Position numbers and translations under genes: made by a program
Source of the DNA: an uncultured virus (IMG/VR IMGVR_UViG_2687453308_000004)
Taxonomy: Duplodnaviria; Heunggongvirae; Uroviricota; Caudoviricetes
Length of the DNA: 64,000 nucleotides
Virus record (IMG/VR): IMGVR_UViG_2687453308_000004
Reading direction: 5' to 3' (one strand)
Notes under the pieces: generated by a model
Seen by the model: only the letters and a program-made list of their open reading frames with translations
What the model was told of the DNA's origin: nothing
The model's database searches: none
Shown: piece after piece, positions 1-64,000 of the stretch
How the letters are laid out: each line of letters starts with the position of its first letter
Numbering within the stretch: the first letter of the stretch is position 1

Positions 1-186
1 TTATAACACTTGTCGTGCGTAACTGTATAGTTTTTCAGTTGTATTTAAAGTTAAGTTATCTACTTCGCGCTTTCCTTGCCTTAATTGTGAAATTACATAT
101 TGCGCTACGCCAGTTTGTTTGTGAATTTGGTAACCTGTTATATCACTTTTGATCAATTCAATTATTTTTAATTTATAATCACTCAT
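1..186 (-). CDS. Small HTH-type DNA-binding protein (61 aa), post-lysis accessory region
   Basis: GYQIHKQTGVAQYVISQLRQG resembles an XRE/Cro-like HTH; starts 1 nt after the stop of the 36-aa ORF. Confidence 0.7.
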   Translation of the reverse strand: MSDYKLKIIELIKSDITGYQIHKQTGVAQYVISQLRQGKREVDNLTLNTTEKLYSYARQVL

Positions 187-187
187 A

Positions 188-298
188 TTATCTACGTCCG
201 TTCTTTTTATCTAAACAATAAAAATGTGTTTTTCTCCCGATAAATAATAACAATGGTAGGCTTAATAAAAACAATATTAAATACATTTGTTCTGTCAT
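188..298 (-). CDS. 36-aa membrane peptide MTEQMYLILFLLSLPLLLFIGRKTHFYCLDKKNGRR
   Basis: Read by hand; GGAGG SD (plus 308-312); one hydrophobic helix and a basic tail. Confidence 0.7.
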   Translation of the reverse strand: MTEQMYLILFLLSLPLLLFIGRKTHFYCLDKKNGRR

Positions 299-300
299 AA

Positions 301-329
301 TTGAAAACCTCCAAATAATATTATATTAT
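301..329 (+). promoter_or_regulatory. Sigma-A-like promoter facing into the 3' end of the 42-aa ORF (antisense)
   Basis: TTGAAA (301-306), 17-nt spacer, TATTAT (324-329). Confidence 0.55.
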
Positions 330-368
330 ATAAGTGTAAGGAGGAGCCATCAGGCTCCAAGCATAATG

Positions 369-497
369 TTAATCTTTGTTGTTTGGCTTTCGGTCTAGGT
401 AGCCGAGATGCCATTCTCTAAGTTGTTTTAACACTTCTGGAATTATCAGTACTGCCAATACTTGATGTTCTAGAAGTGTTTTTATTATGTCTAGCAT
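369..497 (-). CDS. 42-aa peptide MLDIIKTLLEHQVLAVLIIPEVLKQLREWHLGYLDRKPNNKD; candidate type I toxin
   Basis: AAGGAGGTG SD, upstream TATAAT (plus 555-560), 3' sequence complementary to its own SD. Confidence 0.7.
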   Translation of the reverse strand: MLDIIKTLLEHQVLAVLIIPEVLKQLREWHLGYLDRKPNNKD

Positions 498-601
498 GAG
501 GCTTTTCACCTCCTTACACATAATTTGTAAGTCATCAACTAACCTACAAATATAATTATACTAAACAATTGTTTATTAAGTAAGTGTTTTTTTAAATTTG
601 C

Positions 602-677
602 ATAAAAAATAGGCAAGTACCGTAGTACCTGCCTGTTATCTACATTTAAATCTTGAGAGAAATGTTAAAAAGTTCTA
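602..677 (-). ncRNA. Candidate ~75-nt sRNA sharing the 3' half of SprY
   Basis: TTTACA-18-TGcTATTAT promoter (plus 683-712), own intrinsic terminator (about 603-636), near identity to about 46615-46685. Confidence 0.5.
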
Positions 678-709
678 GTAAAATAATAGCACATTTTATC
701 TTTAAATGT

Positions 710-741
710 AAATAGAAAGCAGGTATGTAACGCACCTGCTC
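710..741 (-). terminator. Intrinsic terminator after lysin
   Basis: AGCAGGTgcgttacatACCTGCT hairpin followed by a T-rich tract on the minus strand. Confidence 0.6.
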
Positions 742-763
742 AAATAGACATGACTATGTCATT

Positions 764-2209
764 CTAACTGATTTCTCCCCATAAGTCACCTAATATCTGA
801 TTAGGTGGGGCAGAACCATTCCATGTTCTAATAGGCAAGTAATAACGTTGCCCCTCCCATGTATATCCTACCCAAACATGACCATCTTGTAACATCACTT
901 CTGTATAATCACAATATCCACCAGGTTGGAACTGATAACCCACTGGACAAGATAAGAATGGCCCCACTTTTCTTACTGTGATTGGTTGATTGCCGTTTGT
1001 GAATCTAGCACTTTCTTCCATGTAGTAAGTACCATATTTATTACGTTTCCATGCACTTGCAACTGGTTTAACTGTATTACTTGAAGCGCTTGACTCATTA
1101 GAGACAGTGGCAACCGGTATTTTACCATCCATGTACGCCCTAATCTGCTTGATAAAGTAGTCTTTAAGTTGCAACCGCTTGTCTTCTGGCAATAGACCGC
1201 GAGTTACTGGATCAAAACCAGTGTGCAATACTGAGCTTCTGTGTGGGCATGATGTTGAAGTGAATTCGTTGTGTAATCGGATTGTGTTACGGTTTGCTGG
1301 TAATCCCCATTTTTTCAACAATCTAGCACATTCTTGGAAAGTCGCCTGTTCATTTTTTAAAAACGTCGCATTATCTGCTCCCATTGATTGACACACTTCA
1401 ATACCGTAACCATATTTATTACCTATTTGATTCGCTGTATGCCAACCTACTTGAGATTCATCTAAGGCTTGCCAAACTGTGTTACCTGATACGTAACTAT
1501 GCGCAATACCTGCCTCTAGTCTCGATAATGGCGCGTTAACTAATCCATTACGATATGCTTCTGCTGTTGCTCCTTTGCTTCCTGCGTCGTTGTGAATAAC
1601 TATAAACTTAGGGTTACTACCACGCTTAGGTAGGTCATAACCTTTAACCACATCTTTGATGATTTTAAGTTCTACCGCTTTAGGTTGTGGCTTAGCCGTT
1701 TCCTTTTTAGATGCTTGCGTAGGAGATTGTACTGATCGTGGAGCTGTTTCGCTTTTGAAGTTAGGACGGATAAACCACATAGGGAAGTCGTAAGCGTGTT
1801 GGCGTCTTGTAACTTTTTCCCAACCAGAGCCAGGTTGTTGTACACCGTCTGTCCAGCCACCGCCGAGCCAATTCTGCTCATATACAATGATATAATCTAA
1901 AGTTGCTTCAATTACCCATGCAACATGACCGTATCCTGCACCATAATTACTACCGAATACAACCATGTCGCCAGGTTGCGCTAAGAAGTCTGGTGTATTT
2001 TGGTATACAGTAGCTAGTCCGTTAAAATCATTAGCACTTGGGATGTCTTTGGCACCTACACCTTTTAAGTTGTAGCCAAATAAGACTTGCCAACCTGCAT
2101 TGGCATAGTCAAAGCATTGAAATCCATACCATCCGTCCGCATTATATTGTTTTCCCTCAGATGTTTTCAACCACTCTATAAACTCTTTTTTAGTTAGTTT
2201 TGCTTGCAT
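764..2209 (-). CDS. Endolysin, CHAP + Amidase_2 + SH3b, phi11-type (481 aa from MQAKL)
   Basis: QCFDY/GHVAWV CHAP motifs; HND..H..CP amidase motifs; C-terminal SH3_5; GGAGG SD before MQAK. Confidence 0.95.
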
Positions 2210-2627
2210 TGTCGCCACCTCCATGATGATACTCATTCACATCAAAGCCAACATCGTTAGAGGCGTCTGTGAAAGGTTGTGATGTATCATATTCTTTTGG
2301 TGCTTTCGTGCTTAATTCCGGCGTTAAACTGCTGTCTTGTGATGATTTCCACGTAACTTGTTGTTCTTCTTTATCGCTATCTCTAGGCGCTTGATATGTC
2401 TGTGCTATAGATGAATCTGAGACGCCTTTTGACGTTGGGTCAGTAATAACGCCAATACCTGTAAGTAACGTGAGGATAGCGCCTATAATTGCGCTAGCTT
2501 GATTTAATTGAGTAGATAAATCTAATCCGAATAAATCCGTGACTTGCTTGATAAATAGCAACAATGCTCCAACTAAACTAGTTAGTACTACTTTGTTTTT
2601 GAATCTCAATTTCCAGTTAATATCCAT
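2190..2627 (-). CDS. Holin, phiLC3 family (145 aa)
   Basis: [12 protein letters not shown]...GVITDPT..G.SDS signature; two TM segments; precedes lysin. Confidence 0.93.
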
Positions 2628-2683
2628 TTGTTTGCTCCTTTTATCCAAAATAAAAAAAACGACTAAAAATTAGTCGTTTAAAA

Positions 2684-3079
2684 TTATTCAATGGTCAATG
2701 TCGGAGATCCTGAATAAACATCACTTATAGTGACATACAACGTCCCTGAAGGATTACTAAAGTTGATATTTTTACTTGCAACTCCGCTATTGACTCCTGA
2801 TATTCCTAAATCACTTGAACCTAAATTAGTTTGCGAAACCCTCATTATACCGCTACGTACATTTTCTATTGTCACCTGATAACTTTTATTAGGTTCAACT
2901 CCGTTTATTGTCCATTTTGCTGTTGATTCTTCTATGCTATCCGGATATTTATTTTTAGGTAAGGGTTTTATTACAAAAGACGAAGGCTTTTTCCATACTT
3001 GGATATTTCCAGCATATACTTTTGTATATTCTTCGCCTTCGTAAATAAGCTTCTTTACATTTTTAAAATTACCTTCCAT
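2684..3079 (-). CDS. Tail-fibre-associated protein (131 aa)
   Basis: Position between collagen-repeat fibre and holin as in 80alpha/phi11. Confidence 0.7.
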   Translation of the reverse strand: MEGNFKNVKKLIYEGEEYTKVYAGNIQVWKKPSSFVIKPLPKNKYPDSIEESTAKWTINGVEPNKSYQVTIENVRSGIMRVSQTNLGSSDLGISGVNSGVASKNINFSNPSGTLYVTISDVYSGSPTLTIE

Positions 3080-3084
3080 AAAAA

Positions 3085-4323
3085 TCACCCCTTAATTAAA
3101 TAAAGTGTATTAGGGTCTTTTTGATACAAATAATTATATTCTGTTTCACTGCCTGTCCAAATATTCAGTGACGGCTGCGAAGAACCGATAGGTTGATAAA
3201 GTTTATCTGCTTCCTCTTTTGTAAAAGCATTTGATGATAAAAGATAACGTTCATCATGACTGTGATTTATGTCTGATTTTTTTGATAAAGCATTTTCTAA
3301 TCCTTCAATCTGTTTGATTGTATGACTATGATTTTTATCTGCATACAAACTGTTTAATGATTGCTTGAATCCCTCAAAATCTTCTGTACTAACTTTTGAG
3401 CCAATCTGTTGCAATACACTTTCTGAAATAGAGTTGTTTTGTATTGCTTCTGCTAATTCTCTTAATGTATTCATAGATTCAGGCGCGCTATCAACTAGTT
3501 CAGCAATTTTTGTATCCGTATACGTTTTAGAGTCGTTGAGAGTTGTATCTTTGATTTTTTCAACTTCTTGCAATTTATCTTCTAACCCTTCAACATTTGC
3601 GATATTGATTTTATCCAATAACTCAGGTTCTGCTTTGATATCTGTATCTTTACCATCAATTTGCCACATTTTAGTGTCAGGATTGATTGATACTACAGTA
3701 CCGTTTTTACCGGGTGCACCTTGTTCTCCTTTTTTACCTGCTTCACCTTTTGCACCAGGTTGTCCCGGTTCGCCTTTATCACCTTTCGCACCTTTAAATC
3801 TACTTTCATTCTTTTCGATGTAAGAAATAACATCTTTATCTATTTTTTCTTTAAAGTCTTTGCTCAATAAATCTGTCGCGTTATCTTTTAAGATTCTCGT
3901 AATAGCATCATCTACCAATTTAACATCGATTTCTTTTGCTACAGCAGATTCAATGCCACTATCAACGATATTGAAAGAAAAGTTCGCGACATGTATTTTT
4001 TCTTCTTCTTTCTCTAAAAACAGCTTACAGCGAACATAACCAGCGTGTTTGATAACCTTTTTAGGTATCTTGTAGGTAATGAATCCTTTTACAACATCGT
4101 CGATAATAAGGGGCTCATTTTTGAATATAGAGCCATCTTCCATAAACAAATGTAATCTAGGTGTTAAGCCATGTGCTTTTAGATCGATACGACCTTGTTT
4201 GTCATTGATACCTATTCTTATAGATGCTGTATTTTCATCTTCAGTGTAAAATTGACAGCCAATGTCACCTAAGTCAACACCATCATTTTTTATTCTCGTT
4301 TCAACATCTTTTATTTTGTACAT
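3085..4323 (-). CDS. Upper tail fibre with BppU-like N-terminus and collagen repeats
   Basis: Gly-X-Y run GAKGDKGEPGQPGAKGEAG; HSH fibre motifs. Confidence 0.85.
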   Translation of the reverse strand: MYKIKDVETRIKNDGVDLGDIGCQFYTEDENTASIRIGINDKQGRIDLKAHGLTPRLHLFMEDGSIFKNEPLIIDDVVKGFITYKIPKKVIKHAGYVRCKLFLEKEEEKIHVANFSFNIVDSGIESAVAKEIDVKLVDDAITRILKDNATDLLSKDFKEKIDKDVISYIEKNESRFKGAKGDKGEPGQPGAKGEAGKKGEQGAPGKNGTVVSINPDTKMWQIDGKDTDIKAEPELLDKINIANVEGLEDKLQEVEKIKDTTLNDSKTYTDTKIAELVDSAPESMNTLRELAEAIQNNSISESVLQQIGSKVSTEDFEGFKQSLNSLYADKNHSHTIKQIEGLENALSKKSDINHSHDERYLLSSNAFTKEEADKLYQPIGSSQPSLNIWTGSETEYNYLYQKDPNTLYLIKG

Positions 4324-4335
4324 TTACACACCTCT

Positions 4336-6234
4336 TTATTTATATTTATCCCTTGTGAAGTAGATACCTTTTAAGCCGATTTGTTTATATAACTTAGCGA
4401 TTGTACTTGCTTGATGTTGGCACCACTCTATAGCAGTAGCGTATTGGTGGGTAGCTGGATTCTTAGGATTCCATCTAATTCGATACAATGTGTTTTGTCC
4501 TTTGTTGATGTAATCTTTTCTTACGAAGCTAGCACCGCCCATGATTGCTTTTGCTGGAGATGTCCAACCTTTATTCCTTGCAAACGTCATTGCGTAGTTA
4601 GGATTGTTGTCGTAAGCGCCAATGCCGAAGTAGTTGTATACTCCATCTTTTCCGTTAGCGAAGTTACTTGTTCCATATCCACTTTCTAAGAAAGCATGCG
4701 CGATTAAATAAATTTCATTAATGTTGTGCTTTTTACAAGCTTCTGCGAACGCTTTACCTTGATTATTCAATGTTCCCTTACCTTTAAGTATCTTATTAAG
4801 TGCGCTAACTGAAACACCTTGATACTTGCCTAAATTAAGCATTTGGTAGCATTGTGTGTTACTTTCCCATATACGCTTTACATTCATCGCTGAGCTCGTT
4901 TGTGCTCGTGTTGCATTAGCCCAGCCCCATGTATGAGATTTTTTCGGGTTACCTCTTGCCATTTGTTTATCCAGTGCTTGTTTGAATGTATAAGGACTCG
5001 TTTCTGTTATGATCTGCGGTTGTTTAGATGCCGAGCCATTATTAGCTGTTGGTGATGAGTCTCTTACATTCGCTATATCAGCGTTTTTATTATCTACCAT
5101 AACTTTTATTCTAGATTTTGTTACTGTTGGTTTAGTTATAGAATTTAATAATTTTTCTCTGTTTTTAAATATATTAAGTAATGCCTTTTCTAATGCTTCG
5201 TATTTATCTTTAGGGGGAACACCGTTGTCAATCATATTCCAATTAACATGTTCCAACATTGAACGCCAAATACTATCGTCTACTTTTAAATTCTCAATAC
5301 TTAGAGGTATCTCATATTTGATCATCATATCTACAGCTACAACCATTGCGTGAATCTCGTTAAAAATAAATTCGTTTTTACTCGCACTATAATCTTCACA
5401 TACGTCTATAACTATATAATCAGCTTCATTAGGAACTTCAAATACGGCTCTTCTAGGAGCCCAAATATTATGTCTATCAACATAAAAGTGTGGATATTCT
5501 ACATCTTGCTTATATTTCTTTCTACTGTTATATAAACTTTCTACCGAGCTCATTGTTTGAGCGTTTCTAATCATTATCCCTTTAGGTTTTTCGAGTCGTC
5601 GATTACCCTCTACTATAAAGTGATAAATATATTCTGGATAATTAACTTCTTGGCTAGAAATTGTGTACTTTATAGTTGTTACATCTTTCCAAATTGGAAC
5701 TTTTTTATTATTTTTTTCGTTATCATCACTATCATCTTCCGGTTTAGGTGCTGGTGTAGTTTTGTCTGGATGATATGGAGGTCTAACAAAATATTTAACA
5801 CCTCCACCTGGTCCATCATGATAAGAGTGTTTGATTTTATACGGCGGACTTCCTGTTGCATTATTTGTATACCAGTTTTGATCCACACCATACCAATAGT
5901 CTTTTGTGCATGGCCCTACTACAATGTTCACATGACCTGCCCAACCACCAGTCCAAACACCCCAGTCGCCTGGTTGTGGTACAAAGTCTTTTGTATTTCT
6001 AATTATCTTGAAATCTCTACCTCTATAATTAGATTTCTGAGCCATAGCATCAGCATTTCCCCATGTTCTAAATCCCCAATATTTATCGAGTAAATAATTA
6101 GGCAAATCCCAGCATTGTGCTCCCATTCCAGAACCAGGTACATCAATAGCTATTTTGTTTTTAGCGATATACAACGCCCACTCTACTACTTCACTAGCTG
6201 TAGGTTTTCTGTTTTTTGGATTAGGTAATCCCAT
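4336..6234 (-). CDS. Virion-associated cell-wall hydrolase, CHAP + glucosaminidase
   Basis: QCWDL..GHV CHAP; HAFLESGYG and YNYFGIGAYD glucosaminidase motifs. Confidence 0.92.
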   Translation of the reverse strand: MGLPNPKNRKPTASEVVEWALYIAKNKIAIDVPGSGMGAQCWDLPNYLLDKYWGFRTWGNADAMAQKSNYRGRDFKIIRNTKDFVPQPGDWGVWTGGWAGHVNIVVGPCTKDYWYGVDQNWYTNNATGSPPYKIKHSYHDGPGGGVKYFVRPPYHPDKTTPAPKPEDDSDDNEKNNKKVPIWKDVTTIKYTISSQEVNYPEYIYHFIVEGNRRLEKPKGIMIRNAQTMSSVESLYNSRKKYKQDVEYPHFYVDRHNIWAPRRAVFEVPNEADYIVIDVCEDYSASKNEFIFNEIHAMVVAVDMMIKYEIPLSIENLKVDDSIWRSMLEHVNWNMIDNGVPPKDKYEALEKALLNIFKNREKLLNSITKPTVTKSRIKVMVDNKNADIANVRDSSPTANNGSASKQPQIITETSPYTFKQALDKQMARGNPKKSHTWGWANATRAQTSSAMNVKRIWESNTQCYQMLNLGKYQGVSVSALNKILKGKGTLNNQGKAFAEACKKHNINEIYLIAHAFLESGYGTSNFANGKDGVYNYFGIGAYDNNPNYAMTFARNKGWTSPAKAIMGGASFVRKDYINKGQNTLYRIRWNPKNPATHQYATAIEWCQHQASTIAKLYKQIGLKGIYFTRDKYK

Positions 6235-6248
6235 GTATGCACCTCATT

Positions 6249-6383
6249 TCAATCAAAATAAAAAGCCAGTGCCGAAGCACTGACTTCTTCTATTCTGTCG
6301 AATTTTTCAAACATAGTCTTATCATTTTCTTCTAATCGCGTTAAACGCCAATCTTGTTCATGTCGTTTGGTAAAACCAAACAT
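6249..6383 (-). pseudogene. Truncated DUF2951-like gene (44 codons)
   Basis: First 32 aa match the intact copy at 48681-48980, then the sequence jumps straight to the downstream terminator. Confidence 0.85.
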
Positions 6384-6423
6384 TACGCCACCTACTTTTT
6401 GTTAAATTAAAAAGCCACAAGCA

Positions 6424-6606
6424 TTACACCTGTGACTTTTCATCTTTTGTTTCTGGATATTTTTCTCCAGTGATCAATGCATATTCTTCTTTGTCGATTA
6501 CACCCATGTCTACGTACCACTTAATTTGGTCATTTTTATAGCAACCCCACACATAAAAAGTTTTAATGTCCTTGAAAGTTGGATAAATCATCTTAATTTT
6601 CTCCAT
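6424..6606 (-). CDS. XkdX-family small tail protein
   Basis: YV..GVIDKEEY..ITGEKY motif. Confidence 0.85.
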   Translation of the reverse strand: MEKIKMIYPTFKDIKTFYVWGCYKNDQIKWYVDMGVIDKEEYALITGEKYPETKDEKSQV

Positions 6607-6984
6607 TTAAACGTCCTCCTCTGTATTTGTTTTACCAGCTTTTAGTTCAGTCAACTGTTGTGTTAACATAGCGTTTTGTTGCTTTAATTCCATCGCCAAA
6701 ATGTTTACTTGCGTCACCTGCATTTGCATACTTGCAACCATTCCGCGAAGTTCATCATCACTCAAATCTGATTCACTTTGTTGGTTTGATGCATTCGGTA
6801 CGTCTTCTTTTTCGAAATTGCTATTGTATTTAATTTCGCCGTTAGTGAAAACAAACTTTCTAGGTTCGAACTCTTCTTTAAATTTAATAGGCACATTGTT
6901 ATCATCTACATCTAAACTATTGCGTAATCCGCCAGTATTAACGTATCCGATAACTTCGTTTTTATCGTTTACTGTGATTTTCAT
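6607..6984 (-). CDS. DUF2977-like tail fibre-associated protein (125 aa)
   Basis: Homologous to 49183-49572; follows lower fibre gene. Confidence 0.8.
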   Translation of the reverse strand: MKITVNDKNEVIGYVNTGGLRNSLDVDDNNVPIKFKEEFEPRKFVFTNGEIKYNSNFEKEDVPNASNQQSESDLSDDELRGMVASMQMQVTQVNILAMELKQQNAMLTQQLTELKAGKTNTEEDV

Positions 6985-8807
6985 TATTTCCACCCCACAA
7001 TTTTATTTATCGTAACTCTGTTTGCATTAGCACCAGAACCTGTTTTACTGCCTAAATCAAGGTACACATCGTTATCGATTTTTAACGTCGTACCACTTTC
7101 TTTAGTTATTAAGCATTCATAACTACCACCACCGTTACCGTCTGAGTCAACTACATTTGTTTTACTTAATTGAATCGCATTTGGTATAGAGGTTAAACTG
7201 AATGCTTCAATAACACCACCTGGATAAGTACCGCTTATGAATAGAATTGCATAATTTGTATAAGCTTCGGTTAAATTAATCCTTGTTCCTACACCGTTTG
7301 CAGCACCGTCGAATAACACGGCTGTTTTATGTTCGTTAGGTGTAGCCCATTGTGAATCTAATCGACCATTGGTGATTGATCGTGTATAAACTTTTTTAGA
7401 GTTTGAAGGTGTGAAGTTGAATAACTTATTTGCATCATCTTTAACAAATACTGATAAGTAGCCTTCGTAACTTTCAACAATACCTGGTAAATCCGGCACT
7501 CTTGTTGCATAGTAATTACCAGCAGTTAAATATCCCAAATCGCCTTGCGCATTATTCAAGTTAACTTGTATTGATTGGCCATTCGCCTCTGTCATCTTAT
7601 GTTGTTGCCAGCTCGTTGTTCCGAATTTATCATCTACATACTGCTTAGCTTGATTTAAAGCGTTGTTAGACGTTTCTTCAACAAATTTCTTCGTTAATTC
7701 TTCGTCAACTTTTTTATAGAACTGATACCATGTGCCACCGATTTTATATTTTGTGTACTCATCATTTGAATCGTCTGGATACCATGTAGCACGAGCTGTA
7801 TTATTATCAACAACATAAACAACTAACACACCAGATTTGCTTGATGTATAAGTTGATTCATCGAACGAAGAACCGTCATCAACACCATCTTGTCCGGGCT
7901 TCTCTAACGTGCCTATATCCGCCTTTTCTGGCGCATCTTTTGCATTAGTAATATGAATAATCATAGATGAGTTAGCGTGTCTTAAAACAGCTTCTATTGA
8001 CTGTTCAGATGATTCGATCGCTTTACCGTAATCATCAGTAAGTTTAGACTTTTGCCAATTTGTTGTTGAATTACCTTTAACAAGGTCAGCGCCATTGATT
8101 TGTTGTTCAACTTCGTTAACACGTTCAAAAATCGCTTGCTCTTTATCAACAATTTTCTGGAACTTGCTATTTATATATTGAACGGCTTTGTCTTGTGTTG
8201 CTGTAATCATCTGTACCGCTTCATTTTGTTTGATTTCTAATCTTTGAATACCTTGATTAATACGACTATCAATTTCAGTAACCAACGATTTTGTATCACT
8301 CAAACTTTTCTTTAAGTCCTCAACTTCTTCTTTAACACTTTCTGTTAAGTCCTGAATTGATTTGATATAAACTAGCTTTGTTTTACTGTCAAAATTACTA
8401 ATTAGATCATTCTGGATATTGAAGTTAAATTGACGCTCTACAATTACGTTATTGCTACCGTTTTGAGTAAAATATGCTTGCGCATGTACTCGACCAGTGT
8501 ATTTTAAGAACTCGTTTGGGATAACGTATTGCATTCGTCCATTAATTGCATCAACAATTGTAAGTTCATCACTAATATAAGCGCCGTGTTCATCGTCGAA
8601 GTTATCCGTCTTAAGCACAATACTAGTCATCGCATTATGTTTGCTGATTGATAACGGCTTATTATTCTTAGTTACTGCAAAATTTAAAACACCAGTTCCT
8701 CTATCTGATTCATAGAAACTGATGTTTGTGTCAATAACCGGATTATATTGTGATGTTGTTTGTAACTCGATTAAGTTATCATCTTTTGAAAAATTATCTA
8801 CTACCAT
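6984..8807 (-). CDS. Lower tail fibre / BppU-family baseplate protein
   Basis: 607 aa; BppU-like N-terminus; C-terminus similar to 49572-51038. Confidence 0.85.
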   Translation of the reverse strand: MVVDNFSKDDNLIELQTTSQYNPVIDTNISFYESDRGTGVLNFAVTKNNKPLSISKHNAMTSIVLKTDNFDDEHGAYISDELTIVDAINGRMQYVIPNEFLKYTGRVHAQAYFTQNGSNNVIVERQFNFNIQNDLISNFDSKTKLVYIKSIQDLTESVKEEVEDLKKSLSDTKSLVTEIDSRINQGIQRLEIKQNEAVQMITATQDKAVQYINSKFQKIVDKEQAIFERVNEVEQQINGADLVKGNSTTNWQKSKLTDDYGKAIESSEQSIEAVLRHANSSMIIHITNAKDAPEKADIGTLEKPGQDGVDDGSSFDESTYTSSKSGVLVVYVVDNNTARATWYPDDSNDEYTKYKIGGTWYQFYKKVDEELTKKFVEETSNNALNQAKQYVDDKFGTTSWQQHKMTEANGQSIQVNLNNAQGDLGYLTAGNYYATRVPDLPGIVESYEGYLSVFVKDDANKLFNFTPSNSKKVYTRSITNGRLDSQWATPNEHKTAVLFDGAANGVGTRINLTEAYTNYAILFISGTYPGGVIEAFSLTSIPNAIQLSKTNVVDSDGNGGGSYECLITKESGTTLKIDNDVYLDLGSKTGSGANANRVTINKIVGWK

Positions 8808-10717
8808 TATTCAACCTCCTTACCTTCTATTATGCTCCAACCACTATTACCACCAGTACCAAAGTTTCTAACGAAAAACTGGTGAGCAGAAGCAAAGTTA
8901 TTACGTCTTAGCACTTGTGTTGTGTTACCTGGTGTATTCGATTTTACTTCTAATATCCAACCTGCAATACCTTTAAAGTCTTTAGGAAAATCAGTAAATC
9001 GTTTTGATTCTTCAGTAGTGATATAGAAATCTAAACCAACGATTTTTAAATCTGATAATTTTGTAATACTCTTAGGGATATGTTCCCAATAACCGGCGTT
9101 TTGCGGACAGAAATTCCATGCTCCGTTGTTTTTCTTATTGAAAATGTCAATGACACGTTCAAATTTAAGCATATTTCTACCTGTGCTGTTTCTGGTAAGT
9201 ACTTGTCTTAGAGCACCATTATAGTGTCCAGGCAGTACATCAAAGAACCAACCTGCATCTCTAAACGCTTTCGGTAACGGGAAATCTAACGCATTTTGTG
9301 TGTCTTGCGTATAGATATAGTAATGACCAACTTCCGTAATATCACTTAGATATGCTGGGTTCTGTATTGGTAACGGTTTAACACGTCCGCCTGAATCAGT
9401 CATTGATACTTGAGGCGCGATGTTTTTCAAGAATTGGTTAACACCTCTTTGGCCGATAGAATAAATTGAGTGATGTCTGTTATTACCAGGTCCAATAGTT
9501 ACCCCTATTAAAAGTGCTTTACGTCCTGTTTCTAGATCGTAATACATATCTAGACCCTCAGCTTCTTGGAAGTCTCCTTTAAAGTTATTATTCACACCGC
9601 CAATATCGATACGTCGTTTAAATAACAATTCTTTTGTTTTTATATCGAAACCTTGTAAGTAGTTAGGGTTGGCTGTATTCGAATCACCTGTATACCAATA
9701 TAAGATACCTGCATCATAAGTGATACCTTGCATAGGTTGTGTATCTGAAGTGTATTCCATAGGTATATCCATTTGATACAATACTTTGTCTATACCTTTA
9801 TCAATATCGTCAGCACTTCTTACTTCAATGAAATTCAATGAATTCTTAGCTTGTCTTTCAGAAGCTTTATATTCACGTCTGAAAATCATTAAATTTTCTA
9901 TAGGATTATAAATCGCTGACGTATATCTGTCGTTAAATATATTCGGCATGACATCTTGCATTTCATTACCATAAGTTATTTCTCCAGTTCTATATTGGAA
10001 ACGTACAAACTTGTTGTTTTTGTTACTGTCCAATACAGCTGAATAAATCCATAATTCTCCATCAATGTATCTATACGCATTGTGTGTACCGTGACCGCCG
10101 TTTTTAACAAGCAATCTATCAATAAATTGTCCGTTGGGCTTCAATCTAGATAACATGTAATGATTACCTGGACGAGCTTGCGTCATATAAATAATTTTCG
10201 TTCTAGGGTCTACCCAAAATGATTGCATTACTGCATTTGTATATGGCGATAAATCAGTGATAAATTCCGGTTCTTGCTCTTTTGGTTCGAATCGGTATTC
10301 TGTCGCTCGATATTCTTTATAGTGTTCATCTACAGCTTTCTCAACCTTTTTAGTGAAAGCATCTAGTGTTGAATAATCATGATACAAACGATCTTGCAAT
10401 GTCTTATGACCATAACCTGTATTATCAATACGCGCGTCTTTTACTTCGTTGATACCGTCGCCGTTATGACCTAGTACCATATTGCTGAAACGGCCGTTTA
10501 GATACGTTAAAAAATCAGAGACGCTACTTGTGACATTTAAATGTTCATACTTTATTTGCTCTCCATTATGTGCAAATACCTCTTTATTTCTATGATATTC
10601 AAGAGAGAAATTAAAATCAGTCAGCATGTCTGAAATAAGCTTGAAATTATACTCATTTTCATCTACATATCTGTAATCGAAAACTCTACTTAAATCTGTA
10701 ATTAGTTTATTACTCAT
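8807..10717 (-). CDS. Receptor-binding protein (phi11 gp45-like, wall teichoic acid binding)
   Basis: 636 aa; NAVMQSF, GGHGTH and EAEGL propeller motifs; synteny. Confidence 0.9.
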   Translation of the reverse strand: MSNKLITDLSRVFDYRYVDENEYNFKLISDMLTDFNFSLEYHRNKEVFAHNGEQIKYEHLNVTSSVSDFLTYLNGRFSNMVLGHNGDGINEVKDARIDNTGYGHKTLQDRLYHDYSTLDAFTKKVEKAVDEHYKEYRATEYRFEPKEQEPEFITDLSPYTNAVMQSFWVDPRTKIIYMTQARPGNHYMLSRLKPNGQFIDRLLVKNGGHGTHNAYRYIDGELWIYSAVLDSNKNNKFVRFQYRTGEITYGNEMQDVMPNIFNDRYTSAIYNPIENLMIFRREYKASERQAKNSLNFIEVRSADDIDKGIDKVLYQMDIPMEYTSDTQPMQGITYDAGILYWYTGDSNTANPNYLQGFDIKTKELLFKRRIDIGGVNNNFKGDFQEAEGLDMYYDLETGRKALLIGVTIGPGNNRHHSIYSIGQRGVNQFLKNIAPQVSMTDSGGRVKPLPIQNPAYLSDITEVGHYYIYTQDTQNALDFPLPKAFRDAGWFFDVLPGHYNGALRQVLTRNSTGRNMLKFERVIDIFNKKNNGAWNFCPQNAGYWEHIPKSITKLSDLKIVGLDFYITTEESKRFTDFPKDFKGIAGWILEVKSNTPGNTTQVLRRNNFASAHQFFVRNFGTGGNSGWSIIEGKEVE

Positions 10718-10731
10718 GTTTTCCTCCTTTA

Positions 10732-12633
10732 CTATCCATAAAACTGATAATAATTTTTAATAAGCTCATACATAATAACTTCATGACCTCTTTCATTAGG
10801 ATGTAATCCATCAGGCATGCTAGATTTTCTAAATGCTGGATTATATGGTTTGAAATAATCTGTGTGATAAGCGTCATATACTGGCACATCTAATTCACTA
10901 CAAGCCAATATCTGAGCATTGACATAATCCTCTAACGTTAACCCTAGTTTGTTTTTATCCGTATCTTTACGACGTATCGTTGTGCCACTCATAGGACATT
11001 GTCTTGTAGCTGTCATAACAAGTATTTTTGAAGCCGGATTATTTTTCCGGATAACTTCAATTGCAGAACAAAAGGCACCATAAAACGTTTTAGTATCCGT
11101 TTTATCAGTGCCTATCGGTACGCCTGCCCAATAACCATGTAACCAGTCATCATCTGTACCTTGTAATATGATTAGGTCTCCTCTTATTTGCTCTGCTTGT
11201 CTATAAATGCTGTTTTCTACCGCTTCTTTACCTATTGGAACTGTTGCCATTGTTGCGCCACCTCTTGCAAGGTTGGTCGTTTTAGCTTTTAACTTCTTGC
11301 CTAACATTTCTGTGAAATTAGTTTTCGCATGTGATCCTCTAGCTACAGAATCGCCAATCGTTCCAATCGTTTTTACATCTTTAATGTTTGATTTATCTAT
11401 AAAATCATGAACGATAGTGCCGTCAGATGTAGTCACAGTTTTAGAGCTTACCTTCTGTTGTTTATCTTCAATCAAATCAGTTCTACTCATCAAATCGAGT
11501 GTTGATTTAGCTATTGATGCAACTTTAGATTTTAAGTTTTCTGCCGCTTTACTAGGATTGGAAAGATTAACATCATTTAATCCAGAAACATAGTTAGCTG
11601 CAGTATTAACTTTTTTCATATATCGTTGTTCTCGATTAAACTCACCAAGAGTTACATCTTGCTTAACAATTACATTGTTTATACCCCTAATCGTTTTAAC
11701 TTGTACTATACGGACTAAATCATTCAAACCTAGTTTGGTAGATTTTATTTGTACTATGTCTCCGGGTTGTGGGTCTGCTTCTGGATATGATTCTCTTAAC
11801 ACCAAAAAGTCCAAAGACAAAGATTGTTTTAACGACTTTTTCAATCTCGATTGTAATTCTTTATCCATAGTTTCTTGGTCAGTCACTTTACCATCTTTAA
11901 ATGGTTCTGCGTGGATGTCGCCGTATATTTCAGCTAATGCACTTCTAGCTTCCATTACGAGCCCAGCGTGTTCGAATGTTTCTTCTCCTGAATAATTACC
12001 ATATCCTCTAATGAAGGTGGCGAAATCACTTGCATCTTCCTCGAGTTTTATAGCGTTGGCGTTGACTTCGTCAGAAATAAAATAAGACGCTTTTTGATTT
12101 GCAAAAGGCGTCAATACAAACTTATATCTGTCTTTCTTTTTGTCATATGTGATCTTATATTCTAATCCAAAATGTTCCAAACCTTTTTTTAACATTTCTA
12201 ACCTTGTGTCGCCTTCACCGCCGTTTTCAAACTTTGAAGATTTAACTTTGCCCTCGACTTCAAAAAGCATTCCAGTACCTTGAAACACAATGTTAAAATA
12301 TCTTTCTACTGTAAAAGATCCTGTTACATTAACATAAATCCTATCAATCATTAACTTGTCTATAGGAATCTCTCTAGCAGTACATTCAACCAGTTGTCTG
12401 TCGCCTTCTGATTTCCTATCAATGACAGTTATTACATATTCTTTCTTGTCGTTTTCACCTTCGACATGACTAACAATCCATCTTTTCCCTATAGCGTTAA
12501 TAACTTCATAAGTATATTTGTTTTCTAGAATATCAAAAGTTAATACACCGTCAGCGTTAACTTTTTTTACTAAAGTTGTTTCTACTGGTACAGGTGCGCC
12601 ATTACCTTTAGGTGGTCTTACAATTATTGTCAT
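10732..12633 (-). CDS. Tal baseplate hub with C-terminal SGNH hydrolase domain
   Basis: GDSV, GTDD and DGLHP SGNH motifs; follows Dit. Confidence 0.88.
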   Translation of the reverse strand: MTIIVRPPKGNGAPVPVETTLVKKVNADGVLTFDILENKYTYEVINAIGKRWIVSHVEGENDKKEYVITVIDRKSEGDRQLVECTAREIPIDKLMIDRIYVNVTGSFTVERYFNIVFQGTGMLFEVEGKVKSSKFENGGEGDTRLEMLKKGLEHFGLEYKITYDKKKDRYKFVLTPFANQKASYFISDEVNANAIKLEEDASDFATFIRGYGNYSGEETFEHAGLVMEARSALAEIYGDIHAEPFKDGKVTDQETMDKELQSRLKKSLKQSLSLDFLVLRESYPEADPQPGDIVQIKSTKLGLNDLVRIVQVKTIRGINNVIVKQDVTLGEFNREQRYMKKVNTAANYVSGLNDVNLSNPSKAAENLKSKVASIAKSTLDLMSRTDLIEDKQQKVSSKTVTTSDGTIVHDFIDKSNIKDVKTIGTIGDSVARGSHAKTNFTEMLGKKLKAKTTNLARGGATMATVPIGKEAVENSIYRQAEQIRGDLIILQGTDDDWLHGYWAGVPIGTDKTDTKTFYGAFCSAIEVIRKNNPASKILVMTATRQCPMSGTTIRRKDTDKNKLGLTLEDYVNAQILACSELDVPVYDAYHTDYFKPYNPAFRKSSMPDGLHPNERGHEVIMYELIKNYYQFYG

Positions 12634-12641
12634 TCTGACAC

Positions 12642-13589
12642 CTACTTATAATAAAATTTCAAATCAAACTGAACTTTTTGTACCGTTTGATTAAACTCAA
12701 ATTTATTAGCTCCGTATTTAAATTTTGGTTGGGCTATATTCGTTTCGGTACTTATTTCAACACCGTTTTTATAAACTCGGAAGCTATCATAAACAATTCT
12801 GTCTCCAGCTTTTAGTTTGATCCCTTCGATTTTCATTATTTCAGCATGCGTTAAATTCCATACAAACGATTCTGTATCTTCGCCCAAAATAATTGTTATC
12901 TTTTTATACATGTTGAATTGGTCGTTAGGAGCGCTACCATGATAGTAAACTGTATCTTTGCTAACATTTTCAAATGTATACTGGCGCTTATCCCCGCCTG
13001 CATGCCAATCGATATTAAAATCAAACGACCACAATCCAACCTTTTTGTTTTCTTCTAACTCTAGGCTTGTTCCAATACTTTCACCGTATGGCAATTCTGT
13101 AGTTTCGAATTTTAGTTCAAAAGAAACTTTATTACCTTTTTGCTTAGGGTTTATAACTCCGTTAAAAATAACTTTATACTGTTTACCGTTTACATAAATT
13201 TGTTGATCGTGTCTTGAATATTCATAATCCGGGAAGTTGTTTTTATCTAATTTCACGTAATCATCAGAAGTTGGTTGAGTAAACCTGTAATTCAACTCTT
13301 CTTTTCTTCTGATTTCTCGTAAATACATTGGTTCTATATCAGTAGTTAACGAATACAACATATCTCGCATATAAGCAATGTCTGAACGATTTTTTACTTT
13401 ACAAAAACAAGGAACAACTATATCTCTACTGATATAATTGCTCCCCATTAATATGCGACCGTTCATATTTTCTTTGTCTTGATACTTTGTGTTGATTTGC
13501 ATGCTATCAATTACTATATCGTTAACGATAAACCCGTATTCACTTAATTTGATTACAGTACCATCTTTTTTTGTTAATTCTATGTCCAT
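12642..13589 (-). CDS. Distal tail protein (Dit)
   Basis: 315 aa directly after tape measure gene. Confidence 0.87.
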   Translation of the reverse strand: MDIELTKKDGTVIKLSEYGFIVNDIVIDSMQINTKYQDKENMNGRILMGSNYISRDIVVPCFCKVKNRSDIAYMRDMLYSLTTDIEPMYLREIRRKEELNYRFTQPTSDDYVKLDKNNFPDYEYSRHDQQIYVNGKQYKVIFNGVINPKQKGNKVSFELKFETTELPYGESIGTSLELEENKKVGLWSFDFNIDWHAGGDKRQYTFENVSKDTVYYHGSAPNDQFNMYKKITIILGEDTESFVWNLTHAEIMKIEGIKLKAGDRIVYDSFRVYKNGVEISTETNIAQPKFKYGANKFEFNQTVQKVQFDLKFYYK

Positions 13590-13601
13590 TTGTAACCTCC
13601 T

Positions 13602-16600
13602 TTATAAGTAATACTCAGAATTGCGTTTAGCATTTCTGCCGTTAACAATACTAGTAAGCGCATCGTTATTGACATCGAATTCAACTTTAACAGTTTTCAT
13701 GTTCGGTGATGTTTCAATAGAATGTGTGTGTTGTACTTGCGCATTTATATTTCCACCTAAATTACTTAAGTTTCCTGTAATACTAGAAATGTCAGGTGCG
13801 TTTAATGTAGGTTGAAATGCATCAACTACTTTATCTGCAACATTAGAAACATTACGGATAACTTTACTTGAATGATTATCTATACCTTTAACGAAACCTA
13901 GCATTGAATACATACCAACATCCATGAATTCACGTGAAGGTGAGTGAATACCCAAAGCACTTTTAGCTGCATCTAAAGCTTTCTTAGCAACATTTTTAGC
14001 TGCATCTACTAATTGACCAGCCATTTGTCCAATACCTCTAATTAAACCACGGATCATATCAGCACCTGCAGACACAAAATCTCCTATAAAGCTTTTTATT
14101 TTATTTACTGCATTTGTCATACCTTGACTAACTTTGTTTACAACATTAACGAATCCTTGAATAACTCTATTAACAAAGTTAATTAGCGTACTTGTTATAG
14201 TAGATACCCATTGCATACCTTTAGTCACGATGAAGTTCCAAGCTTGAGACATTTTGTCCGATATAGTTGATACAACTTGTGTGAATATACTTACAACTTT
14301 ATTCCAAATCGTCGTTAATATACCAGATAAGAAACTCCAAATCGTATTCCATATATTAGAAATAAAACTCCATGCCGCTTGTAACGCAGTAGATATAGCT
14401 GTAGTGATAGCGTTCCAAACCTTAGTTGCCACAGTAACTATAGTGTTCCACAACGTTTGTAAGAACATCCAAATAGCATTCCAAATTGTCATTGCGATAG
14501 TCATGATTGTTGTAAACACAGTAGTTATTACAGTGACTAACAAATTCCAAATCGTAGTAGCGATTGTAATTATCGTGTTCCAGATTGTACTTAAGAATGT
14601 CCAAATAGCTGTCCATATCGTCATAACTATTGTCATTATCGTCGTGAAAACAGTTGTGATGATTGTAACTAAAAGGTTCCATACTGTTGTTGCAATAGCG
14701 ATAATACCGTTCCAGAGTCCTTGTAAATATGCGACAATTTGATTCCAAACAATCATTATAAAATTGTATACATTAGTTACTGCTGTAGTGATAGCTTTTA
14801 AAATAGCATTCCATACAACCGAAGCTACAGTTTTCAACACATTCCAAACTGTAACCATAAACGTTTTTATCGCATTCCAAGCATTTATAATAAAGTTTCT
14901 GAATCCTTCATTTTTATTCCACAATAAAACGAATATAGCTATTAATGCAGCGATTACACCAATAACTATTGTTATTGGACCACCTAAAATACCAAACACA
15001 GTTACTAGTCCTGTGATAGCATTTCTAATTAATCCAATCTTACCGAATAACAATTGGAATATAGCTGTAACTAATTTTATTGGACCTTTTAATGATGTCA
15101 TTGCCTTACTTAATACTAAAGTTCCTGTTTTAGCCCAACCAAACTTAGTTACTAATGCGACTAATCTTGCTGCTAATGGCCCCAGAAAATCCATTACCGC
15201 TAATATTGGAGCAATTAAAAATCTAAATGCACCAACTAAAGTTATAATGACACCAACTAATTGTGCTGTAGCCGGATGCGCCTCAAACAAGTTAGCTATC
15301 CAACCAGTTATTGCTACTGCAACGCGTAATACTGCACTAGCTATAGGAGCCATCGCTGTTGCGAATGCAACTAATCCTCTTGCGATGTTTCCAATCAATT
15401 GCATTATTAGTGGTCCATTTGTTTGTATATAACTGACAAAGTCTTTAAAACCTTGAGATTGACCGACTTGTTCAGACCATTCTCTAAACTTAACCGTCAT
15501 TTGTTCAAGAGATTGGAAGATTCCAGTTGATGATCCACTGAATGCATTCATCAAATTGTTAATTCCAACGAAAACATTTTTGAAAATATTACCAATGATA
15601 GGTAAGTTTGTTTTTGTGTATTCAATAAAACGAGTTATCGAATTTTCTCCAGCTGCACTATTAGCCCAGTTAGAGAAAGATTGACCTAATCTATCCAACC
15701 AATCAGCCGACCATTGAAACAGTGGCGCTAATTGTGTGAATACATTGACTAATCCGTCACCGAAACCGCCTGCAGCACTTAATAGCTTGTTAAATACCGA
15801 AACACCAGTTGTATTCATCATGTTGAAGAACCTTGATGCTACACCGCTATTTTGAGCCCATTTAAGTACACTTTGAGACGCCTCTTCCATTCCTCTTGAA
15901 ATACCACTAAAAAAAGGTTGTAAGCTCTGCATTGCTGTTTTAACAGTATTTAAACCGTTTGCAAGAGTTGTGAATATAGCGGATTGATTTTGCTTTATAA
16001 TATCAGTCCATGCTGACTTTACGCCATCTAAAGCTTTTTTGTATTCGTTTGTTGCTGAGCTAGCTTGTAAAGTGCCGTCACTAAGCATCTTTATAGCGCT
16101 GATAGCCATTGCGCCAAATGCTACAAAGCCAGCGCCGGCTATTGCTACCGCACCACCTAAAGCAAGTACACCGCCAGTTAACACTTTGATAGCGTTTAAT
16201 AGCGCAAATACTACAGGTACTACGCTCGCTATTACAGGTATTAAGATACTAAAAGATGAAGTTAGTAATCCACCAACCATATTAGAACCTACAGTACCGA
16301 ACACACGGAACATATTAGCTAAATTCCCCATCTGTCTTTGGAAATTGTCGTTTGCTTTTATTATGTAGGCATAAGCTTTCTTTAAACCATTAGTATCGAC
16401 ATCTACCTTTGTTGTTTTTTTGTTCGGCAATGCGTCTAATGATTTTTTAAACGCATAAATAGTTGGTATAGAAAGCCCTGTATCTACATCTAGTCGAGAT
16501 CTAGTTTTGTTTGGAATACTTTTAAGCTCTTCTTTAGTGCGTTTTATTTTAGAGTTAGCAACACCATTGTCCACGTCTATAATAGCTTTGGCTTTAGACC

Positions 16601-17066
16601 TATTTAATGCTTCAAGACTAGCTTTAGATACTTTTAACACTCGATTGAATTTACTGTTATCTGCATTGACGTCAATACTGATACGCTTCTTTTCTAGTTC
16701 GGATAACTTAACTTCTGCTTCAGCGATATCTTTAGTTAACTTTTGTTTTTGTAGTTTAACCTCAGGGCTAGCTTCTTTGGAGTTAAGTTTGTCTAGTTCA
16801 AAATTTGATTCTAATATCTTTTGTTGTAAGTCTTGTATACTAGCATCTAATTTAGCTTTTACATTTTTGTTGCTAAAGGCATCTAAAGACTTTTTAGCAA
16901 CCTTGATAGTTTTTTGTAATTTTTTATCGTTAGCGTTTAATTCAACATCTTTAGTTTGATCTGCTACTCGTTTAAATCTTTGCACAGACTTAACCGCACT
17001 ATCAATTTGCCTTTTGAATTTGGCTACACTAGCTTCAATAGTCGCTTTAATTTTATATTCCGTCAC
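13602..17066 (-). CDS. Tail tape measure protein (1154 aa)
   Basis: Length, Trp-periodic amphipathic repeats, LGIHSPSR motif. Confidence 0.95.
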   Translation of the reverse strand: MTEYKIKATIEASVAKFKRQIDSAVKSVQRFKRVADQTKDVELNANDKKLQKTIKVAKKSLDAFSNKNVKAKLDASIQDLQQKILESNFELDKLNSKEASPEVKLQKQKLTKDIAEAEVKLSELEKKRISIDVNADNSKFNRVLKVSKASLEALNRSKAKAIIDVDNGVANSKIKRTKEELKSIPNKTRSRLDVDTGLSIPTIYAFKKSLDALPNKKTTKVDVDTNGLKKAYAYIIKANDNFQRQMGNLANMFRVFGTVGSNMVGGLLTSSFSILIPVIASVVPVVFALLNAIKVLTGGVLALGGAVAIAGAGFVAFGAMAISAIKMLSDGTLQASSATNEYKKALDGVKSAWTDIIKQNQSAIFTTLANGLNTVKTAMQSLQPFFSGISRGMEEASQSVLKWAQNSGVASRFFNMMNTTGVSVFNKLLSAAGGFGDGLVNVFTQLAPLFQWSADWLDRLGQSFSNWANSAAGENSITRFIEYTKTNLPIIGNIFKNVFVGINNLMNAFSGSSTGIFQSLEQMTVKFREWSEQVGQSQGFKDFVSYIQTNGPLIMQLIGNIARGLVAFATAMAPIASAVLRVAVAITGWIANLFEAHPATAQLVGVIITLVGAFRFLIAPILAVMDFLGPLAARLVALVTKFGWAKTGTLVLSKAMTSLKGPIKLVTAIFQLLFGKIGLIRNAITGLVTVFGILGGPITIVIGVIAALIAIFVLLWNKNEGFRNFIINAWNAIKTFMVTVWNVLKTVASVVWNAILKAITTAVTNVYNFIMIVWNQIVAYLQGLWNGIIAIATTVWNLLVTIITTVFTTIMTIVMTIWTAIWTFLSTIWNTIITIATTIWNLLVTVITTVFTTIMTIAMTIWNAIWMFLQTLWNTIVTVATKVWNAITTAISTALQAAWSFISNIWNTIWSFLSGILTTIWNKVVSIFTQVVSTISDKMSQAWNFIVTKGMQWVSTITSTLINFVNRVIQGFVNVVNKVSQGMTNAVNKIKSFIGDFVSAGADMIRGLIRGIGQMAGQLVDAAKNVAKKALDAAKSALGIHSPSREFMDVGMYSMLGFVKGIDNHSSKVIRNVSNVADKVVDAFQPTLNAPDISSITGNLSNLGGNINAQVQHTHSIETSPNMKTVKVEFDVNNDALTSIVNGRNAKRNSEYYL

Positions 17067-17082
17067 ATTAACACCTCTCTTT

Positions 17083-17526
17083 CTATTGCTTATTAAATTC
17101 TGCTATAACTTTAAAGAATTCATTATTTTGTGGTTCGTATTCATCACGTTCGCTGCTAAATCTTATATCTTTACCTTCGTTAAGCCGTTGGATATTTTCT
17201 TCATAAGGCAATACGTCGTTTGCATTGTTAAAAACATATTCCTCTTTAGGTTTATTTTCTGTCCCAACATTTTTAGTAGCTGCAGCATCACGAATAGCAA
17301 ACGCAAGTTTGTAACGTTCGAATTCTTGGGTTAGCATTTCATACTCTTTCGCATACATTCGATAGTTATATTCTGTTAATGTCATTTGCTCAATAACGTT
17401 CAAATCTGTAATACCAAGTGTTGACATACAAGTTATAACGATTCTGTCGTAAGTTATTACGCTTCCGCTGGTTTCTCTTCCGCTTCCACTACTTCGACTA
17501 GGTTTCGGGTCATAGGTCGCTTTCCC
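17083..17526 (-). CDS. Tail assembly chaperone, -1 frameshift (GT-like) portion
   Basis: -1 frame is open from slippery GGGAAAG (17520-17526) into ORF 17083-17427. Confidence 0.8.
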   Translation of the reverse strand, partial: GKATYDPKPSRSSGSGRETSGSVITYDRIVITCMSTLGITDLNVIEQMTLTEYNYRMYAKEYEMLTQEFERYKLAFAIRDAAATKNVGTENKPKEEYVFNNANDVLPYEENIQRLNEGKDIRFSSERDEYEPQNNEFFKVIAEFNKQ

Positions 17527-17822
17527 AACTCCGTTAAAATATCCGAACCGAATTCTTCTAGTCCGATATTTTCTGCGATTTCATCTAATGCTTCATCAAT
17601 GTTATTAATAGTAATTGCTTGTTTTTTTAAGTGAGATGTAGCTGCGATTAAAACTTCGCCAATCACAACCGGATTTCCACTTTCTAAACCTACAGGCAAC
17701 ATTGATACACCTTGACCGATAGAAGCTTGTTCAACTTTTAAACCTAATCGGTTATCGATTTCTCTTAAAAATTTAAAACCAAAACTTAATTCTAATGACT
17801 TTCCGTTAATTTCTACATTCAT
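17457..17822 (-). CDS. Tail assembly chaperone (G-like)
   Basis: Between major tail and tape measure genes; contains G GGA AAG. Confidence 0.88.
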   Translation of the reverse strand: MNVEINGKSLELSFGFKFLREIDNRLGLKVEQASIGQGVSMLPVGLESGNPVVIGEVLIAATSHLKKQAITINNIDEALDEIAENIGLEEFGSDILTELGKRPMTRNLVEVVEAEEKPAEA

Positions 17823-17860
17823 AACTTAAAATCTCCATTCATGATTAATTTAAACAAAAT

Positions 17861-17885
17861 AAATAGGGCTTAACGCCCTATTTTT
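17861..17885 (-). terminator. Terminator after major tail protein gene
   Basis: AAATAGGGC-ttaac-GCCCTATTT inverted repeat with flanking A/T tracts. Confidence 0.6.
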
Positions 17886-18465
17886 ATACCTCTCCTGGTG
17901 TAACCGTTGATGAATCTACCTTAGGTTGTGGAATTGCTGTTAAATCTTCGCCAGTTAACGCATCTGCTTTTGTAGTGTCATGGAATCTGTATCCAGTCGC
18001 CTTAAGTTTCTTTGTTACAGCCTCAGGTAGTGTTGCAAATCCACGTTGGAAACGACCATTCACTCCATATTCATATTCATATTCATCAATACCGTTAGCT
18101 TCTGCTTTTAATTCAAATTTATTGTGGAAACCTTGGAAATATTTCGCTTTAAATTTAGTGGCATCTCCATTTTTGCCTGGTATTCTACTTTCAACTTCCC
18201 AAGCCTCATACAATACGCGATCTACAACTGCATCTTCAATTTCATCTGCAAAATCGTCACCATAAAACATTTTAGCAGTACCAGACATTGTTGACTCAAC
18301 AGAACCACCAGTGTTATAAGAACCGTCCATTGTATCCTCTGTATCTGTATCAGCTTCATGTGATAAGCCGTATTCAGTTAAAAAAAGCATTTTAGTAGCA
18401 TCTACTTTTTCGCCAGCTTTTCTAAATAAAATAATACGATCATTACTATTTTTCATATTTGCCAT
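17884..18465 (-). CDS. Major tail protein, TP901-1 family (193 aa)
   Basis: Size, sequence style and synteny as in 80alpha/phi11. Confidence 0.9.
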   Translation of the reverse strand: MANMKNSNDRIILFRKAGEKVDATKMLFLTEYGLSHEADTDTEDTMDGSYNTGGSVESTMSGTAKMFYGDDFADEIEDAVVDRVLYEAWEVESRIPGKNGDATKFKAKYFQGFHNKFELKAEANGIDEYEYEYGVNGRFQRGFATLPEAVTKKLKATGYRFHDTTKADALTGEDLTAIPQPKVDSSTVTPGEV

Positions 18466-18483
18466 TCAATATTCCTCCGTTTT

Positions 18484-18867
18484 TTAAAATGTTTTGTAAG
18501 ATATCGTTACTGATGTGTGTATCAATTCTTGATTGGTAGTATCATCAACTAACTGTGTGATGTTAGTATCATCTTCTTCAAAGTCATAATCGTTTGTTTT
18601 AACGCTAGGTGTTAAATCATCAATACACCTTTTAACAAGTCCGTCATGATGTCCTAAATCATCACTTACACTCCAAATATCAATAACTAAATTCGTGTCA
18701 CCAGAATAACTATCAAACGTGTATTTACTTCTGTTTGACTCCGGCATTTTTATTACAAAAAAAGGATACGGAATCTCTTGTTGCATCTCTTTACGAGAAA
18801 TAACAGGGAATCCATATCCTTGTAGCATTTCATACGCTTTATTATAAAGTTGTAAGTTCGGTGTCAT
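18484..18867 (-). CDS. Tail terminator (DUF3168-like)
   Basis: YPFFVI and IDIWS motifs; precedes major tail gene. Confidence 0.8.
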   Translation of the reverse strand: MTPNLQLYNKAYEMLQGYGFPVISRKEMQQEIPYPFFVIKMPESNRSKYTFDSYSGDTNLVIDIWSVSDDLGHHDGLVKRCIDDLTPSVKTNDYDFEEDDTNITQLVDDTTNQELIHTSVTISYKTF

Positions 18868-18878
18868 GCTTTTATCTC

Positions 18879-19226
18879 CTATTCAAACAACGCTTTCAAT
18901 TCTTCTACAGTTGATTTTCTTATTACCTCATATACTGGCCACATAAAAGGTTCTGCCTCCATGTATCGAGTACCAAACTCTAAGAAACCACTATAAGCTG
19001 CATGCGATGTGATAGTGTATTGCAAATCGCCAGTTTTTTTATATCTGATATTGCGTGATAAATTACCAGTCCAATAACCCTTATTCATTACTTCTCTAGC
19101 TTTCAATTTAGCTCGTACTACATATTCTTTGGCGTTTTCCTGTAAAATATCATCAACATCATCATCAATGTTGGTTTTCATATCGTGAAATTGGTTTAAC
19201 AGTGCGTCTAATCCATCTATATTCAT
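18879..19226 (-). CDS. HK97 gp10-like tail completion protein
   Basis: TGNLSRNI and [15 protein letters not shown] motifs. Confidence 0.88.
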
Positions 19227-19528
19227 CAATTGACCTCTTCGATATAATATGACGTTTCGTGTCTGTATATCCTTGTATCAACTATCTTGTAGCGAATGCC
19301 ATTAACCAACACGTGGCTAACAGGGTAAGATATTGATTCTTTTATCCTCAGAACACTTACATCGTTTTTTACATCACCAAATTCAAGTTGCTTTCTTGCT
19401 CTAGAAATGGGGTTAATATTGCATGGTATCGCATCATAAGTGATTAGTGTGTTTTCTTTTTTGCTAGTTTTAGGATTGTAAGTTGCTACTTGTTCTAATT
19501 GAAAAATAACTCTATCTTCATATCTCAA
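19226..19528 (-). CDS. Head closure protein
   Basis: Synteny in head-tail connector block. Confidence 0.78.
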
Positions 19529-19857
19529 AAGAACACAGCCCTTCCTTTTTTAGTTCTCGTTCTAGCATTAAAGTAATTATCAATAATAGCTTCATACTCC
19601 TTGAAATCGTTCAATTCATACGCATTGCTACGTCCGTCAACCGCTTCTGATGTCATACCTTCAGCACCAATCCTGTTGTAGCGTTTAACTGCAACTTCTT
19701 TAATCATGTAACTAAACCTTTCCGGTATTTGTTCAACTTCAATAGGTAACATTGATAACAACTGGCTTTCACAACTTTTTATAATTTCCTCTAATTGTTC
19801 ATCTTGCTTTTCATCTTTAAGGCCAATACGTTTTTTTACATCAGCTAGCGTAGTCAT
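19525..19857 (-). CDS. Head-tail connector (SPP1 gp15-like)
   Basis: RYNRIGAEGMTSE.VDG motif. Confidence 0.85.
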   Translation of the reverse strand: MTTLADVKKRIGLKDEKQDEQLEEIIKSCESQLLSMLPIEVEQIPERFSYMIKEVAVKRYNRIGAEGMTSEAVDGRSNAYELNDFKEYEAIIDNYFNARTRTKKGRAVFF

Positions 19858-19865
19858 ATAACCAC

Positions 19866-20153
19866 CTACTCTAGCGACTCAAAAGTGTTGATAATTTCAG
19901 CTTTTGTTTGTTTTTCATCAACTTGTAAGCCAGCAACACTTGCTATTTCGACAAGTTCTTTTTTGGTTAATTTGTCATTTACAATGTAAATCATTTGTTC
20001 GTTGCGTTTATTTTCAACACTAGCTAAAGCTTTGATACGTTCATCTGTAGGATCATAACCTTTGCGAGGGTAGACATGCCCTTTCATATAGACATGTCTG
20101 TTATCTTCTAAATCTGTAAAATCTACTTTAACAATTCCAATGATTTCGGGCAT
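19866..20153 (-). CDS. Head-associated protein (YqbF/HeH-like)
   Basis: Follows major capsid gene; C-terminal LTKKEL...KAEII helix pair. Confidence 0.7.
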   Translation of the reverse strand: MPEIIGIVKVDFTDLEDNRHVYMKGHVYPRKGYDPTDERIKALASVENKRNEQMIYIVNDKLTKKELVEIASVAGLQVDEKQTKAEIINTFESLE

Positions 20154-20174
20154 GTTACCACTCCTAATTATTTA

Positions 20175-21149
20175 TTAAACTTCTCCTGGATTTGAAGATG
20201 GTTTTGCATCAGCAGGAACTAACTTAGCAAACGCTTTATCATCAGCGATATGCAATGCTACATGCATAGTTGCACGTAATGCCACCATGTCTTGTTCAAA
20301 CAAGTTTACAGGTGTTCCATCTTCATTTTTGACTGTAGATAATTGTGCAGTTTCATCGATTTTGTATTCAATTAATTGAGGGATACCGTAAATCAACTTA
20401 TCGAAATCACCAGTGATTAACTCACCACGTTTTAAGTTGCTTGATTTAAGGTTAACCACAGGTAGACCATCTAACGTATCACTGTTACGGTCATAAATAC
20501 GTTCTTTCGTTTCAGGATCTACAATTTTACGTAACAAGCTTCTGTTTTGTGTTTTTGAGATAAACGCATTTGCTTCTAATTCGTCATCTTCAAGTAATGC
20601 CTCTAAATCAATAATGTTATCTTGTGTGAAGTCACCTTTAATAACCTTATTAGTTTTTTCAATTGATTGTGCAATTGATTTACCGAATGGATTGTTACCT
20701 TGATTCAAAATACCCGCTTCATCAAACTTTTTATAGAATGCTTCAGCAATCATAGGCTTCATTTCTTCAAAGAATTGTGAATAAGTGTAATTCAAAAACT
20801 CTTTTGTTACAGGTAAGATAACCCCTAATTTAAACGCTCTCATAGTAGCATTAACCCATGTAGCTTTAGATGTTTCGATTTTTTGACCTTCACCTACCCA
20901 GTAAGCACCTGGTTTATCAGCCCAAAAAGTAAACTTCTTCTCAGTACCTTCCATTGGTTCGTACTTACCTAATTGCATAATTTTAGAGTTTTCCATAACC
21001 TCTTGTAAGATGGGCGTTGTGAATTCATTCATCAACGTGCCATCTTTCTTTTCGTGCATCATTACATTATCAGGGTTAAATACTTGCGGTTTAACATTGT
21101 TACTCGCAAAATGTTGCAAATTTAATTTTAATTTTTGTGTTTGTTCCAT
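20175..21149 (-). CDS. Major capsid protein (324 aa, 80alpha/phi11 type)
   Basis: [19 protein letters not shown] leader with F/A maturation motif; WVGEG motif. Confidence 0.96.
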
Positions 21150-21162
21150 TTAAATGCCTCCG

Positions 21163-21783
21163 TTAATTTTTAATAATTCTTTTTTGTCTAGCTATTTCAG
21201 CTAAGTTTTGCGGTTTATTTTTAGTCGAGTGATTAAATGAATCTCCACCAGTCAATGGCGATTGTCTAGCGTTAATCTTAACCGCTTCATTAACCGCTTT
21301 TTTTACTGCATTAGAAAAAGCTTCAACATTCAATTTAGTTTGTTCAGCAGTATCTGTTACAACTAAATTAACAACCTCATCTGATGAATCAACTTCCGCT
21401 TCGCTTAACATTTTCCTTGCTTCTGAACGCATTTCATTTAATTGTTTTTCTGAGCGTAATTGCTCCAGCTCTTTTTCCATTTGCTCGCGTTCATATTCAT
21501 CTTTTTGATCCTTGTTCATTTTCGCTAATTTAGCAGCTTCTTTAGCAGCTTCTTCTGCTTTTTCTCTTGCATACTCATCAGCTTTTTTCTTTTCGTGGGC
21601 TACACGACGTTCAAGTATTTCATCAACTTTCTTTTGTTGCTCTGGCGTGAAAGTTATTTCAGTACCTTCGTCATTTTCTTTATTATCAGGATCTCTTTTT
21701 TTACCATCTCCACCTGGTTCATCCGGATCATCTGATTGGTCTGCAAAAAATTGCAAATTAAACTTAAGTTTATTTTCTTCCAT
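21163..21783 (-). CDS. Capsid scaffolding protein (206 aa)
   Basis: KLKFNLQFFA leader shared with the capsid protein; coiled coil. Confidence 0.93.
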   Translation of the reverse strand: MEENKLKFNLQFFADQSDDPDEPGGDGKKRDPDNKENDEGTEITFTPEQQKKVDEILERRVAHEKKKADEYAREKAEEAAKEAAKLAKMNKDQKDEYEREQMEKELEQLRSEKQLNEMRSEARKMLSEAEVDSSDEVVNLVVTDTAEQTKLNVEAFSNAVKKAVNEAVKINARQSPLTGGDSFNHSTKNKPQNLAEIARQKRIIKN

Positions 21784-21891
21784 GAGATATACCTCCATTT
21801 ATAGTCTGTCGACTGTTTTTCCATGCGTGCTTTTTATGTCATCAGCACGTTTTGGACATAAAAAATAGCCAACACAATTAAGTGCTAGCTA

Positions 21892-22062
21892 TTAAAAGAG
21901 TGGTTCGTTATATTTCGGTTTTTCTTTATTGGCTAATACTGCCGACCTTACGCTGTCTAAGTTTGCATCAATAATAACTGTTTCGTTTCGCTTTTGTAAC
22001 TCTTTACGTATACCTTTTAACTCTCTTGCTATGTCTCTAAGGTATTTGTCAGTATTGCTCAT
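21892..22062 (-). CDS. Small head-region protein (56 aa)
   Basis: GGAGG SD; between minor head and scaffold genes. Confidence 0.7.
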   Translation of the reverse strand: MSNTDKYLRDIARELKGIRKELQKRNETVIIDANLDSVRSAVLANKEKPKYNEPLF

Positions 22063-22134
22063 ACCAATATCCTCCAAACACTTAATTTACTATCATACAA
22101 TGCTAACTTGCCTTTAAAAACTTTTACTTTTAAA

Positions 22135-23130
22135 TCAATCATCGCTTTTCACTTTTCCTCCAAAGTATTTTGTTTGTCGTTTTTTGTTTGGTTTTTTCGG
22201 CCACATAGATTTAGGTAGTAATGCACAATCTGAACGACAATTGATATGCATAGGGTAGAAATTAACACCAATTTTAGCGTCTTTAACTTTGAATATTTCT
22301 CCATTAAGCCCCTTGCATACTTTAGTTGTTCTACTATCAATTTTTGCAATATACATATAATATCCTTCCGGTGAAATTTCTTTCATGCTGTCAATACTTG
22401 ATTGTGCGTGAACACGTGCCGATTCCGTATAAAGCAATGATTTAATTGCTGCAGTCTTTTGTCTTGCTGTGCCTTCGAATTTGTTTAGGTGCTTGCGCAT
22501 ATCTTTAACATATTCATTTGGATGTCGACCTCTAATAACCACATTAGCAATTATTTCTTCTACTTCTTGTTTCATCGCTTCAGTATTAGTCCATAATCGC
22601 TCTGACCAAACGACACCATGAAATTGTGTATCAACGATTGTATCTATAACTTCTTTAGCTACTTGTACACCTTCACCTAAAATACCCGCTTGATCACTGA
22701 ACACACGATAAGCTGTTGATTCGAAATATTCCCTCATCGATAATTCTGTTTGAGCTGTTGCATAAGCAATTAAGAATTCTATTTGAATCTTTAACATCTG
22801 TTCTCTAGATACATACATCTTAGTGTTATACTTCTTTAATTCTTCATTTGCTCTATCGCTAAAGTCCTTGTTTTCGACCAATCTTTTTGCTTCTTCTTGA
22901 AACGCTTTTACATCGAACTCATCAATAATCTTTTGTGCTTCTTGTAATGTAACGCCTGCAAAATCTCCGTACTTAACAATAAACGCATTGATCTCTTTTT
23001 CAATGCGCTTAATCATCATATTCAATATACGTTCTATTTCTTCAGCTTTAGTTTTATCACGCTTCAACTCATTCTCGATTGCTTTGCGTCCGCGTTCTTC
23101 CCAATATTCTTGAGTGTTTTTGTTAGGCAA
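22135..23130 (-). CDS. Minor head protein (SPP1 gp7 / Mu F family)
   Basis: WSERLW, D.RT..VC..LNG and PMHINCRS motifs. Confidence 0.92.
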   Translation of the reverse strand: MPNKNTQEYWEERGRKAIENELKRDKTKAEEIERILNMMIKRIEKEINAFIVKYGDFAGVTLQEAQKIIDEFDVKAFQEEAKRLVENKDFSDRANEELKKYNTKMYVSREQMLKIQIEFLIAYATAQTELSMREYFESTAYRVFSDQAGILGEGVQVAKEVIDTIVDTQFHGVVWSERLWTNTEAMKQEVEEIIANVVIRGRHPNEYVKDMRKHLNKFEGTARQKTAAIKSLLYTESARVHAQSSIDSMKEISPEGYYMYIAKIDSRTTKVCKGLNGEIFKVKDAKIGVNFYPMHINCRSDCALLPKSMWPKKPNKKRQTKYFGGKVKSDD

Positions 23131-23136
23131 TTACAA

Positions 23137-24675
23137 TCATTCCTTTTTATCAACAGTATCTTTTGTATCATCATCTTGTTCGTCATCATTGATGTCTCTA
23201 GGGTCTTTATAAATACCTTTTTGAGCTTTTTTAATAGATTCTTTCTCATCTTCTTCTATTTTCTTGACTTCCAATTCAGGGTCTTGGAAGAACGAGAATA
23301 GAGACATTAAAGTTGTTTGACTAATCTTCCCGCCAGAATCAATATAAGCTTTTAATTCTTCGATTAATGATTTAGGTAAGTTTCTGTTGTATACGTATCT
23401 AACAGTATTGAAATCTTTGTTAGCGTCAATCGACCGTGTATTTTTAAGTATTGTCTCTAACAACTTAGCACGACGTCTTAACCCTTTAGTGAACAATCCT
23501 TCTTTAGTTTTAGTACGTTGTTCTAATCCGAATAATTTGTATTTCATTGCCTCGCCCGATTGAGTGCCACTAAAGTTATCATCTTTCATGTTAGGCGTGT
23601 TGGTAAACATGTGTATATCACTGTTCAAACGGTCTTTATAAGCTTCGGTACCTTGTACATCGTATTGTTTATAAATATAACCGCCGTCAACTGAACCTTC
23701 TGTTTCGATACCTGTATCCCTATTCTCATAAACGGTTGGCTCTAAAAATAACACGTTAGCTTCCTTTTGTTTTCTAACTTCTACAGGATCTAAATTTAAA
23801 TTACCTTTAATAAGTAACATAGCGTCATTTAAATCACTCATATAGTTAGCAGTATCTGATTCTGCATTATCATACAAATCAATTAAAGTGATTACTTTCT
23901 CGTAATCCCCTTTTCTTCTTTCGTTATTGCTAAATTCTGTAATAGGCATGCGTTCAAATGAGTGAGATTCAAAACTGTTTTCACGTGGTGTGAGCTTCAA
24001 TCCACTTGTTCTACTGGTAAGATATCTATAAACACCGTTAGAAGTAAATAAATCAACTGTAAACACTTCATCTTCGTCAGTCTTGTCTATTGGTTTAGTT
24101 CTTAAATATCTAACGCCTGCGATACTATTACGTTCAATTGTATTGTCGTATATGACAAAAGTGCTCATCGCATCACTCTTGTATAAACGAGTTTCATCAT
24201 CTTGATTTCTAATCATTAACTCATAAGCTTTACCATAAATTGATAAGTCTAATCCTAGAGATCTATTGTGCGACTCAACATCATTTAAATCATTGAACGC
24301 CTCAATAGCTTCTAATACATCTTTGTCATCATCTTGATATTGAATTGGATTACCCAAGAAATAGCCGTTGATAAAATCGCTAATATAAGATGCGTAATCA
24401 TGCGCTACACGGTTATCTGCCATGTACTCTTCTTTGCGTCGTGTTAACTCAACTAAGTTCTTAGTTTTACCTTCGTAATAATCACTTAACACTTTCAATC
24501 TAGGTCGTTGGTAATCCATGTGATGTTCAATGTATTTACTTACTTCATTAACGTTTTGTAATAAATCGGATTCCGTCCCGTCATATGTGTAAACAACATT
24601 GGCTTCATCATTAAATAAGTAATTTATGTTTCCCTGTAGATCTGTATCTGTTTCAAATTCGTTTACTTTTAACAT
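23137..24675 (-). CDS. Portal protein, SPP1 family
   Basis: 512 aa after terL; FSGTQSGEAMKYKL motif. Confidence 0.95.
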   Translation of the reverse strand: MLKVNEFETDTDLQGNINYLFNDEANVVYTYDGTESDLLQNVNEVSKYIEHHMDYQRPRLKVLSDYYEGKTKNLVELTRRKEEYMADNRVAHDYASYISDFINGYFLGNPIQYQDDDKDVLEAIEAFNDLNDVESHNRSLGLDLSIYGKAYELMIRNQDDETRLYKSDAMSTFVIYDNTIERNSIAGVRYLRTKPIDKTDEDEVFTVDLFTSNGVYRYLTSRTSGLKLTPRENSFESHSFERMPITEFSNNERRKGDYEKVITLIDLYDNAESDTANYMSDLNDAMLLIKGNLNLDPVEVRKQKEANVLFLEPTVYENRDTGIETEGSVDGGYIYKQYDVQGTEAYKDRLNSDIHMFTNTPNMKDDNFSGTQSGEAMKYKLFGLEQRTKTKEGLFTKGLRRRAKLLETILKNTRSIDANKDFNTVRYVYNRNLPKSLIEELKAYIDSGGKISQTTLMSLFSFFQDPELEVKKIEEDEKESIKKAQKGIYKDPRDINDDEQDDDTKDTVDKKE

Positions 24676-24685
24676 TTGTTCCCTC

Positions 24686-25963
24686 CTATAATCCTAGAGA
24701 TTTTATTGTGTCAACTTTCGAACTGACATTTGTGCGTTTTCTAACCGGTCTGTAGAATCGTTCTACTGAATAACGCAACGAATCGATACAATGATTGTAT
24801 GTATCTACTGGTTCATTGGTATATTCACCTGTATCTTTGTCCTTTTGCCATGTGTAGTTGTCAAACTCTTCAATAGTCTTGAAACAACGTTCATCAACAA
24901 TGATTTCAAATTGCATTAAGAATTGTAACCCTTGTACAACCGAGCCCTTCCCTTTTTTGGTTGGTAAAATCCTTTTAAGCCCTAGATTCCTTAATTCAGC
25001 TATACTTTTTTGTTCTGCACTATCTGCTGTAATTTCTTCTTTAGCATAACCAAGTTGCTTTATGACATTAGCTATTTCATCATTCAGCATACCTTGTTTA
25101 ACATACTCTTCAATGATGTATAACTTCTTTTTCTTTACATCTATTTTAGAATGTATAAAAGCACTAGGATCATTAACGTAGCCAAAGTCCAATCCAAAAT
25201 AAGAAGGTAAATGTCTTAACTCATCTTTATTTATTAAACGTTTTTCATACTTAGGGAAAACCAATTTGTCTAGTGTAGCAAATTCACCTAACGCATAAAT
25301 TTTGTAATATGCTGGATTACGATTTGCTAACAACTCTAAGTTTTGTCGTGTCATTTCATCAAGAAACTTATTATCTCGATAACTAGATTGTCTAATCATG
25401 ACATTTTCCATTGGTTCACCATGTTCAAAGAAATACTTATAAACCCAATTCAGTTTAGATACTGGGTTAAACATCAAAAATATTTGCTTATTCACGTGTT
25501 TACGCTCCCTCAAACGCAACGTTAATTGCGTGTAATCATTTAGTGTGAATTCAGACGCTTCTTCCATGACTATGTCTGATATGCCTTTTATCGACTTTAT
25601 TTTCTCTGGGTTATCTAATCCTTTAAACAAAAAAACTGCGCCGTTTGGCAATTCAACTTTGTTATCAGTCTTATTCCAAAGGCACATGTCCCAAATACCG
25701 AAGTTTATCAAACAATCTTTGACATCTTCGAATAAACTATCTTTAATTGTTGATTGGACTTTTCTAAGCCATAGTATACGCCTAGGATATTTCCAGTCTT
25801 GCAATGCTTTGAGTACAACTTTTTGTATAACGCCGTGAGACTTACCGCTCGAACCTCCACCGTAATGTACTTCAGTGAAGTTATCGTAATTGGTTAGTAT
25901 TTCGAATATGTTTCTATTGAAAACATTAGACGGTTTGTTAAAGTTTAATTTAACTTTCGTCAT
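24686..25963 (-). CDS. terL: Terminase large subunit, PBSX family (425 aa from MTKVK)
   Basis: GGGSSGKS Walker A, MEEASE Walker B, GLDFGY and NHCIDSLRY nuclease motifs. Confidence 0.95.
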   Translation of the reverse strand: MTKVKLNFNKPSNVFNRNIFEILTNYDNFTEVHYGGGSSGKSHGVIQKVVLKALQDWKYPRRILWLRKVQSTIKDSLFEDVKDCLINFGIWDMCLWNKTDNKVELPNGAVFLFKGLDNPEKIKSIKGISDIVMEEASEFTLNDYTQLTLRLRERKHVNKQIFLMFNPVSKLNWVYKYFFEHGEPMENVMIRQSSYRDNKFLDEMTRQNLELLANRNPAYYKIYALGEFATLDKLVFPKYEKRLINKDELRHLPSYFGLDFGYVNDPSAFIHSKIDVKKKKLYIIEEYVKQGMLNDEIANVIKQLGYAKEEITADSAEQKSIAELRNLGLKRILPTKKGKGSVVQGLQFLMQFEIIVDERCFKTIEEFDNYTWQKDKDTGEYTNEPVDTYNHCIDSLRYSVERFYRPVRKRTNVSSKVDTIKSLGL

Positions 25964-26390
25964 CGTACTCACCAATATTAATCTCAATATTCTTCTGAGT
26001 AATTTCTTTTTTATCGATATACGCACCATGTACTTTTAGTATGTGGTCAATAGATCTCTGACGCTCTTCAAAAGTTGGTGTGATTGTGTAAGTAACCTCT
26101 TTTTCCACTTCATCGTTTAAATGGTCATATTTCTTACTGTAAGCCTCTTGAGGTTCTCCTCTAGCAATAGAAGCAGATAACGCTAAAGCTTCTGTAATAC
26201 TCATTAAACGCTCTTCTTGTATCTGTTCTAATCGTTCTTTAATATATTCCGAAACATTAACATTTCTTAACAATCGACTTGCTAAAGACTCTGCTGTTTT
26301 CTTACTATAACCTGCTGTAATTGCTGCTTTTTTACCATTACATCCATTCATTATATATTCATCTGCGAATCTCTTTTGTTTTTCGTTCAT
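25950..26390 (-). CDS. terS: Terminase small subunit (146 aa from MNEKQ)
   Basis: KQKRFADEY...AAITAGYS HTH signature; overlaps terL start. Confidence 0.93.
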   Translation of the reverse strand: MNEKQKRFADEYIMNGCNGKKAAITAGYSKKTAESLASRLLRNVNVSEYIKERLEQIQEERLMSITEALALSASIARGEPQEAYSKKYDHLNDEVEKEVTYTITPTFEERQRSIDHILKVHGAYIDKKEITQKNIEINIGEYDDES

Positions 26391-26527
26391 TTCATTTACC
26401 ACCAACTCTCGCGCTATACGCTTTTTAAAATTAAAAAAGGATTGGCTATAATCAGCCAACCCACATAGATCCTTTATTCCTAATTGCGATAAGGGAAACG
26501 CAGTACGATAGTCAATATCCTACACTA

Positions 26528-26573
26528 TCATAATATCTCATTTAAGGTATCAAAAACTGCCACTTTACTGCCA
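26528..26573 (-). promoter_or_regulatory. Late (terS) promoter region with probable RinA-binding direct repeats
   Basis: TGGCAGT twice at 11-bp spacing (26556-26562, 26567-26573) immediately after the rinA stop; TATGAT downstream. Confidence 0.6.
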
Positions 26574-26576
26574 ATT

Positions 26577-26999
26577 TCAGTCTTCCCCTAACTCTTCCGC
26601 CAATCTAGATATGATTTTTCTTTTGATTCTATGAGCAGTTCTATCAGAAATGTGTATGTCAACACAAACTTTCACTAATTCCTTTTTATTAAAATAATAC
26701 TCTTGAATGAATTCGCGTTCTTTCCTGCTTGATGTGTTGATTATACGTTCAATAGCGCTCTTAAACTCAAGGATTTTACCTCTTCGTATACTACAAAGAT
26801 AATTAGTTACTGCCATTTCTGTTTTCGATGTATTAGACGGTACAAACTCCCCGCCTATATTTGTATCTGTTGGAATCCACGGTGTCATTATTTCACTTCT
26901 TAAATCTTCGAGTTGCTTATGATAATTAGGATAATCACACAACTCATCTTCTAACTTTCGAACTGTTGATAATTTTAATCCATATTTCTTTTTAGTCAT
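26577..26999 (-). CDS. rinA: Late-gene activator RinA
   Basis: 140 aa, last early gene before terS; C-terminal sigma-4-like HTH. Confidence 0.9.
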   Translation of the reverse strand: MTKKKYGLKLSTVRKLEDELCDYPNYHKQLEDLRSEIMTPWIPTDTNIGGEFVPSNTSKTEMAVTNYLCSIRRGKILEFKSAIERIINTSSRKEREFIQEYYFNKKELVKVCVDIHISDRTAHRIKRKIISRLAEELGED

Positions 27000-27022
27000 G
27001 AATACCCTCCATACAAATATTT

Positions 27023-27169
27023 TTAATCTTCAAAATGTCTCAATCTACTTCTTAATATCTCTATCTCCCGCTCTTTAACTTTCACATCGCCTTTTAACTG
27101 TTCAGCTTGCAACATCACACCAAACAATAAGATGACTAGTAATATAATTGCTATGACTAACCACATCAT
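27023..27169 (-). CDS. 48-aa membrane-anchored protein (DUF1514-like)
   Basis: Read by hand: MMWLVIAIILLVILLFGVMLQAEQLKG...; GGAGG SD. Confidence 0.75.
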   Translation of the reverse strand: MMWLVIAIILLVILLFGVMLQAEQLKGDVKVKEREIEILRSRLRHFED

Positions 27170-27343
27170 CTACTCTGACACCTCCGCCCTCATCAAATCA
27201 GACTGATCGCTCAACTTTGCGAAGTCACTCGGCGCCTCTACATCATCATTAGCCGTCGTCATAATATATACTTTCTCAGTTACATACTTACCTAGCTCAT
27301 ACATCGCTAGTAAGAATAATAGTCTTAATATTTGTTTAATCAT
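27170..27343 (-). CDS. rinB: RinB-family protein (57 aa)
   Basis: Read by hand: MIKQILRLLFLLAMYELGKYVTE...ANDDVEAPSDF; TAATG coupling to upstream gene. Confidence 0.85.
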   Translation of the reverse strand: MIKQILRLLFLLAMYELGKYVTEKVYIMTTANDDVEAPSDFAKLSDQSDLMRAEVSE

Positions 27344-27729
27344 TATTTATCTACCTTCTTTACTTCGTATAAGACCGGATATAAATTTAAAAAGTGTATT
27401 CTATAACCAATCGTTTTAACTTCTACTTTGTCGCCTACTTTTAACCTAGCTTGTATGTCTGCGCTATCAAATTTCTTTTTGAATAGTAAGTCAGAGTTTT
27501 CGATGACTTGCTTGTTGTCTAACACAATATAGAACTTGTCTTCTTTATCTTGTCTCTTGTTATATTTATCTGTAATTGTCCCTTGATGTACTTCTTTGTT
27601 TTGGTAACTAGCCACTGTATAGATAGGCGATATGACAACAAGCATCAGTGCGATTACGCCGAATAATCGCAGTATTCCAACAATAAAGATATCGAACCAA
27701 TCCATATTTTTAAGTTTTTTAATCATCAT
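27343..27729 (-). CDS. DUF1523-like membrane-anchored protein
   Basis: N-terminal TM; D.LFKKKFDSADIQA and GYRIHFL motifs. Confidence 0.75.
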   Translation of the reverse strand: MMIKKLKNMDWFDIFIVGILRLFGVIALMLVVISPIYTVASYQNKEVHQGTITDKYNKRQDKEDKFYIVLDNKQVIENSDLLFKKKFDSADIQARLKVGDKVEVKTIGYRIHFLNLYPVLYEVKKVDK

Positions 27730-27955
27730 TGTCATCTCCTGTATCAATCAAAAAAAGTACCTGTCTCAACATACTCTTTAACTGTTGTTCATTTAGACTG
27801 GCTAACATAGGGCTGTAAAATTCACTATCTTCATCTTTAACAGTTTTAATAAAACAGCCTTCAATCTCAGCTTTTTCTTCTGGCGTTCCATTTTTATACG
27901 TCTTAAATACCTCGGTGTGCTTTTCTGGTAATTTCATTTTAGGTGTATTAAACAT
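27719..27955 (-). CDS. Hypothetical phage protein (78 aa)
   Basis: GAGGGGAG SD, in operon. Confidence 0.7.
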   Translation of the reverse strand: MFNTPKMKLPEKHTEVFKTYKNGTPEEKAEIEGCFIKTVKDEDSEFYSPMLASLNEQQLKSMLRQVLFLIDTGDDNDD

Positions 27956-27979
27956 TATTATCTCCCCTCTTTAATGATT

Positions 27980-28216
27980 TTATTTCTTTTCGAACAAAGA
28001 ACCTAATACTTCTTCACTAGGTCTTTCGAATAAGGTCACTTTAGAATTATTAGTGTAGTAAACAATAGGTGTATTTTGTGACTCATATTTCTCTTTCGCT
28101 TCTTCTTTACTCTCTGCCTCAACAACTGTAAACGTCTGATTGCTCTTAGCTTTAGTTATGTGTGTATGCTTACGTCCTGTTGAATCTTTAAATGTTGTGA
28201 TTAAATATTGTGTCAC
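27980..28216 (-). CDS. DUF1381-family protein
   Basis: MTQYLITTFKDSTG...VVEAESKEEAKEKY signature. Confidence 0.85.
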   Translation of the reverse strand: MTQYLITTFKDSTGRKHTHITKAKSNQTFTVVEAESKEEAKEKYESQNTPIVYYTNNSKVTLFERPSEEVLGSLFEKK

Positions 28217-28229
28217 TTACTCGACACCT

Positions 28230-28273
28230 CTTTCACTTGCATGTTATTTGCGCGTTACTTGCACGTTACTTGC
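28230..28273. repeat. Four imperfect 11-bp tandem repeats (GCAAGTAACGT-like on minus strand)
   Basis: ctttcacttgc / atgttatttgc / gcgttacttgc / acgttacttgc. Confidence 0.85.
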
Positions 28274-28390
28274 AAACCTTTTTAATATATTTTTAAAAAT
28301 AAGAATTACTTTTATAATTACACTTCTTACGGTTAAGAACAGATACAATTTATAGTAACTGTTAAAATAGCTTATTTTATATTGCGTCAC
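28244..28390 (-). CDS. Possible 48-aa hydrophobic/basic peptide (MTQYKISYF...VQVTRK)
   Basis: GTG start overlapping the upstream stop, GGAG SD; start duplicates the DUF1381 start. Confidence 0.4.
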   Translation of the reverse strand: MTQYKISYFNSYYKLYLFLTVRSVIIKVILIFKNILKRFASNVQVTRK

Positions 28391-28632
28391 TTCTTATCGC
28401 TCCTTTGAATGATTCTAAGTTTTTCTATGAATAAAAGTATTAGTAAAATACTCAATGTAGCCAACATATTTTGTTGTTTTGCAAAATCTACTAGAACGAT
28501 TAAGACCAATAACATTCCAATTCTGCATGTAAATAAATCTAATTCTTTGTACAAAACCATATATTTGTTGAGTAAATTGTTAAATATAACTATGAATACA
28601 AATATTAGAACTAATGTAATGATGTAATTCAC
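28387..28632 (-). CDS. Small multi-TM hypothetical protein (81 aa)
   Basis: GGAGG SD after dut; three hydrophobic segments. Confidence 0.7.
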   Translation of the reverse strand: MNYIITLVLIFVFIVIFNNLLNKYMVLYKELDLFTCRIGMLLVLIVLVDFAKQQNMLATLSILLILLFIEKLRIIQRSDKK

Positions 28633-28668
28633 TTCCCCAAAACCTCCTTGACTCGATCTAAGATGTCT

Positions 28669-29178
28669 TTACACTCCGCTACTTCCGAAGCCTTTTGCTC
28701 CACGTTCTGAAACACTCTCGAATTCCTCCACTTGCTTTAGTTCCGGTGTCCATATAGGTACGATAACCAATTGAGCTAGTTTGTCTCCTTCGTTGATTTG
28801 ATAAGTTCCGTATTGTCTTATGGCGTCACTCAAATCGATTTCTCCTTTAATATCAAAAACACCTGGTGTGATATAACCATTCGATGCAATAGCGTCATTC
28901 TTGATGTTAATCCCTAAATTACCATGATATCCCGCGTCTATCTTGCCTGTTTCAATCACTAAATGCGTTTTACTACTTACACCACTACGGCTAGTTAATA
29001 GTCCGACATAGCCCTCTGGTATGCTCACAGCTACATCTGTTTTAATCACTGCCTTTTCTTGTGGTTCGAGTACGACAGTTTCAGCTGAGAATATGTCATA
29101 ACCTGCATCCGTCTTATGAGTTCGTTCGGGCATTCTAGCATTTTCTGATAATAGTTTTACTTGCAATGTGTTAGTCAT
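28669..29178 (-). CDS. dut: Trimeric dUTPase (169 aa) with phi11-like motif VI insert
   Basis: DAGYD, SRSG, GKIDAGYHG, QLV and RGAKGFGSSG motifs. Confidence 0.96.
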   Translation of the reverse strand: MTNTLQVKLLSENARMPERTHKTDAGYDIFSAETVVLEPQEKAVIKTDVAVSIPEGYVGLLTSRSGVSSKTHLVIETGKIDAGYHGNLGINIKNDAIASNGYITPGVFDIKGEIDLSDAIRQYGTYQINEGDKLAQLVIVPIWTPELKQVEEFESVSERGAKGFGSSGV

Positions 29179-29419
29179 TTTCCTGCTCCTCCTCATATTT
29201 ATAGACAACTTGACTCGTCATAATCCCTACTGCTTCATCAAGATAAATATCTTCTTTGAGTGCATCTTGCATAGCATTAGGTAAACCCTCAAGTATTTCA
29301 TCAAACGCTTGTGCTTTCTTATACACGTCCTCAATCTCTTTTAGCAATCCCTCTGTGTCATTGCCGTTATACGCACTAGCACTGATCACTGATTGTTCAA
29401 TTTGTTCGCGGTTATTCAT
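29171..29419 (-). CDS. DUF1024-family protein
   Basis: SAYNGNDTEGLLKEIEDVYKKAQAFDEI signature. Confidence 0.85.
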   Translation of the reverse strand: MNNREQIEQSVISASAYNGNDTEGLLKEIEDVYKKAQAFDEILEGLPNAMQDALKEDIYLDEAVGIMTSQVVYKYEEEQEND

Positions 29420-29459
29420 TAGTGTCTTCCTCCATAAAATTTTATTGTTTATATCTCCT

Positions 29460-29702
29460 CTAAAATAAAGTTAGTTGCTTCTGTTTCTCGTATTCCAAAC
29501 CATGTTGCTTTATATATATTTCTAGCTCTTCGGCTGTATCAAACGTCTTCTTTACGCCTTGCCAACCTGGTACGATATGCCCGTGAAAGTAATAATTGCC
29601 GTTTGCTACATGGATATGTGCCACTCGTTCGTTATCTTGATACAGATATCTCTTAGATCCAAAGAATTGATTTAGGTATTCTTTGCGTGCGTTATCTGTC
29701 AT
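29460..29702 (-). CDS. phiPVL ORF51-like protein
   Basis: KRYLYQDNERVAHIHV signature. Confidence 0.8.
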   Translation of the reverse strand: MTDNARKEYLNQFFGSKRYLYQDNERVAHIHVANGNYYFHGHIVPGWQGVKKTFDTAEELEIYIKQHGLEYEKQKQLTLF

Positions 29703-29705
29703 GAT

Positions 29706-30074
29706 CTACTTCTTAACTTTCACGAATATGTCGTTTTCCATCAGGTAGCACGCATAACGTCCTCTTGGATGTTTCTGAGGCACATTAAACAAATGTGGCT
29801 TCTTTCTTCTTAGCTCAGCCTCTTTCTTTCGCTTTCTTTCCAATTTGCGTTCGAGTCTAGCTTGTTCCAGTCTTTCTATTGTTTTCTTTTCTCTGTACTC
29901 GCTTAAACGCGTACCTTCTGGTGCGTCCATTGCTTCATGTAGTTCCCAACCGTCTTTTACTCTCTTAGAAACCATTCCAGCGGTTATACCGTGACTTTCT
30001 ATTAATTCCATTTCAAATTTACTGAACCTATAAGGTTTATCATTTATTGTTACAATCCTTGCTTTTCTCGCCAT
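29706..30074 (-). CDS. phiPVL ORF50-like protein
   Basis: RVKDGW...RKKPHLFNVPQKH signature. Confidence 0.8.
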   Translation of the reverse strand: MARKARIVTINDKPYRFSKFEMELIESHGITAGMVSKRVKDGWELHEAMDAPEGTRLSEYREKKTIERLEQARLERKLERKRKKEAELRRKKPHLFNVPQKHPRGRYACYLMENDIFVKVKK

Positions 30075-30086
30075 TTTATCCACCTC

Positions 30087-30491
30087 TTATATTTCTTCTA
30101 TTCGTATGATTATTTTGGGCTCAATTCCATAACGCTTTGAGCTAGTTATTTCTGTAATTTGGTTATCGTCTTTCCATACATGGCCATTACAAGCATCTAA
30201 TACCGTTTTAATTAAGTTGTCGATATCCGGCTTAGTCACTTTATACTGCCCAACCATTTCGCTTTTCTTTTTCTTCGACCATGATTTAAGCAATGGAAAG
30301 TAAAAGTCTAATTCGATTTTTAGTGCGCGCTCTAGATTTAACTTAGGCATTTGCCCTTGTATATACGCTTTATGCTTTGTGTAAGACGTTGGCATGTAAG
30401 TTTGAACAAATCTACCTGTATTACGAAAGCGTGGACGAGGCGACCCCATCGGCGCATTAAACACTTCATTAAATTTAATTTCTATCTCCAT
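30087..30491 (-). CDS. rusA: RusA-like Holliday junction resolvase
   Basis: PRPR, KPDIDNLIKTVLDA and DDNQI motifs. Confidence 0.92.
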   Translation of the reverse strand: MEIEIKFNEVFNAPMGSPRPRFRNTGRFVQTYMPTSYTKHKAYIQGQMPKLNLERALKIELDFYFPLLKSWSKKKKSEMVGQYKVTKPDIDNLIKTVLDACNGHVWKDDNQITEITSSKRYGIEPKIIIRIEEI

Positions 30492-30499
30492 GTAATCCC

Positions 30500-30718
30500 T
30501 CATATATATTCAAATAAGCTTGTTTGGTGTCCTAACTCCATTTGTTCATTATCAATAAGTGTATTTAATTCATAATCGTCTAAATACCAACGACGACCAT
30601 TAAATTTTGTTTCTTTTATTCCAACAACTAAATGCCGACCATCTTTAAAATGTGGTGTAACTGAAAACATTTTGTTGCCGTCATGATCAAATAGATAGTA
30701 TTTATCAAATGCATCCAT
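30500..30718 (-). CDS. DUF3269-like protein
   Basis: Follows initiator gene; C-terminal QTSLFEYI. Confidence 0.7.
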   Translation of the reverse strand: MDAFDKYYLFDHDGNKMFSVTPHFKDGRHLVVGIKETKFNGRRWYLDDYELNTLIDNEQMELGHQTSLFEYI

Positions 30719-30724
30719 TTTCAA

Positions 30725-31618
30725 TCACTCCCATTTGCTATTTAGACGCTTAATAAAAGCTTCTCTGTCTTTCTCAAGGTTTTCATCTACTTCCGGCGTT
30801 TTCGTTTCTCTCGTGCTGTCTGTGAGCCATTTGGGTGTTTTTTCTTTTGATTGTTTAACGAAAGGTTTATAATTTTGTTTTTTGCTTTCAAGTTGTTGCT
30901 TTTCAAATGCACGTACTTGTTCAATAGATTTCAAGTTTGCATTAAGCCATGTATTCAAAATGCTTTTAGCATATCCCCAAGTAACTTTGTTTCTGTCTTT
31001 AGCGATTTTAAGTGATGCGGTAACTATTTCATCTGAATCATTTTCAAATGAATCAAGATAATAATTTAAATCGTCTAAATTGTAAGAAGTTATGAAACCG
31101 AATCCGTTATCTTGGAAGAAGTCGAAGGCGGTTGTCTTCTTCTTCTCATTATTCACATTCTTTTCATTATTATCTTTATTATCATTATTGTTTGTGTTGG
31201 TTTGATGTTGTTTTGATGTTGGGTTGATGTTTGACTGATGTTGTTTTGATGTTGGTTTGATGTCGTTTTGATGTTGGTTCCTGCCCTGCTCACTTTGATA
31301 AAAGTCATAATTGACAATGGTTATAAGGGTATATTTTGATGTTGTTTTGACTTCTAACATTCCATCACTCTCGAGTAAGTCAAGGAAGGTTTTCACTTTA
31401 AATCGTGACCAGTTAAAAAGGTCAGACAAGGTCAAAATCGATGTTAATCTTTGTCCTCTTTCTACGGTTACAATTTGGTTTCCAATAGGCACTTTTGCCT
31501 TTGAATGATTCGCTTCCATGAGTAAATATATCCATGCTTCAAACTTTGAAAATGTTCTCTTTTCTTTAAATAGCCAATGATTTTGAATTGAGCGATCAAT
31601 ACTTATCCAACCAGTCAT
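30725..31618 (-). CDS. Replication initiator with N-terminal HTH and DnaD domain
   Basis: GWISIDR..ANH N-terminus; YAKSILNTW DnaD motif; internal iterons. Confidence 0.9.
   Translation of the reverse strand: MTGWISIDRSIQNHWLFKEKRTFSKFEAWIYLLMEANHSKAKVPIGNQIVTVERGQRLTSILTLSDLFNWSRFKVKTFLDLLESDGMLEVKTTSKYTLITIVNYDFYQSEQGRNQHQNDIKPTSKQHQSNINPTSKQHQTNTNNNDNKDNNEKNVNNEKKKTTAFDFFQDNGFGFITSYNLDDLNYYLDSFENDSDEIVTASLKIAKDRNKVTWGYAKSILNTWLNANLKSIEQVRAFEKQQLESKKQNYKPFVKQSKEKTPKWLTDSTRETKTPEVDENLEKDREAFIKRLNSKWE
31140..31280. repeat. Probable phage replication origin: seven iterons at exact 11-bp period plus an AT-rich tract
   Basis: TGATGT begins at 31203, 31214, 31225, 31236, 31247, 31258 and 31269 inside the initiator gene. 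Confidence 0.8.
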
Positions 31619-31647
31619 ATACACACCTCACTTTCAAACCGGTTAAA

Positions 31648-32118
31648 TTAGAATGGTAAATCATTGTCATCTATTTCAATCGGACCATTTGCATTCGCAA
31701 ACGGATTATCTTTTACTGGTTTGTTATTTGAATATTGCGATTGTCCACGTGTTTGTTGTACTTGTTGTTGATATAAATCTTGTTGAGTGTCATTTGAGTT
31801 TTTCGGTTCTAAAAATTGAATACTATCAGCAATAACTTCCGTAACGTATACACGTTGACCTTCCTTATTTTCATAGTTCCGCGTTTGTAACCTACCATCT
31901 ACGCCCGCCAACGATCCTTTAGATAGGTATTTATTAACGTTCTCTGCTTGTTTTTTAAATACGATGATATTAATAAAGTCTGCCTCGCGCTCTCCTTGTG
32001 CATTCGTAAATGTGCGGTTAACTGCTAATGTGAATGATGCTACATTTACACCACTTTGAGTGGTTCTTAATTCTGGGTCTCTAGTTAAACGACCAACTAA
32101 TATTGTTCTGTTTAGCAT
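31648..32118 (-). CDS. ssb: Single-stranded DNA-binding protein
   Basis: [18 protein letters not shown]; acidic DDNDLPF tail. Confidence 0.97.
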
Positions 32119-32817
32119 TTATAAACCTCCAACATAAACGGGCGCGCCCGTCACTTTTTGTATTTCACTTTTAATGTATTTTGCATTTGAATTTTGACTA
32201 CTTAAATGAATTAAATGTATTTCTTCGAGTCTAGTTAAATCATTTGCTTTCAACATTCCGATAGCATGTTCTAAGCTAAAATGAGACTCCATAATTCTGT
32301 TTGCTAATGCGCTGTGTACACTGCCGTTTTTTATGTTTTCTTGCATTTGTTCATAGATATAATTAACTTCTAACATCATGTGCGTAATGCCGTTAAATTT
32401 GTATTTCAGATACTTCGTATCAGTAACATACAGGACCTTATAACCTAATGTGCTTTGTAATAAGAAAGCCACAGGCTCGTTAGCATCATGTTCAATGTCA
32501 AATGGTAAAATTGACCACGTACCAATTCGTAGCTCTTGCTTTGCCTTAATCGTGCATAAGCGATGACTTTCAAAATCCATAGCTCGTTGTGTTCCAGCAG
32601 TCATATAGCTGATTACACCATTGTCGACAAACTGCTTTGTGTACTTTGCATGATCACCATGTTCGTGTGTGATAAGACACCCTGCTATATGTCTTGTTTT
32701 ATATTTGAAATGCTTTTGAACACGTTCAAATTTTATTCCTGCCTCAAGCAGTAACGTAGTACGTCCATCATTTAAGACGTAGCAGTTACCACTTGAACCA
32801 GTTGCTATTGTTTCAAT
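32119..32817 (-). CDS. MBL-fold metallo-hydrolase (about 232 aa; probable ATT start)
   Basis: Frame is open 71 codons upstream of the tracked ATG and contains TGSSGNCY and THEHGDH. Confidence 0.85.
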   Translation of the reverse strand: METIATGSSGNCYVLNDGRTTLLLEAGIKFERVQKHFKYKTRHIAGCLITHEHGDHAKYTKQFVDNGVISYMTAGTQRAMDFESHRLCTIKAKQELRIGTWSILPFDIEHDANEPVAFLLQSTLGYKVLYVTDTKYLKYKFNGITHMMLEVNYIYEQMQENIKNGSVHSALANRIMESHFSLEHAIGMLKANDLTRLEEIHLIHLSSQNSNAKYIKSEIQKVTGAPVYVGGL

Positions 32818-33737
32818 TAAAATGGCTCTTCTTCGCTTTCTTTTTCTGTTGCAGGTTCTTTTATTTCTTCAAAGTCAGATACATCAATAGGCTTATCATT
32901 TTCTAATTCTGTGTATTGTGCTTCTTCAAGAACTGGTTGTTCAAAGTCCAATTGTTCTTGATTTGCATTTTCTTCAACTTCTGCGTCCAACACTTCTTTG
33001 CGTTGACGTTGTTCGGATTCTTGTGCGTATTTGAAAAGATTGCTATCTGTTGATGTGTTGATATAACGTTTAGCAGCTCTATTGATAACTGTTTTTTTAG
33101 CCATTTCTTCTTTGAAATTATTATGTGTTTTAGAATTTTGTAATGCTTTTTCATCTTTAATCATTGATGACTGCATCCATGCTTGTTTAATTTGTTCAAT
33201 AGTCATGACTTCAATATAGTTATCTCGTCCATCATTAAATACGATTGTGCAGTACGCACCGATAATGTTTTCTTTGTCGATGTTAAAGAAGTCTTGTTCG
33301 TGTTTAATCGCTTTGATACGTCCTGTTTCTCCCATTTCTTGCTTGAATGTATCGCCTTTATAAATCACTTGAGCAACAACATCTTGAGCACCTGCATCAC
33401 GTTTTAACATCATTACATTACCGTGATAGCTACGTTGTAACTGCATTTTGTTGCCGTAAGGAATAAAGTAGCATTGATTTTTAGCTGGATTTAAACCTTG
33501 CGTTACCATGTCTAATAAGGCATTTGCTTTGCTTGTATCGTTACAACTCATTAATTTGTTATCTTGGCTGATTTGTAACCATGCTTGTTTCATGGCATTA
33601 CTTGGTGAATAATCATTTGGCAATTCCAAATTGCCTTGTGACTCTAAAACTCTCACTTTGTTTAATACGTTGTCAGATACGTTCTTTTCTTGTACTAATT
33701 GTTGTTCAATAGTTTGTAATTTATTATTTTCAGTCAT
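32817..33737 (-). CDS. recT: RecT-family single-strand annealing protein
   Basis: GLNP..QCYFIPYG..Q.QRSY.G and EMAKKTVI motifs. Confidence 0.92.
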   Translation of the reverse strand: MTENNKLQTIEQQLVQEKNVSDNVLNKVRVLESQGNLELPNDYSPSNAMKQAWLQISQDNKLMSCNDTSKANALLDMVTQGLNPAKNQCYFIPYGNKMQLQRSYHGNVMMLKRDAGAQDVVAQVIYKGDTFKQEMGETGRIKAIKHEQDFFNIDKENIIGAYCTIVFNDGRDNYIEVMTIEQIKQAWMQSSMIKDEKALQNSKTHNNFKEEMAKKTVINRAAKRYINTSTDSNLFKYAQESEQRQRKEVLDAEVEENANQEQLDFEQPVLEEAQYTELENDKPIDVSDFEEIKEPATEKESEEEPF

Positions 33738-33738
33738 T

Positions 33739-35682
33739 TTATATAGTCTCCATTCTTAATTTTTTATCTTGTTCATTTACTATCAATTGAATTTGTTGTG
33801 ATTCTGTTTTGATAAGCTCTGTTACTGATTCAGCATTATCAATAAATATTGGCGCTGTAACTTTAAAATGTTTTGACAGTGTATTGATGATATCTAAGCC
33901 AACATTAATTCTTGAGGCGTTATTTAAACCGCTGTCGTATTCGACGCCGTTAACCGTTGTGGAACATGTTTCTTCTAATTCGCCGTTAACTAAGGTATTG
34001 AATAACTTAAATTCAGCAATCTCAAATTCATTATTGATATTTTCAGTAAGCATTTTGACTTTTGTTGTTGTAAATTCTTTTAAGATATAAAGGTCATGTG
34101 AATACTTTTCTTTTTCATCCAATAATCTATCTTCTTCATTTCTTAATTCAGAAATAACATCATCTAGATGTTTATTTGATTTTTCGATTGATCTTGACAC
34201 TTCAATTTCTGATTTTTCTTGAGTAAGTTCGCTTATTTTGTCATCTATTCCTGAAACTTTATCTTGAATAGTTTTCCTGATGTTAGAGCGTTTTTGATTA
34301 ATCTCATTTATCTCTAACATTACTGCTTTGTATTCGTCAGTTTGCGTAACGTCAACGTGAGTTATTTTCAACTTATTAATTTTGTTTTGTATTCTTGCTG
34401 AACGCTCTTCTGCTTCGTTGATTTTAATTTGTAAATTATTGTTGTCATCCTCTAATTTCTCGATAATTGGCTTTATTTTCTTGCCCTCTGAAATAATGTG
34501 ATTGATAGATGTTTGTATTGTTTCTAATTCTTTCGATTTGTTTGCATTGAATTTCTGCAATGCTTTTTCTCTTACCTCACTCACTTGTTCAGCTGGTAAC
34601 TGTTGACCACAACAACTACATACATTGTCATCAAGATATTCAAATTTTTGATTTTTAGCTTTTTCTAAATCACTTTTTAATCCTTTATGATTTTCTAATA
34701 ATTGATTACGTCGATTTTCTTCATGTGTAATTTGTTGTTTGTTTTGCTTTAATCTTGTTTTAAGATTCGCAACCGTTCCATTTTCAACGTGTAGCTCATT
34801 TGTTAAAGCATGTATTTTGTTCTCATTACTGGCGCTATTATTAGCTTCTATGCGCTTCAATTCTGATTGTTTATCAGCTAATTGGTTACGCAAATTAATT
34901 TCTTCTGCACCGTTTTGAATATCTATACGCTCATTTTCAAGTTGCTCAATTTCTTGTTTTATGATTGTGTGTCTATCATTATCGAATTCCGGTACATCCT
35001 GCTTATTTTGTTGCGTTTGGTTAATACGTATCGGAATATCTTTGATATCTTTGTTAATCTGTTTTATCTTGTCTGTAAGAATCTTTTTCTTTGTTTCAAT
35101 TTCGTGATCTCCAAGAATATTATTTAGTTCTTTAAAATCATCATTTGTTTTAATGACATCCTCATCATTGATTGGTTTAGCGATTTCAAACAACAAACTT
35201 CTTCGTTTCTTCCAATCTAGTAAGTTAAATGCTTGAGGGTTCGTAATTAACTTGAATACATCTTCATCAATCAGTTCATCAATACGAGCTTTATAATCCT
35301 TTACTTTTATTGATTCATCATTGATATATTGTTTCTTCGTTCGACTTCGTGAGTATTCCTTGCGATTCGTTTTTTGATTTATTGTGTACTTAGGATGTGA
35401 CTCTTTTTTAAAAGTCGTAATTTTTCCGTCGATTTCAAATTCTGCGAAAACAGTCGGAATTAACTCATAATTTTCTTCGTTTTTTTCGTTTAAAGGTACA
35501 GGGTTAAATGATTTGGTTGATCCGTCTAAACCTTTATCGAAAAGCAGCCATTGTAATGCGGTTGCTGTTGTAGTCTTACCCGTTGCATTATTGCCGTATA
35601 TTTTTGCATCTTTGCCGTTAAAGTTAAAGCTTTCTTCTTTGATTCCAGCAAAGTTTGATATAGTTAACTTATTTATTTTCAT
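33739..35682 (-). CDS. SMC/Rad50-like coiled-coil ATPase
   Basis: GNNATGKTT Walker A, CSCCGQ zinc hook, IFIDNAES Walker B. Confidence 0.9.
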   Translation of the reverse strand: MKINKLTISNFAGIKEESFNFNGKDAKIYGNNATGKTTTATALQWLLFDKGLDGSTKSFNPVPLNEKNEENYELIPTVFAEFEIDGKITTFKKESHPKYTINQKTNRKEYSRSRTKKQYINDESIKVKDYKARIDELIDEDVFKLITNPQAFNLLDWKKRRSLLFEIAKPINDEDVIKTNDDFKELNNILGDHEIETKKKILTDKIKQINKDIKDIPIRINQTQQNKQDVPEFDNDRHTIIKQEIEQLENERIDIQNGAEEINLRNQLADKQSELKRIEANNSASNENKIHALTNELHVENGTVANLKTRLKQNKQQITHEENRRNQLLENHKGLKSDLEKAKNQKFEYLDDNVCSCCGQQLPAEQVSEVREKALQKFNANKSKELETIQTSINHIISEGKKIKPIIEKLEDDNNNLQIKINEAEERSARIQNKINKLKITHVDVTQTDEYKAVMLEINEINQKRSNIRKTIQDKVSGIDDKISELTQEKSEIEVSRSIEKSNKHLDDVISELRNEEDRLLDEKEKYSHDLYILKEFTTTKVKMLTENINNEFEIAEFKLFNTLVNGELEETCSTTVNGVEYDSGLNNASRINVGLDIINTLSKHFKVTAPIFIDNAESVTELIKTESQQIQLIVNEQDKKLRMETI

Positions 35683-35690
35683 ATCTTTCC

Positions 35691-35954
35691 TCATGCTCCT
35701 TTTTTAATCTTCCGATGACCTCTTAGCACCTCGATAATTAAATTTTTTATTCGTTCATGGCTGTCTGGATTGATTTCATGTATCTGCACAAGCTTATTGT
35801 TTGTTTTGTAACTGTCGTGATAGTGCAAGAAATTAATCGATAAGTATCCGTGATGATTACGTTCAATTTCCAATAATGCTCGTTGGTTTGACAAAGTATA
35901 TTCGTCGAATAACGTCTTAAAAATATTCAATATATTTCTTTCTGTATCTCTCAT
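35691..35954 (-). CDS. Hypothetical phage protein (87 aa)
   Basis: In operon between DUF1108 and ATPase genes. Confidence 0.7.
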   Translation of the reverse strand: MRDTERNILNIFKTLFDEYTLSNQRALLEIERNHHGYLSINFLHYHDSYKTNNKLVQIHEINPDSHERIKNLIIEVLRGHRKIKKGA

Positions 35955-35962
35955 GCTTATAC

Positions 35963-36223
35963 CTACCATTTCATGACTAAGTTAATTAGTCTGTCCTGTT
36001 CGTCTGTGTTCTCTTCAATCCATTCATCTATTGCTTGGTTGAATAAGTCTGATGCCATATCTAAGTCATTCTCATCTACGACATAAGCATGTTTAATTGG
36101 TACATTGTTCATATCTTTAACTTGTATTGATATGCCCATATGACCTTTTAAAATGAATAGCTTAAAATCGAATCCGTTAACATGAATATTTTTGCGTATG
36201 ATTTCGCCTATTTCGTAATACAT
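35963..36223 (-). CDS. DUF1108-family protein
   Basis: MYYEIG...WIEENTDEQDRLINLVMKW signature. Confidence 0.85.
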   Translation of the reverse strand: MYYEIGEIIRKNIHVNGFDFKLFILKGHMGISIQVKDMNNVPIKHAYVVDENDLDMASDLFNQAIDEWIEENTDEQDRLINLVMKW

Positions 36224-36316
36224 CTTGACTTCCTCCGTTTTTCGTTTTATATTTAACTTGAATTTTATTTCTTAAATGTTTGTTACTGTTACTTGTTGGC
36301 GCAAGTAGCAGTTTTT

Positions 36317-36478
36317 TTATTCTTCATAAAAGTATTCCTTATAGAATATGAATGTTGCGATACTTGCGAATCCTGCAATTGACCATGCTGTAGTGAAGTA
36401 TAGAAACGGCATGAGTACAATCGCTAAGACTGTGAAGCATAATACTGCTAATAGATAGCTTTTATAAATGTTACTCAT
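36317..36478 (-). CDS. DUF1270-family small membrane protein (53 aa)
   Basis: Read by hand: MSNIYKSYLLAVLCFTVLAIVLMPFLYFTTAWSIAGFASIATFIFYKEYFYEE. Confidence 0.85.
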   Translation of the reverse strand: MSNIYKSYLLAVLCFTVLAIVLMPFLYFTTAWSIAGFASIATFIFYKEYFYEE

Positions 36479-36692
36479 TTTCTTTTTTCAACGCCTCCAT
36501 TATTCTCTCGTCTGACAAGCCGTGATAAGGGAATTTTTCTCTAGCTAATTGGACTGGTATTCTGCCTCGAATCGCAATGTAACCTTCGTCTTCAAGCTCT
36601 TTATTCAGTTCTCTTATTATTTGTCCTGCTTTGGATTTAGAAACAGATAAAATTACTGCAAGTTCTTTAGATTGCAAACTATTTTTTATCAT
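36471..36692 (-). CDS. Winged-HTH protein, excisionase-like (73 aa)
   Basis: ELAVILSVSKSKAGQIIRELNKELEDEGYIAIRGRIP pattern; AAGGAGG SD. Confidence 0.65.
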   Translation of the reverse strand: MIKNSLQSKELAVILSVSKSKAGQIIRELNKELEDEGYIAIRGRIPVQLAREKFPYHGLSDERIMEALKKENE

Positions 36693-36762
36693 ATCTATTC
36701 CTCCTTTTTATTTTTGTGTTGTGTATAATTTAGTTATCTCCTAGTGAAAGGAGGTGATAAGT

Positions 36763-36993
36763 ATGGAATTTAATGATTTTCAAAATTTCTTTGGTGAACT
36801 TAGTAATCAAGCCGAAAAAGAATTCGGTGGTGACAGTGACTTTTTTAGAGATAGAATAAATAAGTTGAAAGAAGATGCTCCTGAAAACGTATCTTACGAA
36901 ATTATTTATTCAATAGCTTTATACGAAAGCTTAAAAGCTCAACAAGATATGAAAATTTTGAATACAGTTAAATATCTTTTAGATCGTGACTAG
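36763..36993 (+). CDS. Counter-oriented acidic hypothetical protein (76 aa)
   Basis: TATAAT upstream; AAAGGAGGTG SD before ATG 36763. Confidence 0.75.
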   Translation: MEFNDFQNFFGELSNQAEKEFGGDSDFFRDRINKLKEDAPENVSYEIIYSIALYESLKAQQDMKILNTVKYLLDRD

Positions 36994-37144
36994 CAATATC
37001 CAACAATGATTTGCTCTGAGCATTATTAATTTTTGGATAATCAAAATTTCTAAGTTTAAATCTTGTGTTTTTCTCAATCTTTACAACCTTCCACGTCACA
37101 ACTGCCATTGTGATGAGGAGGGTTGTTTTGTATAGTGCGTTCAT
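36968..37144 (-). CDS. 58-aa hypothetical protein MNALYKTTLLITMAVVTWKV...
   Basis: Read by hand; AAGGAG SD; 3' end overlaps the plus-strand gene. Confidence 0.65.
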   Translation of the reverse strand: MNALYKTTLLITMAVVTWKVVKIEKNTRFKLRNFDYPKINNAQSKSLLDIASHDLKDI

Positions 37145-37199
37145 TTGTTTATGCTCCTTTCATGTATAATGTTGTTATCAACCTAAGGAGGTGATGCTT

Positions 37200-37334
37200 A
37201 TGGCTAAAAGAGGCAAGAAAAACGGTAAGCAATCTACTAGTAGAACTGCTAAACTTGCTAGCAAAGTACTTCGAGATAAACGAAGTGGTAAGAAAGCTAA
37301 AAGTTTGGCTGGTAGCGTGCTTGCTCAATCTTAA
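37200..37334 (+). CDS. Counter-oriented 44-aa highly basic peptide MAKRGKKNGKQSTSRTAKLASKVLRDKRSGKKAKSLAGSVLAQS
   Basis: TATAAT at 37165-37170; AAGGAGGTG SD; stop overlaps the convergent gene's stop. Confidence 0.75.
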   Translation: MAKRGKKNGKQSTSRTAKLASKVLRDKRSGKKAKSLAGSVLAQS

Positions 37335-37534
37335 TCAACCGCTCTTAAACTCTTGTATTTCATTTTCAAGATATAATCAGGGTTTATAATCAGTTGGTTT
37401 TTGTTACCTTGTGCATTTGTGTAGGTCGCAACTACATAAGTGCCGGGTAACTCCATTTCATTACATTCCATTTCACGAAGAGTACAATTTTTTATTCTTG
37501 TATCATCGATTAAATCTACATACTCAAATTCCAT
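37331..37534 (-). CDS. Hypothetical protein (67 aa)
   Basis: AGGAGG SD directly after ant. Confidence 0.7.
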   Translation of the reverse strand: MEFEYVDLIDDTRIKNCTLREMECNEMELPGTYVVATYTNAQGNKNQLIINPDYILKMKYKSLRAVD

Positions 37535-37549
37535 TTGTAGTTCCTCCTG

Positions 37550-38338
37550 TTAAGCAGTTACGTTAGCTTCATAACCGAATTCAGTCATAATTTCATGTAT
37601 TTTCAATCTGCCTTTTTGTGTCCATCTAGTTTGTAAAACTGTGTCTTCTCTACCGTCAGAGCGTACAATTGCTATAGTGTCTGATTCTGTGTAACTCTTG
37701 CCCATGTGTTCTGAGTAAAGCACCCACTGTTTATTTACTTTTCGTTGTAGTCTAGCTTCGTGTAGTAGTTTGTTTAACTTTTGTGCTGATATACCGTAGT
37801 CTGCCGCGATTTGAGTTGTGGCTAATGTGCCAGTTGACTTTAAGATTTCATCTACATAGTCTGCTTTGGGTTTTAGTTCTCCGATTTCTTGTTGTAAAAG
37901 TAAGTTTTGCTCTTTTTCTTTCTTATACTCAGTCAACACTGTAATGATGTAGTCTGGATCTTTTAATGTTTGTTCAATTACATTGTCTGTTGCGTATATA
38001 CCGTGTTTTCGAATAGCTGGTAGGACATCTGATGTTACCCATCGTTTGAATTTCCGAGCGGTTTCTCTAATGTTTTCGTTTTTACTTTGTTTAGAAGCAT
38101 CGAAGATTAAACTGTATAATCCTGATTCGTTGATAATGATCATATTTCTGTTTTGACCTGATGCACTAAATTGGTGCGTCAGCTTGTCCTCGCTATCAAC
38201 ATGATTTCTGATGGCATTGTCTGCCCTTGCATATCCTAAAATTTCAGCAATATCTTTTCCTACAAAATAAGGTTCGTTTTCAATTTCCACTGTTCTTACT
38301 GGTAGCTCTTTAAAATTAAATGTTTGTAATGCTTGCAT
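37550..38338 (-). CDS. ant: Antirepressor, BRO-N + KilA-C/ANT
   Basis: EPYFVGKD, INESGLYSLI, FKRWVTSDVLP and TQKGR motifs. Confidence 0.93.
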   Translation of the reverse strand: MQALQTFNFKELPVRTVEIENEPYFVGKDIAEILGYARADNAIRNHVDSEDKLTHQFSASGQNRNMIIINESGLYSLIFDASKQSKNENIRETARKFKRWVTSDVLPAIRKHGIYATDNVIEQTLKDPDYIITVLTEYKKEKEQNLLLQQEIGELKPKADYVDEILKSTGTLATTQIAADYGISAQKLNKLLHEARLQRKVNKQWVLYSEHMGKSYTESDTIAIVRSDGREDTVLQTRWTQKGRLKIHEIMTEFGYEANVTA

Positions 38339-38353
38339 TGTTCGTTCCTCCTT

Positions 38354-38572
38354 TTAAGATGTTTGTTTGCGTTTCGTGTACTTTGTGGGTAAAAAAATAT
38401 CTCCAATATTTTCGTCAAAAAAATCAGCGATAATAAACATCTCATCATTCTTAAATTGATGCTTTCCTAATTCCTTTAAACGATAACCTTCAGTTGATAT
38501 ATTCAAGAGGTTTGCTAAATCTTCTTGAGTACACTTTCTTTCTTTTCTCAACTTTATTAAATTCCATTGCAT
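38354..38572 (-). CDS. cro: Cro repressor, phi11-like (72 aa)
   Basis: XRE HTH, divergent from cI. Confidence 0.92.
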   Translation of the reverse strand: MQWNLIKLRKERKCTQEDLANLLNISTEGYRLKELGKHQFKNDEMFIIADFFDENIGDIFLPTKYTKRKQTS

Positions 38573-38602
38573 GTTGTCACCTCCCGCTTACAAAACTAAC
38601 TA

Positions 38603-38650
38603 TACACGATACGTGTACTTGAGTCAACATAAAAGTTTGCTTTTCGTGTA
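38603..38650. promoter_or_regulatory. cI-cro operators (15-bp sites)
   Basis: Palindrome TACACGATACGTGTA (38603-38617) and TTTGCTTTTCGTGTA (38636-38650) between the divergent genes. Confidence 0.8.
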
Positions 38651-38713
38651 TTTTTTTGTTGAATACCAAAAATAATTGGGTTATACTATAGGTAAATTTA
38701 AGGAGGTAAGAAA

Positions 38714-39433
38714 ATGGATAAAAAAGAATTAGCGAAATTTATAGGCAATAAAATCAGATACTATAGAACCAAATTGAACTTAACTCAAGATCAACTTGGA
38801 GAAAAACTCAACACTAAAAAGGCTACTATTTCAAATTATGAGACAGGGTACAGAACTCCTAAACAAGATGATTTGTTTGAAATTGCTCATATTTTAAATA
38901 TCAGTATCGATGATTTGTTTCCTACAAGAAATAATAAAAAAAACGACATCACTTCCATATACAGTAAACTCACGCCTCCAAGACAAAAAAACGTACTTAA
39001 CTACGCAAATGAGCAATTAGATGAACAGAATAAAGTCACTTCTATAGATGAATATAAAGAGTCTAAACTAGTATCGTATATTGCATGTGGTGCAACTGGT
39101 GCTGGCATAGGAGAAGAATTATATGATGACATATTGCATGAAGAAGTATTTTTTAAAGAAGACGAAACGCCATCAAATGCTGATTTTTGTATTTTAGTTA
39201 ATGGTGATTCAATGGAACCTATGTTAAAACAAGGAACATACGCTTTTATTAAGAAAGAAGATTCTATTAAAGATGGTACAATTGCACTCGTTGTATTAGA
39301 TGGAGTAAGTCTTATCAAGCGTGTAGATATATGCGAAGACTATATTAATTTGGTATCTCTAAATCCGAAGTATGATGATATCAAAGTCGCTTCGTTTAGT
39401 AATATTAAAGTAATGGGCAAAGTTGTATTGTGA
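38714..39433 (+). CDS. cI: CI repressor, XRE HTH + S24 autopeptidase, phi11-like (239 aa)
   Basis: N-terminal HTH; AG cleavage region; GDSMEP catalytic Ser motif; IKR catalytic Lys motif. Confidence 0.96.
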   Translation: MDKKELAKFIGNKIRYYRTKLNLTQDQLGEKLNTKKATISNYETGYRTPKQDDLFEIAHILNISIDDLFPTRNNKKNDITSIYSKLTPPRQKNVLNYANEQLDEQNKVTSIDEYKESKLVSYIACGATGAGIGEELYDDILHEEVFFKEDETPSNADFCILVNGDSMEPMLKQGTYAFIKKEDSIKDGTIALVVLDGVSLIKRVDICEDYINLVSLNPKYDDIKVASFSNIKVMGKVVL

Positions 39434-39503
39434 TTAACAGCGCCTGTGTGGCGCTTTAATATAAAAGACGTCTATTTCAGCAGTGTTTGAAAGGAAGTTT
39501 ATA

Positions 39504-39686
39504 ATGAAAATAACTAATTGCAAAATAAAAAAAGAAACTATAGTATATGAAGTTTTAACTAGTGGTAATCAACCATTCACTTATGAGTTACCTAAAGATT
39601 TATCGTCACATAATGCGCGTAAATACTTGGAATTTATTTCACAAAAAATAGATGGAGATAAGTTAACCAAAGAAGATTCATTATGA
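39504..39686 (+). CDS. Lysogeny-module hypothetical protein (60 aa)
   Basis: AAAGGA SD before ATG 39504. Confidence 0.65.
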   Translation: MKITNCKIKKETIVYEVLTSGNQPFTYELPKDLSSHNARKYLEFISQKIDGDKLTKEDSL

Positions 39687-39743
39687 TTTTACTAAATAAA
39701 AAAACGCCTACTAGTGTAGACGTTGAATGGTGGTGAGAATTTT

Positions 39744-39869
39744 ATGGTAGATAAAAACAAAAAACAAGAAACTACTCGTAGTAACCCATTAAACAAAAGT
39801 TTTGAAAAGTCAGGCGCCAGCGAAAAATTAAAAAGCACTTTATCAGAAAAAGCTAAGAAAAAAGATTAG
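39744..39869 (+). CDS. 41-aa Lys-rich hypothetical peptide MVDKNKKQETTRSNPLNKSFEKSG...
   Basis: Read by hand; GGTGGTG SD-like; stop overlaps the convergent 204-aa gene stop. Confidence 0.5.
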   Translation: MVDKNKKQETTRSNPLNKSFEKSGASEKLKSTLSEKAKKKD

Positions 39870-40480
39870 TATTCATTCATTAAATATAAATCCAATTTAA
39901 TTTGTTGTTTAAGGTCTACAAGCGTATGTTTAATATACAATTCATCGTTTGACGGTAAATCAGATACTTTGAAATCTTGTCGCTCAACTTCTAGTAAATC
40001 GAAATCGCTACCAGCTGAATTATAGGTTTTAAGTTCACCCTCTTCAATGATTCTGTTTTCAAAGTCTTTTATAACTATAAATACTGGTTTACCGTTGTTA
40101 TTAAACAACTTGTCTCTTTTGTCTAATAAGCTTATACAATCCAATTTCATAAACTTTCTGGTTATATTAATTAACCAGATAATAAATTTAACAATTAAAG
40201 GATTAAATACAAACACTGTTAAAACAAAAATAAATAGAAACAAAATATTTGCTTTTAGACCTGTAAGCAACTGAATTAAATTCAAATTTTTTAAATCAAC
40301 ATTATTAAAAATTATAAAACTATAAAACCATATCAAACATGTTTCAATAGAAAAAATCAATAATACAGGAGTATTGATAACCTTGTTTTTTTCACTAACT
40401 AAACCTATCATTGTTAGATATTTATATGGTATGTAACCTAAAACTCCTGTAAGAAGAAGCGCCCCTAGAAATTGAGTCAT
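39866..40480 (-). CDS. 204-aa membrane protein divergent from int (ORF-C-like)
   Basis: Three N-terminal TM segments and a soluble C-terminus; position typical of Sa2/Sa3 phages. Confidence 0.75.
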   Translation of the reverse strand: MTQFLGALLLTGVLGYIPYKYLTMIGLVSEKNKVINTPVLLIFSIETCLIWFYSFIIFNNVDLKNLNLIQLLTGLKANILFLFIFVLTVFVFNPLIVKFIIWLINITRKFMKLDCISLLDKRDKLFNNNGKPVFIVIKDFENRIIEEGELKTYNSAGSDFDLLEVERQDFKVSDLPSNDELYIKHTLVDLKQQIKLDLYLMNEY

Positions 40481-40605
40481 CTTATCACCTACTTTTTATT
40501 TTATTATAACATATTTAGTACCTAGTACTAAATTTTGGGTAGCCCACCTACCCTTATTATTTTTTACAAATTTACAGAACGTACGTTCCTACAGGAGGTA
40601 TAAAC

Positions 40606-41811
40606 ATGTGGATTGAAAAATTTAAAAACAAAAATAACGAAACTAAATACAGATATTACGAGAAGTACAAAGATCCATACACAGATAAATGGAAGCGCGT
40701 AAGTGTTGTGTTGAACAAGAATACAAAACAATCTCAAAAAGAAGCAATGTTTCGTTTAGAAGAAAAAATAAAAGAAAAACTGAACAACAAGTCGTCAAGC
40801 GAATTAAAAACTTTGACTTTTCACGCGCTATTAGATGAATGGCTTGAATATCATATAAAAACATCAGGTTCAAAGTTGACTACTCTTAATAATATAAAAA
40901 TAAGAATTAGAAACATTAAACGATACAGCTCTGAGAACTTGCTTTTAAACAAACTAGATACAAAATATATGCAGATATTTATTAATAAATTATCAGATAT
41001 CTATTCTCAAAATCAAGTAACCCGTCAACTCGGAGATATGAAAGGAGCTATTAAATATGCAGTTAAATTTTACAATTATCCAAATGAATATTTGTTAACT
41101 AATGTCAAAATTCCTAAAAGAAGAAAAACAATAGAGGATATCGAAAAAGATGAATCTAAAATGTACAACTATTTAGAAATGAACCAAGTCCTACAGATAC
41201 GTGATCATATACTAAATGATAATAAGTTACACAAGCGAAATCGCATTTTAATTGCCAGCATCTTAGAAGTACAGGCTTTAACTGGTATGCGCATAGGAGA
41301 ACTACAAGCACTGCAGGAAAAAGATATAGATTTATTAAACAAAACTATCAATATAACAGGTACAATTCACCGCATTAAATACGAGGAAGGATTCGGATAC
41401 AAAGACACTACAAAGACTATAAGTTCAAAAAGAAGTATCAGCATCAATTCTAGAACCGTAGAAATTTTTAAAAAGATAATACTGGAAAACAAAATGTTGA
41501 AAAGATGGAATTCGAGCTATGTTGACAGAGGGTTCATATTCACAACAAAAAAAGGGAATCCTTTATGTAATAATCAAATCGCCGGTGTGCTTAAGAAAAC
41601 TACAAAAGCTTTAAATATGAATAAGAAAGTTACCACGCACACATTTAGACATACACACATAACTTTATTAGTAGAAATGAATGTTTCTTTAAAAGCAATT
41701 ATGAAAAGGGTAGGACATGTAGATGAAAAAACAACCATTCGCATATATACTCATGTAACTGAAAAAATGGATAGAGAACTAACTCAAAAACTCGAAAACA
41801 TTCCAAGTTAG
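40606..41811 (+). CDS. int: Tyrosine integrase, Sa2int type (401 aa)
   Basis: TGMRIGE, HTFRH, RVGH and IYTH catalytic motifs; adjacent Sa2 att core. Confidence 0.95.
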   Translation: MWIEKFKNKNNETKYRYYEKYKDPYTDKWKRVSVVLNKNTKQSQKEAMFRLEEKIKEKLNNKSSSELKTLTFHALLDEWLEYHIKTSGSKLTTLNNIKIRIRNIKRYSSENLLLNKLDTKYMQIFINKLSDIYSQNQVTRQLGDMKGAIKYAVKFYNYPNEYLLTNVKIPKRRKTIEDIEKDESKMYNYLEMNQVLQIRDHILNDNKLHKRNRILIASILEVQALTGMRIGELQALQEKDIDLLNKTINITGTIHRIKYEEGFGYKDTTKTISSKRSISINSRTVEIFKKIILENKMLKRWNSSYVDRGFIFTTKKGNPLCNNQIAGVLKKTTKALNMNKKVTTHTFRHTHITLLVEMNVSLKAIMKRVGHVDEKTTIRIYTHVTEKMDRELTQKLENIPS

Positions 41812-41819
41812 CTTAAATC

Positions 41820-41840
41820 CGCCCTTTTTTTGCCCTTATA
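41820..41840. promoter_or_regulatory. Probable integrase arm-type sites (GCCCTT repeats)
   Basis: gccctttttttgccctt between the int stop and the core; same motif at 46140-46175. Confidence 0.55.
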
Positions 41841-41853
41841 TTTTTTACAAGCT

Positions 41854-43881
41854 TTATAAAACGCTTGAGAACACTGGCGTTAGAGCTTTTCTTGAAATAA
41901 ACATATCATCATAATGTGATGGTTCAAATAACATCTGTACAATCAAAGGCTTCATGTTCTTAACAATATCATCTAAATGGTTATCTAAAATTGGTGACAC
42001 TGCTTTTAAATCATTAAGAAATGGCTCCCATTTGCCTAAAGTATTATCTAATTCTTCTAATTTAGTTTTAATATAATTACAAGTTACATTAGGAATCAGG
42101 GACAAAAATTCTTTCTTTTTTACATTTAACATTTCAATTGCATGTCTTAAATTCTTACGTATTTTGGGAATTGTATTAATCAAATATTTTATTACATCAA
42201 CAATTTTCGATGCATATTCATCATATATACTTTGAACAAAGTCTGCTATTTTTTTAATACCATCATCGATATGGTCTTTTAATATTTTCATTTTTCTTCC
42301 TAAATAATTAGAAGGTATAACTAGACCCTGTACCATATTTTCGCCGCTACAATTAATTTGGAAATTCCCATCTAAAATTGTTGCATCTTGTTGTTTCATA
42401 ATACTTCTAATTTCTGCAATTTGCCTACCATAAATATCATTTTGATTTTTTATTCGCTCTATATTCTGTTTCACTACTTTCAAATGTTTCATCATTTCTT
42501 CAGATACTCCATCTCTGAAGTCGTGATCTATATTTTTGAAAATTTCTAAAATTTCATTATCTATACTATCATACACTTTTTCTATAAAAGATTTTATACC
42601 TTTAAACAACTCATTAATTCTTTCTTTTAATGCATCCAATGCAAAATCAGGTAATAAGTGTTTAACAGCACTAATACTTTCTATTGTTTCATCTGCAACT
42701 TCTTCAAGTGAGTTTATTTTACTAATTAAAGTTCTTTCCATTTCTTCTAATTGAAATAAGTTAATCTTATCCTTAAATCCTTCTGATAATTGTTGCTTTC
42801 TATCTGCAAAATTTTTATTTTCATTTTCTGAGATGTTAAAACTTTCATTTAAAAAGATTACGCATTCTGCTAACATACCACTAGTTTCACCAGTAATCAG
42901 TTTACTCAACGCATCAAGATTTTCTAAATTAAGTTTAATTAAAGTTCCTCTTCCAGAACGTGCAATCGAATCCCCTGTCCAAACATTTATCGGAATTCGC
43001 CCATCCATATCTAATGTTATGTTAATAGTCTTTTTTACTTTTTTTCCATTTTTAATTTCTGTATCTTTTACCGACTTAATTTTGATTAGTGGTACAGTAT
43101 CGTATGTGTTGTCTTTTCTATTTAACTTCCTTTTATAACCTACATGGCTGTCTATTAAAGCATCTAACCTGGGCACACCATCACTAATGTTAACGCGTTT
43201 TCCTGGCATATCTTTGATGAATGGATCTTGTAACCATGTTAATAAATCGTTGGTACTATTAAAACTAATCATATTATCAAAGCGTGGTCTAGCAAATTTC
43301 TGCCAAGCAGCATAAGGTACCATTGCTGGGTCAGTAGCAACAACTTTTTCATTTGGATGTTTCGCTCCTTGATATTTTGCTCCTGCACCGCCTTCCGAAT
43401 TACCGCCATCCGCCACAATGGTTTTGTTTTTGTAATTATTTGGACTAACACCATATTTTTGTGTAAAGTTATACTTACTTAATTTATTAGCGTCATTTAG
43501 TTTGTCTCTATATAAATCTGCAAATTCGTCTGATTGCTTAAGATAATCCGTTGACTTATTACTATTATCCATTAATTTCGCATTTTGTAACCAATCATCT
43601 CCGATATCTAAAGATTTTAATGGATTATTAGGGTTTATTGCCTCATTAGATGTTCCTTGATAAATCATGGTTTGTTCACCAGTTGGTTTTCCTTTTTCAT
43701 CCAACAATTCATAAATTTTTAAATCTGAGGCACCTTTTTTATTTTTATTTCCATTATCATTATATTCATCAACCTGCTTAAATCTTTTTCCGTTAACTGT
43801 AAAATCATTATCTTTATTGATGTCTTGATAAACCCAGTAACTACTCAATTCTGTTAAGTCTCTATCATTAATTTTATTCAT
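41854..43881 (-). CDS. Host SA1320-like protein truncated by prophage 1: lipase-like N-terminus plus helical C-terminus; last 13 aa phage-derived
   Basis: YQGT, DWLQN and GNSEGG alpha/beta-hydrolase motifs; att core encodes PSHYDDMFI near the end; start overlaps the lipoprotein stop. Confidence 0.8.
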   Translation of the reverse strand: MNKINDRDLTELSSYWVYQDINKDNDFTVNGKRFKQVDEYNDNGNKNKKGASDLKIYELLDEKGKPTGEQTMIYQGTSNEAINPNNPLKSLDIGDDWLQNAKLMDNSNKSTDYLKQSDEFADLYRDKLNDANKLSKYNFTQKYGVSPNNYKNKTIVADGGNSEGGAGAKYQGAKHPNEKVVATDPAMVPYAAWQKFARPRFDNMISFNSTNDLLTWLQDPFIKDMPGKRVNISDGVPRLDALIDSHVGYKRKLNRKDNTYDTVPLIKIKSVKDTEIKNGKKVKKTINITLDMDGRIPINVWTGDSIARSGRGTLIKLNLENLDALSKLITGETSGMLAECVIFLNESFNISENENKNFADRKQQLSEGFKDKINLFQLEEMERTLISKINSLEEVADETIESISAVKHLLPDFALDALKERINELFKGIKSFIEKVYDSIDNEILEIFKNIDHDFRDGVSEEMMKHLKVVKQNIERIKNQNDIYGRQIAEIRSIMKQQDATILDGNFQINCSGENMVQGLVIPSNYLGRKMKILKDHIDDGIKKIADFVQSIYDEYASKIVDVIKYLINTIPKIRKNLRHAIEMLNVKKKEFLSLIPNVTCNYIKTKLEELDNTLGKWEPFLNDLKAVSPILDNHLDDIVKNMKPLIVQMLFEPSHYDDMFISRKALTPVFSSVL
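41895..41923. other. att core at int end of prophage 1 (attL), ACCATCACATTATGATGATATGTTTATTT on minus strand
   Basis: Exact 29-bp direct repeat with 46017-46045; matches the phiSa2 core as recalled. Confidence 0.93.
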
Positions 43882-44788
43882 CTTCAAATGCTCCAAACGA
43901 CACTACTTTCTTATCATCAAAACGAGCTTTTTTTGTGCCAATAAGTTTATTTCCTAATTGAGTAGTTATAGTATTCTTGATTGGCATATCTTTTGTTCTT
44001 TCAATTTTCTCGGATAAATCTATTACATTATTTATCTTTTCTTTTCTATTTTTTTTATCATTCGTACTAAACAACGTTGCTACTGTATTACTATTAGCAG
44101 TATAATCTAACTCTTTTCTAGCTCGTTGCATACCCTCTTTAAATTCTTTATCATTTTTATGAATCAACGGTTCGTAATATTTACGATATTCTTTTAAGTT
44201 TCTTGATAAATATGTGATATAAAAGTATTCATTTTGATATCCAACGTTTTGTGTCTTGTTAATTGCCTCTTTTGTAAAGCCTGTATATTGATATTTCTTT
44301 TCATTTTCTTTGAAGAATTTATATAAGTTATCATACTTTTCTTTTTGCGCTCGATATTCAAAGCCACTCAGCACTGTACCCACCATCATACTCATATCAT
44401 CACCGTTGTCATTACTACGCATTGATCCTTTTTGATGGATGGCATCTTTGTACAAAGGTAGACTTGCATTAAATACAATGCCATGATCTTCGCAATGCAC
44501 ATAAACTTCTACACCATCATCTTTACCTACAACATTTGTAGCTTTAACTTTTAGTCCAAAGTTATCTTTAAAGAATTGTTCACCTACTTTTTCAAATTCT
44601 TTACGATGCTTCTTCGCAAATTCAATCGCATCTTTTTCTGCAGGTGGTTGGAAGCCTTGTCCTACATATTTTGAAGCTTCCATTTCTTCTGGTACTGATT
44701 TTGTTTCATTGTTGGATTCGTTATTGGTAGTTGAACATCCTGATAGTATTATCGTTGCTATTAAGATTAGTTTAATTCTTTTAAACAT
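43874..44788 (-). CDS. Tandem lipoprotein (DUF1672-like, 304 aa)
   Basis: LSGC lipobox; Y.GQGFQP and VLSGFEYRA motifs. Confidence 0.85.
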   Translation of the reverse strand: MFKRIKLILIATIILSGCSTTNNESNNETKSVPEEMEASKYVGQGFQPPAEKDAIEFAKKHRKEFEKVGEQFFKDNFGLKVKATNVVGKDDGVEVYVHCEDHGIVFNASLPLYKDAIHQKGSMRSNDNGDDMSMMVGTVLSGFEYRAQKEKYDNLYKFFKENEKKYQYTGFTKEAINKTQNVGYQNEYFYITYLSRNLKEYRKYYEPLIHKNDKEFKEGMQRARKELDYTANSNTVATLFSTNDKKNRKEKINNVIDLSEKIERTKDMPIKNTITTQLGNKLIGTKKARFDDKKVVSFGAFEDE

Positions 44789-44845
44789 AGCCCATCTCCC
44801 ATTTATGTGTTTGTTTAGAATATAGAGAAATTAGCTGATTTCAAG

Positions 44846-45751
44846 TCATTCGACCTCAATCCTTATAGACTCATTATCACTGTAATTAACTCGATTAGTG
44901 CTAATAGTAGATTTTGCTAGTTGTAAAAATATTTTCGTATTTTCAAAATTAAGGTGTAACTTTTTCGTACTTTCAGACAAATCTAAAACATCATCTAATT
45001 TTTTGTCCTTTGAAAAGTTACTACTTCTCGAAAACAATGTTGTATGTACTTCTATTGCAGCTTTATAGCCTACTCCTTTCCTTGCTTGTTTCATACCTTT
45101 TTTAAAATTCAGATTATTTTTCTTTATTAGGGGTTCGTAATATTTCCTATATTCTTGGAGCGTCGGTATATTAGCAACTATATAAAAATATTCATTTTCA
45201 TATCCACTATTTTGTGTTTTGTTAATTGCCTCTTTAGTAAATCCTGTATATTGGTATTTCTTTTCATTTTCTTTTAAAAATTTATATAAATTATCATACT
45301 TTTCTTTTTGCGCTCGATATTCAAAGCCACTCAACACTGTACCAACTAAAGTACTCATATCATCGCCTTTATCCTCACTTCTTAATGAGCTATCACTCTC
45401 AATTATTGATTTGTCAAATGGAATACTTGCATTAAATACGATGTCGTGGTCATCACAATGCACGAATACTTCTACACCGTCGCCACTACCTACAACATTT
45501 GTAGCTTTAACTTTTAGTCCAAAGTTATCCATAAAAAATTGTTCGCCACGTTTAGCAATTTTATCTTTATGCTTCTTCGAAAATTCAATCGCATCTTTTT
45601 CTGCAGGTGGTTGGAAGCCTTGTCCTACATATTTTGAAGCTTCCATTTCTTCTGGCACTGATTTTGTTTCATTGTTGGATTCGTTATTGGTAGTTGAACA
45701 TCCTGATAGTAGTATCGTTGCTATTAAGATTAGTTTTGTTCTTTTAAACAT
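44846..45751 (-). CDS. Tandem lipoprotein (DUF1672-like, 301 aa)
   Basis: LSGC lipobox; paralogue of 43874-44788. Confidence 0.85.
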   Translation of the reverse strand: MFKRTKLILIATILLSGCSTTNNESNNETKSVPEEMEASKYVGQGFQPPAEKDAIEFSKKHKDKIAKRGEQFFMDNFGLKVKATNVVGSGDGVEVFVHCDDHDIVFNASIPFDKSIIESDSSLRSEDKGDDMSTLVGTVLSGFEYRAQKEKYDNLYKFLKENEKKYQYTGFTKEAINKTQNSGYENEYFYIVANIPTLQEYRKYYEPLIKKNNLNFKKGMKQARKGVGYKAAIEVHTTLFSRSSNFSKDKKLDDVLDLSESTKKLHLNFENTKIFLQLAKSTISTNRVNYSDNESIRIEVE

Positions 45752-45840
45752 AGCTCATCACCCATTTATGTGTTTGTAAAACTTTTATGTTAAAAAAACT
45801 ACTTATTCTCAAAGAAAACAAGTAGCATTTAATAAATTAC

Positions 45841-46056
45841 TTAGTATACAGCTAGTTTTTCTAATTGTTCTTTAACTTGAATTAAGTTTGACCGTATTAG
45901 AGAGGCAGATTGATCCATCGTTTGAATTGCTTGTCCTTCATTTTCGTTCAAGCCATTACAAACAACTTCAAACTGTTGTGCCATTTGATCAAGACGTGCA
46001 TGAGCTTGTGTGTTTAAAATAAACATATCATCATAATGTGATGGTAAAGTGGTCAT
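45841..46056 (-). pseudogene. 3' fragment of a paralogous SA1320-like gene cut off by prophage 2, with in-frame phage-derived ATG
   Basis: Begins MTTL-PSHYDDMFI, the same core-encoded peptide and frame as in 41854-43881. Confidence 0.85.
46017..46045. other. att core at lysis end of prophage 2 (attR)
   Basis: Identical 29 bp to 41895-41923; host coding sequence on the left, phage arm on the right. Confidence 0.93.
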
Positions 46057-46139
46057 TCTCTAACGTACACGAGCGTCCAAAAACACTGTTGTATCAAGGT
46101 TTTTGTCATTTTTAACCTTTTAGATTTTCCACAAGCGTT

Positions 46140-46175
46140 TGCCCTTTTTCAAATAATCTGCCCTTTTTTCGCCCC
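46140..46175. promoter_or_regulatory. Probable integrase arm-type sites
   Basis: TGCCCTTTTT twice plus cGCCCc; same motif as 41820-41840. Confidence 0.55.
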
Positions 46176-46185
46176 GAAAAAACGC

Positions 46186-46403
46186 AAAAAATAACCACAA
46201 TCCTAAATTAATAGGATCTGTGGTTTTGTTGGTTGTAGGGGAATAAATATAACCGTATCGATTAAGATACGGTTGTAGCGAATGTAACATTTCTATGTTG
46301 TTAAGATATATGTATCGAGTGATGACAAGGAAGATGTCTCCTGTGGGACCAACAGTCAGATACATGGCCTCTGCCCGGCTATATAGTTCACTCCTACTAT
46401 ATA
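46186..46403 (-). ncRNA. Candidate ~220-nt structured sRNA
   Basis: TGtTATACT extended -10 (46410-46418), several hairpins, terminal hairpin plus U tract. Confidence 0.5.
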
Positions 46404-46419
46404 AAAGTAAGTATAACAT

Positions 46420-46570
46420 AAAAAGCACCCCGTAAACTGTTATACGGGAATGCTAAAGTCATATATACTACGGGGAGTAGTATGAAAACTATGCTCTCTA
46501 TCGCAAGGAAAAAACACCCAGTGACATGCTTGGGTGAACAAGGATAGATGTAAATAGTTGATGCATGTGT
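46420..46570 (-). ncRNA. sprX: SprX (RsaOR) small RNA
   Basis: ACACATGCATCAACTATTTACATC...CACCCAAGCATGTCACTGGGTG...terminator, recognised from recall; TGtTATGAT upstream. Confidence 0.85.
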
Positions 46571-46612
46571 AACACATCATAACAAAAAACTAGCCCGAAG
46601 GCTAGCTATAAC

Positions 46613-46740
46613 ATAAAAAAATAGGCAAGTACCGAAGTACCTGCCAGTTACGCACATTTAAATCTTGAGAGTAATGTTAAAAAGTGTATAGGAATATTAA
46701 CATCCATCCAAATAGTTATTTAATAACTGTAAGATTCCCT
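46613..46740 (-). ncRNA. sprY: SprY small RNA (probable)
   Basis: About 128 nt between lysin and sprX as described for phi12; TGcTACATT -10; terminal GGCAGGTAC/GTACTTGCC hairpin plus U tract. Confidence 0.65.
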
Positions 46741-46777
46741 ATAATTAATGTAGCAAAATTTTTATTCTAAGTAAATA

Positions 46778-48232
46778 CTAAATCGTGCTAAACTTACCAA
46801 AACTGCTTATTCTATTACCTGCCTTGTCTACCTCTCCTGTAGCAATATAACGACGTTGTCCACTATTAGCAATATAAGTAATCCATCTATAGCCATTGAT
46901 ACAATATGCGCCGTCATATTTGATTGTTGCGTTATTAGGTAATACACCAGTAATTCTTGAATTAGTTGAATAGCCGTCCCTTACGTTATTACCTTTAACA
47001 TTGGCAACTGTGTAATTACCAGCCTCTTTTTTATAAGGCACATTATTCTTATCAAGTGTATAACCTGCTGGCACTGGTGGATTTTTTTGGTTTTTAGCTG
47101 ATGTTTTAACATTACCAGCTACCAAACCACCTATAGGCTTACCATGAATCGCACCAGCTATTAATTTAGAATACAAGTCATAATTCTTCTTAATCCAATC
47201 CATATCTTTTTTATTAGTAATAAAACCTAATTCAGATAAACGATAATTGATATTTATTTCTGCTGATACATTAACGTTCAGTAAATCATTACGAGGTGTT
47301 ACACCTCTTATTTGTCCTAAGTTATTTTTAATAACATCTTGTATACTTTTATCAATAGTATCTGCATTGAATTGACTTGAAATAATAACATGCCCACCAC
47401 TTGCACTTTCTCCTGCTGCGTCTAAATGAATCTCTAGAACAATGTCATACCCCTGTGATTTAACCCAATATAAGCCATAATCTTTATTATTTCCTACATT
47501 AACACCGTAAGCAGTATCTTGATACATATCTTGTGATTGACTTGAGCCACCATATAATGCAACTTCGTGACCTGCATGTCTTAAATACTTAGCGATATTT
47601 GGTGTTATATATTTACGGATAAAATCACGTTCATTTGTTCCGTTTCCGACTGCTCCAGGATCGTTATAACCATGACCGGCTACAAGCATAATTTTTTTAG
47701 GTTTAATTACTGCTTGCTTTTTGGCAGTTGCTTGCTTAATAACGCTTTTAGCTTTATCTCCAACACTTACTTTATCTGGGAAATTTAATCTAATAAAATA
47801 CATTGGGTCATCGTAATAATGAACATGTCTTGTAACGGTTTCGGGACCCCAACCAGGTTGCGCAACGCCATTTGTCCAACCTTTACCATTCCAATTTTGG
47901 CCAAACGATGTGAAAGTGTTTAGATTAGCGCTCTCAACAATTTCAACATGTCCAGCTCCGCCACCATACTTTGACGGGAAAACGACAATGTCCAACTTTT
48001 GCGGTAAAAAGCTATCATAGTTTTTAATTATTTGCCCGTATTTTTCAATCCTTGCTTTATTATCAAATGGAATATTATAAGCGTATAAACCTTGTAACCT
48101 TTCGCCTGTTGCTATCATAAAAAACATATTTGCGTAATCGTAACACTGAAATCCATAAAACAAATCAGGATTGAACTGCTTCCCTAATGAATTATCAAAC
48201 CATTTTTCTGCTTGGTTTTTTGTTATCAACAT
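46778..48232 (-). CDS. Endolysin, CHAP + Amidase_3 + SH3b (484 aa)
   Basis: QCYDY/GHV CHAP; VAGHG..DPGA, LEIHLD and ELGFI Amidase_3 motifs. Confidence 0.95.
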   Translation of the reverse strand: MLITKNQAEKWFDNSLGKQFNPDLFYGFQCYDYANMFFMIATGERLQGLYAYNIPFDNKARIEKYGQIIKNYDSFLPQKLDIVVFPSKYGGGAGHVEIVESANLNTFTSFGQNWNGKGWTNGVAQPGWGPETVTRHVHYYDDPMYFIRLNFPDKVSVGDKAKSVIKQATAKKQAVIKPKKIMLVAGHGYNDPGAVGNGTNERDFIRKYITPNIAKYLRHAGHEVALYGGSSQSQDMYQDTAYGVNVGNNKDYGLYWVKSQGYDIVLEIHLDAAGESASGGHVIISSQFNADTIDKSIQDVIKNNLGQIRGVTPRNDLLNVNVSAEININYRLSELGFITNKKDMDWIKKNYDLYSKLIAGAIHGKPIGGLVAGNVKTSAKNQKNPPVPAGYTLDKNNVPYKKEAGNYTVANVKGNNVRDGYSTNSRITGVLPNNATIKYDGAYCINGYRWITYIANSGQRRYIATGEVDKAGNRISSFGKFSTI

Positions 48233-48242
48233 TGGTCAACAC

Positions 48243-48545
48243 CTACCCTAAATCATTTGTGTCGTTCATATTCGTAGGTGTCATTACTTCTTTAATTGGC
48301 GCTTGCCCTGTTGCTTTTCTATACTTGTTTTCAGCTTTATATTTCTTTAGCTTTTGATTTGCCCATTTACCTTCTTGAGATGTTGGATTGTCTTTATACG
48401 TAGTATATAAAGCAACAACAGTAAGTATTATTGATGATATAGTCTCATCGTCTACTGGAATCGGGCTAATACCTTTGTTCGCTAAGAATTGATTTACTAA
48501 TGCTAAGATCAATACGATGTATCTTGTTATTACTTTTGCATCCAT
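48243..48545 (-). CDS. Holin, SPP1 family (100 aa)
   Basis: R.IVLILALVNQFL..GISPIP...YKDNPT signature. Confidence 0.92.
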   Translation of the reverse strand: MDAKVITRYIVLILALVNQFLANKGISPIPVDDETISSIILTVVALYTTYKDNPTSQEGKWANQKLKKYKAENKYRKATGQAPIKEVMTPTNMNDTNDLG

Positions 48546-48603
48546 TTGTTTGCTCCTTTTTTCCAAAATAAAAAGCCAGTGCCGAAGCACTGACTCTTAA
48601 CTA

Positions 48604-48666
48604 TTACTTACACTTGCTAAACCAGAAACACGACCAAAAGCTATATCCTAAAATTCCCTTAAGCAT
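48604..48666 (-). CDS. Candidate 20-aa micropeptide MLKGILGYSFWSCFWFSKCK
   Basis: AAGGAGGTG SD at good spacing; double stop; followed by terminator hairpin. Confidence 0.55.
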   Translation of the reverse strand: MLKGILGYSFWSCFWFSKCK

Positions 48667-48680
48667 GGTAATCACCTCCT

Positions 48681-48980
48681 TTAAATGCCAAAAATAGTTT
48701 TTAACAAGGCTATAACAAATGTACTTAGAATCGTCCCTATTAATCCTAGAATCCACATCTTGATGTCTCTAATATTTTTAGCATTTTTCTCTTTATTTTT
48801 TTCATCTTCTTCTTTGTCACGCCTTAGTTCTTCGAAATTTCTATCTAACTTGTCATAAATTTTTTCTTGCGTTCTCAGACTGTCTTCTATTCTGTCGAAT
48901 TTTTCAAACATAGTCTTATCATTTTCTTCTAATCGCGTTAAACGCCAATCTTGTTCGTGTCGTTTGGTAAATCCAAACAT
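48681..48980 (-). CDS. DUF2951-like protein, coiled coil plus C-terminal TM (99 aa)
   Basis: WRLTRLEENDK coiled coil; KMWILGLIG TM helix. Confidence 0.85.
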   Translation of the reverse strand: MFGFTKRHEQDWRLTRLEENDKTMFEKFDRIEDSLRTQEKIYDKLDRNFEELRRDKEEDEKNKEKNAKNIRDIKMWILGLIGTILSTFVIALLKTIFGI

Positions 48981-49025
48981 TACACCACCCACTTTATTCA
49001 AATTAAAAAGCCATAAGATTATAAC

Positions 49026-49190
49026 CTATGACTCTAGATTTTCTGGATACTTTTCTCCTGTAATAATTGCATATTCCTCTTTATCTATAACTTCCATATC
49101 TACATACCACGCTATATCTTCTTTACTATATTCTTTCAATTGATACCATGTTTTAATATCTTCGAATGTTGGTGAAATTAATTTAAGCAT
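49026..49190 (-). CDS. XkdX-family protein (54 aa)
   Basis: Read by hand: MLKLISPTFEDIK...VIDKEEYAIITGEKY; homologous to 6424-6606. Confidence 0.85.
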   Translation of the reverse strand: MLKLISPTFEDIKTWYQLKEYSKEDIAWYVDMEVIDKEEYAIITGEKYPENLES

Positions 49191-49572
49191 TTTCAGTCTC
49201 TCCTTTAACCTCTTCTAATTTTTTATTAAGTGTCACAAGTTGTTTTGCCATTAGTGCATTTTGCTTATTAACTTGCATCGATAACTTTGTACTTTGAACA
49301 ACTTGTTTCTGCATACTAGCAACCATTTTTCGTAAGATGTCATCAGAAGCGACTGTGTTTTGTTCTTCACTGTCAATCTGTTGATGCAAGTCATCTTTTT
49401 CTTCTGAATAATCTTCGTTAAAAACTATTTCCCCATTTGAATATTTAAAGGCTTTAGGTCTAAAAACTTGAGAGAAATTTTCTGGTAAATTTTCAATATC
49501 AATACCTTCTTCAAAGCCACCAATGATAGCGTATGAAATTATCTCATTACGCTTGTTAACTAATATTTGCAT
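49183..49572 (-). CDS. DUF2977-like protein
   Basis: Homologous to 6607-6984. Confidence 0.8.
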   Translation of the reverse strand: MQILVNKRNEIISYAIIGGFEEGIDIENLPENFSQVFRPKAFKYSNGEIVFNEDYSEEKDDLHQQIDSEEQNTVASDDILRKMVASMQKQVVQSTKLSMQVNKQNALMAKQLVTLNKKLEEVKGETENA

Positions 49573-51038
49573 TATTTTCTCACTCCTATAATTTTGTTAA
49601 TTGTCCCTCTATTTGCGTTCGCACCAGAGCCTCTTTGACTTCCTAAGTCGAAATAGACATCGTTTGATATAGTTAAAGATGTACGACTAGATTTAGTTAA
49701 TCCAAACTCATAAACACCTCCACCATTTCCATCACCATCTGGAAGATTTGAGGGATTCAATGAAATCTTTCCTCCTCCAAAAGGACTGCCAAACTCTGTA
49801 AAGTCACCACCTGGAAAAGTCCCATAAAAAATTAATAAAATAAATTGGTCTAAACTCTCATTTAAGTACAATGTAGAGCCCACACCATTTGCTGTTCCAT
49901 CAAAAATAACCGAATACCTTTTATTAAACTTGTCATCTGCGTATAATTTAGCGTTACTTTCGGCCATATTAGCTTTTGATTGGGCACTTTGAACAGTTTC
50001 AAAAGGTGTATTGTAATCATTAATAGCTAATTCTGACCACTCAGACCATGAACCCGCTTCTTTTCTTTTAACAAACACTTTATTTGTACCGTTCGGTCGA
50101 TAAGTCATACGCTTGTAATCTGAAGTTACTACTAAATATTCGACAGTACCGTTAGTACTAACATCTCTTGGATAATTTATAGCTTGCGAAACATAAATAA
50201 ATTGGGTTGAATCACCTATTCTTTGTTCTGGATTATTAAAATCAAATCCAGTAATCTGCATTATCTTACCATCATCTTTAGTAATCTTAGCTTTTTGCCA
50301 ATTTGAAGTAGAACCACTTGTGACTAAACCACCACTATTCACTGACTGCTTGAAGGCTTCATGTTTCTCATCCATATATCGCTTTTGCTCATCGAATGTT
50401 CTTGAATATGCTTGCGCTTTATTTTCCAAATCAGATATACGGCTATTAGCAAGTTGCTTTAATTCATCAATACTTGAAGATTTTGCTATTTGAATATCTG
50501 ATAGACCTTTTTCTTTAGCTTTTTCAATCAGACTCGCATAATCCTCACCATTTTTTATAGCCTCGTCCATTGCTTTCGCGCGATCCATAATAGTTTTTTC
50601 TAATTCTTGAAACTCAACAATATAGTGTAGTTTTGTTTCAGAGGGAATCTTGCTAAACAAACTTTTTTCAACGTTAAATGTGATAGTTCTCTCTACAACT
50701 ACCACGTCTGAATTACCTAATTCTGCAACCGAAACTTGAGCTTGATAACTTCCATCTCTTTTAATTACATCATTAGGTAATTGAAATTTTAAAATACCTT
50801 TAAATGGATCTAATATTTCTAGTGGAGCAACTACCATTACTCCTTTACCTCGAATCGCTATTCGTGCTTTGATATTTTCTTCACTCAGTAATAACGGTTG
50901 ATTATTTTTAATGATATTAAAAAGAAGAACAGAAGAATCACTCTCTCCTGTTCTAAAAGTTATATCTAGATTTGAAATATTTTCATAATGCGCTGTGTTT
51001 TCTAAATTTATAGCTACAGATTTCTCTAAATTACTCAT
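49572..51038 (-). CDS. BppU-family baseplate/fibre protein (488 aa)
   Basis: C-terminal D.DGNGGG.YE..GSGANANR shared with 6984-8807. Confidence 0.85.
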   Translation of the reverse strand: MSNLEKSVAINLENTAHYENISNLDITFRTGESDSSVLLFNIIKNNQPLLLSEENIKARIAIRGKGVMVVAPLEILDPFKGILKFQLPNDVIKRDGSYQAQVSVAELGNSDVVVVERTITFNVEKSLFSKIPSETKLHYIVEFQELEKTIMDRAKAMDEAIKNGEDYASLIEKAKEKGLSDIQIAKSSSIDELKQLANSRISDLENKAQAYSRTFDEQKRYMDEKHEAFKQSVNSGGLVTSGSTSNWQKAKITKDDGKIMQITGFDFNNPEQRIGDSTQFIYVSQAINYPRDVSTNGTVEYLVVTSDYKRMTYRPNGTNKVFVKRKEAGSWSEWSELAINDYNTPFETVQSAQSKANMAESNAKLYADDKFNKRYSVIFDGTANGVGSTLYLNESLDQFILLIFYGTFPGGDFTEFGSPFGGGKISLNPSNLPDGDGNGGGVYEFGLTKSSRTSLTISNDVYFDLGSQRGSGANANRGTINKIIGVRK

Positions 51039-52948
51039 TAACTTATAATTCTCCCTTCGTGTAAAGTCCATGGCCCTGAACTTGTTTTACTATCATAATT
51101 TTTCAATAGTATCTCAGCAGATGCTGTAACACTATTACGAACTAGCCTATGAACAAAGCCACCTGTGTTTGAAGCTTCTACATATAAGTTCCAACCAGCT
51201 ACCCCTTTACGTTCAGTTGGAAAATCTGTAAAACGTTTTGTATCATCCGTAGTTAAATAAAACGACATGCCTACTATGTTAATATCTGACATTTTTGTGA
51301 TGAATGAAGGTACTCTCTCCCATTTACCACTATTTTTAGGCACATAATTCCAGTCCGAAATGTCTCCAGTTCTTCCAGAAAGCACCCTTTCAAAAGTCAT
51401 CATATTCCTTGCATAACTATTACGCGTCAATATCTGAATTACATCACCGCCAGTTTGTGGTGGCTTAACTTCCAAGAACCAACCTGCATCACGCCATTCT
51501 CTTGGTAATGGGAAATCATCGATTTGAACTGTATGATCAGTGTATAAATAGTAAAGACCTGGCTCTGTTAACATCCCAAGATTCTTAAGTTTATCAGGCC
51601 TCATTGGTAAAGGTTTAACTCTACCACCTGTGTCACTCATGATAAAAGGAACGCCTCTTGAGTGAAGTATTTCTAAAATACCTCTTTGCCCAATCATGAA
51701 AATACGATGTGTTCTATTTCCATCACCACCGACAGTAACACCTAGCATCAAAGCTTTTTTACCACTATCTTTGTCATAGTATATTTGCAAACCTTCTGCT
51801 TCCGCAAATTCGCCAGGAAATGAATCTAGTGTTCCACCATAGTCAGCATTAACCTGATACGCTTCTTCTCCTGTTTCTAAATCGAAAGCCGTTAAATAGT
51901 TTCTATTATTTGGATTACTGTCTCCTGTATACCAATACAAGTATTTTTCATCAAAAGTCACACCCTGCATTGGTTGGGTTTCGTTTGTTAGTCTCATAGG
52001 GATACTGATTTTATGCAAAACTTTATCAATATTTTTATCAACATCGTCTAAACTTCTTATCTCTATATAATTCATTGAGTTTTCAAGTTCCCACTGACTT
52101 CTAGGTCTCTCAATTCTGTATAGAATTTTATTTTCTTTTTCATTTATGACAGGGGTGATGTAGGGTTTTTCTGGGTGTCCTGTAAATACATCTTGCATAC
52201 CATACTTGCCATAGCTAATTTCCACATTAGGCGTATACTTGAAACGAACTAATGTATTCTCATTATTACCATTTAAGATAAAACTATAAATCCATAACTC
52301 ATCATCAATATATCTATAACCGTTATGTGTACCATGACCCCCACCTACAATCAATGAGCTGTCTATAAATTGACCATTAGGTCTTAGACGACTTAGCATA
52401 TAGCCATTATTTCTAGCTTGTGTCATGTATACTATGCCTGTTCTATTATCAAACCAGAAGGATTGCATTACTGCATTTGTAAGAGGTGCAAGTTCTGTCA
52501 CAAATAAAAACTCTTGCTTATCAGGTTCAAAACGATACTCGATATCAAGAATTTCTTGTTTGGTCTTATTTAATTCTCTTATAGTTTCCTCTTTATTAAT
52601 TTGAGTTTTGGTTTCCCAATCGTCTAAATGTTCTTTTAATGTGTCAAAGGTTTCGCCGTTTACATTAACTCGAGCTTGAACAATCTCATTAGCACTGTTA
52701 TTACGTGGTGCCACAACAAGTGCGTTAATTTGACTTTGTAAAGATTTGTTTACTGCTGCTTGCGATCTACCATTATAATAAATTTGCTCAGCGAAGTGTT
52801 GCATTGTTTTAGCTTTCTGATGCAACTTAAACTCTGTTGTCAAGCCAAGCGCAAATTGCTCTATTCTTTGCAGGTTTTGAATTTCTTTAGCTCTATAATC
52901 TCGACCTGCTAAAGCTCCCAAATCCTTTATTAAATACAAATTTTCCAT
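51038..52948 (-). CDS. Receptor-binding protein (phiSLT ORF636-like)
   Basis: 636 aa; same propeller motifs as 8807-10717. Confidence 0.9.
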   Translation of the reverse strand: MENLYLIKDLGALAGRDYRAKEIQNLQRIEQFALGLTTEFKLHQKAKTMQHFAEQIYYNGRSQAAVNKSLQSQINALVVAPRNNSANEIVQARVNVNGETFDTLKEHLDDWETKTQINKEETIRELNKTKQEILDIEYRFEPDKQEFLFVTELAPLTNAVMQSFWFDNRTGIVYMTQARNNGYMLSRLRPNGQFIDSSLIVGGGHGTHNGYRYIDDELWIYSFILNGNNENTLVRFKYTPNVEISYGKYGMQDVFTGHPEKPYITPVINEKENKILYRIERPRSQWELENSMNYIEIRSLDDVDKNIDKVLHKISIPMRLTNETQPMQGVTFDEKYLYWYTGDSNPNNRNYLTAFDLETGEEAYQVNADYGGTLDSFPGEFAEAEGLQIYYDKDSGKKALMLGVTVGGDGNRTHRIFMIGQRGILEILHSRGVPFIMSDTGGRVKPLPMRPDKLKNLGMLTEPGLYYLYTDHTVQIDDFPLPREWRDAGWFLEVKPPQTGGDVIQILTRNSYARNMMTFERVLSGRTGDISDWNYVPKNSGKWERVPSFITKMSDINIVGMSFYLTTDDTKRFTDFPTERKGVAGWNLYVEASNTGGFVHRLVRNSVTASAEILLKNYDSKTSSGPWTLHEGRIIS

Positions 52949-52963
52949 AATGCACCTTCCTTT

Positions 52964-53254
52964 CTAATAAAATAGCACTGTACCAAGTTTCCCACTATCG
53001 TCAACTGTTATTTTCCACAATTTACCGTTTGGGGATTTCTGTACAATGCTATTTTGAATAATTCCTGCTTCGCCTATTTTTAATTTATCTAATTTATTTT
53101 TATCATCTACCGAAATGATACCGTCTTGAGGCAATCCATCAATATCACTACTGCCTGCATAAGGTATCCCATTTATAGCTTTCCAGTGTGTAGCTGGAAA
53201 GTACTGTTTATCGTTTTCAAGTAGCGCTTTGATTTTAACTTCTTCTGTTGCCAT
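52964..53254 (-). CDS. Small baseplate-region protein (96 aa)
   Basis: Coupled to Tal; QYFPATH motif. Confidence 0.75.
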   Translation of the reverse strand: MATEEVKIKALLENDKQYFPATHWKAINGIPYAGSSDIDGLPQDGIISVDDKNKLDKLKIGEAGIIQNSIVQKSPNGKLWKITVDDSGKLGTVLFY

Positions 53255-54837
53255 TATATTAATACACTCCCTATATCCATTGTCTCGAAAGGAGAATTCA
53301 AAGTACTAGTGTATAAATGATTTATACGATTTGCTTGATAGTTATATCTATTATCTTGTGCAATAACTCGTCTGTTAAGTGCTTGTTGAATTTGTACCAT
53401 ATCTTTTATTTCATTGCTGAAAGACACTTCATCTATTGCGTTTACAAATGGATGTGACCTATCAAGTTTAACAACCTTTAATTCAGTGTTATATCCCATT
53501 AATTCATGAACAAAAAATAAGCTATCTCTTGGCTCTATTTTTTCATAACCTATATAATTAACATCTAATTCAGTCTTAGGAGTATCATTTATTTGCTTTT
53601 TTGCAAATTCTAACAGCTTATCCTGTGTTTCGATATCTTCATTTGTTTGCGTATTAGCATATCGAATCCCAAACTGCTTTGCACTATCTGCGACGTAGTC
53701 GACAATTGCTTTGTATTGATTGCGACCTGAATTATCAGCAATTAAATTTAAGACTGTTGATTTTTCAGTTCCAACATACATACAAGGCTTAGCTTTTTTA
53801 TTTGAAGATATATCAATTCTATTTTTGGGGTCTTCTCCTAAAAATATCATTTCTAAAACGTGCTTGCCTTTATCAATATTTTTTATTAAATCTATTGTTT
53901 CAGACTGAACCGACTTAGCAAAACAAGAAATTTGCTTAATTTGCTTGCCGTCTAAAATCAACTTATATATTCCACCTTGAGAGCCCTTTTTTATTGTAAA
54001 TCTAACTGTTTCATTACCATACTTGCAATCAAAGTTAATAGTAGCTTTAGACCCAATTGTTTCGGTACGATAAGTACCTTCTTTTATAAAACCATTTGAA
54101 TATTTAATGTCAGTTGTTCTAATAGGATTATAATTTTTCTTTTCCTCAGCTGTATACTTTTTTCCAAAAACTTTTATAGCTGTTCTTAATTCCAATGTAC
54201 TGACAGTTGCAGATACAGTATCAGTATTATATTGATATCGAATCACTTTCTCGCTTCTTTGATAAAATGTTTCAGGAGAATAAAAACCAATCTCTGTATC
54301 ATTTGGGTAAATTATACAGCCAAACAGGTCTACCGCTTCTTTACAGTATTCTAAGCCGTTTTTGTTACCTAATTCGTCAATCGGTACTTTTCGCTTAAAA
54401 TCTCCAATTATTTTATAGGTCATTTTGACCGAAGTTTTTTGATTTGCAAATCCATATCTTAAGTACTCATCTAAAGAGTATTCTGGCGTTTTACCAGTTT
54501 CGCTACTGTCGTCATCAAGCTTATTTGATTCCACTGAGTGATTTTGAAATTCATACATTATGTGATATGCCGTAACTTCAATAAAAACTTTATCACCTTC
54601 AACCTTTGGCGCTGTCTGCTTAATTGTATATTTTTCACCATGATAAATTATGAAGTTTTCACAAATCAATAAATCAAAAACAAAACTATTATGAGTAGTT
54701 CTATAAACTGTAAAGGTGATGTACCTAGCTTCATTCAGTTCATAATATTCTTTAAAAGAACCATAATCTACATCTAGTAAATTTTCACAAATCAATTCAT
54801 TAAAATCCATTACTGATAAATGATCATGATAATCCAT
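53254..54837 (-). CDS. Tal / prophage endopeptidase-tail family protein
   Basis: 527 aa after Dit. Confidence 0.85.
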   Translation of the reverse strand: MDYHDHLSVMDFNELICENLLDVDYGSFKEYYELNEARYITFTVYRTTHNSFVFDLLICENFIIYHGEKYTIKQTAPKVEGDKVFIEVTAYHIMYEFQNHSVESNKLDDDSSETGKTPEYSLDEYLRYGFANQKTSVKMTYKIIGDFKRKVPIDELGNKNGLEYCKEAVDLFGCIIYPNDTEIGFYSPETFYQRSEKVIRYQYNTDTVSATVSTLELRTAIKVFGKKYTAEEKKNYNPIRTTDIKYSNGFIKEGTYRTETIGSKATINFDCKYGNETVRFTIKKGSQGGIYKLILDGKQIKQISCFAKSVQSETIDLIKNIDKGKHVLEMIFLGEDPKNRIDISSNKKAKPCMYVGTEKSTVLNLIADNSGRNQYKAIVDYVADSAKQFGIRYANTQTNEDIETQDKLLEFAKKQINDTPKTELDVNYIGYEKIEPRDSLFFVHELMGYNTELKVVKLDRSHPFVNAIDEVSFSNEIKDMVQIQQALNRRVIAQDNRYNYQANRINHLYTSTLNSPFETMDIGSVLI

Positions 54838-54845
54838 TAAATCAC

Positions 54846-55670
54846 CTACCTATAAATAAAAGGAAACTTAAATGTAGTTTTAATATCACTGACGTCTCCT
54901 TTAATCTTAAATTCATTTTTACCTGGCGCTAATGTTATAATGCCTCTATTTGTATCAATTCCCACTCTATTTATATCTCGATATGCATACACACCATCTA
55001 AAACAAAATCAGTGTTTTTATCTATACTTTTGTTGTACTTAAAAATATCACCTGTTGTATAGTTAACCAGTTCAAATCCTCCACTCGCATTTAAATTAAT
55101 TAATATTTTCAAATCGTGCTTGAATCGTGGATTTATCGTATCAGTAGAACCGTTCCAAATAGTAAATTGATTTGATGTATGAGTATATTTAGGTGTGAAA
55201 TCAAGAGGAATTCCATTTTCAAACATCCAATTAGAGTCGAATAAGAACTCGCTATCGGTCCAATTAACTGATTCAGAATACCCTTTATAAACATTTAAAC
55301 TTACTTCAATTTCAGTTGAAGAACCATCTTTTAAATTAGATGTAACATTAGCTGTATTCACTGCATATTTAACACCATGCATTTGAGAAGTAATAACATA
55401 ATAAGGATGTCTGCGATTAAACACAGATCTAAACCAATGCTCAAATAAATTTAAATCTATAACATCTATACCATCATAGCCAAACCTTAATACTAATGAA
55501 AAAGGCGCAAAACTAATTGCGCCCGGTAAAATACCATCTACTCCGTTAATAGTTACACTGTTATCATTGGTGTTTGGACTTTCAGCCCTTGCATCTAAAA
55601 ATATAAGCTGATTAAAATCTGTTATTACTTCTTCCTTGTAACCATCTATGATTTTTACAAAAGATTGCAT
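54846..55670 (-). CDS. Distal tail protein (Dit)
   Basis: 274 aa after tape measure; ITLAPGKNEF motif. Confidence 0.87.
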   Translation of the reverse strand: MQSFVKIIDGYKEEVITDFNQLIFLDARAESPNTNDNSVTINGVDGILPGAISFAPFSLVLRFGYDGIDVIDLNLFEHWFRSVFNRRHPYYVITSQMHGVKYAVNTANVTSNLKDGSSTEIEVSLNVYKGYSESVNWTDSEFLFDSNWMFENGIPLDFTPKYTHTSNQFTIWNGSTDTINPRFKHDLKILINLNASGGFELVNYTTGDIFKYNKSIDKNTDFVLDGVYAYRDINRVGIDTNRGIITLAPGKNEFKIKGDVSDIKTTFKFPFIYR

Positions 55671-58600
55671 TAATTAGTCAAACCTCCCATATAATTATTT
55701 GCATTTGCTCTATGCCCACTTTGTTTTGACAATATTTTTTCTAAACCTCTAATTGCATCATTAGAACCTAAGTTATTATCCTGAGAAGAAACAGTTTGAA
55801 TCAATGCATCTGTTAATTTATTTCCTTTATCACTTAACATAACAATTTGTTTCAACAATTTTTCAACTGTTGAAGTATCATTATTTACAGTGATGTTATT
55901 TGGCTTGCCATCCATACCGATGATGCGCATAACCTGTTCAGTTAATTGAATTGCTCGTTTACGTCTAGTTAAAGGGATAACCATCTCCTGTTTATCTCCT
56001 TCACCCACTTCAGCAAGTTGATGCTTTGTAATCAAACCACCATTCGCATATCTTCTTGGACCACTTGGAGACCAACCACCTCTTGGGTTAAACTGTGAGC
56101 GCCAATATCTGTTGTTAAAGAACGCTAATAACTGATCGTAACCACTATATATATTGTTGTGACCTCTAACAGCATAATGTCTAAATGTTTGTGGGATATA
56201 TTGAAGCAATCCTTTTGCTGGATTGCCCTGTAAAACGTTGATGTCTCTAAGCGCACTAGATTGAGTTATACCTGCATTTCCTCCTGATTCGTGTTGAATC
56301 AAGCTAATAATATTTCCTACATCACCCGAAGTAACATTAACACCCATTCGTTTTGCTGCACGACGTATATCGCCTGCCCAAGCAGATGCAGCCTTATTAA
56401 CACCTGAACCACTTCGAACGCCACTACCTTTAAGTGACTTCAACCATTTTTCTGGATCTTTAGCTGTATCATTCCCTGGATGTGACCCTTGCATCAATTG
56501 GAAATGTAAGTGTGCTCCTCTAACGAAATTACCTGTAGCACCTGATTTCCCTATCAGTTGACCAGCTTTAATACGTTGGCCTTGTCTTGCTAATTGCTTA
56601 GATAAATGCATATACCAGTTCCATTCATTAGCACCAGTCTTAATTTGTATAGAATTACCGCCACCGTAATCAGTCCATACCTTATCTGCTATACCACCTT
56701 TAACGGCATAAACGTTTGTTCCAGAAGGCATACCAAAGTCTATACCATAGTGACGACCGCCATTAAAGTTAAGTCCACCTGTGTAGCGTCCAAATCTTTG
56801 CCAGATTGGATATTCAAATAGATAGCTTCCATCGCCTCCACCACCGAAATCTTCAAACCACGATTTTACTTTGTCTACTAATTTCTTTTTGAGCAATGAG
56901 TATGCGCCTTTAGCTATTTTTACTGTAGCGTTAGCTCCGCCTCCAAAATTAATATTTAAACCTGACATTACTTTATTTACTAGTTTCCCTGGATGTTGTA
57001 CGTAATCCCACACATCGCCGATTTTATCGCCTAACCAAGATGCACCATCTTTGATTTTATCGCCTGCTGCTTCAACCATTTCTTCTGCACCTTTTTTGAT
57101 ATTATGCGCTGTGTTTTTAGCTGTAGCTCCAAATTCTCCTGCTTTTTTACCTATATTACCTTTAAGTTGGTCTAGCCAATCTTTCTTTTTCGTACCTCCA
57201 TGAAACTTTGGTAAAACACCCATACGCTGTAACTTCAGAGTGTCATTAGCATTTATTACGCTATCCCCAACTCCTAGTGGAACAACCACATCTCGTCCTT
57301 GGGGTGCATGGAATGTTCCGTCAGCCCTGTGAATTACTTCTTGAACTCCACCACCTGGGGCGTTTCCAGAACCTCTATCATTTAATACAGCAAATGTCGG
57401 TTGCGTTAATGCTCCCGAATTATCGGTAGCTACACCCTTTCCTGCTAAAGTACCAGTAGACAATGTAGGTATTGGCTTGATGAGATTTTTATCAGTAATG
57501 GCTTTAGATATTTTATTAATACCGCCAATCATGCTATTCAAACCGCCAATAGCTTTATTAGCAACATTTTTACCTAAATCAGCCGCAGCTCTTCCCATGT
57601 CTTTACCAATATCTCTAATCCAATCATATGTTTTGGATAGCCATTTTCTAAAACCATTAAATACTGATTTAGCGTTAGACCATGCCGAACTTGAAATTGC
57701 ATCAAAACGATCGTGGGCTCTTGAATACATATCCCCAGTCCAATCTTTTAAAGATTTGTATGAGTTACTAAACCATTTCGATGTTCCTTTCCAAACGGAT
57801 TTTGCATTCGACCAAGCTGTACTAGAAATATTATCCCATTTCGCGCGAGATTTATTAGCCATATCCGTTAGCCAGCCCTTTGCACTTTTATATGCATTGC
57901 TAAACCATTTTGATGTGCCTCTCCAAATAGATTTTGAATGCGCCCAAGCTTTATCTGAAGCATCTGAATACTTTTGCTTAGTTTGATTGTAAATACTTCC
58001 TGTTGTCGATTTAACAGATTGCCAAGCTTTTCCAAACCATTTACCAGTACTATTAGCTATAGCCTTAGTGTGGTATCCTACAGAACTTTTGGCTGAGCTC
58101 CAACCTGAACTTAATTTGCTTGGAATCCCTTTGATTCCGCTCCACATTTTTTTCATTTCGCCGCCAAAATGATTAGCATTTCTGCCCATTTTACTAAAGG
58201 CTTCGCCAGTTTTACTTTTTACGCCGTCCCAAGCATTTCCAAACCATTTCTTTATATTTTCTCTGTTTCTACGAGCTGTTTCTTCTTGTTCTTTAGCGTA
58301 TTTATCGCTTTTTTTCTTTTGGTCTTCTCTAAAGTTAGACCACCAACTTTTAAGGCCATTCCACCACTTTTCAGTATTTTTATATACACGTCCACTGGAT
58401 AAATCCATTTCTTTATCAATATCTTTATTTTGCTTTTTAACAACATCTACTACAGCATCTTTTTTAGATTTTGCTTTTCTTACTTCATCTTTATGTCTTT
58501 GATCAGCAATAGCTAACAATTTATCTTTTTCAGACTTAGAAAGGTTGACGTTATTTTTTATAGCAATGACATCATCTTCATATTGCTTGTCCACTTCTTT

Positions 58601-61600
58601 TTTTCTTGCTTTTCTTGCTTTTTCTGCTTCTTTAATTGCTTTGCTCGCTTCGTCTATTGAATAAGCATTTCTGTTTCTTTGCATTCTTACTAAAATACGC
58701 TCTTGCTCTTTTTCAGTCTTACTCAATTCTTTAACAGTGATATCACGTCTTTGATTTTCAAGCTTTTCAATTTCTTTTCTTTCATTTTCTGAAATCTGAC
58801 CATCACTCAAAGCTTTTTCTTTCAATTCTTTGATTTTCTGATTGAGTTCTTGCTCTTTTTTAATTCGCAAGTCATTTTTTTCTTTAGTTCGAGTTAAAAT
58901 GTTTTGCTTTTCTTGTTCATCGAATGCACTATACTTATCAATAAGTTCTTGAGTTTTTTCGAGTTCCTTTTTATTTCTTTTTTCTATTTCAGCTATAAGG
59001 TTATTAGATAAATCCGTTTCAATTTTCAAAAGTTTTTTTGCTTTGTCTTCTGATATCTGACCCGAGTTTAAACGTACTTTTTCCATGATTCTGCTATTTT
59101 CTTCAGAATAATGCACATATTTTTCTAAAGCTTTTTCTGTTTCTTTTGAAACACCTTTCCCTAACACTTTTACAGTATCAGACGCTTTTTTAGAAGCTGT
59201 GCCCATGGTTTGCATAAATCCTTTAAACTTGTTGACTCCTACTTTGAGAAGGTCATCGTCGCTTAATGATTTATAACCATCTTTCATATCTTTTGAAAAC
59301 TTTTCTTTGAAGCTTTTGCCGATACTTCCAAGATAGTTTTTAAACTCTCCTAGCTTTCTAACAGCGCCGCCAATAATTTTACCACCAAAAAACTTTATAG
59401 TTTCTCCTAAACCGTTAATACCGTTTCTGAACCATTCCACACGATCATATGCGGTTTTAAAAACTTTATACGCAATTGTAATAGCAGTTATTGTAGCACC
59501 TATAGGTCCTGTTAAAAACCTTAAGGCTACACCCGCAAATCTTGCGCCTCCACTTACTGCAAATAAAGATTTTGCAGCTAATCCTAAACCGTTTTTCAAA
59601 AGTTTGAACGGTAAAATTGCTAGCTTTGCAGAATTTTTCAAAACATTTATAGGTTTTAAATTAAACATCATAGCTCCGGCTAACCCTTTAAAGCCTTTTG
59701 ACGTTTTTCCTGTTGTAGAACCAAGAAATAATGTTTGAAGACCTAAAGATTTCATTGCTTTTGAATTAGTATTTGAAAGGATTGTATTTTCAGCAATACG
59801 TCTATTTAATGACGCATATCCTTTAGCAGCACTTCCAACTGTACGTATTAATAACCCTCCAGCAAGAACTGCAGGTCCAATTGCTGCACCAAAAAGTGCT
59901 AATCCTACTGAAGCTTTTCTAACCCAACCAGGGAGATGTGTAAATCCATCAACTAATTTTGTTAAACCTTCCGCTCCTGCTCTAATCATAGGCGTTAAAT
60001 CTTTACCGACTTCGATTGCTAATGATTCAAAAGCGCCACCTAATTGTTCCAGAGCGCCTTTGAGATTATCTTTCATCAAATCTGCTGCTTTTTTACTTTC
60101 GCCATTGGAATTCTTTAAGGATTTACTATAGCTATTAATTTTATCTGGTCCCGCTTCAATCAAGGCTAAAAATCCACTTGCTGCTTCAGTACCAACTATT
60201 GTAGCCACTGTAGCTAGTTTTTGTTCTCTCGTCATGCCTTTCATATTATCTTGGAACTGTCTAATCAATTCACCCATGCCAACAAATTGACCTTTAGCAT
60301 CAGACAAATGAATACCTAATTTTTTCATTTCCTTAGCTGTATTTTTACTTGGATTAGCTAGCCTGATAAATGAAGCTCTTAGGGCAGTACCTGCTTGAGA
60401 ACCCTCTAAACCTGAGTTAGATAAAACTTCAATTGCTGCGGAAGTGTCCTCTATTGAAACTCCTAATGCTTTTGCAGGAGTACCAGCATACTTCAATGCA
60501 TCTCCCATGTACTGAATATCTGCAGCACTATCATTTGCTGATCTCGCAAGTAAATCAGCAACATGATTTGCATCAGATGCTTTTAAACCGAAAGAGTTAA
60601 TCGCTGAAGCCATTACAGTTGCAGTTGTAGCCATTTCTGCACCACTTGCTTCTGCTGCACTGATAACACCTGGCATAGCCTCCATTGTTTGTTTGGCATT
60701 AAAGCCTAAAGCTGCCAATTCTTCCATACCTTTAGCAACTTCGTTAGCACTTTTACTGGTTTTAGCTCCTAAGTCAACTGCTTGATTAGACATGCTTTTC
60801 AAGTCTTTACTGCTTGCTTGCGCAATCGCTCCAACTCGAGACATTTGGCCTTCAAAGTCTGCACTTGTTTTTAATGCTGCACCTAACCCTAAAGTAATTG
60901 GTGTAGATACGCCCATCGTCATTGTACGTCCCAGGGAAGTCATTTTGTCTCCAATAGAACTAAATTTCTTTGACATGACATCCGCTTGACTTGCAAGTTT
61001 ACCGAAATGACTTTGAGCTATCATTTGTTCTTTGTTAAAAGTCTTCATTTCGGATGAAGCTTTATCTATTGAACGCTCCAAATTATTTAAAGCAGCTTTT
61101 TCTTTATTAACAGCTGTTTCAGCTTTTGCGACATTAGCGCTATGATTCTTAATAGTATTGTTTAAATCATTAAATTCTTTTTCTGTTTGCTTTAATTTAG
61201 TATTAGTTTTAGCGTAAGAACTTTCAATTTTATCATTTGATTTTGAAAGATTGTCATTTTGCACTTTTAGTTTTTGAACTTGATTGCCTTCTTGTTTATA
61301 TTGTTCAACAAGTGCTTTATGCTTAGCGGACTGCTTCTGTACTGCGTCACTTGCTCTTTTTAGTTGTGCAGTAGTAGCTTGGTTACTATTCTTAAGCTTT
61401 TGTTCTGCATCTCTCAACTGTTTAAGTTTTTGATACGCATCTTGTTTACGTTGATTTGTACGTTTATATTGATTTTCAGCTTTTTTAAGTTCTGTATTCG
61501 ATGATTTTAAGGCTTCTTTAGATTTATCAAGAGCTAATTTTTCTTTTTTATTGGCTTCTACTAACTTTAAATATGCTTTCTCAACATCTTTTACACTGGA

Positions 61601-61870
61601 TTTAGCTTTTTGGTAATTAGCGTTAACTTGTTTAAGCTCATCTTCTACTTGAGAATACATCTTTTTTTGAACTTTAAGCCTATCATTTAACCCCTTAATT
61701 CTCGCCTGATATTTTTCCATTGATTTTTCAGACTTATCAAATGCTGACAGATTAGCTTTCATTTCACTATTAACAACACCTAATTGTCGCTTTAAACCTT
61801 TCATGCCTTCTTGGACACCTAAATGGTCTAATTTCAGCTCCAAGGTCATGCCTTCTACTTTTTCATTCAT
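55670..61870 (-). CDS. Tape measure protein with M23 peptidase and lytic transglycosylase domains (2066 aa)
   Basis: TP901-type core; HYGIDF..YMHL..HLHF M23 motifs; HESGG..GLLQ SLT motifs. Confidence 0.96.
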   Translation of the reverse strand: MNEKVEGMTLELKLDHLGVQEGMKGLKRQLGVVNSEMKANLSAFDKSEKSMEKYQARIKGLNDRLKVQKKMYSQVEDELKQVNANYQKAKSSVKDVEKAYLKLVEANKKEKLALDKSKEALKSSNTELKKAENQYKRTNQRKQDAYQKLKQLRDAEQKLKNSNQATTAQLKRASDAVQKQSAKHKALVEQYKQEGNQVQKLKVQNDNLSKSNDKIESSYAKTNTKLKQTEKEFNDLNNTIKNHSANVAKAETAVNKEKAALNNLERSIDKASSEMKTFNKEQMIAQSHFGKLASQADVMSKKFSSIGDKMTSLGRTMTMGVSTPITLGLGAALKTSADFEGQMSRVGAIAQASSKDLKSMSNQAVDLGAKTSKSANEVAKGMEELAALGFNAKQTMEAMPGVISAAEASGAEMATTATVMASAINSFGLKASDANHVADLLARSANDSAADIQYMGDALKYAGTPAKALGVSIEDTSAAIEVLSNSGLEGSQAGTALRASFIRLANPSKNTAKEMKKLGIHLSDAKGQFVGMGELIRQFQDNMKGMTREQKLATVATIVGTEAASGFLALIEAGPDKINSYSKSLKNSNGESKKAADLMKDNLKGALEQLGGAFESLAIEVGKDLTPMIRAGAEGLTKLVDGFTHLPGWVRKASVGLALFGAAIGPAVLAGGLLIRTVGSAAKGYASLNRRIAENTILSNTNSKAMKSLGLQTLFLGSTTGKTSKGFKGLAGAMMFNLKPINVLKNSAKLAILPFKLLKNGLGLAAKSLFAVSGGARFAGVALRFLTGPIGATITAITIAYKVFKTAYDRVEWFRNGINGLGETIKFFGGKIIGGAVRKLGEFKNYLGSIGKSFKEKFSKDMKDGYKSLSDDDLLKVGVNKFKGFMQTMGTASKKASDTVKVLGKGVSKETEKALEKYVHYSEENSRIMEKVRLNSGQISEDKAKKLLKIETDLSNNLIAEIEKRNKKELEKTQELIDKYSAFDEQEKQNILTRTKEKNDLRIKKEQELNQKIKELKEKALSDGQISENERKEIEKLENQRRDITVKELSKTEKEQERILVRMQRNRNAYSIDEASKAIKEAEKARKARKKEVDKQYEDDVIAIKNNVNLSKSEKDKLLAIADQRHKDEVRKAKSKKDAVVDVVKKQNKDIDKEMDLSSGRVYKNTEKWWNGLKSWWSNFREDQKKKSDKYAKEQEETARRNRENIKKWFGNAWDGVKSKTGEAFSKMGRNANHFGGEMKKMWSGIKGIPSKLSSGWSSAKSSVGYHTKAIANSTGKWFGKAWQSVKSTTGSIYNQTKQKYSDASDKAWAHSKSIWRGTSKWFSNAYKSAKGWLTDMANKSRAKWDNISSTAWSNAKSVWKGTSKWFSNSYKSLKDWTGDMYSRAHDRFDAISSSAWSNAKSVFNGFRKWLSKTYDWIRDIGKDMGRAAADLGKNVANKAIGGLNSMIGGINKISKAITDKNLIKPIPTLSTGTLAGKGVATDNSGALTQPTFAVLNDRGSGNAPGGGVQEVIHRADGTFHAPQGRDVVVPLGVGDSVINANDTLKLQRMGVLPKFHGGTKKKDWLDQLKGNIGKKAGEFGATAKNTAHNIKKGAEEMVEAAGDKIKDGASWLGDKIGDVWDYVQHPGKLVNKVMSGLNINFGGGANATVKIAKGAYSLLKKKLVDKVKSWFEDFGGGGDGSYLFEYPIWQRFGRYTGGLNFNGGRHYGIDFGMPSGTNVYAVKGGIADKVWTDYGGGNSIQIKTGANEWNWYMHLSKQLARQGQRIKAGQLIGKSGATGNFVRGAHLHFQLMQGSHPGNDTAKDPEKWLKSLKGSGVRSGSGVNKAASAWAGDIRRAAKRMGVNVTSGDVGNIISLIQHESGGNAGITQSSALRDINVLQGNPAKGLLQYIPQTFRHYAVRGHNNIYSGYDQLLAFFNNRYWRSQFNPRGGWSPSGPRRYANGGLITKHQLAEVGEGDKQEMVIPLTRRKRAIQLTEQVMRIIGMDGKPNNITVNNDTSTVEKLLKQIVMLSDKGNKLTDALIQTVSSQDNNLGSNDAIRGLEKILSKQSGHRANANNYMGGLTN

Positions 61871-61883
61871 ATTAACCTCCTTT

Positions 61884-62111
61884 CTAGCTTCCAAAAAGTT
61901 TTCTTAAATCCGTACCTGTAATGACTTTTTGTTCACTTTGTTTTTCTTCAGTCTCTTCTTTATTCTCTTCATTAAGTATTTCTAAAAGTTTTACATACGG
62001 CTGTTTTCTGACTTCAGTTAATGTCCACCCATACTGCTCCATACAGAAACGTTGTATTTTCTTAATGTTCGATAAAATGTCTTTTATTGAGATTGTTCTT
62101 CTGTCTTTCCC
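61884..62111 (-). CDS. Tail assembly chaperone -1 frameshift extension
   Basis: G GGA AAG at 62105-62111; -1 frame open to TAG at 61884 (contains YGWTLTEVRKQPY). Confidence 0.8.
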   Translation of the reverse strand, partial: GKDRRTISIKDILSNIKKIQRFCMEQYGWTLTEVRKQPYVKLLEILNEENKEETEEKQSEQKVITGTDLRKLFGS

Positions 62112-62434
62112 ATCTCTTCTGGTTCAGTTTCTGAATCTTCTTCATCTTCACCATTGATTTCTCGAAATATATCTTGTAAGGCTTTTGTATAAGTTTTAGT
62201 ACTCATCTTGTTCAGAACATCTTCTTCAGTCAATCCTTCATCTTTAAATAAATCTACTAATAACTGTCGCTCTTTTTGTCTCATTTTTGTTGCGTTAGGT
62301 GCTTCTTTTTTATTCTCTTGGTTTACTAATTCTAAATACTCATAGCATTTTTCTGCTTCGCCCATTGTTACATCTTCTTTTGTATAGCTCTCTGTTTTTC
62401 CTGTTTTACGATCTTTAATTTCAAATTTAATCAT
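62084..62434 (-). CDS. Tail assembly chaperone (116 aa)
   Basis: Position before tape measure; slippery site near the end. Confidence 0.85.
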   Translation of the reverse strand: MIKFEIKDRKTGKTESYTKEDVTMGEAEKCYEYLELVNQENKKEAPNATKMRQKERQLLVDLFKDEGLTEEDVLNKMSTKTYTKALQDIFREINGEDEEDSETEPEEMGKTEEQSQ

Positions 62435-62491
62435 TGTATTAGCTCCTTTTATTCAAATAAAAAAGACGCAGATATACTGCGCCTTAAATCC

Positions 62492-62947
62492 CTATCCGTT
62501 TGTTACTGTCACTGAAATTTGTCCTGACTTATCGCTTCCATCAGTAGACATAGCAGTGATTACTGAAGTACCTTCAGCTACACCGTGAATTGCTCCTGTA
62601 TTTTCATCTACAGTAACAAATTCTGGATGTTCACTTGTATATTTCAATATTTTATTCGTTGCTGTGCTTGGTGCAATGTTTGGCTCAACATTGTCATCGG
62701 TATTTACCATAATTGATTTAGTTTCTGGTGTAAATGATACGCCTGAGACTAGAATTGGATTGGTTTTGAATTGAGGTACATCAACTTTACTAGATTCTTT
62801 ACCATTTTCTTCCCATGCCACTTGGTAAGTACCTTTTGGATAAGTTGTATCCGCTTCTAAATTAGATAAAGTTACTGACACTTTGCCTTCACCTTGTTCA
62901 GAAGCTACGACGTCGTCTCCTTTATAAACCTTTAAAGTTTTAGTCAT
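62492..62947 (-). CDS. Tail decoration protein: partial FN3-like domain plus Big_2 Ig-like domain
   Basis: PSTATNK...TVDE.TG.I.GVAEGT..IT Big_2 pattern. Confidence 0.85.
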   Translation of the reverse strand: MTKTLKVYKGDDVVASEQGEGKVSVTLSNLEADTTYPKGTYQVAWEENGKESSKVDVPQFKTNPILVSGVSFTPETKSIMVNTDDNVEPNIAPSTATNKILKYTSEHPEFVTVDENTGAIHGVAEGTSVITAMSTDGSDKSGQISVTVTNG

Positions 62948-63038
62948 AAATTATTCTCCTTTGATTTATTTTGAAAGCCCCTATTCTGCTGAAACTGTTG
63001 CAGATTTTGAATTAACTGCTACTTCAACATTTTGGGGA

Positions 63039-63680
63039 TTAGCTGGGTAACGAACCTGCAGAATCCTCTGAATGATCTTCACTGTCCGTGTATCCAACGA
63101 ATACTTTTTTGAAGAATTCTGCTTCTCCTTCTTTACCTTCATGATAACCGTATACAATACCTTGTGACGTTCCATCAACATCAACTTTTCTATTCATCCA
63201 GTCACCTGTTAATTTTGTAGGTTCTGGGGCTTCTGCTTTTTCACCTCGTGTTTTAAATTCAATTGAATCTAAACTAAAAGTACCTTTAAGTAAGGCTACA
63301 TATACCGGCTGACCTGTTAAACCATCTTCCGATTCGCCAATTACTGTTACATACGGTGCTCTTGTATTCTCTCCTACCCAAGATGTACCATTTTTATCTT
63401 TAGTACGTCCAATAACTGTGTTTAAATCATCACTTGGAATATTGAAAATACTCATGTCAGACTTAACTTCATTAGTACCTTGTTTTTTCATCCATACACG
63501 TTTGTTAGATGCAAACATATCTACTAAATCTGGTGCTAAACCTGTGATATTTAGGTCAACTGTACCACCTTTTTCATCTTCCCATGTCATGCGTTTAACT
63601 ACTTTTGTTGCTTCTGGGTTAAAAACTCCAACGTATAATCTTTTAAAACCTACTTTATAAGAACCTTGTCCTTCTGCCAT
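63039..63680 (-). CDS. Major tail protein (213 aa); possible +1 frameshifted form ending at 62981
   Basis: KVGFKRLYVG N-terminus; ends CCC AGC TAA with an open +1 frame. Confidence 0.9.
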   Translation of the reverse strand: MAEGQGSYKVGFKRLYVGVFNPEATKVVKRMTWEDEKGGTVDLNITGLAPDLVDMFASNKRVWMKKQGTNEVKSDMSIFNIPSDDLNTVIGRTKDKNGTSWVGENTRAPYVTVIGESEDGLTGQPVYVALLKGTFSLDSIEFKTRGEKAEAPEPTKLTGDWMNRKVDVDGTSQGIVYGYHEGKEGEAEFFKKVFVGYTDSEDHSEDSAGSLPS

Positions 63681-63714
63681 TGCTTATTTCCTCCTTAAAA
63701 ATTAAAAAGCACAC

Positions 63715-64000
63715 CTATTCGATGCGCTGATTTTTATAATATATATTTTTGGGTATGCCTTGATATCGTCTCGACATCACATAACGTTTAGTTTCTTCAA
63801 AATAAGCATCTAACTGACTAGATGCTTGAATTAAATTTTGTTGATATAACAGGTATCTTATTCGTTTTGTTATATCAATTGTTTTCTGATTATTTGAAGA
63901 TTCTACATCTATTTGAATTAAGTATTCTTCACTGAGATATTTATCAGACATAAAGTCTGAAGGCAAATCATAAACAGGTGTAATAACAACAAAGGGTTTG
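63715..64000 (-). CDS. Tail terminator (DUF3168-like), 5' end outside window
   Basis: IQIDVES and RRYQG motifs; upstream of major tail gene. Confidence 0.7.
   Translation of the reverse strand, partial: KPFVVITPVYDLPSDFMSDKYLSEEYLIQIDVESSNNQKTIDITKRIRYLLYQQNLIQASSQLDAYFEETKRYVMSRRYQGIPKNIYYKNQRIE

Follow-up and report, generated by a model that had tools for sequence, protein, structure and literature searches.

A staphylococcal gene cluster between two prophages: a probable antibacterial lipase toxin with lipoprotein antidotes

The window analysed here is a 64,000-nucleotide stretch of DNA from an uncultured virus record. Between its two prophages lies a 4.2-kb island that, by its sequence, is part of the staphylococcal DUF1672/'SA1320' cluster and whose most likely products are a lipase toxin directed against bacteria and lipoproteins that serve as antidotes. 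The island begins with the 3' tail that is left of SA1320 paralogue 1, followed by two DUF1672 lipoprotein genes and then paralogue 2; both paralogues are cut at the same 28-base core, each by a different prophage. We lean towards the view that SA1320 makes up a third family of reverse type VII lipase toxins, one that has no partner protein and that Sa2 phages truncate. Truncation of the SA1320 ORF by Sa2 phages is already in print (PMC7010278), and we found no paper describing SA1320 as a type VII lipase toxin family.

The 680-aa ORF at 41854-43896 (minus strand), a member of the uncharacterised 'SA1320 family', is the second paralogue, cut by the left, Sa2-type prophage; the tail that belongs to it falls beyond the window. 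Its true start is likely the ATG at 43881, given the context ATGAATAA, in which the stop of the proximal lipoprotein gene overlaps this ATG and GGAG lies 9 nt upstream. The ORF contains YQGT, DWLQN and GGNSEGG, and no hydrophobic N-terminus was apparent by eye. A putative class-3 lipase-like N-terminal domain is encoded at 42937-43896 (minus strand), with a GNSEGG nucleophile elbow followed by Asp and His. The helical C-terminal region follows at 41896-42936 (minus strand; about residues 321-667), without the last helix-turn-helix, and its product is 97.6-98.2% identical to an intact relative. The AlphaFold2 model of this relative, built on a 43-sequence alignment (pLDDT 83.7, pTM 0.85), comprises an alpha/beta domain over residues 1 to about 320 and helices over residues 325-721. 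VIA-align against 48,161 chains placed Lip2 (3o0d) first, with Z 12.7 over 205 aligned residues at rmsd 3.7, followed by 1uwc (12.6), 4zrd (12.6) and phospholipase A1 7x0d (12.5), covering model residues 10-302. The top Foldseek matches were lipases, a T6SS effector of this type (9cys) among them, with probabilities of 0.94-1.0 and all with E > 1e-3. Among the 43 family members, the putative catalytic triad is kept in 42 (Ser168), 41 (Asp218) and 42 (His252). A hydrolase fold for the N-terminal domain is very probable, and model and homology together support SA1320 proteins as having no signal peptide and a predicted lipase domain of class 3 that holds a Ser-Asp-His triad, followed by some 400 helical residues. 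The original prediction had read the hydrolase signature, the later Asp and His candidates, the missing signal peptide and the long helical half from the letters alone, and each was recovered.

The SA1320 profile aligned with a Tsl1-like 455-aa protein over 153 columns, including GxSxGG and YDPLT (hhalign 97.0%, E 8.8e-11), and the NCBIfam SA1320 model matched the same protein with E 1.6e-19. This protein matches a 450-aa and a frameshifted copy in G001, the nearest genome compared, and the TslA paper describes a 450-aa and a frameshifted copy as TslA and TslB (PMC10730906). These matches support homology between the predicted SA1320 lipase core and its counterpart in the TslA family of type VII toxins. 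Like TslA/Tsl1, SA1320 has no signal peptide and a helical C-terminal half, and Lip2 3o0d, its best VIA match, is the structure on which the TslA lipase domain was modelled (PMC10730906). SA1320 is longer, however (about 720 aa in total, against about 450 in the Tsl1 family), and its helical region of about 400 residues could not be aligned to the C-terminal domain in Tsl1-like proteins by hhalign. It shares with TslM/Tsl2 the reverse arrangement, an N-terminal lipase, a GxSxG Ser-Asp-His site and several paralogues per genome (PMC13560087). T6SS Tle-type effectors (PDB 9cys/7ubz) likewise combine an interbacterial lipase of class-3-like fold with an immunity protein of its own, which neutralises it outside the cytoplasm, but they belong to another secretion system and phylum and resemble SA1320 weakly (E 5.7e-2 by Foldseek and 0.19 by profile).

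The candidate cognate immunity gene is the proximal DUF1672 lipoprotein gene (43874-44788, minus strand; Pfam E 4.4e-142; lipobox LSGC), whose model matches PDB 4qpv with E 1.6e-39. A second, divergent DUF1672 lipoprotein gene (44846-45751, minus strand; Pfam E 1.4e-125) is 65% identical to the first; the predicted coupling to tandem, partly divergent, DUF1672-like lipoproteins held at the level of gene overlap. The lipobox Gly-Cys is invariant in 16/16 lipoproteins. A DUF1672 gene stands directly upstream on the same strand at 8/8 loci, and ends 0-30 nt upstream of the toxin gene at 29 of the 30 Bacillales loci that are full length and have upstream sequence, a pairing that recurs in many genera. 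Orphan lipoprotein/toxin-fragment cassettes are frequent: 14 N-terminal toxin fragments were seen in 11 loci, each behind its own DUF1672 gene. TslA also has its immunity lipoprotein gene directly upstream, tandem divergent copies and a polymorphic N-terminal region, but its immunity protein, TilA, is DUF576 and not DUF1672. In the Tsl2 family, orphan immunity genes similarly persist where the toxin is lost; the immunity protein TilM (DUF1433), unlike the SA1320 lipoproteins, is a small membrane protein and divergently encoded (PMC13560087). From these arrangements, SA1320 and DUF1672 probably form a toxin-immunity pair.

Export of SA1320 by the type VII system appears fairly likely from its genomic associations. 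EssB (PF10140) scored above cut-off in 34 of 37 locus-carrying genomes; in a class-wide sample it did so in 45 of 401. This comparison overstates the association, because the two sets are not taxonomically alike and some of their genomes are related. In Halobacillus, Bhargavaea and Cerasibacillus the distance between esxA and the beginning of the array is 0.3-1.3 kb; such closeness to the core genes of type VII secretion is the exception (3/41 loci). In another staphylococcus (L047) a DUF1672 gene and a toxin remnant sit beside the type VII locus, in L048 they form the end of an island of type VII toxins, and in two staphylococci the gene adjoins Tsl1-like, DUF576, WXG100, YwqH-like and DUF5344 genes.

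The family was searched for WXG/LXG likeness. Pfam LXG matched none of the 43 family members, WXG100 one (E 2e-3) and DUF3958 one. For the helical half VIA returned Dps-like bundles (Z 10-12) and EspB (Z 10.3), all below the noise of about 13 stated for helical models; on the predicted structure, the fold matches of this half are generic. The NEGQA turn of the tail had been likened to WEGQA of EsxA, a resemblance that found no support: BLASTP gave E 8.5, hhalign against EsxA a probability of 2.2%, and the Gly column holds Gly in only 14/43 members, with Ala in 15 and Ser in 12. Five residues before that Gly, at the last turn, a Leu is kept in 40/43 members, and a Leu at a helix-turn-helix is of importance in the export of TslA (PMC10730906). 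Both characterised reverse toxins are reported to require one or two helpers (PMC10730906, PMC13560087): TlaA1/TlaA2 for TslA and one WXG100 protein, TlaM, for Tsl2, which also has an unstructured interdomain linker. SA1320 differs in these respects; no conserved small downstream ORF was found among 32 full-length loci, and no helper gene at the staphylococcal locus in the window or in G001. In silico, the idea of a family parallel to TslA stands well for the lipase fold, its homologous core and the DUF1672 pairing, and not for a WXG/LXG likeness by sequence or fold search. The number of reverse families given in PMC13560087 is just two, and searches of that paper's text and supplement turned up neither SA1320 nor DUF1672.

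It is possible, though unlikely, that the lipase toxin and its lipoprotein immunity use a route other than type VII, the helical half acting like ClyA/XaxA as a module that inserts into membranes or translocates itself, or else serving as the signal for that other route. The missing helper gene and LXG/WXG signature would fit, as would intact genes in genomes without EssB: no EssB match was found in staphylococcal G153 and G373 (99% complete) despite intact 732-aa genes, nor in one Natronobacillus and one Sporolactobacillus carrier genome; G153 and G373 also retain a Tsl1-like gene. Several ClyA-superfamily chains (XaxA, AhlB, ClyA, Hbl-B, YaxA, SmhB) did appear in the Foldseek list for the helical half, but only with probabilities of 0.15-0.38 and TM-scores of about 0.15. 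The EssB co-occurrence, the arrays adjoining esxA in three genera, the remnants in or beside type VII loci and the homology of the lipase core to a known type VII substrate family all argue for type VII export instead.

Somewhat less probable is a housekeeping envelope esterase with the DUF1672 lipoproteins as its targets or regulators, as might be the case in the remodelling of lipids or lipoproteins. Enzyme and lipoprotein are conserved as a pair, both families are of uncharacterised function, and lying beside exported lipoproteins does not by itself make a toxin of a cytoplasmic protein without signal peptide. The variation at the locus points the other way. Alleles share 56-84% identity over residues 1-165 against 97.6-98.2% over residues 166-667; S. 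aureus alleles are 55-91% identical and have near-identical last 90 or so residues, supporting, at the sequence level, an almost invariant terminal helix-turn-helix among otherwise polymorphic alleles. Near-full-length SA1320 matches occurred in just 9/401 genomes of the class sample, and truncation is tolerated by thousands of strains. Such polymorphism, tandem divergent lipoprotein copies, frequent fragment cassettes and pseudogenes, and patchiness typify polymorphic toxin-immunity loci and disfavour a housekeeping role.

That the protein acts inside the cell against phage, as an abortive-infection lipase in which a coiled coil is the sensor, is very improbable. The gene is a phage attachment site, and the helical region of the window ORF gave a weak PADLOC match to LmuB (E 2.5e-5, 20.7 bits), which looks like coiled-coil composition because the intact relative has no PADLOC match; moreover, the constant partner is an exported lipoprotein, fitting an extracellular target, and no conserved defence genes lie nearby.

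The 28-base core (CCATCACATTATGATGATATGTTTATTT) has two exact copies in the window, against a chance expectation of 0. The first (41895-41922, minus strand), within the PSHYDDMFI codons, is attL of prophage A, and the second (46017-46044, minus strand) is attR of prophage B, a junction spanned by DNA-run contigs 45682-46410 and 45682-46469 from two runs of two studies. Prophage A, on the left and of Sa2 type, carries a tyrosine integrase (40606-41811, plus strand; Pfam Phage_integrase E 8.5e-27) reading towards attL, and over 36000-41853 there is 95-96% identity with phiSa2wa_st22, tp310-1 and phiSa2wa-st5.7, in whose records int and attL are annotated. Prophage B lies right of 46056; its endolysin (46778-48232, minus strand; Pfam CHAP, Amidase_3, SH3_5) reads towards attR. 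As predicted for Sa2-type integration, paralogue 2 departs from intact relatives directly after the core: behind the common PSHYDDMFI, 13 phage-derived codons (SRKALTPVFSSVL) and a stop (41854-41894, minus strand) take the place of 58 residues. In the model the core falls at the start of helix 663-691. The cluster of this truncated allele has 3083 member sequences.

The 71-aa ORF at 45841-46056 (minus strand) contains NENEGQA and matches NCBIfam SA1320_fam positions 584-644 (E 8.4e-6). Its segment 45841-46016, the final 58 codons and the stop that remained when prophage B cut the gene, encodes the predicted terminal helix-turn-helix of upstream paralogue 1 (H663-691/H697-721 in the model) and is identical in product to the C-terminus of an intact 726-aa G001 protein; a terminator-like hairpin (45798-45826, minus strand; 13-pair stem, then a T run) lies 3' of it. 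The order in G001 is toxin 1, lipoprotein, lipoprotein and a remnant of toxin 2 whose N-terminus matches the window ORF, and by this synteny the tail ORF is the 3' end of the upstream paralogue cut by the second prophage. The original prediction was right about its helix-turn-helix and wrong about its parent: the 'rejoined ~720-aa protein' is not a gene of this genome, because the tail comes from a different paralogue, which a different prophage has cut. That one prophage split one gene, with 45841-46045 as the severed end of ORF 41854-43896, would suit the core common to both pieces and the uninterrupted gene with the same body and identical tail in another strain's DNA run, but gene order refutes it for this window and leaves it scarcely credible, since the tail sits upstream of the lipoprotein pair, next to the lysis end of a prophage other than the one with the integrase, the two prophages differ (tape-measure ORFs of 2074 and 1154 aa; a single 241-base match in common) and G001 has the order given above.

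Reports of the Sa2 att site ('interrupted SA1320') describe the same central core (29 bp, against 28 bp identical here), the same 3' truncation and a small leftover ORF beside the prophage, and refer to the target as a 'lipoprotein_7 domain' protein or a hypothetical one, its role left open (PMC7010278, PMC8826912). The window differs from these in that a pair of tandem paralogous sites is filled simultaneously, each site by a different prophage. Unlike the TslA gene, that of SA1320 is an Sa2 phage attachment site, and the secretion, activity and immunity proposed for it here are predictions from sequence and models. Negative lysogenic conversion is familiar from hlb, interrupted by Sa3 phages, and geh, interrupted by phage L54a, where a temperate staphylococcal phage inside the coding sequence reversibly inactivates a secreted factor. 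At SA1320, in contrast, only the last 58 codons are replaced, and we infer loss of function from the role proposed for the hairpin; that truncation blocks export we regard as an even chance.

In the mechanism that we propose, the lipoprotein and toxin genes would be co-translated, and the toxin would use its helical C-terminus to leave the cell via the type VIIb secretion system, without a dedicated helper protein. Outside, the lipase would attack membrane lipids of neighbouring bacteria. DUF1672 lipoproteins on the membrane's outer face would shield the producer by binding the lipase domain, and additional divergent copies would guard it against the alleles of other strains. Sa2-type phages would integrate precisely at the start of the last hairpin, so that a lysogen would make a lipase in which 13 foreign residues replace the last 58, probably non-exportable, and would retain immunity. 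Phage excision would undo the truncation.

Read along the minus strand, from right to left across the window, the island begins beside the tail, holin and lysin genes of prophage B (lysin at 46778–48232). One copy of a 28-base core (46017–46044) marks the right junction and lies in a 71-aa ORF (45841–46056, minus strand), with a terminator-like hairpin on its 3' side (45826–45798). Two DUF1672 lipoprotein genes come next (44846–45751 and 43874–44788, minus strand), then a 680-aa ORF (41854–43896, minus strand) carrying the second copy of the core at the left junction (41895–41922), and finally the integrase gene of prophage A (40606–41811, plus strand), a prophage that extends leftwards to about position 764. 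Exactly two copies of the core are present in the window, with zero expected by chance.

The two prophages differ from each other, having in common a single 241-base match at 85% identity and tape-measure ORFs of 2074 aa in prophage B (55670–61894) versus 1154 aa in prophage A (13602–17066). Prophage A, which occupies positions 1–41853, includes a 490-aa ORF (764–2236) besides the integrase gene, and its far junction lies outside the window; prophage B occupies 46057–64000 and encodes a 484-aa lysin, and its integrase gene is outside the window. The integrase region of prophage A is 95–96% identical to those of phiSa2wa_st22, tp310-1 and phiSa2wa-st5.7. As at Sa2-type attachment sites, an identical core was found at both junctions inside an SA1320-type ORF, flanked on one side by the integrase end and on the other by the lysis end of siphovirus prophages. 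Both phage arms are joined at one place in free phage genomes, for example R4 and YMC/09/04/R1988, which fits the use of the same kind of attachment site by prophages A and B. Between the integrase and repressor genes of prophage A we also observed a 204-aa ORF with hydrophobic N-terminal segments (39866–40480, minus strand); this interval is a frequent site of moron or exclusion genes in prophages.

The original prediction had a single toxin gene split by phage integration, with the 45841–46045 segment as the severed end of the interrupted protein and the last ~58 residues lost. The loss itself was borne out, as the 680-aa ORF has 13 phage-derived residues after the motif PSHYDDMFI, where intact relatives have 58, exactly the ones encoded in the 71-aa ORF. 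The pairing of the two pieces was not: the lipoprotein genes lie downstream of the tail, which on its other side adjoins the lysis end of prophage B, and the tail is therefore not the piece cut by prophage A. In the nearest genome compared, G001, the corresponding locus lacks a prophage; a two-component system is followed there by a DUF1672 gene, the gene of an intact 726-aa protein, a pair of DUF1672 genes, a 73-aa remnant and one more DUF1672 gene. The N-terminus of this remnant, MEHLKMNKINDRDL..., is that of the 680-aa ORF, and the window tail is identical to the C-terminal end of the 726-aa protein. DNA alignment matched window 43756–46045 to the G001 tail, two lipoprotein genes and remnant start with 87.3% identity, and window 41892–44707 to the upstream lipoprotein gene and intact gene with 90.5% identity; we read the latter match as paralogue similarity. 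Two genes of the island are truncated at one core and, because of the G001 gene order and the alignment, we infer that the locus ancestrally held two toxin paralogues with a core in each, both of which are occupied in the window's strain.

Both junctions are crossed by contigs (41500–44309; 45682–46410/46469) in two DNA runs from two studies. None of the contigs in the sequencing runs examined spanned the whole island, since the paralogous lipoprotein genes interrupt assembly, so that these runs do not prove its contiguity. Run X18, an RNA library from a strain without these prophages, yielded a 2750-letter contig that joins 46016 to 41895 and covers window 41895–44309 joined to 45682–46016 as an uninterrupted gene, with the body of the window allele (one differing letter) connected through the core to an identical tail. 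An intact allele exists, and the contig alone is no proof of its transcription. The 'rejoined' protein envisaged by the original prediction is therefore a real natural sequence, found in another strain and not the arrangement of the window genome. In run X15, an RNA library from a lysogen, contigs run from phage sequence into the core (at window 41921 and 46029) and change to different sequence beyond it; these could represent the other two junctions of a double lysogen or the excised attP form.

At the start of the 680-aa ORF, the stop codon of the lipoprotein gene and the likely toxin start share bases (ATGAATAA), and a GGAG is placed 9 nt upstream, which makes translational coupling of the two genes plausible. 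We take the ATG at 43881 as the probable true start, not the TTG of the ORF listing.

A Pfam search with the 680-aa ORF gave nothing meaningful, and its sole family match was NCBIfam NF047388, 'SA1320 family protein' (E 2e-58). Against a curated cut-off of 230 bits and a requirement for a match over the whole model length, the ORF scored 198.2 bits over model positions 1–601 of 644, and the tail ORF covers 584–644. Intact S. aureus-type proteins (L005:8718-10898, P0134 and P0190) scored 193–221 bits, below the cut-off, and Bacillales relatives 608–636 bits; phmmer and profile searches unite the window, S. aureus-type and Bacillales proteins. Automatic annotation would therefore leave the namesakes of SA1320 as 'hypothetical protein', matching the names in the source records. 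Among 1.84 billion representatives searched we found 122 relatives, about 40 of them full-length (650–730 aa, 19–47% identity).

The motifs listed in the original prediction are present in the 680-aa ORF, and its proposal of an N-terminal hydrolase agrees with the predicted fold. In a 43-row alignment, the serine of G-N-S-x-G-G is kept in 42 rows, the aspartate of YDxLT in 41 and the histidine of NHTGY in 42. The AlphaFold2 model built on this alignment (pLDDT 83.7, pTM 0.85) has an alpha/beta domain over residues 1 to about 320, of which residues 10–302 match class-3 lipases: Lip2 3o0d (Z 12.7, 205 residues aligned, rmsd 3.7), feruloyl esterase 1uwc (Z 12.6), SMG1 4zrd (12.6) and phospholipase A1 7x0d (12.5). 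Foldseek returned the same lipase group and a T6SS lipase effector with probabilities of 0.94–1.0, no row having E <= 1e-3. Searching the PDB with the single protein sequence gave nothing, and with the profile only coiled-coil or designed-helix matches, a T6SS lipase effector (E 0.19) and EsxA (E 0.21).

The SA1320 profile aligned at 97.0% probability (E 8.8e-11) with a Tsl1-like 455-aa protein whose gene adjoins DUF576 genes in another staphylococcus; the 153 aligned columns include the nucleophile elbow and YDPLT. The NCBIfam SA1320 model matches the same protein with E 1.6e-19. These alignments therefore indicate that the SA1320 lipase head and the TslA lipase are distantly homologous. In G001 the Tsl1-like protein has two matches, a 450-aa ORF and a frameshifted copy, the same intact and frameshifted state that the TslA paper describes for the TslA and TslB copies (PMC10730906). 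Unlike the Tsl1 family proper (TslA/B/C), SA1320 proteins align over these lipase-core columns and not over their full length, and the neighbours in the window are DUF1672 rather than DUF576 genes.

The long helical C-terminal half of the original prediction was recovered in the model (residues 325–721), which ends in a hairpin of helix 663–691, turn 692–696 and helix 697–721. Taken together, the model and the sequence comparisons support a Ser-Asp-His lipase related to TslA with a long helical C-terminus and a conserved terminal hairpin. The proposed likeness of NEGQA in this turn to WEGQA of EsxA did not hold up: comparison of the tail with staphylococcal EsxA gave a BLASTP E of 8.5 and an hhalign probability of 2.2%, and the glycine of NEGQA is G in only 14 of the 43 members. 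Neither profile nor turn places the 43 members in the WXG100/LXG superfamily, Pfam matching LXG in 0/43, WXG100 in 1/43 and DUF3958 in 1/43. What recurs in the last turn is a leucine (40/43) with a small residue four positions on (G 14, A 15, S 12) and then [AS]-[IV]. Thus, of what the original prediction reported seeing, the motifs stood and the topology and EsxA-like turn fell; of its interpretation, the lipase head, helical half and DUF1672 pairing are supported and the WXG/LXG assignment and topology are not.

Fold matches of the helical half were Dps-like bundles (Z 10–12) and EspB (Z 10.3), all below the tool's helical noise level, and EspB was set aside as a relative on that ground. ClyA/XaxA-type Foldseek rows had probabilities below 0.4, a PADLOC match to LmuB was ascribed to coiled-coil composition, an ESM Atlas search with the helical half returned no usable match, and the C-terminus of the Tsl1-like protein did not align to it.

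S. aureus-type alleles are 55–91% identical overall, their variation being concentrated in residues 1–165 (56–84% identity versus about 98% elsewhere), and their last ~90 residues are almost identical. Such a combination of a variable putative toxin head with a constant, presumed trafficking end is characteristic of polymorphic toxins. The PSHYDDMFI codons, which contain the core, sit exactly at the start of helix 663–691, so that integration hits the least variable part of a polymorphic gene. A 90%-identity cluster with 3083 member sequences includes the truncated allele.

Both tandem lipoproteins of the window proved to be DUF1672 proteins, in line with their predicted identity, and the lipobox G-C is kept in every row of a 16-row DUF1672 alignment. 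The model of the window lipoprotein (pLDDT 83.2) agrees with PDB 4qpv (E 1.6e-39, 56% identity, TM 0.96), a structure solved in 2014 for SAV1486, which is an uncharacterised DUF1672 protein from S. aureus Mu50; besides 4qpv no structural relative was convincing, the next best being DUF5037 (E 9e-3). The 4qpv structure could serve directly for docking or co-crystallisation.

Pairing of the two genes is conserved. In 8/8 loci from a class sample of 401 genomes, the toxin gene is immediately preceded by a DUF1672 gene in the same orientation. A pattern search, which used an 18-row sub-alignment since the full 43-row alignment held no sufficiently conserved stretch, found 41 further loci in about 20 Bacillales genera, 32 with a full-length ORF and 30 of these with upstream sequence. 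The DUF1672 gene ends 0–30 nt before the toxin start in 29 of the 30, the sole full-length SA1320-like ORF lacking it being that of a 0.9-Mb metagenome-assembled genome (G439, L089), which has six separate EssB/YukC matches. Tandem DUF1672 copies are common. Eleven loci (L051, L057, L059, L060, L061, L065, L068, L069, L071, L078 and L083) hold, upstream of the full-length gene, 14 N-terminal toxin-gene fragments, each after its own DUF1672 gene; such cassettes, one or two per locus, comprise a DUF1672 gene and the first 90–240 codons of an SA1320-type gene and look like orphan toxin-head/immunity modules. The 73-aa remnant of G001 (L005:6503-6724) is of the same kind and lies downstream of the full-length gene. 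As with the immunity genes of reverse toxins, those for DUF1672 are adjacent, divergent, multi-copy and kept where the toxin is lost, beside remnants in L005, L047 and L048, and an immunity role is putative. We found no small helical (Lap/WXG100-like) gene in the window or in G001 and no conserved small downstream ORF across the 32 full-length loci, and WXG100 genes occur in the pattern-search loci only inside three adjacent type VII loci.

EssB/YukC (PF10140) scored above cut-off in 34 of the 37 genomes holding the 41 loci versus 45 of the 401 in the class sample, a contrast that is indicative only, given the relatedness among the genomes and the different taxonomic composition of the two sets, which apparently share at least two genomes. 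Nine class-sample genomes have near-full-length matches, and EssB is present in six (G001, G092, G397, G205, G073 and G106, whose toxin copy has stops) and absent from G153 and G373, with intact 732-aa genes, and G193, with a split gene. The DUF1672/SA1320 array lies 0.3–1.3 kb from esxA-yukD-yukC(-essC) in Halobacillus litoralis, Bhargavaea beijingensis and Cerasibacillus terrae, adjacency to esxA being limited to these 3 of the 41 loci. A DUF1672 gene paired with a toxin remnant flanks the type VII locus of another staphylococcus (L047) on its esaA side, and in L048 such a pair closes an island with WXG100, DUF5081, a TNT-domain toxin, Imm59 and DUF4176. In two staphylococci the SA1320 gene has Tsl1-like, DUF576, WXG100, YwqH-like and DUF5344 genes as neighbours. 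Beside the DUF1672 gene and remnant of L047 we also noted a YSIRK-signal lipase gene split into three ORFs with Pfam Lip_C pieces (L047:13663-15733, genome G235).

Reverse type VIIb families number only two according to the field's latest paper (PMC13560087, August 2026), TslA with TilA and TlaA1/2 (PMC10730906) and TslM with TilM and TlaM (PMC13560087), and both need helpers (PMC10730906, PMC13560087). In contrast to this dependence, SA1320 loci have no helper gene and no LXG/WXG signal. Sa2 phages, which include Panton-Valentine leukocidin phages, truncate the 3' end of an ORF in a DUF1672 cluster and leave an ORF of about 62 aa, the role of the truncated target being left open in that report (PMC7010278); 'interrupted SA1320' is in use as a clone marker (PMC8826912). 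Our literature search found no description linking SA1320 or DUF1672 to type VII secretion, a result from which subscription journals and unseen supplements may differ, and DUF1672 is not mentioned in the examined supplements of the two Tsl papers (one scanned PDF being unreadable).

On balance we lean slightly towards a reverse type VII lipase toxin that works without a partner protein and is countered by DUF1672 immunity proteins, its genes being interrupted twice here by Sa2-type prophages, and place more confidence in the first links of this chain than in the whole. Chief among the points against this reading are the missing helper gene, the lack of an LXG/WXG signal and the few genomes that have an intact gene without an EssB match. 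The toxin would be exported via the type VIIb system without a dedicated helper and would attack membrane lipids of neighbouring cells, DUF1672 lipoproteins would neutralise it at the cell surface, and export would be lost once a Sa2-type phage replaces the last 58 residues. More tentatively, and as a possibility we would not yet call probable, SA1320 may form a third reverse type VIIb class, the first without a helper, in which Lap-like helper helices have become part of the toxin itself, as a 400-residue helical stalk, and DUF1672 proteins make up a new immunity family. Upstream and downstream cassettes of lipoprotein and toxin head would allow head swapping by recombination, and Sa2/PVL-type phages would land on the export hairpin, the only part that does not vary, so that a lysogen loses the weapon reversibly and keeps its immunity, as would have happened twice in this strain in tandem paralogues.

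If true, this would account for what three so far unexplained components do: SA1320 proteins, DUF1672 lipoproteins, whose structure (PDB 4qpv) was solved without an assigned role, and the gene interrupted by Sa2 phages, which concerns thousands of S. aureus genomes. If commonly studied strains carry a prophage in the SA1320 gene, this may explain why the protein escaped notice. A third, helper-free family of reverse-architecture substrates would bear on how type VII systems recognise their cargo, and an interbacterial weapon would join the staphylococcal genes that are switched off by lysogeny.
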